The notes under the pieces are model-generated. The model was not told the origin of the DNA and did no database searches. It saw only the letters and a list, made by a program, of their open reading frames with translations. This document shows positions 1-64,000 of a DNA stretch of 64,000 nt, piece after piece. Within the stretch, counting starts at the first letter, position 1. Each line of letters opens with the position of its first letter. The position numbers were made by a program, and so were the translations under genes. This DNA comes from an uncultured delta proteobacterium. Its GTDB lineage: Bacteria > Myxococcota > Myxococcia > Myxococcales > Myxococcaceae. The stretch covers positions 352,001 through 416,000 of the forward strand of contig CAVYSY010000040.1 in assembly GCA_963771175.1 (NCBI GenBank), read 5' to 3'.

Positions 1-2513
1 CGCTCGCAGGGCCCCCTGGACTCCGATGAGATCCTCAGCCGCTTCGTCGGCTGGGTGGAGTCCACGGGCTGTCGCTCTACCCGGCGCAGGAGGAGGCCAT
101 CCTCGAGCTGCTCGCGGGCAAGCACCTGGTCCTCAAGACGCCCACCGGCTCGGGCAAGTCGCTGGTGGCCACGGCGCTGCACTTCAAGGCCATGGCCGAG
201 GGCAAGGCGTCCTTCTACACCTGCCCCATCAAGGCGCTGGTCAACGAGAAGTTCTTCGCGCTGTGCGAGGCCTTCGGCCCGGAGAACGTGGGCCTGATGA
301 CCGGCGACGCGACCATCAACCGCGAGGCGCCCATCCTCTGCTGCACGGCGGAGATCCTCGCCAACCTGGCCCTGCGCGACGCCACGCCGCGCGCGGACTA
401 CGTGGTGATGGACGAGTTCCACTACTACGCGGACCGCGAGCGCGGCATCGCCTGGCAGATTCCGCTGCATCACCCTGCCGGGCACCACGTTCCTGCTGAT
501 GTCGGCGACGCTGGGGGACACGCACCTCATCGAGGAGCGGCTGCAGGAGCTCACCGGCCGCGAGGTGGCCAGCGTGCGCAGCGCGCAGCGCCCGGTGCCG
601 CTGGACTTCGAGTACCGCGAGACGCCGCTGCACGAGACCATCGCAGGACCTGATCGCGCCTGGGGAAGGCGCCCATCTACCTGGTGAACTTCACGCAGCG
701 CGCCGCGGCCGAGCAGGCGCAGAACCTGATGAGCGTGGACTTCTCCACCAAGGAGGAGAAGGAGGCCATCCGGCAGGCGCTGATGGAGGCTCCGCTTCGA
801 CACGCCCTACGGCAAGGACTTCCAGCGCTTCCTGCGCCACGGCATCGGCATGCACCACGCGGGTCTGCTGCCCAAGTACCGGCTGCTGGTGGAGCGGCTG
901 GCGCAGACAGGGCCTGCTCAAGGTCATCAGCGGCACGGACACGCTGGGCGTGGGGGTGAACATCCCCATCCGCACGGTGCTCTTCACGCAGCTCTTCAAG
1001 TTCGACGGCGAGAAGCTGGCCACGCTGAGCGTGCGCGACTTCCAGCAGATCGCCGGCCGCGCGGGCCGCAAGGGCTTCGACACGCAGGGCAGCGTGGTGG
1101 CGCAGGCCCCCGAGCACGTCATCGAGAACGTGAAGATCGCCCAGAAGGAGGCGAAGGGCGGGAAGCGATGCCCCGCAAGCCGCCTCCGCAGAAGGGCTTC
1201 GTCAGCTACGACAAGAACACCTTCGAGCGCCTGCAGACCGGGCTCCCCGAGCCGCTGGAGTCCCGCTTCGAGGTGACGCACGGCTTGCTGCTCAACCTGC
1301 TGCAGAGCGAGATGGTGGGCGGGGCCGAGGGCTACCAGCGCCTGGTGCGGCTCATCTTCCGCTCGCACGGCTCGGACTACATCAAGCGCCGCAACCTGAA
1401 GGAGGCGGCGGCGTGCTTCCGCACCCTGCGCAACGCGGGCCTGGTGCTCGTGCACAAGGGCGAGGGGGGCTCGGGCGCGACGGTGTCGGTGGCGCCGGGG
1501 CTGCAGCGCGACTTCTCGCTCAACCAGACGCTGTCGCTCTACCTGCTGGACACGCTCAACAAGCTGGACCACGAGGCGGAGACGTACGCGCTGGACGTGG
1601 TGACGCTGGTGGAGTCCATCCTGCGAGAACCCCGAGGTGGTGCTCTACGCCCAGCTGCACGAGCTCAAGGGCGAGAAGATCGACGAGCTGAAGGCCCAGG
1701 GCATGGAGTACGACGAGCGGATGGAGGAGCTGGACAAGCTCGAGTGGCCCAAGCCCAACCGGGACTTCATCTACACCACCTTCAACGCCTTCGCGGAGAA
1801 GCACCCCTGGGTGGGCGCGGAGAACATCCGGCCCAAGTCCATCGTCCGCGACATGTTCGAGCGGTACCTGTCCTTCCACGACTACGTGCGCGAGTACGGC
1901 CTGCAGCGCAGCGAGGGCGTGCTGCTGCGCTACCTCGGAGACGTCTACAAGGCGCTCACCCAGACGGTGCCCGAGCGCTACCGCAACCAGGAGGTCAACG
2001 AGATCATCGAATGGATGCGCGCGATGATCCGCTACGTCGACCAGAGCCTGCTGGAGGAGTGGGAGCGGATGAAGAACCCGGGCGAGGTGGTCGTCCGCCG
2101 GGCCGAGGCGCCGGACCGGCGGCCGCAGGACCTCACGGACGATCCGCGGGCCTTCACGGCGCACGTGCGCAACGAGCTGCACCGGCTGCTGCGGGCGCTC
2201 GCGTACAGGCGCTACGCCGGATGCGCTGGCGCTGCTGCGGCTGGACGCGGGAGGGGAGGAGTGGACGGTGGCGAAGCTGGAGGAGGCGATGACGCCCTAC
2301 TTCGAGGAGCACGCGAGCGTGGTGCTCACCCCGCAGGCGCGTCGGCCGGCCAACACCTTCCTCAAGGAGACGGGCCCTCGGCAGTGGGAGGCCCAGCAGC
2401 GGATTCTCGACCCCGAGGGCCATGGCGACTGGATGCTCGACTGCGCCATCGACCTCACCGGCCGCAAGGTGGACGACGGTCCGCTGCTCACCCTGCGCCG
2501 CATCGGGACGTGA
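1..2513 (+). CDS. DEAD/DEAH-box (Ski2-like) helicase with DUF3516-like C-terminus; 5' partial, several frameshifts
   Basis: Motifs spread over several frames: TPTGSGKS (Walker A), [48 protein letters not shown]-terminal [11 protein letters not shown]...[16 protein letters not shown] at 2511-2513. Confidence 0.85.
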
Positions 2514-2514
2514 C

Positions 2515-5181
2515 ATGCGTCCCACTCGTTACGTCGATCCGCATCTGCGCAGGGATGTCCGGCTCCTGGGCCGGATGCTCGGGGACGTCCTCATCGAGCA
2601 GGAGGGGCAGGCCCTCTTCGATCTGGAGGAGCGCGTCCGGCGCCTCTCCAAGGAGCGCAGGCGTGGACCGAAGTCCGGGCGCCGGGCGGCCGCCTCGGAG
2701 CTGGCCGCGCTGCTCCGGGAGATGCCCCTGGGCCAGGCCGAGCCCGTGCTGCGCGCCTTCTCCACGTACTTCCGCCTCGTCAACCTCGCCGAGCAGCACC
2801 ACCGCATCCGCCGCACCCGCGAGCACGCCATCAGCCGCCAGGGTTCCCAGCGTGGCTCTCTGGAAGCGGTGATGCAGTCGCTGCGGCAGGCCGGCATTCC
2901 CGCCTCCCGGGTGCGGGAGCTGCTCATGTCCATGCGGGTGACGCTCACCCTCACCGCGCACCCGACCCAGGCCGCGCGCCGCACGGTGCTGGAGAAGACC
3001 TACCGCCTCGCCCGACTGCTCGAGGAGCGCGATCGCTGTTCCCTCACCCCGCGCGAGAAGGCCGATACCCGCGTGTCCATGCTCGAGGAGATCACCGCCC
3101 TCTGGCAGACGGACGAGCTGCGCCGCGAGCGGCCCACCGTGGGCGACGAGGTGAAGAACATCCTCTGGTACGTGGAGGAGGTGCTCGCCGAGCAGCTCGC
3201 GCTCATGCCGGAGACGCTCGACTGGTCCTTCGAGCGGGCCTTCGGCGAGCCGCTGGGAGTGCTCGCCACGCCCGTGCGCCTGCACTCGTGGGTGGGCGGG
3301 GACATGGATGGCAATCCGCTGGTGACGCCGGACGTGCTGGCGGACACGCTGCGCGCCCACCGGGCCCGCGGCCTTCGCGCGTTGATGACCGAGGTGTCCA
3401 GATTGGGCTGGGTGCTCACCCAGTCCGGGACCCATGCGTTCATCTCGAAGGAGCTGAAGGCCTCGCTCGAGAAGGACGCCGCGGAGCTGCCGGAGGTGAT
3501 GGCCCGGTATGGCCCGCGCACCGTGGGCGAGCCCTGGCGCCGCAAGCTGCGCTTCATCGAGGCCCGGCTCCAGGCCGCCCTGGTGTACGTCGAGGGCCGT
3601 CGCGCCGGTCGCACCGAGCCCCTCTCTCCCACCGCGTACCGCTCGCCCGCGGACTTCCTGGCGGACCTGGGCATCCTCGAGCGCTCGCTCATCGAGGCCA
3701 AGGCGCGGCAGGCCGGGCTGCGGAAGGTGCGCCGCCTCATGTCCCGGGTCCATGCCATGGGCTTCCACCTGGCGGAGCTGGAGGTGCGCGCGCCCGCCGA
3801 CGACGCGCGCAGCGCCGCCACTTCGTTGGAGGGTGGGCCCGCGCCGACGGAAGGTGGAGCGCGGCTGCTGGCCGTGCTGCAGCGGATGCGAGAGGCCCAG
3901 GCCGAGTCCGGCGAGGGGAGCTGCCGCACGCTCATCCTCTCCATGGCCTCCAGCGCCGAGGACGTGCTCGCGGCCTTCACCTGCGCGCGCCGCTCCGGCC
4001 TGTGGGACGAGGCGCGCGGGTGCGCCACCGTGGACGTGGTGCCCCTGTTCGAGCAGCTCGGCGCGCTCGACGACGGCCCCCGCATCCTGCGCGAGCTGTT
4101 CGCCCACCCCGAATACCGCCGGCACCTCCAGGCCCGGGGCGTCCAGGAGGTGATGGTGGGCTACAGCGACTCGGGCAAGGAGGTGGGGCTGCTCGCCGCG
4201 AGCGCCGCGCTCTACCGCGCCCAGTCCGCTCTCACCCAGGTGGCCCACGAGGCCGGTGTGCAACTGCGCCTCTTCCATGGTCGCGGCGAGACGGTGGCCC
4301 GAGGCGGCGGTCCCGCGCACGAGGCCATTCTCGCGCTCCCGCCCGGCAGTGTCGGCGGCACGTACAAGGCCACCGAGCAGGGCGAGGCGCTGGACCACAA
4401 GTACGCCCGGCCCGAGCTGGCCCGGCGCACGTTGGAGCTGGTGCTCGGCGGGGTGCTGCTGCACTCGCTCGATGCGCAGCCGCGCGTGTCGAGCGATGCG
4501 GAGGCCCCGTTCCGTGCCGCCTTCGATGAGCTGGCGGAGATGGGTCGCCGCGCCTACCGCTCGCTCGTGTGGGAGGACCCTGAGTTCGTCCCGTTCTTCC
4601 AGGCCGCCACGCCCATCGAGCAGATCGCCGCGTTGCCCATCGGCTCGCGGCCCAGCAAGCGCGCCGCTGGAGGACTGGAGTCCCTGCGCGCCATTCCCTG
4701 GGTCTTCGCCTGGACGCAGAACCGCGCCATCGTCCCGGGCTGGTATGGCGTGGGCACCGCGCTGGAGGAGTTCGGCTCCCGGCCCGAGGGCCTCGAGCTG
4801 CTCAAGCGCATGTATCGCCAGTGGCCCTTCTTCCACACCGTCATCGACAACGTGGCCATGGTGCTGGCGAAGGCGGACATGGCGATCGCCTCGCGCTATG
4901 CGGCGCTGGCGCCCGACTCCACGCGCCCGTTGTGGGAGCGCATCCGCGCCGAGTACTCGCGCACCCGCCGCTGGGTGAAGCGCGTGACGGGCGAGTCGCG
5001 CCTCCTGGAGGGAAACCAGCAGCTCCGGCAGAGCATCGCCCTGCGCAACCCCTACGTGGACCCCATCTCCTTCCTCCAGGTGGAGCTGCTCCGCAGGAAG
5101 AGGGCGGGGTGCGACAATTGCGATCGGCCGCTCCTGCTATCTCTGGCCGGAATCGCCGCGGGCATGCGCAACACCGGGTGA
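2515..5181 (+). CDS. ppc: Phosphoenolpyruvate carboxylase
   Basis: LTAHPTQ, LWQTDELR, VMVGYSDSGK, FHGRG..RGGGP, TEQGE, LRAIPW, LRNPY and C-terminal GIAAGMRNTG. ATG at 2515, just after the helicase stop. Confidence 0.95.
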   Translation: MRPTRYVDPHLRRDVRLLGRMLGDVLIEQEGQALFDLEERVRRLSKERRRGPKSGRRAAASELAALLREMPLGQAEPVLRAFSTYFRLVNLAEQHHRIRRTREHAISRQGSQRGSLEAVMQSLRQAGIPASRVRELLMSMRVTLTLTAHPTQAARRTVLEKTYRLARLLEERDRCSLTPREKADTRVSMLEEITALWQTDELRRERPTVGDEVKNILWYVEEVLAEQLALMPETLDWSFERAFGEPLGVLATPVRLHSWVGGDMDGNPLVTPDVLADTLRAHRARGLRALMTEVSRLGWVLTQSGTHAFISKELKASLEKDAAELPEVMARYGPRTVGEPWRRKLRFIEARLQAALVYVEGRRAGRTEPLSPTAYRSPADFLADLGILERSLIEAKARQAGLRKVRRLMSRVHAMGFHLAELEVRAPADDARSAATSLEGGPAPTEGGARLLAVLQRMREAQAESGEGSCRTLILSMASSAEDVLAAFTCARRSGLWDEARGCATVDVVPLFEQLGALDDGPRILRELFAHPEYRRHLQARGVQEVMVGYSDSGKEVGLLAASAALYRAQSALTQVAHEAGVQLRLFHGRGETVARGGGPAHEAILALPPGSVGGTYKATEQGEALDHKYARPELARRTLELVLGGVLLHSLDAQPRVSSDAEAPFRAAFDELAEMGRRAYRSLVWEDPEFVPFFQAATPIEQIAALPIGSRPSKRAAGGLESLRAIPWVFAWTQNRAIVPGWYGVGTALEEFGSRPEGLELLKRMYRQWPFFHTVIDNVAMVLAKADMAIASRYAALAPDSTRPLWERIRAEYSRTRRWVKRVTGESRLLEGNQQLRQSIALRNPYVDPISFLQVELLRRKRAGCDNCDRPLLLSLAGIAAGMRNTG

Positions 5182-5194
5182 GCCGAAACAACCA

Positions 5195-5229
5195 GGGCCG
5201 GAGCCCTTGTCTTCAGTGGCTTCCGGCCC
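5195..5229. terminator. GC-rich hairpin between convergent genes
   Basis: GGGCCGGAGCC ... GGCTTCCGGCCC, an imperfect inverted repeat just after the ppc stop. Confidence 0.45.
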
Positions 5230-5268
5230 CGGGTCGCGCCCCCCCGACTCATGGAAGGGGGAGAGGCT

Positions 5269-6165
5269 TTACTGCACGCAGGCCCCCACTCCCGCGAAGT
5301 CCCGCAGTGGCTCGCAGCGTCCGGACGCGCAGCCCGGTTCGCCCGAGGGGCTGCGGCACAGCCGGTGGCACGTCAGTCCGGCTCCGTCGTTCACGCACGC
5401 GCTCCCCGGCCGGCAGTCGTTCGAGTACGTGCAGGGGGAGCCATCCTCCACCGCTCCCGCCGTGACGCACACCGGCCCGCTCGTCGGCGAGGGGTAGCAC
5501 CCCAGCGAGCTCGCGCAGCCCTGTGCCAGCGGATCGCACCTGGGCCCCGGCTCCGCGCACACCCTTGGCAGCTCGTCCGAGCCCGTGAAGCGCAGCACCT
5601 CGATGCAGTCGCCCGGCGCCGTGCATTGCGTGCTCGCGTGGCAGAACTTCTCGCACACGAAGGTCGTGCCCCCGTCCGGTGCCGGCTGATCCACGCAGTA
5701 CAGCCCCGCCTTGCACGTATCGTGGAAGTCGCCCTCCGGTGTCGCGGTGCTCTGGCAGGCCCCGCCCTCCGTCACCGTCCCGTCCGGGACGCAGCGGCGG
5801 CTCGTCGCGCCCCCCTGGCGCACGTAGGTGCACTTCTTCCCCGTCGGACAGTCCTGCGCTACCGGATCGCACTCGCCCGGGAAGCAGAGGTTGCCCTGCC
5901 CACCGTCCTCCTGCACACCGCGCAGGCAGAGCGCACCGGCGTCACAGCCCCGCTGACGCGCCACGTCGCAGCCCGAGGCCGTCTCCCCCGCATCGTCCTG
6001 GCCCCCGTCCCGGCCCGGCGTGCTCCCATTCGTCGTGTCCCGCCCGCCATCGGCCCCGGGGCCGTTCCCCGAGTCGCCGCGGCCCTGGCCGTTGCCATTC
6101 CGGCAGGCGCCCAGCAAGCCGCTGATAATGAGGATACTGGTCAAAAGAAGGACGTTCGCCCGCAT
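5269..6165 (-). CDS. Cys-rich lipoprotein (myxobacterial type)
   Basis: Hydrophobic N-terminus with lipobox LLGA-C, a Gly/Asp linker, three CDxxxQxC-like modules and many paired Cys. Confidence 0.8.
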   Translation of the reverse strand: MRANVLLLTSILIISGLLGACRNGNGQGRGDSGNGPGADGGRDTTNGSTPGRDGGQDDAGETASGCDVARQRGCDAGALCLRGVQEDGGQGNLCFPGECDPVAQDCPTGKKCTYVRQGGATSRRCVPDGTVTEGGACQSTATPEGDFHDTCKAGLYCVDQPAPDGGTTFVCEKFCHASTQCTAPGDCIEVLRFTGSDELPRVCAEPGPRCDPLAQGCASSLGCYPSPTSGPVCVTAGAVEDGSPCTYSNDCRPGSACVNDGAGLTCHRLCRSPSGEPGCASGRCEPLRDFAGVGACVQ

Positions 6166-6350
6166 TCCAATCCCCGGCTGGAGTGACGAACGTGACTAAT
6201 AAGACGTCCGTGTAGAAACGGGCCCCCCTTGAACAAGACATGGAGGACAGCGGACACTTGCCGGGACAATCAAGCTGTCGCGAGGTCCTCGACCTGCCGC
6301 GTCATCTTCGTGCTTCCCACCCAGCAGAGAGCCCGAGGAATCGAGTGCGC

Positions 6351-6713
6351 ATGACCATGAAGACGGCCGAAGCCGCGGAGTCGCCGGATATGGTGTTCGC
6401 CAACAGGAGGGCCCATGAGCGGGTGTCCGCCACGTTCGATGTTCGCTTCCTGGATGCCCGGGACGCGGCGCGAGCGCTGCGCGCCTACTCGCTCAATCTG
6501 TCGGCGGGGGGGCTGTGCCTGCGCACGCGCCGCTCCTACGACGTGGGCGCGCGCGTGCGCCTGCAGCTGAGCGTGAGCGGAGAGGACTTCGAGCTCGAGG
6601 GCATCATCTCCTGGGTGCGGGACGATGCCGAGGCGATCGGCGTGCGGTTCGTCGACGTCAGCGATGCGGACCAGTCCCGCCTGCAGCGCGTGGTGACCAG
6701 CTTCAAGCGCTGA
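6351..6713 (+). CDS. Single-domain PilZ protein (TIGR02266-like)
   Basis: RRAHER (RxxxR) and NLSAGG ((D/N)xSxxG) c-di-GMP-binding motifs; IGVRF near the C-terminus. Confidence 0.85.
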   Translation: MTMKTAEAAESPDMVFANRRAHERVSATFDVRFLDARDAARALRAYSLNLSAGGLCLRTRRSYDVGARVRLQLSVSGEDFELEGIISWVRDDAEAIGVRFVDVSDADQSRLQRVVTSFKR

Positions 6714-6727
6714 GTGCCGGGGCTGTG

Positions 6728-6754
6728 ACCCCGGGGCTTTCGTGGCCCCGGGGT
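6728..6754. terminator. Hairpin between convergent PilZ and GNAT genes
   Basis: Perfect 10-bp arms ACCCCGGGGC-N7-GCCCCGGGGT. Confidence 0.6.
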
Positions 6755-6763
6755 GGCGCGCGA

Positions 6764-7251
6764 CTAGCGGTGCTGACCCTCCAGCTTCTCGTAGCGCATC
6801 ACCATGTTGTCCACCCGGACGAAGCCGCGGGCCTCGAAGAAGGAGGCCAGCTCTTCCAGGGCGTAGGCGCTCACCTCCACCCGCTTCACGCTCAGGGCCC
6901 GCTCGCCGCAACGGTCGAGCACATGCTCCATGAGCGCCTTGCCCACGCCGCGGCAGCGCCAGGTCTCCGTCACCACCAGCTCGTCCACGGTCGCGATGCG
7001 TCCGCGCAGCCGGAGCTGCGGCCGGTGCGACAGCGACACCATGCCCACGGGCCTGTCCTGCGGGTCCGCCGCCACGAAGATCTCGATCTCCGGGTGGCTG
7101 ATCACCCAGTGGACCGTCTGGGCATCCGAGCCGTGGGCGTAGCCCAGCTCGCGCAGGAGCGTGGCGAGGCTCTCGGCATCACCGCGGCGAGCGCGGCGAA
7201 TGCGGAAGGGGGGGCGTCCGGGGCGGGAGTTCTCGATGGCGTCGATTGCAC
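6764..7251 (-). CDS. GNAT-family N-acetyltransferase (5' end probably has a homopolymer frameshift)
   Basis: VDELVV..WRCRGVGKALM acetyl-CoA motif and FFEARGF. The frame extends upstream as IRRARRGDAESLATLLRELGY. A GTG at 7251 with a GGAG RBS joins this frame if the C7 run near 7208-7214 is really C8. Confidence 0.8.
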
Positions 7252-7356
7252 GGCTGCTCCAGTCTACAGGGGGGCGCCCACATCGAAAAGGGACAGGGCG
7301 GCTCCGGACACGAATCCGGGCCGCCCCGTGCTTGACGACTTCTCGCGGAGTGAGAA

Positions 7357-8412
7357 CTACGGCTGCTCGGACGCCAGGGAGCGGATGGCCGAGGTGATGT
7401 CACCCTGCTGGGGCACCGAGGCCATCTCCAGCGTGTCGGCCAGGCCGATGCCCGGCACGAACTTGCCGGCCAGCAGCCGGGGCGCCGCTACCAGCTTGTA
7501 GAAGAGCTCCTCCACCGCGCGGCGCATCAGGTGCTCACCGAAGTTGGTGACCTCGGTGTCCTCGTTGACGAAGAGCACGCGGCCCGTCTTCTCGATGGAG
7601 CCCTTGATGAGCTCCCAGTCGTAGGGCCACAGGGTGCGCATGTCGATGACCTCGGCGTCCACGCCCTCGCTGGCCAGGTCGTCCGCGGCCTTCTTGCACA
7701 GCGGCAGCGTGCGGCCGTAGCTCACCACCGTCACCTGCGAGCCCGAGCGCACCACCTTGCCCTTGCCGATGGGCACCGCGTACGCCTCGAGCTGCGGCCA
7801 CTGCGGCTTCCACTGCGAGCGGTCGCCCAGCGGCGCGTCGATCATCTTCGACAGCAGCTTCTCGTCCTCCGGCTCGCCCGGAATCCGCTCCTCGCCCTTG
7901 ATGCGCAGCAGCGCCTTGGGCTCCAGGTACATGACGGGGTTGATCTCCTGGCAGGCGGAGATCATCAGGCCGTACGCATCCAGCGGATTGGAGGGGATGA
8001 CGATCTTCCAGCCCGGGATGTGGGTGGCCGTCGCGTCGAAGGAATGCGAGTGGTAGATGGAGCCGCGGATGCCGCTGCCCACCGGGGTCTTCACCACCAT
8101 GGGCAGGTTCCAGTCCCCGTTGGTGGCCCAGCAGGTGTTGCCGGCGATCTTCAGCAGATCGATGGTGTTGTAGATGTAGTCGGCGAACTGGATCTCCGCG
8201 ACGGGCCGGGAGCCGGCCATGGCCAGACCGATGGCCATGCCGATGATGCCGCGCTCGTCCAGGGGCGAGTTCCACGCCTTCTCGAGGCCCTGCGTGGCGG
8301 TGAAGACGCCGCCCAGGGGGGCGCCCACGTCCTCACCGAAGATGTCGGTGACGCCGAGGTGCTGCTCGGCGTAGTGGAGGGCCATGCGAACGGCCTGTGC
8401 CATGTTGGCCAT
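7357..8412 (-). CDS. 2-oxoacid (probably 2-oxoisovalerate) dehydrogenase E1 beta subunit
   Basis: FGEDVG..GGVFTATQGL, NSPLDERGI, PVAEIQFADY, HSHS, EVIDMRTLWP. Confidence 0.9.
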   Translation of the reverse strand: MANMAQAVRMALHYAEQHLGVTDIFGEDVGAPLGGVFTATQGLEKAWNSPLDERGIIGMAIGLAMAGSRPVAEIQFADYIYNTIDLLKIAGNTCWATNGDWNLPMVVKTPVGSGIRGSIYHSHSFDATATHIPGWKIVIPSNPLDAYGLMISACQEINPVMYLEPKALLRIKGEERIPGEPEDEKLLSKMIDAPLGDRSQWKPQWPQLEAYAVPIGKGKVVRSGSQVTVVSYGRTLPLCKKAADDLASEGVDAEVIDMRTLWPYDWELIKGSIEKTGRVLFVNEDTEVTNFGEHLMRRAVEELFYKLVAAPRLLAGKFVPGIGLADTLEMASVPQQGDITSAIRSLASEQP

Positions 8413-8415
8413 GGG

Positions 8416-9423
8416 TTACTTCCTCTCCGCGAAGATGTGGTTCCAGATGGTCTCGGGGGCCGGCAGCGGCTCCTCGCGGACCTGACGGGCCATGGCGGCC
8501 ATGTCCTCGGTGTAGCGGTTGCGCAGGTCGTCCATCTCCTTGCGCGAGAGGACGCCGTGCTTCTCCAGGCGCGTCTCGAACTGCGCCAGGCAGTCCTGCT
8601 CGTTGCCCACGAAGTTGGCGCCGGACGCCGAGGAGTGCCCGTACAGGCGCGACACCATGGCCTCCATCAGGAACGGCTTGCGCTCCTTGCGCACGTACTC
8701 CATCGCCTCCTGCAGCTCCTGGTAGGCGTTGATGGGATCGTTGCCGTCGATCGTCTTCGTGCGGATGTTGAAGGCCTTGCCGCGATCCGCCACGTGGGTC
8801 TCGCCGTGCTGGGTGTCCGCCGACGTGGAGATGCCCCACTTGTTGTTGGTGACGATGATGAGGAGGGGCAGCTCGCTGCCCGGGCGCGAGCTCCACACCA
8901 GGCACGAGGCGAAATCGCCCTCGGCCGTGCCCGCGTCACCGCCGGTGACGATGGTGATGCCGTCGCCGCCGTGGCGCTTCTGCGCCAGCGCCGTGCCCGG
9001 GGCCATCACGTACTGGACCTCGATGGGGGAGGACACCGGCGCGATGTTCCACTCGCGCTTGGAGAAGTGGCCCGCGAAGTTGCGGCCGCCGGAGTAGGGG
9101 TCCGCCGCCACGTTCTTCATCTGCCGCAGCGCCCCGATGGGCTCCTCGCCCAGCGCCATCATCGTGGCCGACTGGCGGTAGTGCGCGTGCAGGTAGTCGT
9201 AGGCCGGGCCCTGGCCCTTCTTCATGAGCAGGCCGAGCGGGACGTTGAAGGCCTCCTCGCCGGGGCCGCCGATCCAGAAGTACCCGTGGCCCTGCTTGTA
9301 CATCTGGATGAGGCGCTCTTCGAGGACGCGCGCCTTCACCATCAGGTCGTGCATCCGGACCAGGAGCTCCCGATCGAGTGGGAGCGAGTCTTCTTCGCGA
9401 TTGAGGAGGCGGGGTTTTGGCAC
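8416..9423 (-). CDS. 2-oxoacid (probably 2-oxoisovalerate) dehydrogenase E1 alpha subunit
   Basis: TPP motif GDAGTAEGDF...NNKWGIS and RLYGHS; adjacent to the beta subunit gene. Confidence 0.9.
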   Translation of the reverse strand: MPKPRLLNREEDSLPLDRELLVRMHDLMVKARVLEERLIQMYKQGHGYFWIGGPGEEAFNVPLGLLMKKGQGPAYDYLHAHYRQSATMMALGEEPIGALRQMKNVAADPYSGGRNFAGHFSKREWNIAPVSSPIEVQYVMAPGTALAQKRHGGDGITIVTGGDAGTAEGDFASCLVWSSRPGSELPLLIIVTNNKWGISTSADTQHGETHVADRGKAFNIRTKTIDGNDPINAYQELQEAMEYVRKERKPFLMEAMVSRLYGHSSASGANFVGNEQDCLAQFETRLEKHGVLSRKEMDDLRNRYTEDMAAMARQVREEPLPAPETIWNHIFAERK

Positions 9424-9753
9424 GCGCGTCTCTCTGGGTTGAAATAGGGGGATGAGCGGGGCCCCTCATACCCCAAAGGTGCCCCGAATACTCAAGGGCC
9501 CCGTGCCGGATCCGCCGTCCCGATTTTGCCGCGCTGCGGCGTGCGCAACCCCCTGTTCGCGGCCGACTTGCCGCCTCGTGCCGCACGCCTGGGAAGGTGA
9601 GGCTGCTGGACGTGAGTAGGGTGTTTGATGGTGGGGTTGTCCGAGGACAGCGACGCCAGATGGACTGGCGGCGGGGGCCAATACCCGAAGTGGAGCCGCT
9701 CCCGCACATCCAGGCGGATCCAGCTACCCTCTAGGTTTCTCATGGAGTTGCGC

Positions 9754-9775
9754 TAAAGTGGGTCTCCCCACTTTA
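9754..9775. promoter_or_regulatory. Perfect inverted repeat, candidate operator
   Basis: TAAAGTGGG-TCTC-CCCACTTTA, about 30 bp upstream of the SpoIIE gene in a divergent intergenic region. Confidence 0.5.
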
Positions 9776-9806
9776 CTTATCCGTAGCGCGGTCCCAGCCG
9801 CTCCGG

Positions 9807-11579
9807 GTGTGCCCCTTGTCGAAATCCAACCTGTCGCCCAGACCCGAATCCGCGCCCGAGCCTGAAGCGGATGGTTCCTCCGCGCCGCTCAGTGCGAGTG
9901 ACTTCACTGCCACGCACACGAAGATGGCCGGCTACACCGCCACCTCCCTGTCCCCGCTGCATCCCGAGGCGACCGGCACCATCGTCGCTCCTCTAGAGGC
10001 GGGTGAGTTGCCCGACGTGGCCGCCGTGCGCGGGCTCCGGCTGGATCAGATCCTCCTCTTCACCACGGGTACGCTGCTGGTGCTGGTGGTGGGGCTGCTG
10101 GCCTTCGTGGCCACCGTGTCCAGCAAGAGCCAGTTCGAGGAGACCTCCGAGCGCTTCAAGCTGCGCATCCAGGATCAGGCTCGCGAGCTGGGCCAGACGC
10201 TCAGCCACACCCTGGCCCTCACGTCGGCCACGTCCCTGCGCGACAACAACTACGCCTTCCTCGGCGAGGTGGCGCGCTCCATCATCTCCGACAACCCCAA
10301 CATCCTCCGCGTGCAGATGTACGACGCGGAGGGGTTGCTGGTGGCGGACTCGAAGGAGGACGCGAAGCTGGGCGAGTCCACCGAGCGCAAGCCGGAGCGG
10401 CGCTGGGTGAGCGCGCTGTATGGTGGCAAGCCCATCATCGAGTACCAGGAGCCCATCGACTACGGTGCCCAGATTGGCAAGGGCATGGTCGTCATCAGCT
10501 ACTCGCTGGACGCGCTGCAGACGATGCTGCACGAGCTGGAGACCACGCGCACCGAGGCGCTGCGCCGCAACACCCTCACCATGGCCGGGCTGGGCGTGGG
10601 CTTCGTGCTGCTGGCCGGCATCCTGGTGGCCTTCCAGAGCCGGCGCATCACCCGACCGCTGGGCGTGCTCACCGTCAAGGTGATGCAGCTCGCCGCCGGT
10701 GACCTGAACGCGCGCGCCGAGCCGGCCCGCGGCGCTGGACGCGAGGTGCTCACGCTCGGCGTGGTGTTCAACCACATGGCCGAGCGCATCCGCGTGCTGC
10801 TGGACGACGTGCGCGCCAAGGCGCAGCTCGAGCGCGACGTGTCGCTCGCTCGCACCGTGCAGGAGACGCTGCTGCCGGGCCGCGAGGGCTACCAGGTGGG
10901 GCCCCTGCGCATCGCCGGGCTCGTGGTCACCGCGGATGCCTGCGGCGGTGACTGGTGGACGCGCTCCGCCCTGGACGAGCGGCGCGTGGTGGTGGGCATC
11001 GGCGACGTCACCGGCCACGGTCTGGCCACCGCGCTCGTGGCCACCAGCGCCACCAGCGGTTTCGCCGCCGCGATGACGATGCGCCATCCGGAGGAGATCT
11101 CCGCCCAGGGCCTCATCTCCTCGCTCAACGTCACCCTGGCCAACATCGGCCGGGGCGAGCACCAGATGTCCAGCGCGCTGGCCGTCATGGACGTGCAGAC
11201 GGGCGTCATCGATTACGCGAGCGGCGGTCACCCCAGCCCCATCGTCTACAGCCGCTCCACGCGCCAGGTGGCCTCGCTGCCCGCGCGCGGCGCGCTGCTG
11301 GGCGCCTCGGTGAACTCGCAGTACGCCTCGCGCCAGGCGCAGCTCCGGCCGGGCGACATCATCGTCTGGTACACGGACGGCCTCACCGAGTCGCGCGACG
11401 CCGCCCAGAAGCAGTACGGGACCCAGCGCCTGGCCGCCGCCATCCAGGCCCACGCCCACCTCTCCGCCGAAGCCCTGCGGGACGCCATCCTCGCCGATGC
11501 GCGTGCCTTCAGTGCTGGCCAGCCCGCGCACGATGACATCACCGTCGTCGTCGCCGAATTCGCTCCCGCCTCCCCATGA
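9807..11579 (+). CDS. Membrane sensor: 2 TM + periplasmic domain + HAMP + SpoIIE/PP2C (RsbU-like) phosphatase
   Basis: Two TM segments, HAMP (ITRPL...EV..LGVVFNHMAER), ARTVQETLLP, GGDWW, IGDVTGHG, YTDGLTE, HDDITVV. Exact start uncertain. Confidence 0.9.
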   Translation: MCPLSKSNLSPRPESAPEPEADGSSAPLSASDFTATHTKMAGYTATSLSPLHPEATGTIVAPLEAGELPDVAAVRGLRLDQILLFTTGTLLVLVVGLLAFVATVSSKSQFEETSERFKLRIQDQARELGQTLSHTLALTSATSLRDNNYAFLGEVARSIISDNPNILRVQMYDAEGLLVADSKEDAKLGESTERKPERRWVSALYGGKPIIEYQEPIDYGAQIGKGMVVISYSLDALQTMLHELETTRTEALRRNTLTMAGLGVGFVLLAGILVAFQSRRITRPLGVLTVKVMQLAAGDLNARAEPARGAGREVLTLGVVFNHMAERIRVLLDDVRAKAQLERDVSLARTVQETLLPGREGYQVGPLRIAGLVVTADACGGDWWTRSALDERRVVVGIGDVTGHGLATALVATSATSGFAAAMTMRHPEEISAQGLISSLNVTLANIGRGEHQMSSALAVMDVQTGVIDYASGGHPSPIVYSRSTRQVASLPARGALLGASVNSQYASRQAQLRPGDIIVWYTDGLTESRDAAQKQYGTQRLAAAIQAHAHLSAEALRDAILADARAFSAGQPAHDDITVVVAEFAPASP

Positions 11580-14110
11580 GTCTCATGAGACGTCCTCCTC
11601 GTCCCCTGGTGCGCCGCCTTACGGCGGCGCTGGTCCTCATCAACTCGCTGGCTGGCACGGCCTCGTTCGCCCAGTACCGCCCACCGCCCATGACCGAGTC
11701 CCAGCGGCTCGTGCGTGAGGGTGAGTCGGCCCAGGTGGACGCGAGCTCCGCGGCCACCTCCGGCGACAAGAAGCGCGCCGACGCCAAGTACCGCAAGGCC
11801 CTGGAGCTCTTCGGCAAGGCGCTCGCCGAGGAGCCCGGCTCCGTCGAGGCCGCCGCCGGCCTCGGCGCGGTGGGCGTCGCGCTGCAGGAGCACGCCCTCG
11901 TGGTGGAGAAGGTGGGCCCCGTGTACGCCGCCCACCAGGACTCGCTCGACCTGGCCTACCCGCTGGGCATCTCGCTCTTCAAGCTGCGCCGCTATGACGA
12001 GGCGGTGCCGGTGATGCAGCAGGTGTCCGCCGCCAACAAGCCCGAGCACCTGCTCGTCCACTACTACCTGGGCAACTACTACGTCCTGGGCTCCGCGAGC
12101 GGCGACGAGGCCGTGGTCGAGCTGCAGACGTACCTGGCGCAGCGCCCGGACAAGATCGCCGCCAACGACTACCAGATCCACGAGCTGCTCGGCCGCGCCC
12201 ACCTGATGCGCGGTGACGCGGCGGCGGCGCGGCTCTCCTTCGAGCGCGCCCAGGCGGGCCGCACGGAGTCCGTCTCCATCCAGATGGGCCTGGCCCTGGT
12301 GCTGGAGATGGAGGAGCGGATGGGCGAGGCCATGGCCCTGCTCTCGGGCCTCACCGTGCGCTTCCCCAATGTGCCCGAGGCGAAGGAGCGCCTGGGTCGG
12401 CTGCTGCTGGCCTCGTCGGATCTGCCGGGCGCCGAGGCGCAGGCGCTGGCCCAGGTGAAGCTGGGCAGCACGCCCACCGCGCACATGCTGCTGGGTGACG
12501 TGCGCATGGCCCAGGGCCGTGCCGCCGACGCCGAGGCCGAGTACCGCAAGGTGCTGGAGCTGGCCCCGGGCGACGTGGCCGCGCAGATGGCCGTGGGCCT
12601 CGCGCTGCAGAAGCAGAACCGCAACGAGGAGGCCATTTCCTTCCTGGATGCCGCCGTGCAGTCCGGCGCCGACAGCCTGGAGCTGTGGGCCGCACTCGGC
12701 TCGGCGAACCGCCGCGCCGGCCGCTACCAGCGCGCCGTCGAGGTGCACCGCCGCGTGGTGGAGATGGCGCCCAATCTGGCCTACGGCCACCTGCTGCTCG
12801 GCGCGGACCACTTCGTCACGGGCCAGTGGGACCAGGCCATTGACGACTACGGCAACGCGCTCAAGGCCGAGCCCGAGCACGCCGAGGCCAGCAAGTGGCT
12901 GGCCCGCGCGTTGGCCTTCCGCGCGAGGGAGCGCGCCGGGGCGAACCGGATGGATGACGCCGTGCGCGACCTGCGTCGCGCCTTCGACCTGGAGCGCGAC
13001 GCGGCCATGGCCCGCCGGTTGGGCGCGGCCCTGCTGGAGCAGGGGGCCCACGCCGAGGCCCGCATGGTGCTGGAGCAGGGCGTGAAGTTGCCGGACGTCA
13101 CCTGGCGCGAGCACCTGCTGCTGGGTTACGCGCGGCTGGGCTCGGGCAATGCGCAGGAGGCCCTCGCGGCCTTCGAGCAGGCCGGGCAGATGGCCCCGGA
13201 CGTGGCCTCGCTGTCGGACGTGGCGGCGGGCACCGCGCTGGCGGAGATGGAGCTGGGCCGCACGGACGAGGCGCTCAAGCGGCTGGCCGAGCCGGGCAAT
13301 TCCAAGCGCGCCATCCAGGTGACCAAGGCCAACCTCTCGCGCGCGCACCTGCGCCGGGCCTTCTCCCGCCTGGAGTCCGGTGACGCCGCGGGCGCCCGCC
13401 AGGACGTGGAAGCCTCCGAGCGTGCCGGCATCAACTCGCAGGCCGAGCTGGGCCGCCTGGCGCAGTTCGCCAAGGCGCTCGTGCAGGTCGAGGAGGGGCG
13501 CTTCGCGGACGCCAGCGCGGGCCTCAAGCGCGCGCTCAGCCCGACCCCAGCGTGGAGCCGGCCCAACACCCGCCAGCTCGCCGACGCCTACGTCTTCTAC
13601 CGCCGCGACATGATGCCCCATGCGCGCAGGCTGCTGACGACGGCCGCCAAGCGCTCCATCCCGGAGCAGTCGCAGTGGCAGAACGCCCTCACCAGCGCCC
13701 TCCACCGCCGCGAGGCCGAGCGCGCGTACAACTCCGGCAACATGCGGGCGGCGGAGAAGGCCCTCAAGGCCGCGCTGGCCCTCGCGCCGGACAGCGCCGC
13801 CCTGCAGCACAACCTCGCTTGCGTGGCCTACCGCGGCGGCAAGTCCGCCGACGCCGTGGCCACCTGGAAGCGGCTGGAGGGCGCCGTCCCCCAGGCCACG
13901 CTCAACCTCGGCATCGACGCCCAGGAGCGCCGTCGCAGCGTGGGCGAAGCCGTGGATGCCTACCGCCGCTACGTCGCCACCGGCGGCCCGCGTGCGGCCG
14001 TCGTGCGCGAGTGGAAGGAGCGGCTCCAGATGCTCTACGGCTTGTCCGACCCCGCCCCCACTTCCAACCCCGAGCCCTCCAGCGCCACCGCTTCGGACAC
14101 CACGCCATGA
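11576..14110 (+). CDS. Exported tetratricopeptide-repeat protein
   Basis: Signal-peptide-like N-terminus (ASFA-Q), many TPR-like helical pairs (e.g. AEAEYRKVLELAP, AIDDYGNALKAEP). ATGA overlap with the upstream gene. Confidence 0.85.
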   Translation: MSLMRRPPRPLVRRLTAALVLINSLAGTASFAQYRPPPMTESQRLVREGESAQVDASSAATSGDKKRADAKYRKALELFGKALAEEPGSVEAAAGLGAVGVALQEHALVVEKVGPVYAAHQDSLDLAYPLGISLFKLRRYDEAVPVMQQVSAANKPEHLLVHYYLGNYYVLGSASGDEAVVELQTYLAQRPDKIAANDYQIHELLGRAHLMRGDAAAARLSFERAQAGRTESVSIQMGLALVLEMEERMGEAMALLSGLTVRFPNVPEAKERLGRLLLASSDLPGAEAQALAQVKLGSTPTAHMLLGDVRMAQGRAADAEAEYRKVLELAPGDVAAQMAVGLALQKQNRNEEAISFLDAAVQSGADSLELWAALGSANRRAGRYQRAVEVHRRVVEMAPNLAYGHLLLGADHFVTGQWDQAIDDYGNALKAEPEHAEASKWLARALAFRARERAGANRMDDAVRDLRRAFDLERDAAMARRLGAALLEQGAHAEARMVLEQGVKLPDVTWREHLLLGYARLGSGNAQEALAAFEQAGQMAPDVASLSDVAAGTALAEMELGRTDEALKRLAEPGNSKRAIQVTKANLSRAHLRRAFSRLESGDAAGARQDVEASERAGINSQAELGRLAQFAKALVQVEEGRFADASAGLKRALSPTPAWSRPNTRQLADAYVFYRRDMMPHARRLLTTAAKRSIPEQSQWQNALTSALHRREAERAYNSGNMRAAEKALKAALALAPDSAALQHNLACVAYRGGKSADAVATWKRLEGAVPQATLNLGIDAQERRRSVGEAVDAYRRYVATGGPRAAVVREWKERLQMLYGLSDPAPTSNPEPSSATASDTTP

Positions 14111-15015
14111 AATTCCTTCGCTCGCTCATCCTGGGTCTCGCGCTCGTCGGCGCGGGGGCTCCTGTTGCTGGCGCGGCCCCCAAGAAGGCCACCCTGGGCG
14201 TCTTCCTGCCCACCACCCTCAACGAGGGCCAGCAGCGCTTCCAGTACGCCGAGGCGCTCGCCGAGAAGCTGTCCACGGCGACCGGCCGGCCCACGGCGGC
14301 CAAGAGCTTCGCCCGCTACGAGGACTTCTCGAAGGCCGTCTCCGAGGGCATCGTCGACTTCGCCGTCGTGGACTCCTGGGCGGCCGTGCAGCTCGGCAAC
14401 AAGGCCACCCCGGTGGCGCTCGCGCAGCTGTCCGGTGAGACGTCCCAGCGCTGGGCCATCGTCTCCACCTCGAAGAGCTCGGTGAAGGAGCTGGCCGGCG
14501 CGCGACTCGCCATCGTCAAGGGCGCGGGCGCGACGGATCCCAAGTTCGTCACCAACGTGGTGCTGGCCGGTGACCTGGACGCCAAGAAGCACTTCAAGCT
14601 CACCTCCGTGCCCAACGTGGAGTCCGCCCTCAAGATGCTGGAGGCCAAGGGCGCCGAGGCGGCCCTGGTGCCGCTGACGCACGTGCCGCAGGGCGTCAAG
14701 GTGCTCTACCGCAGCAGCAAGGTGCCGGGCGCCGTGCTCATGGGCATGCGCGGGGATGCGGATGACCTGAAGGAGAACCTGAAGAAGCTCGATGCGGTGG
14801 CCCCCTTCGGGGCCTTCGTCGCCGTGCAGGGCAAGGAGCTGGAGGACTTCGGCAAGCTGCTCCAGCGCGGCCCGCCCCGCCGTCAGCCAATGTTGGTGGA
14901 ATCCGGTTCGCTCAAAGTGGAGACGAAGGCCTTCCTCGATCCCCAGTCGCTCCAGCCCGTTCTGCCCTCCTTCGCCGATGCCCTGGATGTGTCCGCGGAA
15001 CAGCCGGATGACTGA
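14107..15015 (+). CDS. Periplasmic binding protein-like (PhnD/SsuA/transferrin-type fold)
   Basis: Signal peptide MKFLRSLILGLALVGAG; YEDFSKAVSEGIVDFAVVD, SVKELAGARLA, SALKMLEAKGAEAALV. ATGA overlap with the TPR gene. Confidence 0.7.
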   Translation: MKFLRSLILGLALVGAGAPVAGAAPKKATLGVFLPTTLNEGQQRFQYAEALAEKLSTATGRPTAAKSFARYEDFSKAVSEGIVDFAVVDSWAAVQLGNKATPVALAQLSGETSQRWAIVSTSKSSVKELAGARLAIVKGAGATDPKFVTNVVLAGDLDAKKHFKLTSVPNVESALKMLEAKGAEAALVPLTHVPQGVKVLYRSSKVPGAVLMGMRGDADDLKENLKKLDAVAPFGAFVAVQGKELEDFGKLLQRGPPRRQPMLVESGSLKVETKAFLDPQSLQPVLPSFADALDVSAEQPDD

Positions 15016-15038
15016 CGGGGTAGGGGGCGCGACTCCTG

Positions 15039-15066
15039 CTTCATGAAGAGATAGAGTAGTTACAAT
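15039..15066 (+). promoter_or_regulatory. AT-rich candidate internal promoter upstream of the TonB-dependent receptor
   Basis: Palindrome CTTCATGAAG (15039-15048) followed by -10-like TACAAT (15061-15066) in an otherwise GC-rich context. Confidence 0.4.
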
Positions 15067-15186
15067 TCAACAACCCGGGCGTGAGGGACCGTCCGCCAAT
15101 CCTGGCGGCGGAGGCGTGTTGCGGCGGGCAACCACCGGACACGGACTCGAGCGGCTCTCACCCAATTCGTGGGACGTCAGAGAACG

Positions 15187-17508
15187 ATGCACTCGACTCG
15201 AATCGGTTGGCTGCGGAGCAAGGCTCTCTTGGGGCTGATGTGCGGCGTGGTCGCCGGGAGCGCCGCCGCGCAGACGAAGTCCTCCCCGTCGGCCTCATCG
15301 CGGGCCGCCGTCAAGGGAGCCTCGAAGGAGGAGCAGGTCGCCGCGGCGGAGCCGATGACGGATTCTCCGCGCGCGCCCAAGGGGCAGAAGTCGAAGCTGC
15401 CGATGCCGACGCGTGGCGCGGCCCTGCCCGATGCGGCTCCGCCCAGCAACGTGCCGCAGCGCTCGCCCTTCACTGGCCCGGTCAGCACGCGCGCCCTGCC
15501 TCCGCCCTCGAGCCTCGCCGGCCTGGACATCCCGGAGCCGGTCGCCGCCCAGGAGGGGGGCGCCTCCCTCGAGGAGTCCGTGCAGCAGCTCCTGAGCGAG
15601 GTCATGGTCTCCACCGCGTCCAAGCGCAACCAGCGCATCGTGGACGTGCCGATGACGGTGTCCTGGATTTCCGCCGAGGAGCTGGAGGGCACCGGCCAGT
15701 TCACCCTGTGTGAGGCCATCCAGTACTTCCCCGGCATGGAGTGCCGTCGCGGCTCCATGCGCAAGGCGGCGGTGAGCGCGCGCGGCCTGGGCTCCAACTA
15801 CCTGTCCAACCGGCTCCTGCTGCTCAAGGATGGCCGGCCGCTGACGGACCCCTGGACGGGTCAGTTCTACGCGGACGAGACCACGCCGCTGAGCAACCTC
15901 AAGCAGGTGGAAGTCATCCGCGGCCCGGGTTCCTCGCTGTACGGCTCCAACGCCTTCAGCGGCGTCATCAACATCATCGAGCGCCAGCCGTCGGACCTGA
16001 TGAAGGATGGGCGTGACTGGGGCGTGGACGCGCGCCTGCTGGCCGGCCAGAACAGGACCTGGCGGGCGCAGGCCACCGCGGCGGGTCGCGGCGGCCCGGT
16101 GGAGGCGCTGGTCAGCTACTACGGCCTGAGCTCGGACGGCCCGCAGCTCTTCAACGACCCGCAGAAGGGCATCACGGACAAGAACGAGGACTCGCTGGTG
16201 CACCAGGTGAGCGGCAAGGTGCGCGTGAAGAGCGTGTCGCTGGACGCCGACTTCACCAGCGCGGAGATCGGCCGGCCGGGTGGCAAGCAGATCACCACCA
16301 CCGGCAACTGCGGCCGCTGCCACTACACGCCCAACGACGTGGAGCGCGTGCAGAACCTCAACGCGAGCGCGCAGGTGGACCAGCAGGTGACGGACAACCT
16401 GCGGGTGTTCGCCCAGGGCTATGCCTTCTTCAAGCGCCGCACGGTGGATCAGGAGAACATGATCACCGGCGACCTCCAGGCCGCGCTCGGCAAGCGCCGC
16501 CGGCTGGGGGCCGAGGCCCGCGCGCTGCTCTCCCTGGGGGACCTCTCCGTCACCTTCGGCGGTGACTTCAAGAACGACCTGGTCAACAACCAGAACGTCC
16601 TGTCCGGCCTGACCGCGGACGACACCACCCAGGACATCCTCGGTGGCTTCGTGGACGCGGAGTACCGGCCCTTCAGCAAGCTGGTGCTCGGCGCGGGTGC
16701 CCGCTACGACCGGTACATCATCCCGGAGAAGGTCTGGGCCATGCGCACGGACCAGCTCTCCCCGCGCGCCAGCGTGGTGTTCCACGCGCTGCCCGCGCTC
16801 ACCCTGCGCGCCAACTACGGCCGCGCCTTCCGCGCGCCCACGCTCGCGGAGCTGGCCATCAACCAGCAGATGTACGGTGCCACGCTGCTCGGCAGCCCGA
16901 ACCTGCGCGCGGAGACGCTGGACACGGTCGAGGCCTCGGTGGACTTCTGGCCGTTCGACCGCAAGGTCCGCATGACGGGCACGGGCTTCATCAACTACGC
17001 GAAGAACTTCATCAACCAGGAGTACCTCTTCGGCTCCACGTCGCAGTTCAAGAACATCGGCAACGCGCAGGTGCGCGGCTTCGAGCTGGAGGCGGCGGCA
17101 CAGGTGGCCGCCATCAACTCCTCGTTCGACGTGGCCTACCAGTTCCTGGATGCGCGCGCGCTGGCCTTCGATGGCAGCACGTCGGGGCCGCTGGACTACG
17201 CGCCCAAGCACCGCATCTACGCACGCGGCCGGACGAACTTCGGCAAGGTCGCCTTCGCCGAGGTGTACGGCCTGTTCGTGGGTGAGCGCTTCGATCCGGG
17301 CTTCCAGGTGGACTCCACCACCGGCGAGGCCAAGCGCGTGTCGCTGCCCAGCTACGTCACCGCCACCGCGCGCGTGGGAGCCAACATCACCGAGGGCCTG
17401 TCGGTCTCGCTGCTCGGCTCCAACCTCTTCAATGCGCAGTACGAGGAGTCCCACGGCTTCCCGGCCCCCCCGCTGAGCGTCTTCAGCGAGATCAAGTACC
17501 AGTACTGA
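15187..17508 (+). CDS. TonB-dependent receptor
   Basis: Signal peptide, TonB-box-like EVMVST, plug motifs (LLLKDGRP, VEVIRGPGSSLYGSNAFSGVINII), NYGRAFRAPT, NLFNAQY, and a terminal aromatic beta strand EIKYQY. Confidence 0.93.
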   Translation: MHSTRIGWLRSKALLGLMCGVVAGSAAAQTKSSPSASSRAAVKGASKEEQVAAAEPMTDSPRAPKGQKSKLPMPTRGAALPDAAPPSNVPQRSPFTGPVSTRALPPPSSLAGLDIPEPVAAQEGGASLEESVQQLLSEVMVSTASKRNQRIVDVPMTVSWISAEELEGTGQFTLCEAIQYFPGMECRRGSMRKAAVSARGLGSNYLSNRLLLLKDGRPLTDPWTGQFYADETTPLSNLKQVEVIRGPGSSLYGSNAFSGVINIIERQPSDLMKDGRDWGVDARLLAGQNRTWRAQATAAGRGGPVEALVSYYGLSSDGPQLFNDPQKGITDKNEDSLVHQVSGKVRVKSVSLDADFTSAEIGRPGGKQITTTGNCGRCHYTPNDVERVQNLNASAQVDQQVTDNLRVFAQGYAFFKRRTVDQENMITGDLQAALGKRRRLGAEARALLSLGDLSVTFGGDFKNDLVNNQNVLSGLTADDTTQDILGGFVDAEYRPFSKLVLGAGARYDRYIIPEKVWAMRTDQLSPRASVVFHALPALTLRANYGRAFRAPTLAELAINQQMYGATLLGSPNLRAETLDTVEASVDFWPFDRKVRMTGTGFINYAKNFINQEYLFGSTSQFKNIGNAQVRGFELEAAAQVAAINSSFDVAYQFLDARALAFDGSTSGPLDYAPKHRIYARGRTNFGKVAFAEVYGLFVGERFDPGFQVDSTTGEAKRVSLPSYVTATARVGANITEGLSVSLLGSNLFNAQYEESHGFPAPPLSVFSEIKYQY

Positions 17509-17517
17509 GTCGTTCCC

Positions 17518-18375
17518 TTGAGATTCGCCCTACACCCGGAGGCCGCCCCCGGCCTCCAACTCATCGCAGATGTCTCCCTGGCTCCCGCCGTGCTGGAGCA
17601 GGCCGCGCCCGCGCTCGTGCGCAGCGGTCTGCCCCTGGTGTCGGGGGCGGGGAGCTCGCGTGTCCCGGCGCGCGAGTTGGTACTTTTCGACGGTCGCCTG
17701 GGTCCGTCCCACGCCGCCCTGCTGGAGCGGGACCCTCCGGCCCTGCTGCTGGCCACTCGTGAGGCGGGGGGCACCCCGTCCGAGTGGGAGGCTCGGGTGC
17801 TGGCCTCGCTCGTGCGGGGCGAGTCGCTGCTGCCCCCGGACGCGGCGGGGGCGAAGCTGTGGCTCGAGCGGGTGGCTGATCTCAAGGTCGCCTCATCCGA
17901 GGTGGCCGCGCTGGTGGAGTCTTCCGGGGGCAGCCGGAGCGCGGCGAACCTCGCGGCCGACGTGATGCACGAGCTGGCGGCCAACGCGCTGCTGGACGCG
18001 CCGGCGGATGCCCAGGGCACGCCGTACTACGCCCACCAGCGCGATTCGGTGGTGGCCGTGGCCCCCGAGCACGTCTGCCAGGTGTCGATGGCGGTGGGGG
18101 AGGGCGGCATCTACCTGGAGGCGGTGGATCTCTTCGGGCGGTTGACGCCGGAGCCCATCGCGAGGGCGGTCTCCTCGCTGGGCGGGCGAGCGCAAGTGAA
18201 CGCTTCCGGGGGTGGGGCGGGGCTGGGAATGCGCCGCATCCTGGAGCACTGTGATCTGATAGCCGTACGCGTGGTGCCCGGGAAGGAAACCCGGATGCTG
18301 GGCGTGGTCGGTTTCGGGGAGGCGCGACGCCGCGCCGCGTTCCCCAAGTCGTTGCTGTACTTCAAGTCGGAATGA
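17518..18375 (+). CDS. GHKL/HATPase-like protein (RsbW/anti-sigma kinase-like)
   Basis: N-box-like HELAANALLDA, G1-like AVDLFG, G2-like GGGAGLGM; no HisKA H-box. Confidence 0.6.
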   Translation: MRFALHPEAAPGLQLIADVSLAPAVLEQAAPALVRSGLPLVSGAGSSRVPARELVLFDGRLGPSHAALLERDPPALLLATREAGGTPSEWEARVLASLVRGESLLPPDAAGAKLWLERVADLKVASSEVAALVESSGGSRSAANLAADVMHELAANALLDAPADAQGTPYYAHQRDSVVAVAPEHVCQVSMAVGEGGIYLEAVDLFGRLTPEPIARAVSSLGGRAQVNASGGGAGLGMRRILEHCDLIAVRVVPGKETRMLGVVGFGEARRRAAFPKSLLYFKSE

Positions 18376-18386
18376 GGAGCGGGACC

Positions 18387-21300
18387 GTGGAGACGCAGTC
18401 TTCCAACGCCACTATCAGCCGCGTGCGAGTGGGTACCATCAACCACGTTCGCATCGCTGGCGTCATCGACGAGACGTTCCCGCTGACGGCATCCTCTCCG
18501 GACCTCGGTGGGCTCATCATCGTCGACCTGGGCCAGGTGGAGCGCATCAGCTCCTTCGGCGTGCGGCGGTGGATCGAGTTCGCCAGCAAGATGCCCCCCG
18601 GGGGCATTGGCTCTACGTGGTCAACGCGCCACCGGTGATGGTCGACCAGCTCAACATGGTGGAGGGCTTCTCCGGCGTGGCGCGGGTGCTGTCGGTGCTG
18701 GCGCCCTACACGTGCCGCGCCTGCGACGAGGATCGGCTGCGCCTGGTGGATCTGCAGGCGGAGGCCGCGGTCATCGCCGACGGCCGCGCGCCGGAGCACT
18801 CCTGCCCGGTGTGTGCCGGCAAGCTGGAGTTCGCGGATCTCCCCGAGCGAGTTCTTCGACTCACGCCAGGCGCCAGCAGTTCGGCACGGTGGATCCGGTG
18901 GTGATGCGCTACCTGCGCGCCACCACGCCGAGCGCGCCCGCCGCGCTCACCACGCACCTGAAGATCATCCAGGACGACATCACGTTCATCTCCCTGGCCA
19001 GCGAGCTGAAGGGGGACCTGAACGTGCGCCGGCTGGCCTCGGGCCTGGAGGGGCGCGTCGCCTTCGACTTCGCGCACGTCACCAAGGTGGAGCCGGAGGC
19101 CGTCGGCAAGCTGGAGCAGGTGCTGGCCACGGCGGCGCAGGGGGCCAAGGAGGTGGTGCTGTGCCGGCTGCCACCGCCGGCGCTCAATCGCCCTGGCGCG
19201 CTTCACCCGGCCGCTCACCGCGAAGATCGCCACGTTGTGGCTGCCGTGCGAGTGCCGCAACTGCGGCCATGAGCACCAGCAGCGCGCCCTCGCTTCCGAG
19301 TACCTCGCCAAGCTGCGCGCCAACGCCAGCCCGGAGCGCGAGTGCCCCATCTGCGGTGGCACCGCGCGCCTTCCCTCCGTCCCCCAGCTCCTGCCGCTGC
19401 TTGGACGCTCGGCGCTGGTGGACCGGCCGATGGACGACATCGAGGCGCTCGAGCCGCGCGCCCTCAGTCAGTACCTCTTCGGCTCCACCAACGTGGACCC
19501 GAGCGCCAACAAGGGCACCACCTCGGACATCAGCAGCTCCATCGACAACAAGCTGCAGATCATCCGCCGGCTGGGCCAGGGTGGCATGGCGGAGGTGTTC
19601 CTCGCCAAGCAGGTGGGCGTGAAGGGGTTCGAGAAGTTCGTGGTGATGAAGAAGATTCTCCCGCAGTTCGCGGAGAACTCTGAGTTCGTCGACATGCTCT
19701 TCGCCGAGGCGCGGGCCAACGCGCGCCTCACGCACCCCAACGTCGTGCAGACGTTCGACGTGGGCATGTCCGGTGGCGTGGCGTACATCCTCATGGAGTA
19801 CGTCCGCGGCCCGGACCTCAAGAAGCTGCTGAACGAGCTGCGGCGCAAGGGGGTCGCCCTGCCGCTGGAGCACGCGCTGCGCATCGTCGCCGAGACGGCC
19901 GCGGGCCTGCACTACGCGCACAGCTACGTGGATCCCGCCGGCGTGCCCCACCCGGTGGTGCACCGCGACGTCAGCCCGCACAACGTCCTCATCTCGCTCG
20001 ACGGTGCCATCAAGCTGAGCGACTTCGGCATCGCCAAGGTCCAGGGCGAGGAGAACACCCAGGCGGGCGTGCTCAAGGGGAAGATCTCCTACATCTCCCC
20101 GGAGGCGGCGGCCGGCCGGCCCCTGGACGCGCGCAACGACGTGTTCGCCCTGGGCGTGGTGCTCTTCGAGCTGCTCACCGGCCAGCTGCCCTTCAAGCGG
20201 GACCACGACGCGGCCACGCTCAACGCGATCGTTCGCGAGCCGGCGCCCATACCCTCGCAGCTCAGGCCGACCATCCCCCAGGACGTGTCGGACCTCATCC
20301 TGCGTGCCCTGGTGAAGGATCCGGCGCGCCGCACGCCGTCCGCCGCGGCCATGCGCGAGGAGATCGAGGCGGTGATGGCCCACCACCGGCTCAACTCGTC
20401 GCCGGCGGCGGTGGCCCAGTTCTTCAAGGTGACGCTGGGCGAGCGGCTGGCGGAGTTCGGCCCCGTCACCAGCGGCCCTCATACCGGCTCGTACCCGAGT
20501 GCGGGCACGGGCAGCGGTGCTCGTCCGTTGGCCCCGGGAGGAACGGGGGAGATGATGGCACCCGCGGACTCGTCCCTGCGGTCCGGGACGGGCTCGCGGC
20601 CCAGCGCGAGCGGCACCGGGCAGTATGGCGGCTCCGTGCCTCCGCCGCCTCCTTCGGCGGCAGCGCGTCCGGTGGCGCCTCCACCGCCCGCTTCAGGGTT
20701 CCCCACGGAGGATCGTACCGAGGTCTACCGGCCCGTGCAGCAGGGCCTCATCGCCCAAAACGCGATGTCGCCCGAGCCTCCGAGGGCGAACCCGGCGGCC
20801 CCGCCCGCGAGGCCCTCGCAGTCCGGCATGCCTCCCATTCCGCCTCCGCCTCCGCCCACTGTGGCGTCGCGTCCGGCGGTCACGGCTCCGCCCGTTGGTG
20901 CTCAGGGCGTGCCCATGGCGTCGCGGCCCTCCGGCTCCGGGCCGGTGGCGCCGCCCCGTCCGTCCGGGCCCGCGTTGCAGCCGGCGATCCCGGTGGACAC
21001 CCGCACGACGACCCAGACGGTCCCCGCGTCCGTTCCCGTGGCCGCTCCTCCTGCTGCCCACAAGGCTCCGGCGGCCCCCAAGGCTCCGGTCGCGGCGGCT
21101 CCGGCCCCATCCGCACCATTGCCCGCCGCGAAGTCCTCGGCGTCCAAGTGGATCGTCATGGGCATCACCGGGCTCCTGCTGCTCGCCGGTGCCGGCGTGG
21201 TGGTCTCGAAGATGGGCTCCGGGAGCGGCATCGAGGTGATCAACCTCGAGGCGGGTGAGCAACTCTACGTGTCCGGCGTCCAGACGGATCCGAAGAACGT

Positions 21301-21640
21301 GAGTCTGGAAGGCTCCGGCATGTACGTCATCTCCACCGCCATGAACGGCCGCCTGCGCCGCTTCGGGACGACGTCGCCCAAGGATGTCATCGACGTGCGC
21401 ACCCTCCCCGAGGCGATGCCTCAGCAGGGGAGCACGGGGACGGTGCACATTGGCGGAAAGGCTGGCTGCTACGTGAAGGTGGGCACGGAGATGCTCTCCG
21501 GTTCGACGCCGGTGAAGGCCAACATCGAGGCCGGCCGCGAGCTGGAGATCACCGTGACCTGCCCCGGTCAGTCCCTGTGGATTCAGCGGGTGCTGGCGGT
21601 GCCAGGGCAGGAGCTGGAACTCACGCCCACGCCCCAGTAA
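18387..21640 (+). CDS. Membrane Ser/Thr kinase with two N-terminal STAS-like + Zn-ribbon modules; frameshifted near 18605, 18850-18865 and 19185
   Basis: STAS-like IAGVIDE...IVDLGQVERISSFGV; CRAC...CPVC; second STAS-like segment; CRNC...CPIC. Kinase motifs LGQGGMAEV, VMKK, HRDVSPHN, DFG, YISPE. Then a Pro-rich linker, one TM and a beta-rich C-terminus. GTG at 18387 with GAGGAG RBS. Confidence 0.8.
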
Positions 21641-21731
21641 TCATCGTGGAGTCGCTTCGCGGTGCCGTGCTCGGATGTGGTATGCGCGCGTCCGGGCCAG
21701 AAGTGACTGGCCGAAAGAAAGGCTTGGTTCG

Positions 21732-22172
21732 ATGGCATCACTCACCGAGGCACTCACCAGCGGAACCAGGAAGGCGGCGGTCATCGACGACTGCTGCGCC
21801 CTCATCGACGCCGAGGTCGCCGACAAGGGCGGCATCTCGGGCTTCGCCATCAAGGCGGGCTACAGCGCCGTCAAGGGCATCAAGCCCGGCTTCATCCGGC
21901 ATGCCGTGGAGGATCTCCTCCCCGAGTTCGCCAAGGCGCTCGAGCCGCTCTACCAGGAGGCCAAGGCGGGCGGAAAGCCGGTGGCTTCCCACATCACGTC
22001 GAACGCGGCGCGCGCCGCTGACGCCCTCCTCTCCATCACCGACACGAAGGTGCGCCACGCGCAGAGCGGCCTGGTGAAGGGGACGTACGACAAGCTGCGC
22101 GGCACGGCGAAGAAGAACGTCGAGTCCGCCATCCCCCGCATCGGCAAGCTCATCGAGAAGCACGCGAGCTGA
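21732..22172 (+). CDS. Conserved small helical protein (DUF6918-like)
   Basis: LIDAEVADKGGISGFAIKAGY..VKGIKPGFI...ADALLSITD...YDKLRG.AKKNVE pattern; strong codon bias. Confidence 0.65.
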   Translation: MASLTEALTSGTRKAAVIDDCCALIDAEVADKGGISGFAIKAGYSAVKGIKPGFIRHAVEDLLPEFAKALEPLYQEAKAGGKPVASHITSNAARAADALLSITDTKVRHAQSGLVKGTYDKLRGTAKKNVESAIPRIGKLIEKHAS

Positions 22173-22256
22173 GCGCGGCTTTTCTCCGTCCGCGAGTGTA
22201 GCGTCCCGCTCTTGATGGAGCGGGGCGGGCTGGCCGGGAGCAGGACCTCACGCACA

Positions 22257-23096
22257 TCACCGATGAGGATCGCGAGGGGGTCGGCATCGAGTTCTATGCC
22301 GTCGTCCTGGAGAAACGGTAGCGGACCCCTCGGAGGGGGGACCGAAGCCCCCCGGAATGTGCTCGAAGGACACCACGCTCTGCGTCAGTGCCGGGAAGCC
22401 CAGCTCGCGTGAGAGTCGCCAGAGCTGTTGCCGGAACACGGGCTCGGAGGGCACCGGCTCCTGGGTGCCCACCAGGATCAGATTGTTGCTCTCCGCGGTG
22501 CCGCGCAGCAGGGCGCAGTCCTCGAAGGCCCGGGCGAAGGTCTCGATGCGCGAGGCCACGGTTCGGGGATCCTCGAACGCGACGTTGCGCACCGCGACGC
22601 CTCCGGGGGCGAGCCTGTGCCGGACGTCCTCGAAGAAGCGCGAGTTAGTCAGGTGCTCCGGAGCCCCGCTGTCGGAGAAGGCGTCGAGGAGGATGAGATC
22701 GTAGCGAGGCCCCTCTTGTTCCATGAAGCGGGCCCCATCCTCCTCCACGATGCGAAGCCGGGGATCCTCGGGGACGCCGAAGAAGCGATGGGCGACCTCC
22801 ACCACCACCGGATTGAGCTCCACCACCTCCACCACCATCTGGGGCAGGCGCTGGTGCAGCATCAGGGGAAACGAGCCCCCGCCCAGGCCCACCACCAGGG
22901 CGCGGGAGCGGCCCTCGGTGAGCGCGAGCCCGGCGATGGCCCGGCGCACATAGTTCAACGGGATCGCCCGGGGGTCGCTCTTGATGAGGACGCTCTGGCA
23001 AGCCCCCTCGGGGCTGCCGAAGTGGAGCGAGCGCAGGTCGCCCTCGTCCACCACGAACACGGGACCGAAAGGGGATGGGGCCTCGTGGACAACCAT
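22257..23096 (-). CDS. Spermidine synthase-like SAM-dependent methyltransferase
   Basis: LVVGLGGG, VVELNPVV, EDG, YDLILLDAF, LAPGGV. Confidence 0.8.
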   Translation of the reverse strand: MVVHEAPSPFGPVFVVDEGDLRSLHFGSPEGACQSVLIKSDPRAIPLNYVRRAIAGLALTEGRSRALVVGLGGGSFPLMLHQRLPQMVVEVVELNPVVVEVAHRFFGVPEDPRLRIVEEDGARFMEQEGPRYDLILLDAFSDSGAPEHLTNSRFFEDVRHRLAPGGVAVRNVAFEDPRTVASRIETFARAFEDCALLRGTAESNNLILVGTQEPVPSEPVFRQQLWRLSRELGFPALTQSVVSFEHIPGGFGPPSEGSATVSPGRRHRTRCRPPRDPHR

Positions 23097-23247
23097 CAGG
23101 GCGCCTGGGTCGGAACGGGGTCAAGGGCCCGGTTGTGGAGAGCGAACAACCCGAGAGTCCTACGTGACATGGTCTCCTCGTGAATGGGGGTCGCCCACCA
23201 TAGCGGTTCCTGCAAGGAGGGGTGGGAACTCCGAGGCGATACGCGGC

Positions 23248-24453
23248 TCATCCCGGGGACGGGGAAGTGTCGTCCGGGGCGGCGGGCAGCTGGACGCGGA
23301 AGCAGGTGCCCTTGCCCACGGTGCTCTCCACGGAGATCTCCCCCTTCATCCCGGTGACGATGCCGTGGCAGATGGCGAGCCCCAGGCCTGTCCCCACGCC
23401 CACGGGCCGGGTGGTGAAGAACGGATCGAAGATGCGCTCCAGGTTCTCCTGGGCAATGCCCTGGCCGGTGTCCCGGATTTCGATCACCACCTTGTCGCCC
23501 TCCGCCCTCAGGTGGGCCTCCACGGTGTTCCGCTCGGGAGCGCCCTCCGGGATGGCCTGGGCGGCGTTGAGCAGCAGGTTGAGGAACACCTGCCCCAGCC
23601 TCGACTCGTTGCCGAGCGCCGGCGGCGCGTCCGCGATGTGTCGGACCAGCCGGGCCCGCGACCGGAGCTCCGGCATGGCCATGTTGATCGACGTCTCCAG
23701 CGCCCGCCGGACATCCGCCTGCCCCTCGGAGAAGCCCGAGTCCTCGCCTCGCGCGAACATCTTCAGGTCGCCCACCACGTCGCGGATGCGCGTGGTGCCC
23801 TGCCGTGCATCGGTGAGCGCCTCCACGCACTCCTCCAGCGTACGCTCCAGCCGGGCGAGGTCCGACGGCCCCTTCGCGCCGCCCAGGGCCTGCCGCAGCT
23901 CCTCCAGTCCTTCCGCGACGAAGTTGAGGTTGGAGGAGATGTAGCCCAGGGGGTTGCTCACCTCGTGCGCCACCCCGGCGGCCAGCGTGCCCAGCGCCGC
24001 CAGCCGATCCGCCTGGAGCAGGCGCAGCTCGAGCGTCTTCCTCTGGGTGATGTCCCGGACGAGGCAGGCCACGCTCGCGCGCTGGGGCACCGGCAGCGCA
24101 TCGGCGCCGAACCAGCGGCGCCCGCCCGGCATGTCCAGCGAGTACTCGAAGTGCTCGGCCTCGCCCGTGGTCAGCACGCGCTGGATGCACGCCTGGAACG
24201 GCACGCCGATCTGTGGGCCGACGACCTCGGTGATGGTCCGTCCCAGTATCGTCTCGCGAGGCGCGGCCAGCATCGCGTCGGAGCGGGTGAACACCGCGAG
24301 GTAGCGGCCGTCCACGTCGAACTCGAAGACGATGCTCTCGGTGAGGCCGAGCACCACGCGCAGCCGTTCCTCGGCTGCTTCCAGTTGGAGGGGCAGGGCC
24401 TCATCGGGAAGCGGCGGGGGGGCGCTCGCTCGGGGGTCGGTAGAATCACCCAT
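23248..24453 (-). CDS. PAS-domain sensor histidine kinase
   Basis: PAS ending VRDITQRK; H-box AHEVSNPL; QVFLNLLLNA, DTGQGI, FFTT, GTGLGL. Confidence 0.92.
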   Translation of the reverse strand: MGDSTDPRASAPPPLPDEALPLQLEAAEERLRVVLGLTESIVFEFDVDGRYLAVFTRSDAMLAAPRETILGRTITEVVGPQIGVPFQACIQRVLTTGEAEHFEYSLDMPGGRRWFGADALPVPQRASVACLVRDITQRKTLELRLLQADRLAALGTLAAGVAHEVSNPLGYISSNLNFVAEGLEELRQALGGAKGPSDLARLERTLEECVEALTDARQGTTRIRDVVGDLKMFARGEDSGFSEGQADVRRALETSINMAMPELRSRARLVRHIADAPPALGNESRLGQVFLNLLLNAAQAIPEGAPERNTVEAHLRAEGDKVVIEIRDTGQGIAQENLERIFDPFFTTRPVGVGTGLGLAICHGIVTGMKGEISVESTVGKGTCFRVQLPAAPDDTSPSPG

Positions 24454-24645
24454 GGATGTATTGTCGCGATTTCCGCGACAATTCACGAGGCCTCCCCCTG
24501 GCTCCAGGGCTCGGCTGGTGGCCTGCTCTGCGAGTTGCCCTTTGCGCCCCAATTACCAAAAGCCGTGGAGGTCAGGAGGGCTGTGCTCGAGGCGAAGACG
24601 CCGGGGCTGCACGAAAGGCTCGTTTAGGGGAGACTGAGGGCGTCC

Positions 24646-25704
24646 ATGAGCACCTCGGCTCCGGGAGAGTCCCCGGTCCTGTCCTTCCGACACCTGCTGT
24701 CCGACGCGGTCGGCTCGTTCCTCCATGAAGCCGGGCTGGCGCCCGCGCAGGTGGGGGACGCACTCAGTGAGCTCATCGTGACGCTGTCTCGCTACCGCGA
24801 GGAGGGCGAGCCGCTCTTCCCCGTGGCCTTCCTGGGCGACGACCTGGAAGAGATGCTGCGCGTGCTGGGCGGGAGCGAGCCGGTGTCCATTGGAGTGGGC
24901 CCTCGGACGCGGGAGACGATCCAACGGGCACTCAAGCAGTGCGCGCCCCTGGGGCAGGGGCGGTGGTGGGGGCTGTACGTGCTGCTGGTGCCGGAGGGCT
25001 TCGCCTACGGCGTCTTCCGGACGGACCCCTCGCCGCTGGTGGAGACGCCCCTGGAGCGGATGCGGCGGGCCGGAGATCGCTCGCTGCGCATGGTGGGCGT
25101 GCTGCAACTGGCGGAGAACGTCATCGAGCTGCGCGGCATGGGAGGCCTGTATCGGCACGTCTTCCTGTCCGGCGCGCGGTTGGAGTCCTCGCTGCCCACG
25201 GTGGCGATGGACGAGCTGGCGCTGTCGCTCACCGCGGACGTGTTGGAGCCGGCGCGGAGCCTGACGCGGGACTTCTACCGGCGGGTGCTCTTCGAGGCCA
25301 TGCAGGCCAAGCACGGCACGCTGGTGGCGGTGCTGCCGAAGGGCAGCGGTGACTCGCCGTTGTTCGTGGATGGTGTGCTGCTGGCGCAGCCGATCGACAT
25401 GGTGGCGCGGGTGATGCGCTACCACGAGAGCCCGGACGTGGAGGCGGCCTCGGCGGTGAGCGCGGCGGCGCAGCTCCTGCGCGGGATGATGGCCACGGAC
25501 GGCATCACCGTGCTGCGCTCGGACGGGTTCATCCTCGGCTACAACGTCTTCATCCGGCACCCGGAGACGCTGATGCGTGCGCCGGGCCGCGTGGGCGGCG
25601 CGCGGCGGCGGACCTACGAGGTGCTCAGCGCCTGGGTGGGGCGGGAGCTGACGGCGGCCTTCTTCCGCTCCCAGGACGGCGCCGTGGCCTGCTGCCGGGA
25701 CTGA
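24646..25704 (+). CDS. Hypothetical protein with a degenerate DisA_N/diadenylate-cyclase-like C-terminal domain
   Basis: HGTLVAV, TDGITVL (cf. DGA), GGARRR (cf. GTRHR) and FRSQDG, in DAC motif order. Confidence 0.55.
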   Translation: MSTSAPGESPVLSFRHLLSDAVGSFLHEAGLAPAQVGDALSELIVTLSRYREEGEPLFPVAFLGDDLEEMLRVLGGSEPVSIGVGPRTRETIQRALKQCAPLGQGRWWGLYVLLVPEGFAYGVFRTDPSPLVETPLERMRRAGDRSLRMVGVLQLAENVIELRGMGGLYRHVFLSGARLESSLPTVAMDELALSLTADVLEPARSLTRDFYRRVLFEAMQAKHGTLVAVLPKGSGDSPLFVDGVLLAQPIDMVARVMRYHESPDVEAASAVSAAAQLLRGMMATDGITVLRSDGFILGYNVFIRHPETLMRAPGRVGGARRRTYEVLSAWVGRELTAAFFRSQDGAVACCRD

Positions 25705-25705
25705 G

Positions 25706-26605
<900 letters not shown>

Positions 26606-26616
26606 GGGGCGACTCC

Positions 26617-27264
26617 CTAGGGTTGGGGTGGAGAAGCGAAGGCGCGACGGGCGAACTGGACCAGCAGCGCGAGCATCTGCCGGTGATCGGGATTGGCGGG
26701 GAGCGCCACGCCTCCGACGGCCGCGCCCTGCACGGCGTTGAGGATGAGCTCGATGATGGCGTCGAAGTCGGGGTGGGTGGCGGCGACGTCGGGGAAGAGC
26801 TCGCTCGCGACGCGGTGGAGGTGGCGGCGGTGGGGCGGGTCCACTCCGCTCAGCGCCGAGGCCAGCTCCGGATCGGTGCGCGCGGCGACGTACAGCTCGA
26901 CGGCGGCGAGCAGCTCCGGGCGCTGGTAGATGGACCACAGCCGCTCGATGGCCTGGGTCACGCGCTCCTCCTCCGGAAGCGAGGTGACATCGAGCCCGTC
27001 GCGGTACTCGGCGATGAGGCGGGGGAAGAGGTGCTCGACGGCGGCCCCGAGCAGCTCGGCCTTGGTGGGGAAGTGCTTGAAGAGGGCGCCCTGGGAGATG
27101 CCGGCACGCTGGGCGATCGCGATGGTGGTCGTCTGCGCGTGGCCGAGCTCCACCAGGCACTCGACGGTGGCTTCGAGCAGCTTGAGGCGGGTGGCATCCC
27201 GCCGTTCCTGCTGGGTGCGCCGGACGCGGGGCGCGGCCGCCGGAGCCGGAGACGGGTCGGACAT
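26617..27264 (-). CDS. TetR/AcrR family regulator
   Basis: RRTQQERR...IAQRAGISQGALFKHFPTKAELL helix-turn-helix. Confidence 0.92.
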   Translation of the reverse strand: MSDPSPAPAAAPRVRRTQQERRDATRLKLLEATVECLVELGHAQTTTIAIAQRAGISQGALFKHFPTKAELLGAAVEHLFPRLIAEYRDGLDVTSLPEEERVTQAIERLWSIYQRPELLAAVELYVAARTDPELASALSGVDPPHRRHLHRVASELFPDVAATHPDFDAIIELILNAVQGAAVGGVALPANPDHRQMLALLVQFARRAFASPPQP

Positions 27265-27294
27265 GCCAAGACTGTAGTAATCCCACTTCGAAAA

Positions 27295-27316
27295 AGAAAG
27301 TGACTGGTCACTTTCT
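27295..27316. promoter_or_regulatory. TetR operator candidate
   Basis: Perfect AGAAAGTGAC-TG-GTCACTTTCT palindrome, 30 bp upstream of the tetR ATG. Confidence 0.8.
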
Positions 27317-27376
27317 AAGTTCACAAAGGATGCTTCCCCAAGGGGAGAGCGGGGAGGCAACCCCTCCCTCTGGTGC

Positions 27377-28666
27377 CTATCCCTCGGTGAGTGCGTGCTC
27401 GGGGTGGGCCTCGGCGGAGGCGCGGGTGGCCTGGAAGAGCTTCCGAGCATCCTCGGCGGAGACACCCCGGAGGAAGTACGCGCGGGCGGCGGCGCCGAGG
27501 GCCAGGGTGCCGGCGAAGGCGACGGCGCCGGAGACGACACTTCCCCCTCCGGGGAAGACGAACTTGATGAGGGCCCGCGCCGTCTCGCGCAGGGCGAAGG
27601 CGGCACCGACGTTGATGCCCAGGGCGGTGAGGAACTCGCTGGAGGCCTTGAAGTCGAGCTGCCGGCCGGAGATCCACGCGATGCCGACGATGAGGCTCAC
27701 CTGGGCCGAGGTGATGGGGACGATGTCGGCCATGGGGATGGGCACGACGGCGATGCCCATGCAGAGGGTGGCCACGGCGCGGGTGAGGGTGGTGGCCAGC
27801 TCCTCCTGGAGGGCGCGCACGCGCGTCACGCGGGCGAGGACGAGCCGTCCCTGCTCCGGCAGCTCGCGAAACAGCACCTGGGCGAGCTCGCCCAGCCTCC
27901 ATCGCTCGTCCGAGCGGATGCTGCCGTCCGTGCGCCAGGACAGGTAGGTGGAGACGCCCATCACGGTGACGAGCTCGCCGCGCAGCTCCTCGCGGGAGCG
28001 GAGCTTCTCGCGCAGCTGGCGCTCGACGGCCTCGACGTGGCGGAGCTTCTCCTGGAGCTCGGCGGGATCCTGCGCCTCGGGCCGGTGGAGGTCGGTGCGC
28101 TTGGGCTCCAGCAAGTCACAGTGCGTGGCGACGCCGAGCAGGGGCGGGCGCGTGCCGTGGGCCTGCTCGACGGCGGAGACGATCTGCGCGAGCACATCCA
28201 GGTCGGCGTCGATGGCGGCATCCACCTCGGTGGCCTTGACGAGGAAGAGGAGTGCATCGGGCGCCTTGCGGCGGACCTCGGCGAGGATGGAGTCGAGAGG
28301 GGTGTCGGCCTCATCGGCCTCCTCGGGGCGCGAGCCCTCCTGGATGCCGCGCGTGTCGAGGATGGACAGGGTGCCGAGCTCGCCCTGGACGTCGAACCAG
28401 CGCCCGCGGCCCGTCTGCGACTTCACATGGCCCACCTCGGCGACCCGGGCGCCAAAGAAGGCGTTGATGAGGGACGACTTGCCGGCGCCGCGACGGCCGA
28501 CCAGCACCAGGTTGGGCGAACGCTGCTCCAACAGCAGGGCCCGCAAGTGGGCGATCTTCTGGCGGATCTCCCGGGCAAGCGGATCCGGGACCCGGTCCAG
28601 CAGCTCCTCGAGCCGACGGATCGCCTCGGCGATCTCCTGGAACGTGGGTTCGTTCGGGTCTGCCAT
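27377..28666 (-). CDS. Era/MMR_HSR1-like GTPase with DUF697/YcjF-like C-terminus
   Basis: G1 GRRGAGKSS, G3 DTRG, G4-like THCD; C-terminal VPIPMADIVPI and a hydrophobic Gly-rich hairpin. Confidence 0.8.
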   Translation of the reverse strand: MADPNEPTFQEIAEAIRRLEELLDRVPDPLAREIRQKIAHLRALLLEQRSPNLVLVGRRGAGKSSLINAFFGARVAEVGHVKSQTGRGRWFDVQGELGTLSILDTRGIQEGSRPEEADEADTPLDSILAEVRRKAPDALLFLVKATEVDAAIDADLDVLAQIVSAVEQAHGTRPPLLGVATHCDLLEPKRTDLHRPEAQDPAELQEKLRHVEAVERQLREKLRSREELRGELVTVMGVSTYLSWRTDGSIRSDERWRLGELAQVLFRELPEQGRLVLARVTRVRALQEELATTLTRAVATLCMGIAVVPIPMADIVPITSAQVSLIVGIAWISGRQLDFKASSEFLTALGINVGAAFALRETARALIKFVFPGGGSVVSGAVAFAGTLALGAAARAYFLRGVSAEDARKLFQATRASAEAHPEHALTEG

Positions 28667-28876
28667 GGGTCCCCTTCTGGATGCGGCCATACCAAACGAT
28701 ATGGATGTTGCACGTGCCACCAGGGCTGAGCCTTTCCGGCAATGCGCGTTTTTCGCTAGGGTAATCACTGCGCAACATTCGGACAGGGTCGCAAGACAAT
28801 GTCTGCAGAGGGGGGGGGAGTCCAGTTCCTCCTTGAAGAACAGTCCAAGCAGTTTTCCAAAAGGAGCAGGTGGGTC

Positions 28877-31800
28877 ATGAAGATCAATTCCGGCAATCCG
28901 GTTCGTCACACGTCCATCACGGGTCCGAAGCACGACTCGAGCGCCTTGATGGCCATGGGCGAGCTGAGCCTGATGTCGCCTCCCATCTCGGGTGAGGCGA
29001 TGAAGAACGCCATCCTCAAGGGCATCGCCGACGGGGACAACAAGGCGGCGTCGGGCGAGTTCAAGGTCGTCCAGCAGTGGGTGGACAAGAACGGGGACAA
29101 GCTGTCGCCCGAGGCGCGGAAGATGTTCGACGTCTACGCGTCCTATGCGGGCCGCGCGCAGGCCGCTGGCCACCCGGGACTGTCCCAGGCCGAGATGAGC
29201 CGGATGCAGGCGGACATGAACCGCACGCTGGTGTCGGGTAACACGGGCTGGGTCCCGCCCACGCACACCGAGATTCCGCCCGGTGGCATCATCCGCCGCG
29301 ACTTCGACGCGAGCGCGGCGGCGGCTCTGGGCAAGCTGGACAAGACGCCGGGGATGATCAACGGCGACGAGATGATGGAAGCCATCAAGGAGGGCATCCA
29401 GGACCCCGATGGCCACGGCGCCTCGTCCGAGTTCAAGCAGTTCATGGACTGGGCGAAGAAGAACCAGAGCCGCCTGTCGCCCGAGGCGAAGCAGGTCCTG
29501 GGCATCTATCAGCGGCACGCCGTCATGGCGAAGCTGACGGGCCAGGAGGGCATCCCCGCCGCTGACTACAAGCGGATGATCGACCAGATGAAGAACGTCC
29601 AGGATGCCAGCGTCGCGTCCACGCTGGGCGAGCTGGACAAGACGCAGGGCCCCATCAACGGGGACCAGATGGCGGCGGCCATCGAGAAGGGCGTGCAGGA
29701 CCTGGACGGCAAGGGCGCCACCGACGAGCTCAAGCAGTTCATGGACTGGGCGAAGAAGAACGAGAGCCGCCTGTCGCCCGAGGCGAAGCAGACGCTGGCC
29801 ATCTACGAGAAGTACGGCAAGGCGGCGCAGGCCAAGGGCCAGAGCGGTATCAGCATCGGTGACTTCAAGAAGATGGTCGCCGAGATGAAGAACGTGAAGG
29901 ACGCCAGCGTCACGGCGGCCCTCGGCGGGCTGGACAAGACGCAGGGCCCCATCAACGGGGACCAGATGGCGGCGGCCATCGAGAAGGGCGTGCAGGACCT
30001 GGACGGCAAGGGCGCCACGGACGAGTTCAAGCAGTTCGCCGACTGGGCCAAGAAGAACGAGTCGCGCCTGTCGCCCGAGGCCAAGGAGGTGCTGGCCACC
30101 TACGAGAAGTACGCCAAGGCGGCCCAGGCCAAGGGGCAGAGCGGCATCTCCGTGGCGGACTTCCAGAAGATGACCGCGGAGATGCACGCGGTGAAGGACG
30201 CCAGCGTGTCGGCGGCCCTGTCCCAGCTCGACCGCGGCTTTGGCCCCATCAACGGGGACCAGATGGCGGCGGCCATCGAGCAGGGCGTGCGCGACCTGGA
30301 CGGCAAGGGCGCCACGGACGAGTTCAAGCAGTTCGCTGACTGGGCGAAGAAGAACGAGTCGCGCCTGTCGCCCGAGGCCAAGGAGGTGCTGGCCACCTAC
30401 GAGAAGTACGCCAAGGCGGCCCAGGCCAAGGGGCAGAGCGGCATCTCGCTGGGTGACTTCTCTCGGATGGTCGCCGAGATGAAGAACGTGAAGGACGCCA
30501 GCGTGTCGGCCGAGCTGTCGCGGTTGGACCGCATGCCGGGCCCCATCAACGGGGACCAGATGGCGGCGGCCATCGAGCGCGGCGTCAGCGACTTCGACGG
30601 CAAGTCGGCCACGGACGAGTTCAAGCAGTTCGCTGACTGGGCCAAGGCCAACCCGAACAAGCTGTCGCCCGAGGCCAAGCAGGTGCTGGGCGTCTACGAG
30701 AAGTACGCCAAGGCGGCCCAGGCCAAGGGCCAGAGCGGCATGGCCCTGGTCGACTTCAAGAAGATGGTCGCCGAGATGAAGAACGTGAAGGACGCGAGCG
30801 TCAGCGCGGCCCTCGGCGAGCTCGACAAGGCCAAGGGCCCCATCAATGGGGACCAGATGGCGGCGGCCATCGAGAAGGGCGTGCGCGACCTGGACGGCAA
30901 GGCGGCCACCGACGAGTTCAAGCAGTTCGCCGACTGGGCGAAGAAGAACGAGTCGCGTCTGTCGCCCGAGGCCAAGCAGGTGCTGGGCGTCTACGAGAAG
31001 TACGCCAAGGCGGCCCAGGCCAAGGGCCAGAGCGGTATCTCCGTGGCGGACTTCAAGAAGATGACCGCGGAGATGAACGCGGTGAAGGACGCCAGCGTGT
31101 CGGCGGCCCTGGCGCAGCTCGACAGCCAGAAGGGCCCCATCAACGGGGACCAGATGGCGGCGGCCATCCAGAAGGGCATGCAGCGACCCGGACAACAAGG
31201 CGGCCACCGACGAGTTCAAGCAGTTCGCCGACTGGGCCAAGAAGAACCAGAGCAAGCTGTCGCCCGAGGCCAAGCAGGTGCTGGGCGTCTACGAGAAGTA
31301 CGCCAAGGCGGCCCAGGCCAAGGGCCAGAGCGGTATCTCCGTGGCGGACTTCAAGAAGATGACCGCGGAGATGCACGCGGTGAAGGACGCCAGCGTGTCG
31401 GCGGCCCTGGCGCAGCTCGACAACCAGAAGGGCCCCATCAACGGGGACCAGATGGCGGCGGCCATCCAGAAGGGCATCAGCGACCCGGACAACAAGGCGG
31501 CCACCGACGAGTTCAAGCAGTTCGCCGACTGGGCCAAGAAGAACCAGAGCAAGCTGTCGCCCGAGGCCAAGCAGGTGCTGGGCGTCTACGAGAAGTACGC
31601 CAAGGCGGCCCAGGCCAAGGGCCAGAGCGGCATCTCCGTGGCGGACTTCAAGAAGATGACCGCGGAGATGAACGCGGTGAAGGACGCGAGCGTCAGCGCG
31701 GCCCTGGCGCAGCTCGACAACCAGAAGGGCCCCATCAACGGGGACCAGATGGCGGCGGCCATCCAGAAGGGCGTGCAGGACCTGGACGGCAAGGCGGCCA

Positions 31801-32916
31801 CCGACGAGTTCAAGCAGTTCGCCGACTGGGCCAAGAAGAACGAGTCGCGCCTGTCGCCCGAGGCCAAGCAGGTGCTGGGCGTCTACGAGAAGTACGCCAA
31901 GACGGCTCAGGCCCGCGGCGAGTCCGGCATCCCGCTCAGCGAGTTCAAGCAGATGGTCGCCGAGATGAAGGGCGTCCAGGACGCCGGTGCGACGAAGGAG
32001 CTGGCTCGACTGGACCGCATGCCGGCCCCCATCAACGGGGACCAGCTGGCGGCCGCCATCGAGCGTGGCGTGGGTGACAAGGACAACAAGGGCGCCACCG
32101 ACGAGTTCAAGCAGTTCGCCGACTGGGCCAGGAAGAACGAGAGCAAGCTGTCGCCCGAGGCCAAGCAGGTGCTGGGCGTCTACGAGAAGTACGCCAAGGC
32201 CGCCCAGGCCAAGGGCCAGTCGGGCATCCCCGAGGCCGAGTTCAAGAAGATGGTCTCCGAGAATGAAGGGCGTCCACGACGTCGGCGCGTCGAAGGAGCT
32301 GGCGAAGCTGGATGCCCACAAGGGCCCCATCAACGGGGACCAGCTGGCGGCGGCCATCGAGCGCGGCACTCGTGACCTGGACGGCAAGGCGGCGTCCGAC
32401 GAGTTCAAGCAGTTCGCCGACTGGGCCAAGAAGAACCAGAGCCGGCTGTCGCCCGAGGCCAAGCAGGTGATGGACATCTACGAGAAGTACGCCAAGGCGG
32501 CCCAGGCCAAGGGCCAGGCGGGCATCGCCCCGGCGGACTACAAGAAGATGGTCTCCGAGATGAAGGGCGTGCAGGACGCGGGCGTGGCCCGCGAGCTGGC
32601 GAAGCTGGACTCCCACAAGGGCCCCGTCAGCGGCGATCAGCTCACCTCGGCCATCGACCGGGGCGTGCGTGACCCGGACAACAAGGCGGCCACGGACGAG
32701 TTCAAGCAGTTCGCCGACTGGGCCAAGAAGCACCCGGCCAAGCTGTCGCCCGAGGCCAAGCAGGTGATGGACATCTACGAGAAGTACGCCAAGGCCGCCC
32801 AGGCCAAGGGCCAGAGCGGCATCGACCCGGCGGAGTACAAGAAGATGGTCTCCGAGATGCGCTCGGCGTCGCGGCCGGGCAACTCCGGAGGCTTCAACTC
32901 GTACGTCATCCGCTAG
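28877..32916 (+). CDS. Tandem-repeat protein (13 x ~99 aa), ~1345 aa once two +1 frameshifts are removed
   Basis: AAGGAG RBS, ATG at 28877. Extra G at ~31180 and extra A at ~32262 relative to sibling repeats. TAG at 32914-32916. Confidence 0.85.
28937..32860 (+). repeat. 297-bp coding tandem repeat array, 13 units
   Basis: The CCATCAA(C/T)GGGGACCA marker recurs at about 29652, 29949, 30246, 30543, 30840, 31137, 31435, 31732, 32029 and 32327. Diverged copies occur near 28984, 29357 and 32625. Confidence 0.95.
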
Positions 32917-32945
32917 TCTGCGGTAGCGGACTCACCTTGATGTAG

Positions 32946-32985
32946 GGGGCGGGTCGGTATGCAGCCGACCCGCCCCTGTACTTTT
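32946..32985 (+). terminator. Rho-independent terminator candidate
   Basis: 12-bp perfect stem GGGGCGGGTCGG-N7-CCGACCCGCCCC followed by TGTACTTTT. Confidence 0.7.
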
Positions 32986-33003
32986 CAGGAGGACTCTCCC
33001 CTG

Positions 33004-34962
33004 GTGTCAGTCGAGCCTCAGTCCACCAGCATCCTGATCGTGGAGCACGTCCCGGCCGAGCTGCTGGACGTGGAGGCCACCCTGTCGCCCCTGGGGTATC
33101 GGCTGGTGAAGGCCTCGTCCGGCCGCGCGGTCCGAGAGCTCCTCCCGCGCATGGAGTGGAGATGCATCGTGGCGGACGTGCAGGCGCCGGACCTGGACGT
33201 GCTCGCGACGCTCCTTCCTCACACGCCCCTCTTGTTGCTCACGCCCACGCCTCGGGACGAGGCCGCGCTGCTGCGGGGTCTCTCCTTCGGGGGCGTGGAG
33301 TACCTGCTCAAGCCGTTTGCCCCGGACGTGCTGCGCGCTCGGGTGGCGGCCCTGGTCGAGCGGTTCCAGCGGGTCCGGGCGCGGGAGGCGCTCTTTCACG
33401 AGCGCGAGTCCGAAGCACTCTGGCGGTCCGCGAGAGAGCAGCTCTACGCCGTCCTGCAAGAGGCTCCCGCGCTCATCAATCTCTTTCACGGGCCCGAGCA
33501 CGTCCTCGAGTTCGTCAATACGGCGGCCGAGAAGATCACGCCAGGCGTGAAGGCCTTCCTGGGCCAGCCAGCCCGGCTGGCCCTGCCGCATCTCGAGGGG
33601 CAGGGGTTCTTCGAGCTGCTCGACCACGTGCTCCAGACGGGGGCGCCTGCTGTCGTCCTGGAGCCCTCGCTCTGGCTTCCGTTGGAGGGTGGGGGAGCGG
33701 AGACCCGTTCCTTCCACCTCGTGTACCAGCCGCTGCACGGGCTGGATGGCCACGTCGAGGGAGTGGCCTTCGTCGCCATCGAGGTCACCGAGTTGGTCCG
33801 CGCGCGGCAGCGGGCCGAGGCGCTCGCCGATGACCTGCGCCGCAGCGAGGAGCGGTTCCGCACGTTCGCCGAGGCCACGTCCATCATCCTCTGGAGCGCC
33901 GACCACACGGGCAACATCGTGGAGGACTCGCCCTCCTGGAGGGGGTTCACGGGCCAGGCCTACGCGCAGTGGCGGGGCGATGGGTGGCTTGACGCCATCC
34001 ACCCGGAGGACCGGGCCAGGGCCGCGGACGTCTGGCATCGTGCCTATGCCTCGCGCACGCTCTACGCGGTCGAGTACCGACTGGCGCGGAAGGAGGGGGG
34101 CTACAGCCACGTGCTGATGCGGGGCGTTCCCTTGTTCTACCCGGATGGCTCCCTGCGCGAGTGGGCGGGCACCATCGCCGACATCACCGAGCGCAAGCAG
34201 GCCAGCGAGGAGCGCGAGCGCATCCTCGGGGAGCTGGCCGGGGCCGTGCGGGCCCGGGACGAGTTCCTCTCCGTGGCCAGCCACGAGCTGAAGACCCCGC
34301 TCACCCCGTTGAACCTCAAGCTGCAGCTCCTGGCGAGGGCCGTCGGGGCGGGGGGCGTCACCGCCGAGCGGCTGCTGGGGGACATCGAGGTGTTGTGCCG
34401 GCAGGTGAAGCGCCTGGCGGACCTGGTGAACGATCTGCTGGATGTCTCGCGCCTCTCCGCGGGGCGGCTCGTGCTCGACCTGGAGCAGGTGGACCTGTCC
34501 GCCGTGGTGCGCGAGGTCGCGTCCCAGTTCGAGCCGCAGGCGGCGAAGGCGGGATGCCGGCTCGAGTTCCAGATGGAGGAGCGGGTCGTCGGCCACTGGG
34601 ATCGGCTCCGGTTGGAGCAGGTGGTGGTGAATCTCCTGTCCAATGCCATCAAGTACGGCGCGGGCAGCCCGGTCCACGTTCGGGTCGAGGCGGACGGCGA
34701 GCGGGCCCGCCTGTTGGTGCGAGACGAGGGAATCGGCATCGAGCCCGAGCACCTGGAGCGCATCTTCGGGAAGTTCGAGCGCGCGGTGTCGGAGCGGCAC
34801 TACGGAGGGCTCGGGCTGGGCCTCTACATCACCCGGCAGGTGGTGGAGGTGCTGGGAGGCACCGTGAGCGCGGAGAGCCGCCCGGAGCAGGGCGCCTCCT
34901 TCCGCGTGGAATTGCCCCTCCGAGGGCCGGCGGAAGCTCAGCAGCCGCGCAGGGAAACTTGA
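33004..34962 (+). CDS. Hybrid sensor kinase: receiver-like + 2 PAS + HisKA/HATPase
   Basis: ILIVEH...IVADVQAP...YLLKPF receiver; PAS segments (IHPEDR, DITERK); ASHELKTPL, NLLSNAIKY, DEGIGI, GLGLGL. GTG at 33004 with AGGAGG RBS. Confidence 0.9.
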   Translation: MSVEPQSTSILIVEHVPAELLDVEATLSPLGYRLVKASSGRAVRELLPRMEWRCIVADVQAPDLDVLATLLPHTPLLLLTPTPRDEAALLRGLSFGGVEYLLKPFAPDVLRARVAALVERFQRVRAREALFHERESEALWRSAREQLYAVLQEAPALINLFHGPEHVLEFVNTAAEKITPGVKAFLGQPARLALPHLEGQGFFELLDHVLQTGAPAVVLEPSLWLPLEGGGAETRSFHLVYQPLHGLDGHVEGVAFVAIEVTELVRARQRAEALADDLRRSEERFRTFAEATSIILWSADHTGNIVEDSPSWRGFTGQAYAQWRGDGWLDAIHPEDRARAADVWHRAYASRTLYAVEYRLARKEGGYSHVLMRGVPLFYPDGSLREWAGTIADITERKQASEERERILGELAGAVRARDEFLSVASHELKTPLTPLNLKLQLLARAVGAGGVTAERLLGDIEVLCRQVKRLADLVNDLLDVSRLSAGRLVLDLEQVDLSAVVREVASQFEPQAAKAGCRLEFQMEERVVGHWDRLRLEQVVVNLLSNAIKYGAGSPVHVRVEADGERARLLVRDEGIGIEPEHLERIFGKFERAVSERHYGGLGLGLYITRQVVEVLGGTVSAESRPEQGASFRVELPLRGPAEAQQPRRET

Positions 34963-35017
34963 GTCCAGGTCCACCTCCGCCGTCCTCATCCGGGGCAGGC
35001 TCACACGTTGACGGCCC

Positions 35018-38000
35018 GTGCCTCGGAACGTACGGTTCTGGTCTCTTGTCGGAGGCGGCTTGAAGACCCACGCGCCGAACGGTCGTCCCTCCCGGACGGA
35101 GGCGTCCCGCGAGCCCGCGCGCCCAACCCGTGAGCGCGTGAGCGAGCATTCCGCGTCGACGCGCCACGAGGCTCCGTCCGTGGCGCCGCCTTCGCTCGAC
35201 TTCCACCTCGCCAGTCTGTCCATCTTCCCGCCGGACAGTGCTCCCTCGCCCGAGAGCCACCCCGATGTCGCCAGCGCCCTCGCGCGGCGCGGTGGCGGAC
35301 TGCCGCTCGCGCCGGAGTTGCGCGCGGAGCTGGAACCGACCCTCGGCGTGGTGCTCGGTGGCGTCCGCGTGCACGACGGGCCCGCCGCGGCCGCCGCGGC
35401 CGCCATGCTCCACGCCGACGCCTTCACGGCGGGTCACGACGTGTTCTTCGCGAGCGGCCGCTTCGCTCCGGAGAGCGCTGATGGCAAGCGCCTGCTGGTT
35501 CACGAGCTCGCGCATGTCGCGCAGGTCGGGCGCGGCGCCGCCTCCGCGGGTTCGCGCCTCAGCACGCCGGGCGAGCCTCTGGAGCGTGAGGCGCGCGAGC
35601 TCGCCGCGCGCGGCGGCGAGGGTGTGGCGGATCGCGCGGCGGCGCCGCTGCGTCCGTTGCTGCCCGTGCCCGCGCAGGTGCCGATCTTCCGCGACGCTCC
35701 GAAGCCGCTGTCGATTCCGCGCATCCACCTGTCGCAACAGGGCGAGCTCCTCCAGCTCACCCTGAACGGCGTCATCATCGCGGTTGGCGAGGGGCCCGCC
35801 AACGGGAGCGCCTCCGTCAGGACGGTCCTCGTCGAGGGGCGCTTCGGCCTGGTGGTTCAGCTGGGGCCGGGGCAGACGATGCGGTTCCTGCGGCCCCAGG
35901 TGACGCAGTCGCTCGGCGCCGTCGCGCCCGTCTACGGCGCGGTGATCCTCGCGCCTGGGCTGCCTCGCGGTGAGCTGGACCTCGGTCCCTCGCTGGAGGT
36001 CCTCGACAAGGTGCAGTCGTCGATGGCCCCGTCCGGCGCCGCGAAGACGGCGGACAAACCGCGTCCGCCGCCGAAGACGAACCAGGAGTCCAAGGCGAAT
36101 GCTACCGCCGCCGCGCTCGCGAGCGAGTTCCCGCTGCTGACCGGCGAACCCGAGGAAGTGGCGCAGGAGCCCGCGCAGGTGCCGGACGAGGACACGCTGC
36201 CCGCGGGGGCGCTGCGGCCGCGGATGCCCATCGAGCTCGATCCCGCGCGGCCGGATCGCTTCCTCGTCCCCGAAGGCTACACGCGACCTGAGATCGCGGC
36301 GGCGCTGCTCGGTGACGCGAGCGCGCTGAACCTCTTCGAGGTCGAGGAGGGGGCCGCGCCGACCACCGCGGAGGGCACGCCGCGCCGCTACGTGCGCGTC
36401 ACGGCGCCGGACCGACTCACGGGTGACGCCCTCGAGAAGGTGCGCGCGCGCCTCGAACAAGACCTCCGATCCGACGTCGCCTGGACCCTCGCGAAGCTCT
36501 CCGAGGGGACGATTGACGATGCCGACGAGTGGGAGCTCGTCGAGCGCGCGCTGCGCTGGTCGCAGTACTCCGGGATCCGGGATGCGGCGGGCGTGAGCTA
36601 CTTCGACCGCTACCTCGACGCGCTCGCCGCGCGCAGCCTGAAGCAGCCGCACTGGTACACCCTCACGCTCACCAGCGCGTCGCACACGGCGCTGGAGTGG
36701 CTCCTCATCGAGACCGAGGAGAAGGCCGAGCAGCTCCAGAAGGCGATCGCGCTCCGCTCGAAGAAGCACAAGGTCGCCTACACCGTCACCGATGCCGCGC
36801 CCGCCCTGGCGCGGGGTGACGTCGCGGGCCGTTTCTTCTGGTCGAGTGGTGGCGGCATCCAGATCCACGTCATCACCCAGCTCGCCGACGAGCCCACGTT
36901 GGAGCGCGCCGACATCCGCACCCGCAACTCAACGGTGTGGGGCGGCATGCGGATCCTCATCCCCGGTGCGGACGGCCGCTTTCGCGGCTACGGCGTGGAC
37001 TTCGCGACGATCCTCGGCAACACGCACCCGCTCGACGACCCCAGTGGCCACTTCGCCTGGTACTACCCGGGGACAATCTTCATCCGCCCCGGCGAGACCC
37101 GCCTCGGGCAGGGCGCCGGCGAAGGCGACGCGCTCGCGTTGCGGCAGTCGATCGTCACCGACGCGCTCGCGCAAGCGACGGTCGAGAAGCCGTGGCCGCT
37201 GCTCGGGCTCGACTACGACGTGCTGGAGTTGTTCACGCCGGCTCAGCGCGCCGAGGCGTTCGAAAAGGTGATCGGCGGGCCAGGCCTCGAGCACCCGAAC
37301 GGCATCGGCTTCCTCGCGCGCGTGCTCGCCTCCACGTCGGATCGGGACTTCCCGCTCCTCGAGCGCAAGCTCACCGACGGCGGCGTGCTGCTGAAGCTGA
37401 TGGCGAGCAACTCTCCGGCGAAGATGGAGCTCGGCCAGGCCTTCACCCTCAAGGCGCTCGCCGCCGAGCCGCTCGCGCTGGACTCGCTCGACAAGCTGCC
37501 GACGTTTCACCTCGGGCGCGAGGGCGAGACGACGCACATGTTGTCCACGCCCGTCGAGCAGGTGAGCACTCAGCTCGTCGAGCCGGGGAAGTGGGATCCG
37601 ATGCAGGGCGTGAGCCTGCGGGCGGAGCCGGCCGCGCCCGGTGAGACGCCCGGTCCCGCGACGCGGACCGCGCTTCGCTTCCAGCCCGTGACGCACAGGT
37701 TCCAGGCGCGCTACACGTCGACGTCCGAGCTGGGCGCGAAGAGCAGGGCGCTGCACCCGTTGGAGCTCGTGCGCGTCGAGCTCCACGGCCCGAAGCCGCA
37801 GGTCCGCATCATGACGGCGATGGAGCTGATGCTGACGGCTTCCATCGCCGACCCCTCGCTCATCTGGTCGGCCGTGGGCCGCATCGGTGAGATGCACATG
37901 ATCTACGGAGGCGTCTCCGGGCTGGCGCGCGGCCTGGCGGCGGCGCCGCTCACGGCCGAGGGGGCGCTGGCCCGCGCCGAGGGTGCGGTCGCCGCCGAGG

Positions 38001-39472
38001 GCGTGGCGGCGGCGCGCCAGGCCGCCGTGCGACAATTCATCGGCCGTGCCCTGCTCGTCTCGACGATGGCGGCGGTCGACACCTACCGGGACGAGCTGTC
38101 GAAGACGGAGGAGGGACGGGCGTTCCTCGCCGTCTACGACGTGGCCATGGTGGCGCTCGCCGCGCGCGACATCTACAGGCTCGCGTCGTCGGGGATGCTG
38201 CGCGAGCTGGTGGTGCGCGGCGAGGCCCTGCTGCGGCGGCTCGGCAGCGGCGCGTCCGCGTCCCTGCGCGAGGCGATCGACTCCGCCAAGGCGCTCCAGC
38301 TCACCATCGACCGCCTGCTGGCGGAGAAGAAGATCTCGATCACCCCCGAGGGCGTCGTCTGGAACGTCGCCGAAGGGGAGGGGGCCTTCAAGCAGATCTT
38401 CTTCTCGGTGCGCGCGGAGCTCGCGGCCGGACGCACGGTCAGCGGCCTGCGTGCGGCGGGCCTCTCGACCGCGACGGCGGAGCGCACGCTCGAGGCGTTG
38501 AAGGAGCTCGCCAAGGAGAGCGAGGAGGCGGCGCGCGCGTACAACGCGGTCGCGCGTCGCGCCGCGGGAATGCCGGCGGCGGAGGCAGACCGGTACCTGT
38601 CGGCGATCGACTCTCTGCGCTCGGCGACGCCCTCGACGCTGCGAGGTGGCCTCCCGTCCATCCTCCGCGCGTCCGGCACGGCGGCCGCCGCGGATCCCGT
38701 GGCGCTGCTGCAGGACGCCGAGTGGTTGTTCAAACAGCCTGGGCTCTCCGCGGACGCCGCGCAGACCCTCGCGGCGAAGGTGGCCGAGAGCGCGCTCGAC
38801 CTGCGCTGGTTGCGCACGACGAGCCTCACGATGGAGGACCTGAACTTCCTCGCGCGCGATCCGAAGACGCCGTGGGACCTCCTGCGGCGCGCGGCGGCGG
38901 ACCCCAACAATCGCGCGCTGCAAATTCTCGCCCGCACGCGCCTCCGCGGCATCGCCGGCGAGGTCGTCACCGAGCGCTCAGCGAGCAAGGTGTTCCCTGG
39001 GTACCGCCTCACCGGGCGCCAGGTGGATCTGCCCGGCGGTCACGTCGTCGACTTCGAGCTGGCGGCGACGGACGGCACCGGGCTCCGGCACGCGCTCGAG
39101 GTGAAGGGCTGGACGCGCGACGTGTGGCGCGATGCGCTGAACGCGTGGGTGGCGGCGGGATCGCCGGTGGGCGAGGAGGCGATGGTGCTCGCCGCCGCGA
39201 ACGTGTCGAAGGATCAGGCGAGGCTGCTGAAGCAACTGGGGGGGCTCGTCGCGCAGCTCGGGGACGCCGCGAGCGCGCCGCGCGGCAATCCCTTCCTGGT
39301 GGTCACGTCGGGGCTGAGTGGGCCGACGAGCACGAAGCTGCGCGCCTTCCTGTCGAAGATGGCTCCTGGCGTCGAAGTGCGCGCGATCAGCGAAGAGGAG
39401 ATCCTCGCCGCATCGCGGCGGCTGCGAAGCGCGTTCGGGCTGCCGGAGGCGTTGCCGGAGGTACCAGAATGA
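35018..39472 (+). CDS. DUF4157 (eCIS-associated) polymorphic toxin with C-terminal PD-(D/E)xK nuclease-like domain
   Basis: GGGLPLAPELRAELE...VRVHDG...ADAFTAGHDVFF...LLVHELAHVAQ matches DUF4157. C-terminal GIAGE...VDFEL...ALEVKGW. Start uncertain. Confidence 0.8.
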   Translation: MPRNVRFWSLVGGGLKTHAPNGRPSRTEASREPARPTRERVSEHSASTRHEAPSVAPPSLDFHLASLSIFPPDSAPSPESHPDVASALARRGGGLPLAPELRAELEPTLGVVLGGVRVHDGPAAAAAAAMLHADAFTAGHDVFFASGRFAPESADGKRLLVHELAHVAQVGRGAASAGSRLSTPGEPLEREARELAARGGEGVADRAAAPLRPLLPVPAQVPIFRDAPKPLSIPRIHLSQQGELLQLTLNGVIIAVGEGPANGSASVRTVLVEGRFGLVVQLGPGQTMRFLRPQVTQSLGAVAPVYGAVILAPGLPRGELDLGPSLEVLDKVQSSMAPSGAAKTADKPRPPPKTNQESKANATAAALASEFPLLTGEPEEVAQEPAQVPDEDTLPAGALRPRMPIELDPARPDRFLVPEGYTRPEIAAALLGDASALNLFEVEEGAAPTTAEGTPRRYVRVTAPDRLTGDALEKVRARLEQDLRSDVAWTLAKLSEGTIDDADEWELVERALRWSQYSGIRDAAGVSYFDRYLDALAARSLKQPHWYTLTLTSASHTALEWLLIETEEKAEQLQKAIALRSKKHKVAYTVTDAAPALARGDVAGRFFWSSGGGIQIHVITQLADEPTLERADIRTRNSTVWGGMRILIPGADGRFRGYGVDFATILGNTHPLDDPSGHFAWYYPGTIFIRPGETRLGQGAGEGDALALRQSIVTDALAQATVEKPWPLLGLDYDVLELFTPAQRAEAFEKVIGGPGLEHPNGIGFLARVLASTSDRDFPLLERKLTDGGVLLKLMASNSPAKMELGQAFTLKALAAEPLALDSLDKLPTFHLGREGETTHMLSTPVEQVSTQLVEPGKWDPMQGVSLRAEPAAPGETPGPATRTALRFQPVTHRFQARYTSTSELGAKSRALHPLELVRVELHGPKPQVRIMTAMELMLTASIADPSLIWSAVGRIGEMHMIYGGVSGLARGLAAAPLTAEGALARAEGAVAAEGVAAARQAAVRQFIGRALLVSTMAAVDTYRDELSKTEEGRAFLAVYDVAMVALAARDIYRLASSGMLRELVVRGEALLRRLGSGASASLREAIDSAKALQLTIDRLLAEKKISITPEGVVWNVAEGEGAFKQIFFSVRAELAAGRTVSGLRAAGLSTATAERTLEALKELAKESEEAARAYNAVARRAAGMPAAEADRYLSAIDSLRSATPSTLRGGLPSILRASGTAAAADPVALLQDAEWLFKQPGLSADAAQTLAAKVAESALDLRWLRTTSLTMEDLNFLARDPKTPWDLLRRAAADPNNRALQILARTRLRGIAGEVVTERSASKVFPGYRLTGRQVDLPGGHVVDFELAATDGTGLRHALEVKGWTRDVWRDALNAWVAAGSPVGEEAMVLAAANVSKDQARLLKQLGGLVAQLGDAASAPRGNPFLVVTSGLSGPTSTKLRAFLSKMAPGVEVRAISEEEILAASRRLRSAFGLPEALPEVPE

Positions 39473-40236
39473 GCAGACTGGAATGGGCCGTGATCGTGCA
39501 GGGGGAGCCGGGAGAGATCGCGCGGCGGGTACGCACGCACTTCGAGGCGCTCGACGTCGAGCCCGCGTTCGCCGTGGCACCGGGGACGACCGGCTGGCAC
39601 CTCGTGTACGGCACGGGGCATGGCCATTTCGGCCGCGAGGGCGCCCTGGCGGACGAGCTCGCCGAGACGGGCAGCGAGGTGGTGTATGCGCTCGCCCTCG
39701 GCGACGACGAGCCGTATGCGCTGGCGATCCGGAGCGGCGGGTCGACGGAGGTGGTGGGCCTGGCGCCCGACGAGTTGGCGCGGAGCCTGGGATGCCCGCT
39801 CCCCGATGCTGGCGGACAGCCGGCGGCGGCCACGCCGCGCCCGGAGCTGCATGCGGTTGCGCTGCTGGAGGGCCTCGGAGCAGACGAGGCACGAGCGGCG
39901 TATCGGTCCGCCCACGGGCAGCCGCCGCCGCCTGACCTCCAGTTCGACGCGACGCCTGGCGGTGTGGTCCTCCACGGTCCCGCCTGCGACAAAGGTTTCG
40001 CCGACCTGTCGATGTCCGAGGTCTTGCCGGAGGTGACGGTCTACCGCGTGACGACGTCGGCGCGGCTCGAGCCGTTCATGGTGCAGATCGTCCGCGGCGG
40101 CGAGCCCGTGGGGCATTTCGACCTGCCGCCGTGGCACGATCCCTTCTCGCCCGCCGTGGAGGAGGTGAAGGGCTCGCGCGAGCCCGCGGCCATCCTCGCC
40201 GCGCTCGGCATTCCACCGGCGCGCTTCGGCGCCTGA
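39469..40236 (+). CDS. Candidate immunity protein
   Basis: ATGA overlap with the toxin stop; 255 aa, no signal peptide. Confidence 0.6.
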   Translation: MSRLEWAVIVQGEPGEIARRVRTHFEALDVEPAFAVAPGTTGWHLVYGTGHGHFGREGALADELAETGSEVVYALALGDDEPYALAIRSGGSTEVVGLAPDELARSLGCPLPDAGGQPAAATPRPELHAVALLEGLGADEARAAYRSAHGQPPPPDLQFDATPGGVVLHGPACDKGFADLSMSEVLPEVTVYRVTTSARLEPFMVQIVRGGEPVGHFDLPPWHDPFSPAVEEVKGSREPAAILAALGIPPARFGA

Positions 40237-40237
40237 C

Positions 40238-40996
40238 TCACGACTTGCCGCGGCCCTTGGGTTTGGGCGGAGGCACCGGCTTGTCCTGAGTGGACGGCGT
40301 GTCCGGGACGAGCGCCCCGGTCGAGGCGAGCCGGGTGGTGGGCGGGACGAACTCCACGTGAAGCATGTAGCGCTTCAGGTTTTCGCCAGAAGCGGTGACG
40401 TCCGCGATGATGCTGTCCGTCGAGCTGCGCAAGGAGACCTGGGCTTGCCCTCGCTTCAGTTGTACCCGCCGGTCGGAGAGCGTCCCGCGCGTGGTGTGCA
40501 GGAGCACCAGGTCATTATCGCTCTCCTCGGTCATTGGCTTGCCGTCCGCGCTCTTCTTGGAGATGAAGAGCGTCGTCGTGGAACGGCCATCCGCCGCAAT
40601 CGCATGGGTGTCGTTGTGGTGGCTGATGTTGGGTGCATCCGCGGTGAGCTCGAGCCGAGCTGGCCGGTGGGCGCGTGGCGTGAGCTGCACTCCGCCGATG
40701 GATGCTCGCTGCTTGGGCTGTTTGGCGCCGGGGGTGAACAGGTCCATCGTCCAGCCCAGATCCGTGCGATAGATGGACGAATCCAACGAGGACAGCGGGA
40801 CCTCGACGATGTGGCCGCCCTCGCCGGCCTTCCGAACCGTCCCCGCGGACGCCGTCTGGATGCTCACGATGACCTGGTAATGAGGATCGGTCATGTAGCG
40901 GTCCAGCTCTTGCGTCTTGGGGATGATGGACGAATTGCTGGTGACGTAGACGACTTGCTTGGATTTCTTCTCGATGACGAGTGCGATGTTTTCCAT
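40238..40996 (-). CDS. eCIS-distal protein with bacterial Ig-like (Big_1/invasin-type) domain
   Basis: IAADGRSTTTLFI...ADGKPM...TTRGTLS...GQAQVSLRS...ADVTAS pattern; last gene of the operon. Confidence 0.55.
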   Translation of the reverse strand: MENIALVIEKKSKQVVYVTSNSSIIPKTQELDRYMTDPHYQVIVSIQTASAGTVRKAGEGGHIVEVPLSSLDSSIYRTDLGWTMDLFTPGAKQPKQRASIGGVQLTPRAHRPARLELTADAPNISHHNDTHAIAADGRSTTTLFISKKSADGKPMTEESDNDLVLLHTTRGTLSDRRVQLKRGQAQVSLRSSTDSIIADVTASGENLKRYMLHVEFVPPTTRLASTGALVPDTPSTQDKPVPPPKPKGRGKS

Positions 40997-41002
40997 GGCG
41001 GT

Positions 41003-43261
41003 CTAGGTGTTCGAGGCCTTGAAGGCCCACCAGCGGATGCGGTCGAAGAACTCCATCGTCCCGGTGTTCGTGAACAGCTTGAAGGTGCCGTCGTAGGGCT
41101 TCGTGACTTCGGCGACGACCTGGAAGGAGGTGCCGTCGATGCCGGTTTCGCGGAAGGCGTAATACCGGTCTACCTTCCGCTCGTAATTGGGCGCGCCCGG
41201 ATTCTCTCCGAAGTCCTCGAGGCCGATGGTGATGGCCACCGGGACGGGCCCCAACCCGTGGGTGATGTAGGCCGTGGCACGCGCCTCTCCGATCTTGCTC
41301 ACGCCAGGAACGTTCGCCAGGGTGAATCCGCTCTTCTCCACCAGGCCCGTCACGGGGCCTTTCGAGATCACGTACTTGGCGACCGCCTGGCTCGTCGGGA
41401 TGACCTGCGTCGCGTTGGGGTCGAGCGCCCCGTTGGAGAACTGGGTGATGGCGAGTGAGCCGCCGGTGCCCACCTTGAGGGTCCCGGTAATCTCCGCGTC
41501 GGTCGTGATCTTCAGCGGCGACGAGCCGTCATCGGTGATGCGGGCCTTGTCGAGGGTGTTGGTGCCGGTCCACTTGACCAGCGTGTTGGCGGCTCCGCTT
41601 CCGAACCCCCTGTCGGTGATGTACTTGGCGACCGCCTGGCTCGTGGGGACGACTTGCGAGCCAGTCGGGTCCAGGGCCGCGTTGGTGAGCCGGGTGATGG
41701 GCTGCGAGTCGACGGCGGTGCCCACCTTCAGGGTGCCCGTCAGGAGAGTGGAGCCGCTCACCTCCAGGTTGCGGCCGTCGAGCTTCACCTTGAGGCCGTC
41801 GTCAATGACGCCGGAGTCCTGCAGCATGGAGGGGTTGCTGGGTTGCCACCTGGGCAAGACGTTCGCGGTGCCCGAGCCCGTGAACGATGCCGCCCGCGCC
41901 GCTTCAAGAGGCTGCGGAGCGTGGGGAAGACGTCGCGCAGGTCGCGCAGATCGGTCATCAGGTTCGCCACCGTGCCGTTCGCCTGGAGCTTCACCAGCGC
42001 GAGCGGCGCGTAGAAGTGCTGCTCTCCGGCCGGGGATTGGGGCGTGCCCTCGACCCAGTCCTCCAGGCCCGAAACGGTGCGCGCGGGAATGAGCCAGTAA
42101 TCTCCGGTCCGGTACAGGGCCGTATTGCTGTTCGCGAATTGTACCGTGAGGTCGCGCTCGAGCAGGATGCGAGGACCGGGCTGGGTGTAGTTCGGGCCCA
42201 CGTTCACCAGCGTCACGCCGGGGAGGTCGGGGTTCCACAGGTTGTCCCAGCGGCGGACGGTGGGGATCGTCGCGTCCTTGCGCGAGCGGGTTCTTGGTCG
42301 GCTCGGTCTCGTTGAACGGCGCCGACTCGGGGAGCTCCAGGTGGAGGGTGGCTCCCACGACGCTGGTGACGCTGCCGAAGATCCCCGCCTTGCGCTGGAA
42401 GACGAACTCCTCGTTGCTCAGCTCCACCATGTGGCCGGGCAGGAAGCTGCTGAAGCTGTCCCGGACCGACTGGTCGAGGGTGACGCTGAACTGCCAGACC
42501 TTCGTGGACTTGCCGTTCCGGATGACCGTGGCCAGGCTCGGCTGCGAGTAGGCCGACACCCGGGCCACCACGGTCCCGTTGTCTCGTGACCACTTGAAGG
42601 AGGCGGTGCTGGCGTTGCCTCCGCGGTGGACCTCCACGCGGTAGAGCTGGTTCTCCAGCGGAGTGCTGCCGGCCTTCACGTTCATCGAGCCGGTGCTCTC
42701 GGTCCCTTGCGGCTGCCAGGCGGGGCCGTAGACGGCGGGGTCGAGGGTGTAGATGTCGAGGGACGTGGAGCCCACCCACTCCATCCGCGCTTGCCAGACG
42801 AGCTGGCCCCGCGTGCCCGAGTCGGCGCCCGCCAGCGCCACCTCGCGGATGTCGGGATCCTCGAGGAAGGTGATGTGGCGCCTCCAGACGTCGAGGTAGA
42901 GGAGGTACGCACCGGGGCCCTTGGCCGGGGGGAGGGAGGTGCCGGGCTGGTCGACGTAGGCGACCGTCTCCTCGTTCTCCACCAGGTGCCCGTCCACGTA
43001 GTAACGCCCGGTGTTGATGAAGAGCTTCTCGGCGCTCTGCCCATCGTAGTAGACGACGAAGGGGGGCTTCCCCGCGATGCTCAAGTCCTGCGGCGCGCCG
43101 GTGGGGCCGATGATGTCGAGCACCTGGAGGCGATTGCGGTAGGCGGCAATCATCACCTGCTCGTTCCAGTCCGCGTCGGTCTGGACGCGGCCCTGTTGCA
43201 TCAGTACGGAGTCGTAGTGCCTTCCGGGCCTGAATGTGAAACGTGTAAAATCACCCTTCAT
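41003..43261 (-). CDS. DUF6519 protein with tail-fibre-like C-terminus (two compensating frameshifts near 42285 and 41900)
   Basis: MKGDFTRFTF...VLMQQGRVQTDADWNEQ, GRYYVDG, ENQLYRVEVH, FKWSRDNG; YRTGDYWLIPART lies in the alternate frame. Confidence 0.8.
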   Translation of the reverse strand: MKGDFTRFTFRPGRHYDSVLMQQGRVQTDADWNEQVMIAAYRNRLQVLDIIGPTGAPQDLSIAGKPPFVVYYDGQSAEKLFINTGRYYVDGHLVENEETVAYVDQPGTSLPPAKGPGAYLLYLDVWRRHITFLEDPDIREVALAGADSGTRGQLVWQARMEWVGSTSLDIYTLDPAVYGPAWQPQGTESTGSMNVKAGSTPLENQLYRVEVHRGGNASTASFKWSRDNGTVVARVSAYSQPSLATVIRNGKSTKVWQFSVTLDQSVRDSFSSFLPGHMVELSNEEFVFQRKAGIFGSVTSVVGATLHLELPESAPFNETEPTKNPLAQGRDDPHRPPLGQPVEPRPPRRDAGERGPELHPARSSHPARARPHGTIREQQYGPVPDRRLLAHSRAHRFGPGGLGRGHAPIPGRRAALLRAARAGEAPGERHGGEPDDRSARPARRLPHAPQPLEAARAASFTGSGTANVLPRWQPSNPSMLQDSGVIDDGLKVKLDGRNLEVSGSTLLTGTLKVGTAVDSQPITRLTNAALDPTGSQVVPTSQAVAKYITDRGFGSGAANTLVKWTGTNTLDKARITDDGSSPLKITTDAEITGTLKVGTGGSLAITQFSNGALDPNATQVIPTSQAVAKYVISKGPVTGLVEKSGFTLANVPGVSKIGEARATAYITHGLGPVPVAITIGLEDFGENPGAPNYERKVDRYYAFRETGIDGTSFQVVAEVTKPYDGTFKLFTNTGTMEFFDRIRWWAFKASNT

Positions 43262-43270
43262 GGTGTCTCC

Positions 43271-45516
43271 TCAGGTCACGAAGATCAGCCCGGCCTCCAG
43301 GCCGAGGCGTAGGTATTCGGTGAGCGCCGCGCGGAGGTTCAGGATGCGCTGCGACTGCTCCAGGTGGTTGAAGGCTCCCATCTCGCCCTCGTCGCTCGCG
43401 CCGCGCAGGATCTCGTCCGGCATGTTGACGGCGAGCTGGCAGTAGCCCGGCTGGCCGTACTTCACGGACGTGAAGCGGGGATTCTGGCGGTAGAGGATGG
43501 CCTCCCGCTCCGTCGAGGTTGCCCCGTCCGGGAGCTGCGGTTGGCACTGGAACCGCGGCGGGAGCTCCGAGCTGAACGGCGCGTAGGAGAAGCGGGCGCA
43601 GCCGGGTTGGCGCCGTTCGCTCGTCACCGGCCCGGTGAAGAGCATGTCGCTGGCCAGCTCGAGCACGTCCACGCGCGTGCTGCCGAGGACCGTGCTCGTG
43701 CGCGCCCGGAGCACGCCGCCGTGGTCGATGGCGTGGCCAGCGCCCTGCTTCTGCTGATCGACGATGCTGTCCTCGAGCTCCAGTGTGCAGCCGGGGCCCA
43801 GCTTCTCCAGCGCCAGGGGGCCCACGATGCTGCGGCGCACCGCGCAGCTCACCGAGAGCGGCGGCTGTGAGCCTCCGGACTGGAGGATCTCCAGTCGCGA
43901 GCCGGCCGCCTGGGCCGACCCGGGCATCAGCGTGCAGTGGAGCAGCGAGACGGCCGTTGGCCCCTCGCGAGCCACCCGCACCACCACGCCGCCGCCGTGG
44001 ATCCACAGGCCATTCAGCGTCACGCTCGCGTGTCGGCCGAGGGTGATGATCAGATCGCCCCCGAGGCTGAGCACCGGGCGCTGCCGGTTGGCCGCGCGGA
44101 TCTCCAGGTGCTTGCCCTCCGGGACGTCGATCGTCAGCTCGCCGGTGGCGAGCCGGTAGACGAAGTTGTCGTGGAGCTCGACGACGGCTCCGGCCGTGTT
44201 GGGCTTCTCGGCCGCCCACGCCGCGAGCTGCTGTCGCAGGCCCGCTGTCTGGGCGTGCTCGTAGCGGACCGGGTAGCGGCTGAAGCCCTCGCGCTCGGGG
44301 AGCTCGGCGTGGCGGTCATAGGTCCCGCCGCCGAGATCGCTGCTGAAGCCGTAGTGGTAGCTGACCAGCACCTGCGTGCCTTGTTCCGGCTGGTTCCCTG
44401 GCGTGAACACCAGGCGTCCCAGCTCGGGGTCCACCACCGCGGTGATGTCCTTGTCGTCGAAGCCTCCCACCGCCCGGTAGTACCTGCGTTGGTGGGGATA
44501 GGGGCTCCACTTCGCGGCGTCGTCGCAGTCGCTCAAGTCCGCGATGAGGATCTGGGATGGGGGGATCTCCCGCGGCGGCTCCTTCACGCCCTTGCGCGTG
44601 TAGACGCGGAAGGGGGGTTGGTCTCCGAACCAGGCCGGGACGGGCTCGACGCCGTCCACCTCCGCCTGCCGGCGGGTCTCGAGCTCCAGGAAGAGGGCGC
44701 TGCGGCGGAGCTGACCCGGCAGGTGGTGCTCCTGCGTCAGGCTGGCCGCCTCCAGCTTCGTCTGCGGGAAGTTGAAGAGCGGGATGTCCTGCCCGAGCTG
44801 GTTGAAGTGGTACCAGGTGTCGGACGAGGGCCCGCTGCCGACGACGTTTACGTGCGCGGGGGCAAGGGTGACCGGCCAGGCCCGCAGGCGCCAGAGGAAC
44901 AGGCTCACGGTCTGGAGGTTGTAGCGGCCGCGGTCCCGCCGGGTGAGCACCATCACGGGCGCGTCCGGCGGCGGCTCGGCGCGGAGCTGACCGGGCGCCG
45001 GATCCCGGTTCAGCCCCCGCACGTCCAGCGTGTGGCTGGCGCGCTCGAAGGGGCCGTAGACGCGGTCCATCTCGTCCGTGTTGCGCAGCGCCGGCGTTCG
45101 CAGGGAGCCCAGGCGGGGATGCTTGACGTGCTGCGTGGTGGAGACCTGCTGGAACATCTCCAGCACGCTGGCGTACCAGCCGGTCACATCCTGGGCCACC
45201 TGCTCGAGCGCGGCCGGCGTACCCTTGCGCCGGCGCAGCGCGATCGCGTTGGCGACGTAGGCCCGCAACGTATACGCGCGGGGGTTCATCGCCCTCAGCC
45301 GGGCCATCCCCACCAGGTCGCCCACGTAGGGCACCAGCCACTCCTGGCACGTCTCGATGAACCAGTTGCGGTACAGGCTGCCGACGTCGTCGTGGAGCTG
45401 GCTGCCGACCTGCTCCACGACGGCCATCAGCGCCCGCAGGGCTCGCCCTGCTCGCGATCCCGGATCCGGACGTGCGCCGGCAACCACGAATACAGGAGAT
45501 CGGGATCCAGGCTCAT
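43271..45516 (-). CDS. eCIS baseplate protein (Afp12/tail protein I-like); 5' frameshift
   Basis: LYSWLPAHVRIRD; NWFIETCQEWLVPYVGDLVG; RRRKGT..ALEQ; VDPELGR; C-terminal GEMGAFN...LRLGLEAGLIFVT. Confidence 0.8.
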
Positions 45517-48346
45517 GGCTGCGAGTTCTCCGGGTTCTGGAGCGTGATGCCGTGGGGGGAGGGATCCAGCAACAGCAACTCGGCCGCGAGGAGGGCGTTC
45601 GGCGCGGCGGTGTCCCACCGCGCCGACTCGGCGGAGATCCACGCCTTCACCGTGGTCGGGATGTCGGGCTGGCTGGGAGCGCTCTCGGCCAGGCCGTTCA
45701 GATCCACGAAGTCGACGCCGGGGACGCCCTGGAGCAACGCGACCACCTCGGCCGCCGAGACGCCTTGCCCGAAGGCGCGCCGCTCGAAGGCGAAGGCCCG
45801 GGTGAGCGCGGCGCGGGCCGCCGCCACCACGTCCTCGAAGAGGTAGTCGGGGGCCGTGCGGAGGGTCGCGGCCACGCGGAACCAGAGGGGCCTGTAGCCG
45901 GCCAGCTCGACGGGCACGGTGGTGTCCCGGACGGCGTCCATCGCCGCCCGCAGGTTGTCGAGGAGGACCGCCTCCGCGGGGGCGGGGCTGCCGTCCGCCA
46001 GCGCCAGCGTGAGGTGGAGGCGCTGCGTCTCGCCGCGGCGCAGGAACGCGGCGCGGGCCTTGCCGATCCCAGCGAAGGACTGGGCGAAGGTCTCGTAGTC
46101 CGTCACCGAGACGATGCGGTCCAGCGTGAGCACCGAGGCCGGCACGTCACCGCGGGCCACCGCGCCCGTGTCCGGCGCCTCGGCCCCGGTGGCCGCCAGC
46201 GGATTGCTGACGGCGCGCAGCCCGAGCGGCCGGGTCTGGAACAGCATGATCTTCCCGGCGCCGACGGCGCCCTCCGGCCCGGTGCCGATCCGGTAGGTGG
46301 CGACGACGTTCTCCTGTCCGGTGGGCAGCCGCGCGCCGTGGACGCCGTCGCCGAAGATGACGGTGGTGCGCCCGTGCTCGTCGCGCTGGGCGAGGTAGAC
46401 CCGGCTGTTCGCACCCTGCTCGTGGAGGGACGACACCTCGTGCCACAGGACGCCGTCCACCCGGAGCTCCAGCGTGCTGCGCCGGCCGCTGGGGGTCGCG
46501 GCGGAGATCCACGTCACCGGCTCGCGCCGGAGGGTGAAGCGCTGGTTGGCCTGGCTGCCGTTGCCGCTGCCGAGCACCTCGCTGCACGGTCTCGCCGTGG
46601 GTGGCGACGGCGACGTTGCCGTGGATCGCGACGGTGGCCCGGTCGTACCAGTGCTTCAGCGGCGCCATGAAGCGGAGCGTTGTCTGGACCGGGGTGTGCG
46701 AGACGGTCTCGAGCGTCACCACCTCGGCGATGGCTGGATCCTTCGCCTGGGCCGGCTCGAGCGTGAGCGCCTTGGCCGGCAGCGTCACGGTGCCCTCGAA
46801 CCCGGCCGCATCCACGAGGCGCCACTGGTAGTGCGTCCCCGGCGGCTGCCCGCCTTGTGGTGGAACCTTGACCGGCCAGGTGGAGACGAAGACGGTGTCT
46901 CCGTTGGCGCAGCGCCTGGTCACGCCGCTGGGGGCGGTGAGGGTGATGCCGTTGTCGGCCCGTACCCGCGCCCGGAGCCGTTTCCCGGTGACGACGAGGG
47001 TCCGTCCCGCCTCCAGGCCGGGCACCACGCCGTCCACGGTGACCTTGTCCTCCTCGTCGAGCCCCGTCGAGTCCTTGGTGGGGCGGAGGTCGGGGAAGGG
47101 GGCGAGGATGTGGGTTCCCCAGGTCTCGTTGACGAGGGGGCGCTCGGCGGTTGGCACTGCGTCGCCCTGGCCCAGGACGACGACCGTGCGGCGCGCTCCC
47201 GCGAACGCGCTGATGTCCCGCGGTCCCGCTGCCGCTCGGGGTGGAGTCAAGCTCGGGCGAGGAGCAGCGCGCCGTCAGTGCGTAGTTCGTGTGGCTTCGC
47301 GCCTCCACCGATTGGACCCAGTACAGCTCGAGAGTGGAGCCCGCGACGAGCACCAGCCACGTCTTGGGCAACAGGCGCGGGTAGAGGTTGTCCAAGTAGA
47401 GGCGGCTGCTCTCGAGGGTGAGGTCGAAGGCCGGCCAGTTGGTCTTGTCGGCGCGGTTGTTGTCGGAGTCGTACTTCGCGTTGTACTGGGCCTGGACCGC
47501 GGCCGGCATCGTCAGCCAGTCCGGCGCGTTGTGGCCGAAGGCGGCCATGCGCTGGTTCATCAGGTAGATGGTGCCGCGCCCATGAGCCGGCTCCGGTTCG
47601 CCCGGGGCCCCCTGCTGCGGCACCAGGTGCACGCGGACGCGCCCCGCCGCCGTGTCCTGCTCGACCGAGGCCACGGTGCGCAACCTCCAGCGGTCGCTCT
47701 TCTCGTCCGTCTCCCGCGTGTGGCTGACGAGCAGCAGGAGGTCGCCCGGCACCAGGTTCCCCTGCGGCAACCGCAGCCACAACTCCTGAGCGTCCAGCGA
47801 GAAGCGTTGCGGCACCGAGGTGATGGGGCGGAGCTGGTTCCACTCTGGCCGCGCCACGAGCTGCTCCACCGTCTCGAAAGTCTGCGGCCGCTCGTCCTGG
47901 CCGGGGACGCTCAGCATCCGCACTCCGGGCTTGACCAGGACCTGCGCGGGCGCGCCCGCCGCCTCCTCCACGGTGAAGGCGAGCCAGGCGCTCGCGGCCA
48001 GACCGGGGCCCAGCTCGTAGCCGACGGCGCGCGCCAGCTCGAGCACGGACCGCGTCTCGGTGGCGGTGCGCAGGAAGCCCTCGTTGACGATGCGCTCCTG
48101 GTAGAAGGTCAGCACGTCCGCCACCACGGCGAAGGCGTCGAGCAGCGCCACGGTGGGGTCCCGAGGGCTGTGCGTGGCCAGGTTGGCCAGCGGGCGCGTG
48201 CTGGCGTAGGGGCCGTCCGGGAGGGTCTGCCAGGGCAGCCGCTCGAGCATCTCCCGCAGGAAGTCCGAGCGCGTGCCGAGCCGGTAGCTCAGCGCGGAGC
48301 GCTCGGGAGGGTTGGCCGGGGGTCCGGATGACGACGAGGTCGACAT
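45513..48346 (-). CDS. eCIS baseplate J-like assembly protein (Afp11-like, second copy); frameshifts near 47240 and 46585
   Basis: DVLTFYQERIVNEGFLRTA, FET, GNVAVATHGETV, LGSG, FGDGVHGARLPTG, DRIVSVTDYE. Confidence 0.85.
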
Positions 48347-48347
48347 G

Positions 48348-51041
48348 TTACAGGCCTCCCTCCATGTAGAGCTCGAGCCGGCCGTTCTCCGGGCGGCCCG
48401 CGTCGTTGTCCAATCGGGCGATCTCCAGCGGGCCGATGGGGATCATCCCCTGGGCGAGCTCGCCTTGCGGCGGCGTGCCCCAGCGTTGGAAGCGCTGGAC
48501 GTGGAGGGGCGGCGGGTTCGCGTTGCGGTTGTCGGTGAAGTCGAGCCAGGTGACGCCGGGCACCGCCATGGCGGTCGCGATGAGCTGGCTGAGGAGGACG
48601 GGCTGCCCGAACGTCCAGCGGTCGGGGTGGAAGAAGCCCTGGGTGCCGTTCGGCCGCACGGTGTTGCTGAACGCCTCCAGCAGCGCCTTGCGCACGGTGC
48701 TGCGCAGGTAGTCCTCGGCCACGTGCACGGAGAAGGCGATGTCCAGCGGGACGTAGCGCGGGCTCTCGATACGGACGTCGTGCCGGGTCATCCGGTAGCG
48801 CTCGAGGAACGCGATCAGCCGGGCGCGGAAGGCCTCGTCCACGGGGTAGCCGCCCACCCGCTCCACGAAGATGAAGACGGTGTGCCAGCTCCCGGTCCAG
48901 CGGAAGACGGCGGCCGCCTTCTCCACCTCCGGGTGTCGCTCCGCGATGGCGCCGTAGTCTGCCTCCGTCACCGCCCGCTCCTGCGTGCGGAAGGTGGTGG
49001 GGGCCAGCAGGCGGACCTCGGCGGCGCTCTGCGGCTCGCGACCCCCCACGCCAGGGAGCGGGTTGCGGACCCGGAGGATGCCCGTGTCGGGGTTCGTCTG
49101 GGGCAGCGGGCCAGCGTAGACAGCTCCCGGGAGCGGGAAGAACAGCACGTGGCGCAGCGCCTCGGCGCTGATGTTGCCGCGGCTGCCGTTGCCCACCCGG
49201 TACTGGGCGGCGAAGCGCGTGCCCGGGAGCGGGCGGCGGCCCTTGAGGTCGTCCCCGAAGCGCAGGGACGTCCGCTCCTGCTCGTCCACCTCCACCACGA
49301 ACTCGGAGGCGAAGCGGTCGCTCCCGAGCAGATCCCGGCGCGGGTACCAGCTCTCCCGCGCCGGGCCGCCGCTCTCCGCCGAATCCTCGGGCAGCTCCAG
49401 CAGCCGCACCGACGGCTGGACGTCGCGCAGCTCCCACTCGAGCGCGTGGGAGGCGGGGGCCTCCGGGTCCACCGGCACCAGCACGCCGCGTCGATCGCGG
49501 ACCCGGCCCTGCTGCGTCAGCGGCGCCTGGGCCAGGCGTGGCGCTTCGAGCTCCACGTTGTCCACCGTCAGGCGCTCCTCGGGAAGCACCGTCCGGCCAT
49601 GGTCCACGAGGATGACGTTGCCGCGCGCGACGCTGATCGGCAGCGGCCCCGAGCCGTCCCGGGCCGGCAGGGTGCCGAGCTCGAGGTCGAAGGCCAGCGC
49701 GTCGGCGTCCGACCAGCCCACCTCCGCCACCTGCAGCGGGTCGGGGTTGGGGGCGGCGAGCTCGTAGCGCTTCCCCGTGGCCTCGACGTAGAGCGGATCC
49801 GAGGTGTACGTCACCGACGTCAGCCGGACGACCTGCCGGCGATCCGGCCGGGCGTCCCGCTCCTCGCCCGTGACGGGGCCGCGGATCTCCTCGAGTAGCA
49901 GCAGATCCCCCACGGCGAGCTGGAGCCCGCCGTTCTTCTTGTTGCCGCCCGCGTTGCGCAGGGTGGCCTGCGTGGCGCCCCGGCGGAGGACGGTCGTCGC
50001 GTCGCCCCAGGTATAGAAGGGGATGGCGTTGCGCTCCTGGCGCAAGAGCGCGTCGTGCAGGGGCTCGAACACCTCCGCGCGCGTGGGCACGGAGGGATCG
50101 AACTGGCCGGCGCTCGCGGCGGGCGGCAAGGTGTCCACCGTGGTGAGAAACTGCACCACCACGTCCGGTCCCGGAAACAGGTACAGCGGAGCATTTTCGG
50201 GCGTGGGGCCCACCTCCAACGCGACGAACGTCCGCGCGTTGCAGCCGTCGTGCATGAGGTAGTCGAGCAGGCGGGCGTGGCGGCGGACGGAGATGCGCCG
50301 GCGCGCGGTGCCGAGGTACGCCTCGGTCGCGACCGCGTCCTGGTAGTAGCTGAGGTAGTCTCCCGCGGCGGCCAACGTCTCCACGAGCGTGATGCCCAGA
50401 TCCGATGGGTTGCGCTCCGTCCAGTCCGGCAGCAGCGTGGACATCCGGTCCAGCATCAAGCGGCGGAAGCTGGCGTAGTCCTTGGCGAGGTAGTCGATCT
50501 CCGGCTCCTCGGCCACGGCCCTCGCCGGGGCCGGGGTGGGGCCGCAGTCGAACTCGCTCTCGTCCACCTGGAAGGAGAAGTCCACCGTCTGGAGCTGGCG
50601 GTCGATGAGCGTGTCGGGCGGGGAGGTGAGGGCCAGGGTGTACGTGGCCAGATCGCCGCGGGTCCAGGTCCGGACCACGAGCACGCGGTCGGGCACGTCC
50701 GTACCGAGCTGGCCGCGCTTCTGGAAGTACGCCGAGAGCGCCTGCTTCTGGGACGCATTCCATCCCGGCGGCCAGCCCCCGCCCGCGAGCAGCGCGGTGG
50801 CGGGGGCGGTCCACTGGACGGCGACGCTCGTGAGCCGGCCGCCGCCCCGGATGGACACCAGGCCGGGCGCGATGGAGGTCAGCCCCACCGCCTTCAGCAT
50901 GTAGACGAGCAGGGTACCGCTCGTGTCGTTCTGGGCCGCGGGCGGCAGCAACTCGAGGAAGTCGATGCCGTTGACCACCTGCTGGCTCTCGCGGACCTGG
51001 TGGCGACGCGCCTCGCTCCCGGAGGTGTAGACGGTGCCCAT
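48348..51041 (-). CDS. eCIS baseplate J-like assembly protein (Afp11-like)
   Basis: IDYLAKDYASFRRLMLDR, YYQDAVATEAYL.TARRR, GNVILVDHG, FGD, YRVGNG..GN, RAVTEADY. Confidence 0.9.
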   Translation of the reverse strand: MGTVYTSGSEARRHQVRESQQVVNGIDFLELLPPAAQNDTSGTLLVYMLKAVGLTSIAPGLVSIRGGGRLTSVAVQWTAPATALLAGGGWPPGWNASQKQALSAYFQKRGQLGTDVPDRVLVVRTWTRGDLATYTLALTSPPDTLIDRQLQTVDFSFQVDESEFDCGPTPAPARAVAEEPEIDYLAKDYASFRRLMLDRMSTLLPDWTERNPSDLGITLVETLAAAGDYLSYYQDAVATEAYLGTARRRISVRRHARLLDYLMHDGCNARTFVALEVGPTPENAPLYLFPGPDVVVQFLTTVDTLPPAASAGQFDPSVPTRAEVFEPLHDALLRQERNAIPFYTWGDATTVLRRGATQATLRNAGGNKKNGGLQLAVGDLLLLEEIRGPVTGEERDARPDRRQVVRLTSVTYTSDPLYVEATGKRYELAAPNPDPLQVAEVGWSDADALAFDLELGTLPARDGSGPLPISVARGNVILVDHGRTVLPEERLTVDNVELEAPRLAQAPLTQQGRVRDRRGVLVPVDPEAPASHALEWELRDVQPSVRLLELPEDSAESGGPARESWYPRRDLLGSDRFASEFVVEVDEQERTSLRFGDDLKGRRPLPGTRFAAQYRVGNGSRGNISAEALRHVLFFPLPGAVYAGPLPQTNPDTGILRVRNPLPGVGGREPQSAAEVRLLAPTTFRTQERAVTEADYGAIAERHPEVEKAAAVFRWTGSWHTVFIFVERVGGYPVDEAFRARLIAFLERYRMTRHDVRIESPRYVPLDIAFSVHVAEDYLRSTVRKALLEAFSNTVRPNGTQGFFHPDRWTFGQPVLLSQLIATAMAVPGVTWLDFTDNRNANPPPLHVQRFQRWGTPPQGELAQGMIPIGPLEIARLDNDAGRPENGRLELYMEGGL

Positions 51042-51042
51042 G

Positions 51043-51402
51043 TCAGGCCTCACGGGTGAACTGCGCGACCTGTCGCTGCTGGGTGCGCCGGACCACGTAC
51101 TGCACCGTCACCTGGAGGGTCGATTCCATCGCCTGCGCCTCCACCGCGGTCACCTGGATGACGTCCCCCAACCACTGCTGCAGCGCGCCCTGCAGCATGA
51201 ACTGCGTGGCCGAGGCGATCTCGTCGTTCCCCGGGGAGAACACCAGCTGCCGGATGGCCGAGCCAAACGTGGGCCGGTTGATCCGCTCGCCCGGCGCGGT
51301 GAACAGGAGCTGCTCGATGAGCTGCCGGATATGGGCGTCGTCGTCCGCGCCGGCCGTGCGCCCGCGCCCGTCGATCCGGAAGGGAAAGCCGAAGTTCGCC
51401 AT
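51043..51402 (-). CDS. GPW/gp25-family baseplate protein (Afp9-like)
   Basis: FPFRID..G...HIRQLIEQLLFTAPGERINRPTFGS. Confidence 0.92.
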   Translation of the reverse strand: MANFGFPFRIDGRGRTAGADDDAHIRQLIEQLLFTAPGERINRPTFGSAIRQLVFSPGNDEIASATQFMLQGALQQWLGDVIQVTAVEAQAMESTLQVTVQYVVRRTQQRQVAQFTREA

Positions 51403-51722
51403 CACATCCCCCTGACCCGCACCTGCGTGGCGATCACCGTCAGCGGGGTGCCGTTGGGCACGCAGATCGCCTGACTGTCCTGGAGCAGCACCGGCTGGCC
51501 GTTGGAGCGCACCCGCGTCGCCGCCACCGTCCACTGGGCGGTGACGCACGGGCTGGGGGCGCCGCTGACGTTGAACGCGCAGCCGCTCACCGAGTACGTG
51601 CTCGACTGCACGACCGTGAGCTGGCCGCTCACCTTGACCCGCGGGTTCGGCACCATGGGCTGGGCCTGGCCGGCGTGCGCGCAGATCACCGTGGCTCCGG
51701 CGTGGAGCAGGAAGCCGGGCAT
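51402..51722 (-). CDS. PAAR-like spike tip (DUF4280-type)
   Basis: [10 protein letters not shown]...CAF...PC...NGQPVLL...C; lies between the gpV and gp25 genes. Confidence 0.75.
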
Positions 51723-52221
51723 CACATCACCTCCAGGGCGCCGTCGTTGAGGTTCACGCTCGCGGGGGTCAGCTTCACCTTCGCGGCGCCGTTGGACAGC
51801 TCGATCCCGGACGCGTCCAGGACGATCTTGAGCGGCGTCGCCACCACGGGTGGCGAAACCTCCAGGGTGACCCCGCCGGCGCCGGGCAGCTCGCTTACCG
51901 TCAGCGTGATGCCCTGCGTCTTGAAGACCTTCATCTCCGCGATGGCCGGCTGCGCGGGGACCTCGCCCTGGCCCCAGAAGCAGCCGCTCCAGATGGGGTA
52001 GTCGGGATCGCCCCGCCTCGAACTCGACCCACACGTTGGCTCCGACGGGCGGCAGCATGAAGAACCCCACGCCACTGCCCGCGAACGGCACGCACGGCAG
52101 AGCCCAGCTCGAGCGTCCCGTCGCCCAGCACCGCGGGGGCGCTGACCTGCAGGCGCCCCAGCATCATCGGGTCGACGTTGTTCTCGACCTTGCCGCGATA
52201 CTTTCCGTAATAGCGATTCAT
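51722..52221 (-). CDS. Baseplate assembly protein V/gp5 OB-fold spike; frameshifted
   Basis: [48 protein letters not shown]. Confidence 0.9.
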
Positions 52222-53370
52222 GGGAACACCACCGGAGTCGTGGAGCCGTAGCCTTCGCGGATCAGGGTGAAGCGCTGCTTGTAATCACCCCGCCGGATCG
52301 AATGTGACACGCGCTTGACGTAATAGAGGCCGTCGTGGAGGTAGCCCACCCCGCGGACCCCGACGAGGCCCCGCGGCTGGAGCAGCGCGCCGTAGCGCAG
52401 TGCGTCGAGCTCGCCGGAGGCCGTGAGCACCCGATCCGCCGAGGCGTCCGTGCGTCCCTGGGCGCGCGCGAGCGCCTGGGTGTAGGTGAGCCCGCCGGTG
52501 TTGTCGAGCGGCTGCTTGCGGACGTTGGGTTGCTGCACCAGCACCGCCGGCATCGCCGCCAGGGGGGGCAGGCGCAGGGTCGCGAACGTCTGGTAGGGCA
52601 TGGACTGGTTGAACTGCCGGTCCTGGACGTTGCCCGCGACGGTGGTCTGCTCCAGGGCGTTGTATTGGAAGCTGGATGGAGTCCACGTTCGTCGCCGCGC
52701 CCATGTTCACCGAGAGCGCCGGCTGCGGCGGAGCGAAGCGCTTCGGCGGCCCCCACCAGGCGGTGTTCGTCATCGGGGCGGGCCCCGGGGCGACGTAGAA
52801 GACGTAGCCGTGCCGGGCGGCCAGCTCGCGCAGGAAGCCGAGGTCCGTGTCCGCGCTGGATCGGCGTCCGCTCGATCGGCAGCGGCGGATCGATCACGAC
52901 GGTCGGCGGCATCACCATGGGGATGAGACCGTACTGGGCGTAGCTGCCGATCAGCTTGAGGGCGATGACCGTCTCGTCCTGGGCCGGGTGCTCGGCCTGC
53001 TTCTGCTCCAGGTCCATCATCACGCTGACGTCCTCCCCGGTCAGCGTCAGGCGCGACTCGCCCGGCTCGGCTTCCGGGGGAGAACTGCACGTCGGTGATC
53101 ACCCCGTCCATCAGCACCTGGGGCATCAGGTTGAACGTCACCACGAGCACGACGCGGTTGAAGGGCTTGAACAAGCGGGTTCGCCAGCAGCGGGTACTCG
53201 AGGAGCGTCGCCCTGCCCGGAGCGGCCCACCTGGAAGGTGAGCTGGAACCCGGAGCGCCCCTCGTCGCCGTGGGACACCTCGACGGCTCTCCAGCGCCTC
53301 CACCACGGGCAGCGGGGACCGGCACCGCGACCGTCGGGCCCATCATCATGGTCAGGTGCACACCCAGCAC
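52218..53370 (-). CDS. VgrG/gp27-like hub protein (late control D-like); several frameshifts
   Basis: RSGFQLTF, LMDGVIT, GEDVSVMMDL, ELDALRYGALL, VGVRGVG...DGLYYVKRVSH...YKQRFTL.REG. Confidence 0.75.
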
Positions 53371-53378
53371 GGCTCACC

Positions 53379-53674
53379 TCAGGCTGCGGCATCGGGATCG
53401 CGGAGCGATCCGCTCCGGTCTCTTCCAGCAGCTCGAACGGGCTCAGGGCGTTGTTCGCGTCGCAGATGCGCCAGAACAGCTCCGGGTCGCCGATGGTGCG
53501 GGTGGCGAGCAGATCGAGGCGCTCGTTCTGGGCGGGGATCACCTCGCTCAAGGTGAGCGGCTCCGAGGCGAGAGGGCACGAAGCGGCGGCGCTTGTAGGC
53601 GCTCAGCCGGCCATCCGGCAGTCGTCGAACGTCGCCGTCTCGAGGCTGTAGTAACGACTCTTCGCGTCGAACAT
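53379..53674 (-). CDS. LysM-like small baseplate protein; frameshifted
   Basis: MFDAKSRY...Y.RRRF...ERLDLLATRTIGDPELFWRICDAN. Confidence 0.75.
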
Positions 53675-53682
53675 GCGGCACC

Positions 53683-54336
53683 TCAGAACAGTCGGGTGTT
53701 TCCGCCCAGCGCCCGGGACAGATTGCCGGCGCTCTCCACCGTCGCCATGGCTTCCTTCACGACCTGGTGGGCGAGGAAGAGGGCGTAGCCCGGGTGCGTC
53801 AGGGGCAGATCGCTGTAGGTCAGCACGCGCAGCGACAGCGAGACGCGGGCGCGCAGCGGATTGAGGTTGTTGTCGTAGGCCTCCTCGGTGATGGAGAAGT
53901 CGGAGATGCGGACCGGCAGCACGCGCCGGCTCCCCCAGATGAAGAGGGTGAGGGGCGCCATGGGCGGGACGATCTCCAGGGTGCCCACCGCCATCAGGAT
54001 GCTGTTGGCGATGACGAGCGAGCTCTTCGGATAGAGCAGCATCTCCAGCGCGGCGAGCTTGGGGTGGATGCCCGCGGACGTGGCGACGGGGTCTCCGGTC
54101 TCGAGCTGCTCGGTGGCATCGAACTCGACGTCGAGCTTGATGGTTTCGACGGGCGCGCCGTTCAGGCGCAGGGCTTCGGGGCGGGCCCCGTTGTCGCTGG
54201 GGCCCTGCGCCTGGAGCGAACGCGTGAGGGTGTCGGGGTTGTATTGGAACAGGATGGTGCTGGGGACGGGGTTGAAGACGTCCACCGAGACGAGGGCACC
54301 CCGCAGCATCCGCGGCGAACGGGACGAGGAGGTCAT
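53683..54336 (-). CDS. CIS tube initiator (Afp7 N-terminal-like)
   Basis: FQYNPDTLTR, LFIWG.RRVLPV, ITEEAYD..LNPLRARVSLSL. Confidence 0.85.
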   Translation of the reverse strand: MTSSSRSPRMLRGALVSVDVFNPVPSTILFQYNPDTLTRSLQAQGPSDNGARPEALRLNGAPVETIKLDVEFDATEQLETGDPVATSAGIHPKLAALEMLLYPKSSLVIANSILMAVGTLEIVPPMAPLTLFIWGSRRVLPVRISDFSITEEAYDNNLNPLRARVSLSLRVLTYSDLPLTHPGYALFLAHQVVKEAMATVESAGNLSRALGGNTRLF

Positions 54337-54337
54337 G

Positions 54338-54595
54338 TCACTTCCACCCTTGATGGATGGCCCGCGCCACGCTCTGGCCGAGCTGCGCCGGCCGCGCTTC
54401 CGGCGCGAGGGTGATCGGCCCGGGGGCGACCCGCGCGGCGAGCTCCGGCCGGGCCAGCAGCGTGGAGATTCCCTCGCGGGCGACGAGCGCCTGCAGCTCG
54501 CGCTGGAGCGCGTCCGCCACCGCGTGCCGGTCGGCGGGATCCACGCCGTGCAGCACCAGCTCCTCGATGTGGATCTCGATCTGCCTCGGTGTCAT
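54338..54595 (-). CDS. Small conserved eCIS protein
   Basis: IEIHIEELVLHG...LQRELQAL...LGQSVARAIH; start overlaps the ATPase stop. Confidence 0.7.
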   Translation of the reverse strand: MTPRQIEIHIEELVLHGVDPADRHAVADALQRELQALVAREGISTLLARPELAARVAPGPITLAPEARPAQLGQSVARAIHQGWK

Positions 54596-56547
54596 AGCCA
54601 TCCGGCCACCTCCGCATCGGTCAGGGGCTTGTCGAGCTTGGCGTACTCCATGCGGGTGGCCCGGAGCAGGTGGGCCATGCCGACGGGGGCCGCCCTCGGC
54701 GGCGGCCATGAAGGCGGCGTTGAGGGCGATGTTGCGGATGTTGCCGCCCGCGATGTTCAGCGCGCGCCAGGCGTGCGTAGTCCAGGCCGTCCAGCGGTGT
54801 TCGCCTGCGGGAAGACGCGCCGCCAGATCTCCTGCGCGCTGCACCGCGTCCGGGAACGGGAACTGCACCACGAAGCGCAGGCGGCGCATGAAGGCCAGAT
54901 CCAGCGCGCTCTTGAAGTTCGTCGTGAGGATGGCCAGCCCGCGGTAGGCCTCCATCCGCTGCAGCAGGTAGCTCACCTCGAGGTTGGCGTAGCGGTCGTG
55001 GCTGTCCTTCACCTCGCTGCGCTTGCCGAAGAGCGCGTCCGCCTCGTCGAAGAGCAGGATGCGCCCCGCCCTCGTCGGCGGCGTCGAAGATCGCGGCGCA
55101 GGTTCTTCTCCGTCTCGCCGATGTACTTGCTCACGACCTGGCTGAGATCGATGCGGTAGAGATCGAGCTCGCAGCTCGGCCGCCAGCACCTCGGCGGCCA
55201 TCGTCTTGCCGGTGCCGCTCGGCCCGGCGAAGAGGGCGCTGATGCCCAGGCCGCGGCGCGTGCGGTCGGCGAAGCCCCAGGTGTCGTAGACGCGGCCGCG
55301 CTGGCGGACGTGGGCGACGATCTCCCGGAGCAGCTGCGTCCTGCGGCTCGGGCAGGACGAGGTCGTCCCAGGTCGCGCAGGGCCTCGATGCGCTGCGCGA
55401 GATCCTCCAGCCGCGGGCGCGACTGGCTCCGGCAGGCGGCCCAGAGCGCCTGCTCCAGCCGGAGCGCTGGGCCGGAGGCCGCGATCGCCGAGGCGGTCGC
55501 GGCTTGAATCGCGGTGGGCCCCAGGTGGAACTGGGTGGCGAGCTCGTCGATTCGCTCCTCCAACCCGGTGGCGGCCGTCCCCAGGTACCGCCGCCACAGG
55601 AGGCGTCCCTCCTCGGCGCGCGGCGGCTCCAGCTCGAGGCGGACGCTCGCGCGCCCGTCCAGGTGAAGCGCCGTCCGGGCACCGAGTACGAGGGGACAGC
55701 GGAGCGCCTGGGCCAGGAGGGTGGCGGCGCGCCGGAGCTCCGGCGTCTCGTCCTCCGGCCACTCCAGGAGCAGGAGGCCGTTGGACAGGAGCGCCTCGCG
55801 CTCCCACAGCCGCTGTAGCCACACGAGCTCCTGGTGATTCGTGGGCAGGCCCGCCGGCCGCAGCCGGAGCAGGGTCATCCCGATCCGCCGGGCGGCTTCG
55901 GCCGTGATGGCGGCGCGCTGGACCCGATCCCCGCCGCACAGCAGCGCCACGGGCCGGAGGGCCGGAAGCGCGGAGGACCAGAGGGCCGCGAGCCGCTCGA
56001 TCACGGGCTCGTGGGAGGGCGCCAGCTCGCCCTCGCCGCTCGCGGGCTCGGCGGAGCTCTCGAGCCGGGCGTCCAAACCCTCCAGGCCGACGAGGTAATG
56101 CAACACCCGCTCTTCGATCCGCAGCGGGCTCTGCATCAGGCTCTCTCCGGGCCCCACCTCCACGAGCCGCCAGCGCCGCAGCGGCGCGGCGGGGACGAGC
56201 GCGCTCCAGTGGGCCTTCGGCAGCAGGGTCATGCTCAGGCCGAAGGTGGGATGGATCCGCCGGGGATCTCCGTTCGCCTGGGCGATCAGGCCGGGCAGGC
56301 TCCCGTCCAGCTCCACCGCGGCGCAGAACAGCAGGATGGACCGCTCGAAGGGCGAGAGCCCGAGGACGCGGGTGAGCCGATCGAGGTTGGAGACGAAGCC
56401 GGGCGCGTGCGCCTCCGGGGGCGGATCGATCGCGGGCGCGCTCCCCGCCGGCGCCAGGTGACGCTCCAGATGGCCGCGCAACGCCTGGAGCTCCACCACC
56501 AGGTAGCGCTGGTTCTCCTCGTGCCAGGTCCCCTCGGGGCGGGTCAT
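54592..56547 (-). CDS. eCIS AAA+ ATPase (Afp15-like); several frameshifts
   Basis: GLSPFER, PLRRWRL, Walker A GPSGTGKT, DLSQVVSKYIGETEKNL, Walker B LLFDEAD, DRYANLEVSYLLQRME. Confidence 0.9.
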
Positions 56548-57788
56548 AGGATCTCCAGCGTGGGCCCGGTGAAGGAGGGGGGCGTCGTGGTCTTGTCGAC
56601 GATGAGGCTGTCCACGCCGTCCACGCGCAGCCGAGGCCGATACGTCCCGGCGCCGAGCCCCACGAGCTTGAACTGCAGCGTGGCCGTCTGCTTCGTGAAC
56701 GCGGCGGGCTTGAGCTCGCGATTGCCCACGAGCAGGGAGACGCGCTGGCCGGGCAGGACCTGGGGCGAGACGCCGACGGTCAGCGCGAGGGTGCCGCTCT
56801 GATCCAACTTCCCGGAGGCCGGATGGATCGAGGTGATGGAGGGGGCCAGCGAGAAGGTGAGCTCGTTGGTGAAGACCTCTGGCTCGCCGAGCCGGCGGGT
56901 GATGCCCAGGGAGAGCGTGTACATGCCCGCGGGAAGGTTGGCCTCCGCGTCCTTGCCGGCGGGGAGCAGGAAGGAAACGCCGCGAGCCGAGAGCGCGCTC
57001 GGGCCGAGGTAGCGAGCGTCGCTCCACCGGCTGTGCGTGATGGCGACGCGAACCTGCTCTCCCGCCAGGAGGTGGCCGTTGAGCTTCAGGAGCTCGCCCA
57101 GGCGGACGCTCGCCTGCCGAGCCGGAGGCGCGAGCGACTCGAGGCCCGGCGTCACCGGCTCGAGGTCCGATTGCACGGAGACGCCGGAATTGCCGGAGCC
57201 CACTGTGAGGACGGGCAGCGGCGCGCGGACGGAGCGGGAGCTATCGATGAGCACCACCGAGACCTGCCAGGCCACCGAGATGTTGTAGGGCTTCTGGAAC
57301 ATGCTCCAGAGCTTCGACATCTCCTCCACCGAGAGCGTGTGGGGGACGAGGCGGATCCGCTCCACCTGCTCGTGGACGTCCGAGTGGAGCAGGGCGGCCT
57401 GGAGCTCTTTGGCGCCGAGGACGGCGTGATCGTGCAGGACGCTGAGCGCGCGGCCGAGGAGGCGGTGGGCCTCGACACCGTCGTTGTTGGGCGCGTAGGC
57501 GGTGAGCAGGTAGTAGAGGTCGAGCGCGAGCGGGGGGAAGCCCGTCTCGCCGTTCTTCACCTGGCGGGGGAGAACCTCGTTGCGCCACGCCGCGTTCGGG
57601 ACGGCCTGGTAGAGGAACAGGTTGATCTGATCGTGGTTCTCCAGGGACGGCGGGCGCGCCTGATCGGGAGGGCTGAGGGTGACGTTGAGCTCGTAACTGA
57701 AGCCTCCCGGCGAGCTGTTCTGGAGGCCATTGAGGAGCAATTGCCGGAGGGTCGCGGTCACGGCGGCGATGGCCAGGTAGTTGCTCAC
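56544..57788 (-). CDS. DUF4255/Pvc16-like cap (tail terminator) protein with C-terminal Ig-like domains
   Basis: MSNYLAIAAVT.TL, NLFLYQ..PN..WRN, PPLALDLYYLLTAY, LRVDGVDS. Confidence 0.85.
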   Translation of the reverse strand: MSNYLAIAAVTATLRQLLLNGLQNSSPGGFSYELNVTLSPPDQARPPSLENHDQINLFLYQAVPNAAWRNEVLPRQVKNGETGFPPLALDLYYLLTAYAPNNDGVEAHRLLGRALSVLHDHAVLGAKELQAALLHSDVHEQVERIRLVPHTLSVEEMSKLWSMFQKPYNISVAWQVSVVLIDSSRSVRAPLPVLTVGSGNSGVSVQSDLEPVTPGLESLAPPARQASVRLGELLKLNGHLLAGEQVRVAITHSRWSDARYLGPSALSARGVSFLLPAGKDAEANLPAGMYTLSLGITRRLGEPEVFTNELTFSLAPSITSIHPASGKLDQSGTLALTVGVSPQVLPGQRVSLLVGNRELKPAAFTKQTATLQFKLVGLGAGTYRPRLRVDGVDSLIVDKTTTPPSFTGPTLEIL

Positions 57789-58933
57789 GGCTCACCTCCC
57801 CGCCGTCGCTTGAGGTAGGCCTCGAGCGACATGCCCGGTGACGGTCGCGGTGTCGGCTTCTGCGGCGCGGGGGCACTGGGCCGCGTGGCCCGGACCTCGA
57901 GCCGGCCGATGGTGATCCGGACGACGGGCGGCTCCGCCGAGGTGGCCTGGGGTTTGGGCGCGGCGGGCGGGGCGTCGGAAGGCCTCGGCGCGGCGGGCGA
58001 ATGGGGAGCGCCGGAGAGCGCGGCCTCGGGAGGCCCCGCCTGCCGGGGGCGCAACGGAGGCCCGGACCTCGTCTCGCGCGCGGGAGGGAGCGCCCGCGTC
58101 GCCCCGGAGTCTTCTGGAGCGGTGAGGGGACTCGGCGAGGCCGGCTTCGGTGGGGGCGCCTCCTCGCGCGGCGGATGGAGCGATGCGCGCTCCAGCGGAG
58201 GCTGGGACACGAGAGGGGCGGCCCCGCGCGGCTCCGGCGACAGGCGCGGCTGCGGATCGACGCGCATTGACCGTTCCGGCTCCCTCGCCGCCAGGGAGTG
58301 TTGCTCGTCGCGCGTTGGAGGGGGGGGCACGTCCGCGGCCGCGACCCGGTTGTCCCCGTGAAGGAGAGCGCCCGCGTGTGGCGCGCCGGGCACCCCGCCA
58401 GAGCCCGACGCGGCGCGCACCTCGCTCGTGAGTCGCGGCTCGAGCGCCGGTGCTTGGGAGCGGGCGGGTTCCGCTGCCCACCGGCCCTCCGAGCCGCCAT
58501 CCTCTCCCGGAGCCTGGGCTCCCGGATGAGGCGCTTCACCCCGAGTGGGCGGAGTCGGCCGCGTCTGCCGCGCTGGCGGCCGTGCCTCCGGCGTGGGGGC
58601 GGCCCCGCGAGGTATTTCATCCACCGAGGGGACCCCCGCCTCGAGCCCGACGCGTGGCGCTCCCGGCGTGAGGGCGGGCCCGCGAGGCGCGGCGTCGACC
58701 GGAGGGGCACTCGCTTCGACGTGCTGCTCCCGAAGTACCTCGTCCCCGGCCGTCGGCTCGGCGCGGAGCGACAGACCCAGGGAGGGCATCTCCGGCAGAA
58801 TCGCCGGGGACGACGCGTTCTCGAGCGAGGCCGCGTCCGCACCGAGCGGCTCGAAGCGGCTGGGCAGACGAGGGCGGAGTGGAGGCGCTCCCTCTCGCGA
58901 GGGGTTGAGCAAGCGGGTCAGGAAGTCGCTCAT
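57785..58933 (-). CDS. Pro/Ala-rich, probably disordered eCIS protein with structured-looking termini
   Basis: MSDFLTRLL...LRPRLPSRFEP N-terminus; PVVRITIGRLEVRA...SLEAYLKRR C-terminus; overlaps both neighbours by 4 bp. Confidence 0.7.
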   Translation of the reverse strand: MSDFLTRLLNPSREGAPPLRPRLPSRFEPLGADAASLENASSPAILPEMPSLGLSLRAEPTAGDEVLREQHVEASAPPVDAAPRGPALTPGAPRVGLEAGVPSVDEIPRGAAPTPEARPPARQTRPTPPTRGEAPHPGAQAPGEDGGSEGRWAAEPARSQAPALEPRLTSEVRAASGSGGVPGAPHAGALLHGDNRVAAADVPPPPTRDEQHSLAAREPERSMRVDPQPRLSPEPRGAAPLVSQPPLERASLHPPREEAPPPKPASPSPLTAPEDSGATRALPPARETRSGPPLRPRQAGPPEAALSGAPHSPAAPRPSDAPPAAPKPQATSAEPPVVRITIGRLEVRATRPSAPAPQKPTPRPSPGMSLEAYLKRRRGGEP

Positions 58934-59661
58934 CCGTCTACTAGGTCGAGATAGATCTGACGCTTCCATGGGCTCATCGCCGCGATGCTCTCTTCACTCC
59001 AGCCGTACACCTTCGCGATCGCGTGAACCTCCCCCAGCAGCCGGCGGACCCAAGCATCGAGCCGCGCCCACAGGAACGAATCCACCTCCAGGGCCGACGA
59101 CCACGCGTGGCCGCAACTGCCGCACTGCAAGCCGAAGTCGAGGGCCGCCAGTGGATCGTACTCCTCCATCCGGGCGCTGATGCCCGCGGCCACCTCGGGC
59201 GGCGCCAGGGAAATGCTCGTGGCCTCCTGTCCGCGGCGGCACGTGATGACACACCGCTGGAGCAGCGTGTCCCTCGCCACCGCCACGTCGCGCTCGCCCT
59301 GCACCGCATCCACATCCGCTTCGGTCGGGAGCCGGAACGAGACGTCCCACTTCCCCACTTGGAGCTGCGCGGGCTCCGCCGGGGCGACACGCTCCTGCGC
59401 CAAGATTTCCTCCGCGTCGAGCTCCAGCTCCAGCTCCTCACCGCAGGCCGGACAGGTCGTGCTACAGGCCAACCGCAGGCCGAACATCGCCGTGTGCAGG
59501 CGCAGGAGCTGGGCGTTGGCTCTTCCGATTTCGAGCTGCTCGGGAGCGCGCCCGCCGGGGGAGCCGGCGGCGGTCAGCAACTCCCGGCGGCGTCCGCGAG
59601 GAGGACTGGACGCCGCCCGCTCCCACAGCTCCAGCCACGCGAGGGCGCCCGTACGGCTCAC
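58930..59661 (-). CDS. T4 gp26-like hub/tail assembly chaperone with two CxxC pairs
   Basis: CPACGE, FRLPT..D, DP.A, CGSCGHAW, EVH.IA..YGWSE..I. Confidence 0.7.
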   Translation of the reverse strand: MSRTGALAWLELWERAASSPPRGRRRELLTAAGSPGGRAPEQLEIGRANAQLLRLHTAMFGLRLACSTTCPACGEELELELDAEEILAQERVAPAEPAQLQVGKWDVSFRLPTEADVDAVQGERDVAVARDTLLQRCVITCRRGQEATSISLAPPEVAAGISARMEEYDPLAALDFGLQCGSCGHAWSSALEVDSFLWARLDAWVRRLLGEVHAIAKVYGWSEESIAAMSPWKRQIYLDLVDG

Positions 59662-60183
59662 TCAGGCTCACCGAAGCTGGGCTCGCTCGGCTCCTTCACC
59701 TCGTAATCCCGCTCCCAGCCCTCGTTCTCCAGCTTGATGTGCTGGATCGCCACCGCGTTGGCGTTGGCATCCAGATCCGGCAGCGCCTGGAACTCCGAAA
59801 CCCAGCAGCGGTAGAGCTTGTAGGAGATCACCAGCTGCCCCGCCTCGTTGTACATCTCGAGGATGATGTCCTTGCGGAAGTCCTTGAGCGAGACCTCCGA
59901 GCCCAGACCCGAGCCGAGATTCCAGATCTTGTTGGCCCACTTCTCGAACTCGGTGTCATGCGTCACACCGCGCTCGAGCGGTGATGGCGTCGTACTCCGT
60001 CCGTCCGGGAGACTTGCGGCTGGAGCTGGGATCGCCGCCGTCCCGGTGCTTCACCACCTCGGTCGTCCGCTTCAGGGCGCCCACCTTGCTCACGCCCGCG
60101 ACGTACCGCCCGTCCCACTTCACCCGGAACTTGAAGTTCTTGTACGGATCGAGCCGGTACGTATTCACACTGAACGTAGCCAT
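59658..60183 (-). CDS. Tail tube protein (T4 gp19-like, Afp1/5); frameshift near 59975
   Basis: DPYKNFKFRVKWDG, KSPGRTEY.AIT, FEKWAN, DLDANANAVAIQ.IKLENEGWE. Confidence 0.92.
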
Positions 60184-60197
60184 GACGTGATGTCTCC

Positions 60198-62553
60198 TCA
60201 GGCCTCGAGCTGACCGGCGATCTGCTGCAACTGGATGATCACGAACTCCGCCGGTTTGAGCGGCGCGAAACCGACGACGATATTGACGATGCCGCGGTCG
60301 ATGTCCGCCTGGGTCGTCGTCTCGTTGTCGCACTTGACGAAGTAGGCCTCCGCGGGGTGACTTGCCCTGGAACGCGCCTTGCCGGAAGAGACCGTGCATG
60401 AACGTGCCGAGGTTGAGCCGGATCTGGGCCCAGAGCGGCGCGTCGTTGGGCTCGAAGACGACCCACTGCGTCCCGCGGAAGAGGCTCTCCTCGATGTACA
60501 GGGCGAGCCGCCGAATGGGCACGTACTTGTACTCATCCGCCTGCTGATCGGCGCCACGGGTGGTGCGGGCGCCCCAGGCGATCCGGCCGTAGACGGGGAG
60601 CGAGCGCAGGCAGTTGATTCCCAGCGGGTTGAGCACGCCGTTCTCCGCGTCCGTGACGTTATAGGCGAGGCCCTGCACGTTGATCAGGGTGGCCTCGGTG
60701 CCCGCCGGGGCCTTCCAGACGCCGCGGGCGCTGTCGATCCGCGCGTACAGCCCGGCCACGGTGCCGGACGGGGGCAGGCTCCGCAGCCGGTAGTTGTCGA
60801 GCGGATCTGGCACGAGCACGTTGGGCCAGTAGAGGGCCGCGTTGCGCTCCGGCGTCAGCTTGTCCGTCATCCACTCCTTGATGCCTTGGGTCGAGCCCGA
60901 AACGGCTGTTCGGCTGGTGGGGGGATCCACGAGGAAGAAGGCCCGCCGCTTCGTGCAGTAGGCGGTAGCCTGGGAGATGACGGCCAGGGCGTCGGTTTCT
61001 CCCAGGTCGGCCGTGCGCGGGATGCACAGCAGGCTGAAGAAGTTGACGTCCTCGAGCGCGTACAAGCCGGTCTTGGTGGACTCCTCCCCGATGAGCTGCG
61101 TGCCGGTGGGGGCCGATCCGTCCATGCCGGGCGAGGCGCCGGCTTGTCGTCCGTACGTCCCGCCCACGCCCACCGAGTAGCGCTGGACATTGGAGTTCTC
61201 GTTCAGCTTCAGGCGCGCGAGCAGACCCTCGGAAGCAGGCTGCCCCTGGCCGAGCTGGTCCGCGAAGGTGCTCAACGCATCCGTCGTCTCGATGCCGGAG
61301 AGGATCTGGATGCGCCTGCCGACGACGCGGACCGTGGCCCGGGTGAAGGCCGGCAGCGTGCTGGAGGCCCGGATGAGAGACTGGAGGGTGCTGGCCAGCT
61401 CACCGAGCTCCGCGAGCGTGTAGCTGGTCTTCGAGCTCGCCAGGCTGAACGTCGTGGTGGCCGAGGTGGCGCCCCCGGCGACCGCCACCGTCATCTGTAC
61501 GGTGTTCTTCGGGAGGTTGGTCAGGTCGGCCGTGGTGAGGTCGGCCGAGGTATTGCCGCCCGGAGCGGGGCGCAGGGCCGCGGCGGCCTCGCTCTCGCGT
61601 CCGCCGTTGGCCAGGCCGAGCTTCAGCAACTGCGCCGCGTCGGCCTTGGGGGCGCTGAAGACGCGGACGGACGAGCGCTCCTGCGCCGCGCCGGACACTG
61701 CCCCGGCCGTGAAGCGCAGCCGGTTGTTGACCGCCTGCGCGGCAAATTTTTCGTAGGCGGCCGAGCCCGGCTTGATGGCCTTCACCCGAGGGGTGAGAGC
61801 GGCGGCCAGCCCCGTCAGATCCGCCGGCTTGCTCGACGGATCAAACAATTGGATGACGCTCGGTGTATCTCCGTTGATGGAGATGGAGATGTATTGATGA
61901 TTCGCGTCGAGATCGGCAAAGGAGAGCTTCGAGAGATCTCCGGATTCGCTCCAGCCGGACGAGAGGCCCCCGAGCGCCGTCGAGTCGATCTGCTCGTCGC
62001 GGGCGAGGGTGATCAGCGCGGAATTGTTGTTGACGGTGCTGACCGCGTACTGAGCGGAGTTTGAGTCCATGCCCAGGTTGCGGTGCGACTCCGTGCGGCT
62101 CACCACGAGCTGCGTCCCGTTGGACTTGTACTCGGTGACGGTGAGATTGAAGGTCGAGTCTGGATTGCTCGTGGCGTAGTCGACATCGAGCCGGAGGTTG
62201 TTGCCCCAGGCGCCCTCACTGCGCGCCGTGACGGAGAGGACGGACGTCCCGCCGAGGCTCTTCAGGGTCAGCGCGGCCTTGGAGGCGCCATTGGCGGTGC
62301 GCACCACCCACGCCTCGCTGCCGCCGTTGAGGAAGAATTGGCGGACCGCGTAGCTCACCTCGCTGTCGCGGCTCAGCCCACCGAAGGCCCGCTCGAAGTC
62401 ACCAAAGTTGAACAACTGTATGGGCTCTTCGACCGGCCCCTGGGCGGTGAAGCCGACGAAGGCCGTCACGGAGGTACCCACTCCCGTGATGGTACGGACT
62501 CCGCTCGGAATCTCCTCGACGTAGACTCCCGGGTACGTGGGCGCGACAGGCAT
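60198..62553 (-). CDS. Contractile tail sheath protein (Afp2/3/4-like); frameshift near 60355
   Basis: YPGVYVEEIPSG, FFLNGG, PPSG.VAG, RGVWKAPAG, LNPLGINCLR, WGART, VFEPND, GFAPLKPAEFV. Confidence 0.95.
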
Positions 62554-62617
62554 TTGCGTTTCCCCCTCGATGCGCGTTCCACGTCGTCAACCAAAGCTAA
62601 ACGCGCTAGCCCGGATC

Positions 62618-62646
62618 TCTATAAAAAAGCCGGGTTCTACTGTCAA
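62618..62646 (-). promoter_or_regulatory. Sigma70-type promoter for the eCIS operon
   Basis: Minus strand TTGACA-N17-TATAGA, about 65 bp upstream of the sheath ATG, which has a GAGGGGG RBS. Confidence 0.65.
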
Positions 62647-62674
62647 TCGATGAAGTGAGCACGAGGACCCCGCA

Positions 62675-63040
62675 TCACCTGGCAAAAGCCCGGAGCGCCT
62701 CATCCCAACTCAGCCGGGAGCACCGCTCCACCCACCGCGCCACGGTCTCCGCTCCCGTTCTCGCGGCCAGCGCCACCACGGCGGCCTTTTCGAGCGGTGC
62801 ATCGAAACGCTCGCGCGCGTCCCTGGCCAGCTTCTGCACGTCCACGGGGCTGGTCAGGTATGCCACCGCCAGGCCTCCCGGTCGGGTGAGCGCCTCGTAG
62901 GCGCGGCGCAACCGCTGGAACCCCTCCAGATCCTGGTGAGGTGGGTGCCGCGCCAGCGCGGCGAAGTATGCGCTCTTGACGGCGACCGGGTCCATCGTAG
63001 GCGCCAACCCCAATACGGCGAACGGCTCTTCGGGCGTCAT
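62675..63040 (-). CDS. J-domain-like protein (HPP in place of HPD)
   Basis: PFAVLGL...VKSAYFAALARHPP...EGFQRLRRAYEAL. Confidence 0.75.
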   Translation of the reverse strand: MTPEEPFAVLGLAPTMDPVAVKSAYFAALARHPPHQDLEGFQRLRRAYEALTRPGGLAVAYLTSPVDVQKLARDARERFDAPLEKAAVVALAARTGAETVARWVERCSRLSWDEALRAFAR

Positions 63041-63041
63041 A

Positions 63042-64000
63042 TCAGCTGCTCTCCTCCCCTTCCTCCGGAGAGACAGCCTTCGGGGGGCTTCTCTCGGACT
63101 CCTTCGGTGGCGCCGCACCCTCCGCGGCGGGCTTCTTCTTCGAGCGTGACGCACGGCGCGCCGTGGTGCTCGCGGCCTTCTTCTTCCGCGAAGCCCCGCG
63201 CTTGCGCAGCCGGTGCCCATGCTCGTGCGCCAACGCCTGCGCCTGCTCCACCACCGGGGCATGGAGAGCGGGTAACTGCTCCGACAGGGCCCGCATGAAG
63301 GCCTCCAGCACCGGGTGGAGGTACTTGCAAGGGGTGTTCATCCTCCCGGCGGCCACCACCGCCTCGGCGAGCGCCAGCACATTGGCGGCGCGGCGCTCCA
63401 GCCAGCGTTCCAGAATGCGCCTGGCGAGCGCCTCCCGACCGAACACCTCCATCGTACGGAGCGCCTCGATATGCCCCGTGTTCCCAGGATGGGCCTCCAG
63501 GTACCGCACGGCGGCATCCCATGCCTCGGCATCCGAGGAAGCATGGCGCACCGCCTCCTCGAGGAACTCCACCTGGTAGGTCAGCACCCTGGGAGCGAAC
63601 CGGCGCCAGATGCGCAGGCCGTTCCCGGTCAGCTTCATCGAGGAGTAGACCTGCTCCATCGCTCCCTCCATCCCCATCAGCATCCGCTCTGCCTCCTCCA
63701 TGTTCCGCGCGCCGCGCAGCAGCCGCTCCAACTGCCGTCCTCCCTGCTTCATCCGACTGCGGTCCAGCAGGATACAGACGGCTTCGCTGAGTTCCCTCCG
63801 AAGCTCCTCGGTCGCGTCCTCCCAGCAGACATCCACCCATGACTCCACCAGGTCCGGTGCGCAGGTAGAGGCCACGCACTCGATCAACTCCATCCGCTCA
63901 GAGGGCACGGCCCCACCCAGCCAGGACAGCAGGGAAGAGGCCTCCGTAGCGACCAGCCGGCCCAAGCCCTCCTGGAGCCACCCGGGTGCGTTTGGCGCCT
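63042..64000 (-). CDS. Hypothetical helical protein, 5' partial, with a Lys/Arg-rich tail
   Basis: Open frame running to the window edge; ends 1 bp before the J-domain gene start. Confidence 0.6.
   Translation of the reverse strand, partial: APNAPGWLQEGLGRLVATEASSLLSWLGGAVPSERMELIECVASTCAPDLVESWVDVCWEDATEELRRELSEAVCILLDRSRMKQGGRQLERLLRGARNMEEAERMLMGMEGAMEQVYSSMKLTGNGLRIWRRFAPRVLTYQVEFLEEAVRHASSDAEAWDAAVRYLEAHPGNTGHIEALRTMEVFGREALARRILERWLERRAANVLALAEAVVAAGRMNTPCKYLHPVLEAFMRALSEQLPALHAPVVEQAQALAHEHGHRLRKRGASRKKKAASTTARRASRSKKKPAAEGAAPPKESERSPPKAVSPEEGEESS

Follow-up and report, generated by a model that had tools for sequence, protein, structure and literature searches.

We found that a six-gene cluster in the window, the whole 64,000-nucleotide stretch of DNA analyzed here, probably encodes a partner-switching phospho-switch of the Rsb/Sia type, whose output would be a Hanks-type Ser/Thr kinase that itself carries the STAS domains of the switch; we put the probability of this reading at about 0.55. 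A phosphatase, a GHKL protein, and a STAS protein are encoded together in this cluster, as they are in paralogous loci. RsbU/RsbW/RsbV (SpoIIE/SpoIIAB/SpoIIAA) modules normally control a sigma factor, but Pfam detected no sigma-factor family, and hence no such alternative partner for the GHKL kinase, among the six genes and the ten flanking ORFs scanned.

According to the list of open reading frames, the six genes fill positions 9807-21640, all on the + strand, in the order (5' to 3') HAMP-SpoIIE phosphatase, TPR protein, PhnD-like binding protein, TonB receptor, 285-aa protein, and kinase. An earlier note on this DNA had correctly described six co-directional genes, but its title placed the receptor first; the phosphatase is gene 1 and the kinase is gene 6. 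The ATGA overlaps that it reported at 11576-11579 and 14107-14110 can be read directly in the sequence. It also placed gaps of ~10 bp between the last three genes, which is right for the receptor/285-aa junction (9 bp from the receptor stop at 17508 to the TTG at 17518) but not for the junction between the 285-aa and kinase genes, an ATGA overlap at 18372-18375. The sole sizeable gap, of ~170 bp, runs from the binding-protein stop (15015) to the likely receptor ATG (15187). A scan of 9400-22300 yielded 0 promoter-like sites and 4 terminator-like sites, the latter at chance level, and these counts say nothing about operon structure. Pfam agreed with the earlier note on domain content (SpoIIE plus HAMP, TPR, Phosphonate-bd, Plug plus TonB barrel, and Pkinase) and on the lack of a sigma factor and of an ABC permease or ATPase in the cluster, and found neither in the flanking ORFs scanned.

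The proposed output is the product of the last gene (18372-21640, + strand), which we delimited from three-frame translations, an ortholog alignment, and the Pkinase match. The protein consists of STAS1 with a four-cysteine unit, STAS2 with a second such unit, the Hanks domain (~19556-20353), a Pro-rich linker, a transmembrane (TM) segment (~21146-21214), and a periplasmic C-terminal domain (21215-21637), for which the nearest Atlas clusters are PEGA (score 0.90; a lead only). The kinase domain scored 144.8 bits against Pkinase in Pfam (cut-off 31.7; E 4.3e-42; ORF 19235-21640), and the catalytic motifs VMKK (with its Lys), HRD, DFG, and SPE are kept in both the window ORF and an intact ortholog (P0001).

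The suggestion of the earlier note that the kinase N-terminus is STAS-like was borne out by a fold match of the predicted model and by hhalign. By these comparisons, the N-terminus is a duplicated unit, each copy a STAS domain with a zinc-ribbon-like four-cysteine part. The STAS1 unit (18372-18880, + strand) was defined from invariant columns and from hhalign to the STAS2 unit, and the STAS2 unit (18880-19400, + strand) from the model fold match and alignment; their invariant cysteines are C115, C118, C145, and C148 in the first and C294, C297, C324, and C327 in the second. STAS1 owes its fold assignment to its homology to STAS2 (hhalign probability 98.6, E 7.8e-16, 139 columns), and the fold scores themselves are from STAS2, of which model residues 190-288 matched RsbR, RsbS, and 3t6o (Z 10.3), RsbV (9.8), SpoIIAA (9.4), and SiaC (7.1). 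Pfam matches in the intact ortholog were below threshold (STAS, 18.7 bits with a cut-off of 22.6; STAS_2, 22.6 bits with a cut-off of 29.2), and some kinase orthologs have a precomputed PF01740 match. The STAS1 profile, compared with PDB sequences, returned only zinc-finger noise plus one STAS chain at E 0.95.

STAS1 contains the motif R-I-S-S-F-G-V-R, a candidate phospho-acceptor site in which (by ortholog numbering) Ser61 is invariant in 25/25 orthologs and Ser60 is found in at least 90%. In the predicted model, the serine lies where a strand (47-59) gives way to a helix (61-72), and we take Ser61 to be equivalent to SpoIIAA Ser58. The residue equivalent to Ser61 is likewise invariant in all 15 STAS1-type units from eight distant paralog loci (15/15). 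In the alignment, STAS2 instead has Glu-Pro in place of the STAS1 Ser-Ser, and both STAS2-type units of the eight paralog loci (2/2) have Asp-Pro at the Ser position.

Although the earlier note had treated the kinase as one open frame, this is not so in the window, in which the first 280 codons are spread over three frames and the longest kinase ORF is 19235-21640. Relative to three orthologs, there are four single-base indels in the stretch 18607-19189 (+ strand), delimited by the ortholog alignment and by contigs from public runs: a -1 near 18607-18610 and a +1 at each of 18845, 18860-18862, and 19189. We considered that the kinase might be a true pseudogene in this strain, the indels being real mutations in a decaying module, in which case the strain would have a switch without an output. 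Consistent with this idea, the four indels fall inside ~600 bp, with just one in a homopolymer run, and none of the public runs contains the exact sequence of the window (best word share 0.63), such that the comparison of these sites was with close relatives. However, the translated pieces are still 85-95% identical to the orthologs in every frame segment, the five neighboring genes of the cluster are intact, and the kinase is a single ORF in all of the same-genus complete genomes compared (6/6). Moreover, contigs of three public runs (X1, X2, and X3), 95-99% alike, have an intact kinase ORF without any of the four indels, and a contig from run X6 lacks those that it covers. A conserved DEAD-box helicase/DUF3516 gene at positions 1-2510 of the window is likewise split over frames, and the source assembly is just 81.66% complete, in 58 contigs. 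Since the orthologs and near-identical contigs lack the indels, the helicase gene is broken in the same manner, and the assembly is of this completeness, we conclude that the frame break is likely an assembly error and that a pseudogene is unlikely.

The first gene (9807-11579, + strand) encodes a membrane phosphatase, based on Pfam and a hydropathy scan, with an uncertain start codon (GTG at 9807 or an ATG 38 codons downstream). The protein begins with an N-terminal tail and a TM segment (79-110), followed by a periplasmic domain of ~145 residues, a second TM segment (255-279), HAMP (278-329), and a SpoIIE-type PP2C domain (390-585). The SpoIIE match is strong and full length (142.9 bits, cut-off 25, E 1.5e-41, profile positions 1-191 of 192), as well as accompanied by a HAMP match (38.2 bits, cut-off 25, E 1.9e-09), and the nearest Atlas clusters to the periplasmic part are sCache_3_2 (score 0.95; a lead only). 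The NCBIfam SiaA model matched at E 1.2e-15, although at 57 bits this is far under the equivalog cut-off of 700. A genome scan gave this protein as the one strong SpoIIE match in the source genome; similarly, MXAN_4562 is named as the sole SpoIIE-like phosphatase of Myxococcus xanthus in a phosphatome paper (PMC2887360). The source genome also encodes other STAS proteins, which are possible alternative clients of the phosphatase. Genome-wide scans with HATPase_c_2 and STAS returned mostly histidine kinases and transporter-like or MlaB-like STAS proteins, and did not narrow the set of phosphatase substrates.

The protein that would act opposite this phosphatase is a 285-aa cytoplasmic protein (17518-18375, + strand), which the earlier note had taken to have a GHKL fold. 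Pfam had no family for it and NCBIfam nothing useful, but its AlphaFold model (pLDDT 87.2, pTM 0.88) supports a GHKL domain of the RsbW/SpoIIAB type (105-268) behind an N-terminal alpha/beta domain (1-105). With VIA-align, model residues 105-268 matched SpoIIAB (Z 12.3, rmsd 2.9, 134 aligned), UsfX (11.3), SiaB (10.6), and RsbW (10.2); in all, six partner-switch kinases or anti-sigma factors scored Z 9.5-12.3, compared to at most 5.7 for the next matches, with histidine-kinase CA domains also at Z ≤ 5.7. Foldseek similarly matched the model to SpoIIAB (E 1.1e-05). Sequence families barely register this protein: among 37 aligned orthologs, none matched HATPase_c_2 and one matched HATPase_c (E 0.12); 7 of the 30 distant GHKL relatives scanned matched HATPase_c_2 at E ≤ 0.01, the sole one to reach its cut-off being P0205 (27.5 vs. 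27.4 bits); and the family profile had 0 matches among PDB sequences at E up to 1. We also asked hhalign about a STAS-like N-terminal domain (1-105), a candidate that we dropped when the GHKL family and the STAS1 unit gave nothing (probability 0.6). Within the GHKL family, E152, N156, D204-x-F-G (F206-G207), and G231-G-G-A-G-L-G237 are invariant in 37/37 sequences; we take E152 and N156 to be the N-box (E...N) and the glycine-rich G231-G237 to be the ATP-lid motif.

UsfX is an anti-sigma factor that is not known to act as a kinase, and since few structures match the model better (Z 11.3), the fold alone is no proof of catalysis by the GHKL protein. The 285-aa protein might instead be a non-catalytic partner, such as a UsfX-like anti-kinase, or have another target, while the STAS domains provide docking or a scaffold with no phospho-cycle at all. 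That no Pfam kinase family reaches its cut-off and that STAS2 lacks a phosphorylatable residue in this position would both fit such a system. In contrast, every ATP-binding motif position is invariant across the family, and the STAS1 serine is equally so across orthologs and paralog units. Furthermore, most loci include a linked SpoIIE phosphatase, an arrangement that makes no sense unless some component is phosphorylated and that counts against a scaffold-only system. We consider a non-catalytic GHKL protein to be quite improbable, and proceed with the phospho-switch.

The earlier note had pointed to gene neighborhoods across Myxococcota, and we found that the genes do co-occur widely in myxobacteria. 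All six are colinear in 25 of 28 loci and in the same-genus complete genomes (6/6), and the kinase N-terminus lies directly after the GHKL gene in every locus with enough downstream DNA (53/53). The kinase is conserved in Myxococcus, Corallococcus, Pyxidicoccus, Hyalangium, and Archangium, and is MXAN_4557 in M. xanthus, where MXAN_4557-4562 are all expressed (RPKM ~30-95) in published data (PMC6791715, Table 1 source data 2). Among 301 Myxococcota genomes, a set that includes the unpublished genome G224, the binding protein and an ortholog-level GHKL protein are found together in 64, the GHKL protein alone in 3, the binding protein alone in 1 (G289, with just a weak GHKL-domain match), and neither in 233. 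Since this co-occurrence is limited to one clade of one family, kinship alone accounts for much of it. In other Myxococcota families, paralogous GHKL genes adjoin genes for stand-alone STAS-Zn proteins, STAS-Zn kinases, and SpoIIE phosphatases, and fusions are seen as well, including dCache-HAMP-GAF-SpoIIE-GHKL and STAS-GHKL.

The three remaining genes encode envelope proteins. The second gene (11576-14110, + strand), which begins within the ATGA that ends the phosphatase gene, encodes an 844-aa exported TPR protein, which has a signal-like sequence at its N-terminus and matches TPR_16 (E 4.6e-40) plus many further TPR families. The third (14107-15015, + strand), joined to the TPR gene by its own ATGA, encodes an exported PhnD-like solute-binding protein of 302 aa with a hydrophobic N-terminus (hydropathy scan) and a match to PF12974 (Phosphonate-bd; 42.3 bits, cut-off 27, E 7.5e-11). 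A BstB (sterol-carrier) identity for this protein was dropped (26 bits vs. a cut-off of 350). ABC-type uptake would have permease and ATPase genes adjoining that of the binding protein, and there are none in the cluster or flanks; the binding protein itself is single-copy, with one match in the source genome. The fourth gene (15187-17508, + strand; likely ATG at 15187, GTG at 15169 in the ORF list) encodes a TonB-dependent receptor with a Plug (69.7 bits, residues 158-266) and a 22-strand-type barrel (TonB_dep_Rec_b-barrel, 137.7 bits). Ahead of the plug is an N-terminal extension of ~110 residues, rich in Pro, Ser, and Ala, and Pfam found only Plug and barrel at E ≤ 0.01, with no N-terminal signaling (STN) domain.

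We considered that the switch might consist of the phosphatase, GHKL protein, and STAS-kinase only, each of the two membrane enzymes sensing through its own periplasmic domain, while the receptor, binding protein, and TPR protein share the operon but have a separate role in the envelope, for example in uptake, trafficking, or export. Indeed, the core trio or a pair of its genes is found without the three envelope genes in three loci (L067, L068, and L076), the receptor is missing beside the GHKL gene in 5/50 loci and in G233, and the receptor carries no signaling domain. In M. xanthus, the receptor MXAN_4559 is a predicted outer-membrane beta-barrel (PMC3222651) and, as were other transporters, was detected in vesicle fractions (PMC4158809). 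When the cluster is split (L075, G225, and G233), it divides into a phosphatase-TPR-binding protein unit and a receptor-GHKL-kinase unit, which are on different contigs in G225 and separated in G233. The same splits, however, keep the binding protein with the phosphatase gene, and this single-copy protein without an ABC partner nearby is present in 64/67 genomes with an orthologous GHKL protein, compared to 1/234 others (G289). Moreover, in two distant loci (G303 and L074), a non-homologous SBP_bac_8 protein occupies the slot between the phosphatase, here a HAMP-HK-RECx4-SpoIIE hybrid, and the GHKL gene; with their identical layout, these loci probably count as one event. We regard an unrelated envelope job as rather unlikely. 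The linkage, the co-occurrence, and the one non-homologous binding protein in the same slot suggest that the receptor, binding protein, and TPR protein serve as signal input.

The folds, motifs, linkage, and co-occurrence, together with expression in M. xanthus, are observations; from them we infer the model that follows, including all of its contacts and phosphate transfers, its ligand, and which way the kinase is affected. The GHKL protein would bind STAS1 of the kinase and phosphorylate its conserved serine (Ser61 region), and the HAMP-SpoIIE phosphatase would strip this phosphate upon stimulation of its periplasmic domain. The phospho-state of STAS1, read against the acidic and non-phosphorylatable STAS2, may then determine in cis how active the fused kinase is or which partner it binds, in parallel with the control of SiaD by SiaC in trans. 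The binding and TPR proteins, always with the phosphatase gene, could be its periplasmic co-sensors, while the TonB receptor, linked to the GHKL and kinase genes, might let the ligand in. A chain across the whole envelope, in which the receptor admits a ligand that the binding and TPR proteins present to the phosphatase, which then resets the STAS phosphoserine written by the RsbW-like kinase, is an extension that we offer tentatively. The cluster would thereby belong to an undescribed toolkit, shared across Myxococcota, of GHKL proteins with an extra N-terminal domain, STAS-Zn units, and SpoIIE phosphatases, with Ser/Thr kinases, TPR, and PDZ as outputs fused to STAS-Zn.

Myxobacteria each have about a hundred eukaryotic-like kinases, for most of which, to our knowledge, no input or mode of regulation has been described. 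The model offers a concrete and testable control mechanism for one such kinase, MXAN_4557, in the genetically tractable M. xanthus, a candidate substrate for the only SpoIIE-type phosphatase of that organism, and a function for a "hypothetical" protein family (MXAN_4558) without a sequence-family assignment. The outputs of partner switching would also gain a new class. If the whole-envelope chain is true, it would wire in series two large bacterial systems of Ser/Thr phosphorylation, namely partner switching and eukaryotic-like kinase signaling; if the link from a TonB receptor and a transporter-less binding protein is real, outside signals would have a new way into Ser/Thr phosphorylation networks.

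In the literature that we searched, mostly outside subscription journals, we found no functional study of MXAN_4555-4560 or of such an architecture. The earlier note knew of no description of this architecture, but calling it undescribed would be an overstatement. The 2010 phosphatome paper already noted eukaryotic-like kinases with fused STAS domains in Sorangium (PMC2887360), and partner switches that control enzymes rather than sigma factors are established, for instance SiaABC-SiaD, HsbR/HsbA-HsbD, and BgrUVW-BgrR (PMC7647112).

Of these, SiaABC-SiaD of Pseudomonas aeruginosa, a partner switch that controls a diguanylate cyclase, resembles the proposed system in that its output is an enzyme and not a sigma factor. 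Both combine a membrane phosphatase built from two TM segments, HAMP, and PP2C (PMC7647112), a small GHKL-type kinase (SiaB vs. the 285-aa model, Z 10.6), and a STAS-like phospho-protein (SiaC vs. the STAS2 model, Z 7.1). Unlike in SiaABC-SiaD, the STAS module of the cluster is duplicated, carries four-cysteine units, and is fused to a Hanks kinase as its output; SiaC uses Thr68, whereas the candidate acceptor here is a Ser; and the GHKL protein is longer by an N-terminal domain and is encoded alongside an outer-membrane receptor, a binding protein, and a TPR protein. The Bacillus switches (RsbU/RsbV/RsbW and SpoIIE/SpoIIAA/SpoIIAB) have the same three folds (SpoIIE-type PP2C, GHKL kinase, and STAS) and, as in STAS1, a conserved Ser at a strand-helix junction, but the cluster and its flanks encode no sigma factor, its STAS domains are fused to a kinase, and its STAS and GHKL sequences are diverged enough to fall below Pfam cut-offs. 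Rv1364c of Mycobacterium tuberculosis, with fused RsbU-RsbW-RsbV-like domains, also places partner-switch parts in a multidomain protein, and its RsbW domain matched the GHKL model at Z 9.5; in the cluster, however, the fusion partner is a Hanks kinase, and the GHKL protein and phosphatase are separate proteins.

Two other systems resemble the proposed input. In AioX-AioS, a membrane sensor whose periplasmic domain is sCache-like receives its signal from a PF12974 binding protein that has no transporter (PMC8050422). The binding protein of the cluster belongs to the same family, and the periplasmic part of its phosphatase is nearest to sCache_3_2 (the lead given above), although the presumed receiver is a PP2C phosphatase rather than a histidine kinase. 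In FecA-type TonB-dependent transducers, an outer-membrane TonB receptor is likewise encoded with a signaling system. Unlike these, the receptor here has no N-terminal signaling domain in Pfam and the cluster has no anti-sigma/ECF pair; any signaling would need to proceed through the imported ligand and the periplasmic proteins.

We found that the six genes of the cluster, all on the + strand, occupy 9807-21640 of the window (G+C ~70%), and Pfam matches gave their order as phosphatase, TPR, binding protein, receptor, 285-aa protein and kinase, not receptor first as in the title of the earlier note. The first gene (9807-11579) encodes a HAMP and SpoIIE-type PP2C phosphatase (HAMP, 38.2 bits; SpoIIE, 142.9 bits), the second (11576-14110) an 844-aa TPR protein, and the third (14107-15015) a 302-aa PhnD-like binding protein (PF12974, 42.3 bits). 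These are followed by a TonB-dependent receptor with Plug and barrel (15169 or 15187 to 17508), the 285-aa protein (17518-18375), which has no Pfam family, and a Hanks kinase, the domain of which lies within an ORF at 19235-21640. Reading of the sequence bore out the positions assigned before and the ATGA overlaps at the first two junctions. The gaps of ~10 bp described among the last three genes held for one junction, as 9 bp separate the receptor stop from the TTG of the 285-aa gene, and failed for the other, where the 285-aa gene overlaps the kinase gene by ATGA at 18372-18375. The sole real intergenic gap of the cluster (~170 bp) is 5' of the receptor.

A hydropathy scan placed two TM segments (79-110 and 255-279) around a periplasmic domain in the phosphatase and a single TM segment, followed by a C-terminal domain of ~140 residues, in the kinase; it showed none in the 285-aa protein, and the binding protein starts with a hydrophobic stretch. 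Both the TPR protein and the receptor have signal-like first residues. The cluster is flanked by genes for PEP carboxylase, E1 dehydrogenase subunits, DUF6918, a methyltransferase and a PAS histidine kinase, and neither a sigma factor nor an ABC transporter was found in the cluster, as claimed before, or in the flanking ORFs scanned. The DUF6918 gene (21675-22172, +) starts 35 bp 3' of the kinase stop. Since synteny between the window and G006, a genome with an intact kinase gene, ends just past the kinase gene, the DUF6918 gene is probably outside the cluster.

We also note three other features of the window. The binding protein (14107-15015) has a weak NCBIfam match to the sterol carrier BstB, and its gene adjoins that of the TPR protein; we rejected a lipid-carrier pair of these two proteins because the BstB match is too weak (26 bits vs a cut-off of 350). 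A 1,484-aa ORF (35018-39472, +) has an eCIS_core domain near its N-terminus (PF13699, 85.8 bits). A 1,092-aa ORF (28799-32077, +), in the stretch with the strongest AT skew of the window (0.36 at 30001-32000), matched no family above cut-off save for a partial HTH_63 match, and is probably a low-complexity or coiled-coil protein.

Judged by its predicted structure, the 285-aa protein belongs to the RsbW/SpoIIAB-type kinases as a divergent member. A search at E 0.001 or better gave 146 homologs, including MXAN_4558 of Myxococcus xanthus and proteins of Archangium, Vitiosangium, Melittangium, Hyalangium, Stigmatella, Corallococcus and Myxococcus, and all names among those listed are "hypothetical protein." None of 37 aligned family members matched any relevant Pfam family, and a sequence comparison of the family profile with solved structures gave no match. 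An AlphaFold model built from the alignment (pLDDT 87.2, pTM 0.88) revealed the RsbW-like GHKL fold proposed for 17518-18375: residues 105-268 matched SpoIIAB (Z 12.3), UsfX (11.3), SiaB (10.6), RsbW (10.2), LvrC (9.6) and the RsbW domain of Rv1364c (9.5), and the next matches, histidine-kinase CA domains included, reached Z 5.7 at most. Foldseek was concordant (SpoIIAB, E 1.1e-05). Moreover, E152, N156, D204-x-F-G and G231-GGAGLG, at the expected ATP-binding positions, are invariant in 37/37 GHKL sequences; that the protein acts as a non-catalytic binder, with its ATP site so conserved, seems to us very improbable.

Residues 1-105 of this protein form a separate alpha/beta domain, which did not resemble STAS in an hhalign comparison. 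An exhaustive search yielded 666 representative GHKL relatives at E 0.001 or better; among 30 that were scanned with Pfam, several matched HATPase_c_2 below threshold and one just at the cut-off. The relatives include dCache-HAMP-GAF-SpoIIE-GHKL (P0245), STAS_2-GHKL (P0142), cNMP-binding-GHKL (P0253) and GHKL-PilZ (P0244) fusions. A distant relative, P0174, is fused to a receiver-like domain.

The N-terminal 280 codons of the kinase shift between frames in the window (three-frame translation). Alignment with three orthologs showed one base missing near 18607-18610 and extra bases near 18845, 18860-18862 and 19189. We considered that the kinase might truly be a pseudogene in this strain. The gene is a single ORF in all six same-genus complete genomes fetched; contigs of public sequencing runs X1, X2 and X3 span the whole stretch (95-99% alike) without any of the four indels, and a contig of run X6 has none of them at the sites covered, although all four runs come from strains other than that of the window (best word share 0.63). 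Furthermore, a DEAD-box helicase/DUF3516 gene (1-2510, +; ortholog 856 aa) is also broken, over at least four frame changes by comparison with G006 ORFs, while the remaining genes compared with the syntenic region of G006 are intact; this second multi-frameshift gene points to local assembly errors. The assembly (9.8 Mb, 58 contigs) is 81.66% complete, compared to 96-100% for its congeners, except one at 73%. Thus, the four indels are probably an assembly error, and a dead kinase is unlikely.

We therefore modeled the kinase N-terminus from the intact G006 ortholog (P0001), pieces of which are 88-92% identical to those of the window. The N-terminus is a duplicated unit of STAS and four Cys (STAS-Zn). 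Pfam gave sub-threshold STAS matches only (18.7 bits at residues 49-96; 22.6 bits at 222-275), but the model of residues 1-345 (pLDDT 85.1) contains a STAS2 domain (190-288) that matched RsbR, RsbS and 3t6o (each Z 10.3), RsbV (9.8) and SpoIIAA (9.4), and hhalign showed homology between the first half, with STAS1, and the second (probability 98.6, E 7.8e-16, 139 columns), so the STAS-like N-terminus suggested by the earlier note is upheld. Each half closes with four invariant Cys (C115, C118, C145, C148; C294, C297, C324, C327). The STAS1 motif R-I-S60-S61-F-G-V-R lies where strand 47-59 meets helix 61-72, and Ser61, invariant in 25/25 sequences, is taken to correspond to the Ser at which SpoIIAA and RsbV are phosphorylated. 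In STAS2, Glu-Pro stands in place of the aligned Ser-Ser. The kinase domain retains the catalytic Lys, HRD, DFG and SPE motifs.

Archangium genomes have a second, shorter kinase (768-904 aa; P0291, P0292, P0296, P0300, P0301), the N-terminus of which shares 83-86% identity with the STAS-Zn region. G006 has a single GHKL match, and no such second kinase was found in the window's genome (82% complete).

In eight loci of other Myxococcota families, GHKL paralogs are found beside stand-alone STAS-Zn proteins (140-170 aa) and double STAS-Zn kinases, along with STAS-Zn-TPR proteins, double STAS-Zn-PDZ proteins and GAF- or HAMP-SpoIIE phosphatases. The Ser is kept in R-x-[SNT]-S-x-G-V in 15/15 STAS1-type units, and both STAS2-type units (n=2) have Asp-Pro at that position. 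That this GHKL/STAS-Zn/SpoIIE trio recurs argues more strongly than anything else for joint action of the three proteins. Arrays of all these kinds of gene in other families (L116, 1799-11610; L118, 2073-11597; L111, 4706-9613) include several STAS-Zn kinases and a PilZ-FHA protein.

We examined the neighborhood in one genome per species (58 loci), a check that had been proposed earlier. The kinase N-terminus is directly 3' of the GHKL gene in 53/53 loci with at least 1.1 kb downstream (five with a 4-bp overlap), the receptor is 5' of the GHKL gene in 45 of 50, and all six genes are colinear in 25/28 loci with enough flank. The exceptions show that the cluster consists of two stable units, phosphatase-TPR-binding protein and receptor-GHKL-kinase: these are divergent in L075, on separate contigs in G225, and ~9 kb apart in G233, where no receptor adjoins the GHKL gene; in L076, a HAMP-SpoIIE gene is immediately 5' of the GHKL gene. 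In G303 (L127, G303:C32, 6546-11983; same contig as L071) and L074 (4444-9851), the phosphatase is a 1,390-aa HAMP-HisKA-HATPase-RECx4-SpoIIE hybrid, and SBP_bac_8, a solute-binding protein unrelated to PhnD, occupies the slot 5' of the GHKL and STAS-kinase genes. A two-component phosphorelay appears to feed the partner-switch phosphatase in these two. Thus, a periplasmic binding protein was recruited beside the phosphatase at least twice, with G303 and L074 probably a single event.

Ortholog-level GHKL is present in 67 of 301 Myxococcota genomes (unpublished G224 included), all in one family, and the binding protein in 65, with a single match each time: 64 have both, three GHKL only (G020, G239, G303), one the binding protein only (G289), and 233 neither. 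Both are missing from G010, G208 and G232, although usual in their genera. Since the genomes are kin, this pattern is weak evidence. The envelope genes might be functionally separate from the switch, as the division into two units would allow; we regard this as rather unlikely.

Our best reading, to which we assign a probability of about 0.55, is the whole chain, from envelope input through a partner switch to the fused kinase. The GHKL protein would write phosphate on STAS1 of the kinase, and the HAMP-PP2C phosphatase would erase it, so controlling the fused kinase; this core alone is likely. The binding and TPR proteins would act in the periplasm as co-sensors for the phosphatase, and the receptor as a ligand gate; taken by itself, envelope input is a tentative proposal. 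Unlike FecA, the receptor has no N-terminal FecA-type signaling domain by Pfam, so "trans-envelope" would mean import and then periplasmic sensing, not conformational relay.

Pieces of this system have appeared in published data. MXAN_4562, the M. xanthus phosphatase (HAMP and SpoIIE; orthologs sce8427 and adeh0917), is described as the only SpoIIE-like phosphatase of that species, and STAS proteins fused to eukaryotic-like kinases are reported in Sorangium; the relevant passages of that paper propose no mechanism and do not recognize MXAN_4558 (PMC2887360). The window's genome, too, has one strong SpoIIE match, the phosphatase of the cluster. One study predicts that the receptor, MXAN_4559, is an outer-membrane beta-barrel protein (PMC3222651), and another found it in fractions of outer-membrane vesicles (PMC4158809). 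The genes MXAN_4557-4562 follow one another head to tail, with gaps of -4 to 23 bp, and each is expressed (RPKM ~30-95) through 96 h of development, with no strong regulation; the same source data tag the binding protein, MXAN_4560, "secondary metabolite cluster (lantipeptide)" (PMC6791715, Table 1 source data 2). Our literature search, outside which most subscription journals fell, returned no study of MXAN_4557 (the kinase), MXAN_4558 or a STAS-kinase switch. In the literature covered, we met no description of a Hanks kinase fused to such a switch as its output, of the duplicated STAS-Zn module, of a GHKL protein with this extra domain, or of the linkage to outer-membrane and periplasmic genes.

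The partner-switch principle and all of the folds are already known. Enzymes are the controlled targets in the partner switches SiaABC-SiaD, HsbR/HsbA-HsbD and BgrUVW-BgrR, and SiaA has two TM segments with HAMP and PP2C (PMC7647112); a partner-switching-like module of Anabaena controls a glycosyltransferase, according to a 2026 paper (PMC13555669). On the input side, AioX, a PF12974 protein like the binding protein here, signals to the sensor AioS (PMC8050422).

Follow-up and report, generated by a model that had tools for sequence, protein, structure and literature searches.

Organization of the receptor gene

The 64-kb stretch of DNA analysed (hereafter the window) hosts on its forward strand a gene encoding a TonB-dependent receptor. 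The reading frame (15169-17508) opens with a GTG at 15169, the ATG at 15187 being the more likely start; from the latter (15187..17508) a protein of 773 aa is encoded. The form found in databases, P0002, starts 20 codons downstream of the GTG. Reading of the translation points to a signal-peptide-like N-terminus, MHSTRIGWLRSKALLGLMCGVVAGSAAA (15187..15270). This is followed by a Pro/Ala-rich extension (15271..15597), predicted to be disordered (pLDDT <50 at P0002 residues 1-131), in which the segment APFTGP...PPPS.LAGL is conserved, and residues F81 and P84 are invariant in the orthologue alignment. The adjoining segment EVMVSTAS (15598..15621) aligns with ETMVVTAS, residues 7-14 of the colicin I receptor (2hdf_A); located ahead of the plug, it counts as a putative TonB box.

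The Plug domain (PF07715; 15640..15966, residues 158-266) was identified by Pfam with E 3.6e-19 and 69.7 bits (cut-off 23.9). The barrel domain, TonB_dep_Rec_b-barrel (PF00593), spans residues 386-753 and scored 137.7 bits (cut-off 27). The sequence ends in ...KYQY, and thus with an aromatic residue. No STN signalling domain and no cytochrome c domain were found by Pfam, which reported only the plug and the barrel; the CxxCH motif described below sits in a loop of 22 residues. The mature receptor has just four Cys and six His. No NCBIfam receptor family was matched above its cut-off. The top NCBIfam matches were haem/haemoglobin receptor subfamilies, but membership in these was rejected (TIGR01785, 179.5 vs 316.85; TIGR01786, 163.5 vs 323.75).

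The surrounding gene cluster

The receptor gene is embedded in a cluster of genes transcribed in the same direction. Upstream are found genes encoding a membrane HAMP + SpoIIE/PP2C phosphatase of which some 150 aa form a periplasmic segment (9807..11579), a periplasmic TPR protein with a signal peptide (11576..14110), and a PhnD-like periplasmic substrate-binding protein (14107..15015; PF12974, E 2.8e-10), the signal peptide of which was recognized by reading the sequence. The region 14900-15300, spanning the 171-base gap located 5' of the receptor gene, gave no hits in Rfam and promoter/terminator scans. Downstream are genes for a cytoplasmic protein of 285 aa (17518..18375) and a Ser/Thr protein kinase (19235..21640) with a single transmembrane segment, at about residue 640. 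Pfam and NCBIfam searches returned no match for the 285-aa protein. Its Atlas neighbours are named 'ATP-binding protein', and some feature HATPase_c_2; it is probably an RsbW/SiaB-like GHKL ATPase, an assignment to be taken as a lead.

The survey of genomic context covered the loci of the receptor family with one CxxCH motif. Gene order is conserved, running from HAMP-PP2C and TPR through binding protein, receptor and ATPase-like protein to the Ser/Thr kinase; in loci in which it is rearranged, the cluster still holds together. The HAMP-PP2C and the TPR genes are each present in 44/46 loci (for the former, those with enough upstream sequence), the PhnD-like gene in 48/54, the gene for the 285-aa protein in 44/47 and the kinase gene in 27/34. 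The tie between the receptor and the adjacent cluster, proposed in a first-pass annotation of this DNA, is thus matched by a linkage of six genes conserved across loci.

Conservation of the CxxCH motif

The in-frame codons TGC GGC CGC TGC CAC, at 16309..16323 of the forward strand, encode CGRCH, a candidate haem c attachment site, as both bases and translation confirm. The motif corresponds to residues 381-385 counting from the GTG at 15169, to 375-379 from the ATG at 15187 and to 361-365 in P0002; the site residues are hereafter Cys381, Cys384 and His385, in GTG numbering. CxxCH is the signature motif of covalently bound haem.

Conservation of CxxCH among orthologues, on which the first-pass annotation had made its reading depend, proved complete. 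The motif is kept in 121/121 aligned orthologues, with identity down to 57%, and is present in 59/59 genomic loci covering the site; synonymous codon variation is seen at the motif. The 12-residue window around it ranks 4th for conservation within the protein, and an Asp and a Glu are invariant at five and seven residues, respectively, past the motif His. A second Cys pair, noticed in the plug at first reading, is also present: C181 and C192, in CEAIQYFPGMEC (15709..15744), are invariant in 63/63 aligned orthologues. This pair is specific to the one-motif family, and is replaced by Gly/Val in the sister family described below.

Predicted structure

The AlphaFold2 model of the receptor has a pTM of 0.78. 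DSSP delineated 24 segments, a count that comes down to 22 strands if two breaks of 2 residues each are taken for bulges. The top Foldseek matches were Cir, BtuB, PqqU and ChuA, with E-values from 6e-33 to 2e-28 and target-normalised TM-scores of 0.64-0.88; probability was 1.00 for Cir, BtuB and ChuA. The strand-like flanks of CGRCH described at first reading correspond in the model to strands 5 and 6 (P0002 336-348 and 371-386), and the loop carrying the motif, guessed to be extracellular, is in the model the extracellular loop L3 (16273..16338, 22 aa by AlphaFold2 secondary structure). L3 has the lowest pLDDT of the barrel, 54-64.

Mean column identity is 0.93 in the plug apex loop, DGRPLTDPWTGQFYADETTPLSN (15829..15897), 0.90 in L3 and 0.89 in the extracellular loop L7 (16834..16911), against 0.78 in the strands; the remaining loops of >=5 residues fall below these three, at 0.51-0.81. 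L7, delimited by the alignment and the AlphaFold2 model, hosts FRAP and SPNL boxes, and between them the invariant Met568-Tyr569, the His usual in haem receptors being absent. The axial ligand of haem transporters is reported to be located in L7, PhuR using a Tyr there (PMC10418163). Met568/Tyr569 may accordingly be seen, on the basis of position, as a candidate distal haem ligand, and His539 may be another. Boxes of the FRAP/NPxL type are widespread; because similar boxes occur in Cir, they are non-specific, and serve only as a lead.

Related receptor families and cytochrome neighbours

The one-motif family has a sister clade (support 1.0) in which L3 is enlarged and features two CxxCH motifs, 20-23 residues apart, in 15/15 members. 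In a low-confidence model of this two-motif family both motifs are found between strands 5 and 6, with a short helical turn at each. A third, unrelated receptor family features a conserved G-T-x-C-x-x-C-H one hairpin/loop after the L3 position. The latter motif is found in P0264 and its 22 next-best matches, that is in 23 of the 84 proteins listed, the other 61 lacking it; many proteins of this family have no Cys besides the motif pair. When the three families are pooled, His directly follows CxxC in 174/174 cases. Among 293 other receptors compared, only 3 have a CxxC, none of which is followed by His, and no CxxCH was found in the mature part of any of them.

Genes for cytochromes adjoin the receptor gene in some relatives. 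A gene encoding a tetrahaem lipoprotein of 650 aa was found at four loci (L043, L050, L052, L058), and a gene encoding a di-haem MauG/MbnH-like peroxidase at L046, L049, L050 and L052. Within the family L058 branches off first (support 0.979), followed by L052 at a node with weak support (0.669). The lipoprotein has a weak match, below cut-off, to an MtrC/MtrF domain (PF22113, E 3.3e-6). Its pairing with the receptor in early-branching relatives suggests ancestral electron exchange at the cell surface. Most crown-group loci have no cytochrome neighbour. Neither cytochrome genes with CxxCH nor homologues of the tetrahaem lipoprotein or the di-haem peroxidase were found in the window.

Interpretation of the motif

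The reading towards which we lean, on sequence grounds, is that the extracellular loop L3 of the receptor acquired a site for the attachment of c-type haem. Haem is favoured because the sister family has two CxxCH motifs, because the third family acquired a CxxCH of its own, and because cytochrome genes adjoin the early-branching members. The receptor may possibly be cytochrome-like, of a kind previously undescribed, and feed the neighbouring signalling cluster. Attachment of haem to minimal CxxCH peptides has reportedly been the subject of a study. An exceptionally conserved CxxCH inserted in Cache, an extracytoplasmic, non-cytochrome domain, was shown to bind haem c covalently (PMC12889525).

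The first-pass annotation had envisaged a haem-c-bearing or metal/redox-sensing receptor, and this wording, which our results support, spans both covalent haem and its main competitor. According to the latter, an ion of Cu, Zn or Fe is held by the two Cys and the His within the extracellular vestibule, and the receptor imports or senses this metal with no haem involved. There is a precedent in OprC, a TonB-dependent receptor reported to bind copper through the Cys, Met and His of a CxxxM-HxM site (PMC8610252, PMC11836926). In the receptor described here Cys2-His could hold a metal together with the invariant Asp and Glu nearby, the four Cys and two His of the two-motif family would suffice for one or two such sites, and the window is devoid of cytochrome genes. 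A metal site needs no His right after the second Cys, yet one is found at all 174 CxxC of three independent families; the motif was duplicated in the sister family as a whole CxxCH unit, and the early-branching members have cytochrome genes next to them. Moreover, free thiols at the surface of an aerobe are prone to oxidation. We regard an ionic metal site as unlikely.

A structural or redox-active disulfide, shaping L3 or sensing oxidants, would dispense with any cofactor, the His being kept for other reasons, such as contact with the substrate. Disulfides are common in the loops of TonB-dependent receptors, a Cys pair is seen in L7 of Cir in the alignment, and the invariant Cys pair of the plug is itself most simply viewed as a disulfide; CxxC is also reported to be readily oxidised by DsbA in the periplasm (PMC3601427). 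The Cir pair, however, is wider (C-x3-C), and CxxC is found in only 3 of the 293 other receptors. This explanation, which we hold to be quite improbable, accounts neither for the invariant His nor for the presence of two CxxCH in tandem in the sister family, and leaves the cytochrome neighbours unexplained. The notion that CxxCH is a functionless chance occurrence can hardly be credited. The motif may turn up somewhere when many windows are inspected, and when the 773-aa protein was shuffled 200,000 times it came up at a frequency of 1.9e-4 (CxxC, 0.026); but chance is refuted by the conservation of the motif, invariant in all orthologues and loci despite synonymous codon changes.

If L3 does carry covalent haem, the following series of events can be proposed. 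Export would be driven by the signal peptide, the one step having direct sequence support; the later ones we infer. In the periplasm, and before the protein folds, the cytochrome c maturation machinery would attach haem to Cys381 and Cys384, His385 becoming the proximal iron ligand. Upon insertion of the barrel, L3 would bring the haem into the extracellular vestibule, in a pocket lined by L3 and L7 together with the plug apex, where Met568/Tyr569 could provide the sixth ligand. There the haem might act either as a fixed centre sensing redox state or small ligands, or as an electron-transfer station. The plug, the TonB box and the N-terminal extension would relay its state into the periplasm, to the TPR and binding proteins. 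The signal could then travel on to three further products of the cluster: the HAMP-PP2C phosphatase in the membrane, the ATPase-like protein and the Ser/Thr kinase. The signalling role of the receptor is proposed on the basis of synteny.

An objection to haem is that the loaded loop must get through the barrel assembly step. To our knowledge, no integral outer-membrane protein characterised so far bears haem c in one of its extracellular loops.

A broader reading, possible though on the whole doubtful, is that TonB-dependent receptors became outer-membrane cytochromes at least twice, with haems fixed over the plug in the extracellular vestibule. One event would have given rise to the one-haem family of Myxococcota and its two-haem sister, and another to a family from Polarisedimenticolia-like genomes. 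The one or two haems might function as an energy-coupled or gated station exchanging electrons with multihaem lipoproteins of the surface, or in the sensing of redox state or gases; in crown myxobacteria they would have been wired to the PP2C/kinase module.

Comparison with known systems

The receptor shares with Cir, BtuB and ChuA/ShuA/PhuR the plug and the barrel of 22 strands, as well as a segment resembling a TonB box and, in L7, boxes of the FRAP and NPxL-like types. It differs from all these in having CxxCH, Met-Tyr at the position of the L7 ligand of haem receptors, and a long disordered N-terminal extension, and in being encoded in a signalling cluster rather than in an uptake operon. 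An N-terminal extension and the genetic linkage to an inner-membrane signalling protein are shared with transducers of the FecA type. In the latter, however, the partners are a FecR/ECF sigma pair, and not a HAMP-PP2C phosphatase with kinases. FecA-like signalling through an STN domain was rejected, Pfam having detected no STN and the N-terminus being predicted to be disordered. OprC similarly is a TonB-dependent receptor with a Cys/His site on the extracellular side (PMC11836926), but its site is CxxxM-HxM, that of the receptor CxxCH.

Cyc2 of iron oxidisers is described as an outer-membrane barrel with a single c-type haem at CxxCH, matured before insertion (PMC8406198), and shares with the receptor the presence of a single CxxCH, here a candidate haem site, in an outer-membrane barrel protein. 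In Cyc2 an N-terminal cytochrome domain, with an upstream PxFAR[Q/K][T/Y], is reported to be fused to a plugless porin of 16 strands (PMC8406198), whereas the motif of the receptor is a short insertion, at residue 381, in an extracellular loop of a plugged 22-strand barrel. Inspection of the receptor translation by eye revealed no PxFAR motif, and no sequence relationship to Cyc2 was seen. In haem Cache domains (DUF3365/Tll0287), to which a sensing role is attributed when they are fused to signalling modules (PMC12889525), a short, exceptionally conserved CxxCH element is similarly inserted in a non-cytochrome extracytoplasmic fold; this, however, is a periplasmic domain, and not a loop of an outer-membrane barrel. 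As in conduits of the MtrCAB type, the barrel gene has as its neighbour, at four related loci, a gene for a multihaem cytochrome that is a surface lipoprotein. Unlike in MtrCAB, the barrel belongs to a TonB-dependent receptor with a plug, itself a candidate haem carrier; a periplasmic decahaem partner was not seen, and MtrCAB-type genes are absent from the window.

TonB-dependent receptors are among the best-studied outer-membrane proteins, and are known as transporters, some of which also act as signal transducers. No description of a member with covalently bound haem was found in the literature searched; PMC3403914, PMC11492766, 10.1101/2025.05.29.656830 and PMC5615132 pair receptor and haem-motif terms, and concern no such protein. 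Should the motif bind haem, it would represent a second route, besides Cyc2, to an outer-membrane barrel cytochrome, with the haem on the outer face, and would provide a concrete input for the conserved phosphatase/kinase cluster of myxobacteria. If at least two origins were also to hold true, these receptors would make up a class of outer-membrane cytochromes distinct from Cyc2 and MtrAB-type conduits. The haem claim is cheap to test in a tractable model organism. Going by gene order, the cluster includes mxan4562, the sole SpoIIE-like phosphatase type of M. xanthus (PMC2887360). Gene order also indicates that the M. xanthus orthologue of the receptor is probably MXAN_4559, a protein already reported in proteomes of outer-membrane vesicles (PMC4158809).

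Sequence and conservation of the receptor motif

The protein encoded at 15187-17508 (+) is a TonB-dependent receptor, and its family is defined by an inserted CxxCH. The in-frame motif reported in the first-pass annotation is borne out: codons TGC GGC CGC TGC CAC (16309-16323) fall in the reading frame of the ORF 15169-17508 (+), which is coding by codon-position GC (GC3 = 0.94). The ATG at 15187 is the likely start, and the resulting N-terminus, MHSTRIGWLRSKALLGLMCGVVAGSAAA, is signal-peptide-like. Residues are numbered from the GTG unless stated; P0002, the identical protein in databases, begins 20 codons downstream of the GTG, and its numbers are lower by 20. Pfam domains are Plug (158-266) and TonB-dependent receptor barrel (386-753), and CGRCH spans residues 381-385. 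Six histidines are found, and five cysteines counting from the ATG, one in the putative signal peptide, two paired in the plug (C181/C192) and two in the motif. The N-terminal extension (15271-15597, +), predicted to be disordered, includes a conserved Pro-rich segment, in which F81 and P84 of P0002 are invariant; this segment may serve to dock the periplasmic TPR protein encoded nearby.

Of 8,000 candidates scored in a search of 5.8 billion proteins, 549 matched at E <= 1e-10. Taxon-named sequences among the best 120 of these are all from Myxococcota. Homologue alignment had been indicated as a check on the motif, and C-x-x-C-H is kept in 121/121 sequences (the best 120 of the 549 matches plus the window protein), down to 57% identity to the query. 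The motif is CGRCH in all but one, which has CGKCH, and is embedded in the block G-N-C-G-R-C-H-Y-T-x-x-D-x-E. The 12-residue window TTTGNCGRCHYT ranks fourth in conservation within the receptor, preceded by core receptor motifs only. Scanning 185,579 species genomes identified 60 loci, all from Myxococcota except two with mislabelled or generic titles. CxxCH is present in the 59 loci reaching the site, the contig of L056 stopping short of it; motif codons vary synonymously, residues being unchanged.

Related receptor families

When 1.84 billion cluster representatives are searched without filters, the score falls sharply past the receptor's own, one-motif family, from 969 to 239 bits. The nearest relatives beyond it (P0131, P0133, P0137, P0185 and the fragment P0167) have a pair of CxxCH motifs 20-23 residues apart, of which the second lines up with the window motif, C-G-x-C-H-x4-D-x-E being common to both. 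A search with P0131 identified 13 two-motif proteins; including P0133 and P0167, both motifs are found in 15/15, and most have exactly four cysteines in total. The plug Cys pair is missing in this family, and a near-invariant plug-apex His is found in its place. Matches to P0131 ranking next are members of the one-motif family; CxxCH is absent from all of 101 further receptors (P0283-P0383). With four motif-less receptors as the root, FastTree recovers the one-motif clade (59 tips, support 0.983) as sister to the two-motif clade (10 tips, support 1.0). In the AlphaFold2 model of P0131 (mean pLDDT 72) both motifs are predicted to lie in a 48-residue L3 loop between strands 5 and 6, with a short helical turn at each; local confidence is below 52.

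In a third receptor, P0264, the sequence GNTCGSCH is located, by alignment, a hairpin further on, in L4. All of the 22 proteins closest to it (29-73% identity; some are named Candidatus Polarisedimenticolia) have G-[TSR..]-x-C-x-x-C-H. Motifs of this type occur in 23 of the 84 matches listed, and are absent from the next match and 60 further ones. Over the whole set of proteins compared, CxxC found beyond residue 40 in the three motif families is followed by His in 174/174 cases. Among 293 other receptor-like proteins CxxC occurs in three, and is followed by His in none of them.

Predicted structure

Based on 63 orthologues, the AlphaFold2 model of the receptor (mean pLDDT 77, pTM 0.78) matches Cir, BtuB, PqqU, ChuA and ShuA in Foldseek with probability 1.00. 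Post-plug strands span P0002 residues 264-273, 277-288, 291-302, 322-333, 336-348, 371-386 and onward. Connections of 2-4 residues alternate with long ones, as expected of periplasmic turns versus extracellular loops, and in canonical receptor topology odd-to-even strand connections point outward. The first-pass annotation had placed the motif as probably in a barrel loop; in the model the motif (P0002 361-365) likewise falls within residues 349-370, a 22-residue loop that joins strands 5 and 6 and would be extracellular L3. L3 has the lowest pLDDT in the barrel (54-64), which would fit an absent cofactor and proves nothing.

Mean column identity in 120 orthologues is 0.93 at the plug apex, 0.90 in L3 and 0.89 in L7; strands average 0.78, and other loops of at least 5 residues 0.51-0.81. 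The three regions being more conserved than the strands, they plausibly form a conserved outer-face pocket. L7 includes FRAP, an invariant Met-Tyr and SPNL. In haem transporters, according to a passage of PMC10418163, L7 provides an axial ligand, Tyr in PhuR, between FRAP and NPNL boxes. Similar L7 boxes are also found in Cir, so those of the receptor are a lead only.

The conserved gene cluster

The receptor gene is flanked by genes encoding a membrane HAMP-SpoIIE/PP2C phosphatase (9807-11579), weakly similar to SiaA, in which two transmembrane segments flank a periplasmic region some 150 aa long; a TPR protein with a signal peptide (11576-14110); a periplasmic PhnD-like binding protein (14107-15015); a 285-aa protein (17518-18375); and a Ser/Thr kinase with one transmembrane segment (19235-21640). 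The 285-aa protein has no match in Pfam/NCBIfam; its neighbours in the Atlas belong to clusters named 'ATP-binding protein', of which some have HATPase_c_2. The kinase has a Cys-rich start (19235-19400, +; C-x-C-x2-C ... C-x2-C), which looks like a cytoplasmic zinc ribbon.

By tblastn, in loci with enough flank, the receptor is accompanied by the phosphatase in 44/46 loci, the TPR protein in 44/46, the binding protein in 48/54, the 285-aa protein in 44/47 and the kinase in 27/34. Genes remain grouped despite altered order: the upstream operon is inverted in L046 and L048, and the receptor comes first in L052. Upstream genes are missing in L053 and L058, and the downstream pair in L049, L051 and L058. 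A signalling link between receptor and cluster may be proposed, from synteny only.

In the divergent loci L047 (2169-4176) and L053 (7786-9791) the receptor is preceded by genes for a PLP-dependent enzyme and an ornithine-cyclodeaminase-like protein, a pair presumably resembling SbnA/SbnB. Lantibiotic-dehydratase-like genes are located downstream in L047 and L049. These neighbours hint at a connection with some small-molecule pathway.

Upstream of the cluster are E1 beta and E1 alpha 2-oxoacid dehydrogenase genes (7357-9465, -) and a GNAT acetyltransferase gene (6764-7399, -), a region syntenic with the cluster in many loci. The E1 genes, directly adjacent to the cluster, correspond by published tags to MXAN4564 and MXAN4565, described in part of PMC4048283 as BCKAD E1 alpha and beta genes of Myxococcus xanthus. 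A section of PMC2887360 describes mxan4562 as the sole SpoIIE-like phosphatase type in M. xanthus, with a HAMP domain. Gene order in the M. xanthus locus L021 is that of the window. Tag arithmetic from these genes and gene order point to MXAN_4559 as the probable receptor orthologue. PMC3222651 lists MXAN_4559 among TonB-dependent receptors, and PMC4158809 reports it from outer-membrane vesicles.

Cytochrome genes in related loci

A 650-aa lipoprotein with four C-terminal CxxCH, weakly matching MtrC/MtrF domain II/IV below cut-off, adjoins the receptor in L043, L050, L052 and L058. Its constant partner is a 346-aa lipoprotein (L052:7255-8295, L058:13699-14880, L043:17611-18663, L050:145-1263), for which no family match was found. 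In L058 the tetrahaem gene begins 13 bases past the receptor stop; in L052 tetrahaem, partner, receptor and HAMP-PP2C genes abut in this order. A di-haem MauG/MbnH-like peroxidase is encoded near the receptor in L046, L049, L050 and L052. Within the one-motif family L058 branches off first (0.979); the next nodes are weak (0.67, 0.61). Tetrahaem, partner and peroxidase genes are missing in the 64-kb window, and no cytochrome was found within 10 kb in most crown loci.

Possible function of the motif

CxxCH occurs at a frequency of 1.9e-4 in 200,000 shuffles of the receptor sequence, and a chance occurrence is hardly conceivable. The motif is somewhat more probably a c-type haem site than anything else. 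Such a site would lead one to expect the invariant His right after the second Cys, the duplication of the whole CxxCH unit in the sister family, its independent gain in another receptor family, the almost complete lack of CxxC in other receptors and the cytochrome neighbours in related loci. None of these is required by a Cys2-His metal site of the OprC type (PMC8610252), which is an unlikely reading, nor by a plain disulfide between the two cysteines, which is slightly less likely again.

To our knowledge, no integral outer-membrane protein has been characterised with haem c on an extracellular loop. Minimal CxxCH peptides reportedly suffice as substrates of maturation systems (Braun and Thony-Meyer, 2004). 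Two published cases are relevant to a haem c site. An inserted CxxCH element of Cache domains binds haem c and is used in sensing (PMC12889525), and Cyc2 is an example of an outer-membrane barrel protein that acquires haem c during maturation (PMC8406198). Full-text searches, in a collection without most subscription journals, turned up no TonB-dependent receptor described as having a haem c motif, which is no proof of absence.

Other genes in the window

The PEP carboxylase (2293-5181, +) and PilZ-domain protein (6216-6713, +) genes are ordinary. Contractile-injection-system-like genes run from 35012 to 51107, and encode a 1486-aa protein with an eCIS_core domain (35012-39472, +), a DUF6519 protein (41003-43270, -) and a Tail_P2_I protein (43271-45646, -); further large minus-strand ORFs of the run have no Pfam match. 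The coding strand of a 1092-aa ORF (28799-32077, +) is strongly A-rich, with an AT skew of 0.26-0.44 from 29000 on. Its 3' part has scattered sub-threshold Pfam matches only, suggesting that the product is repetitive or of low complexity.
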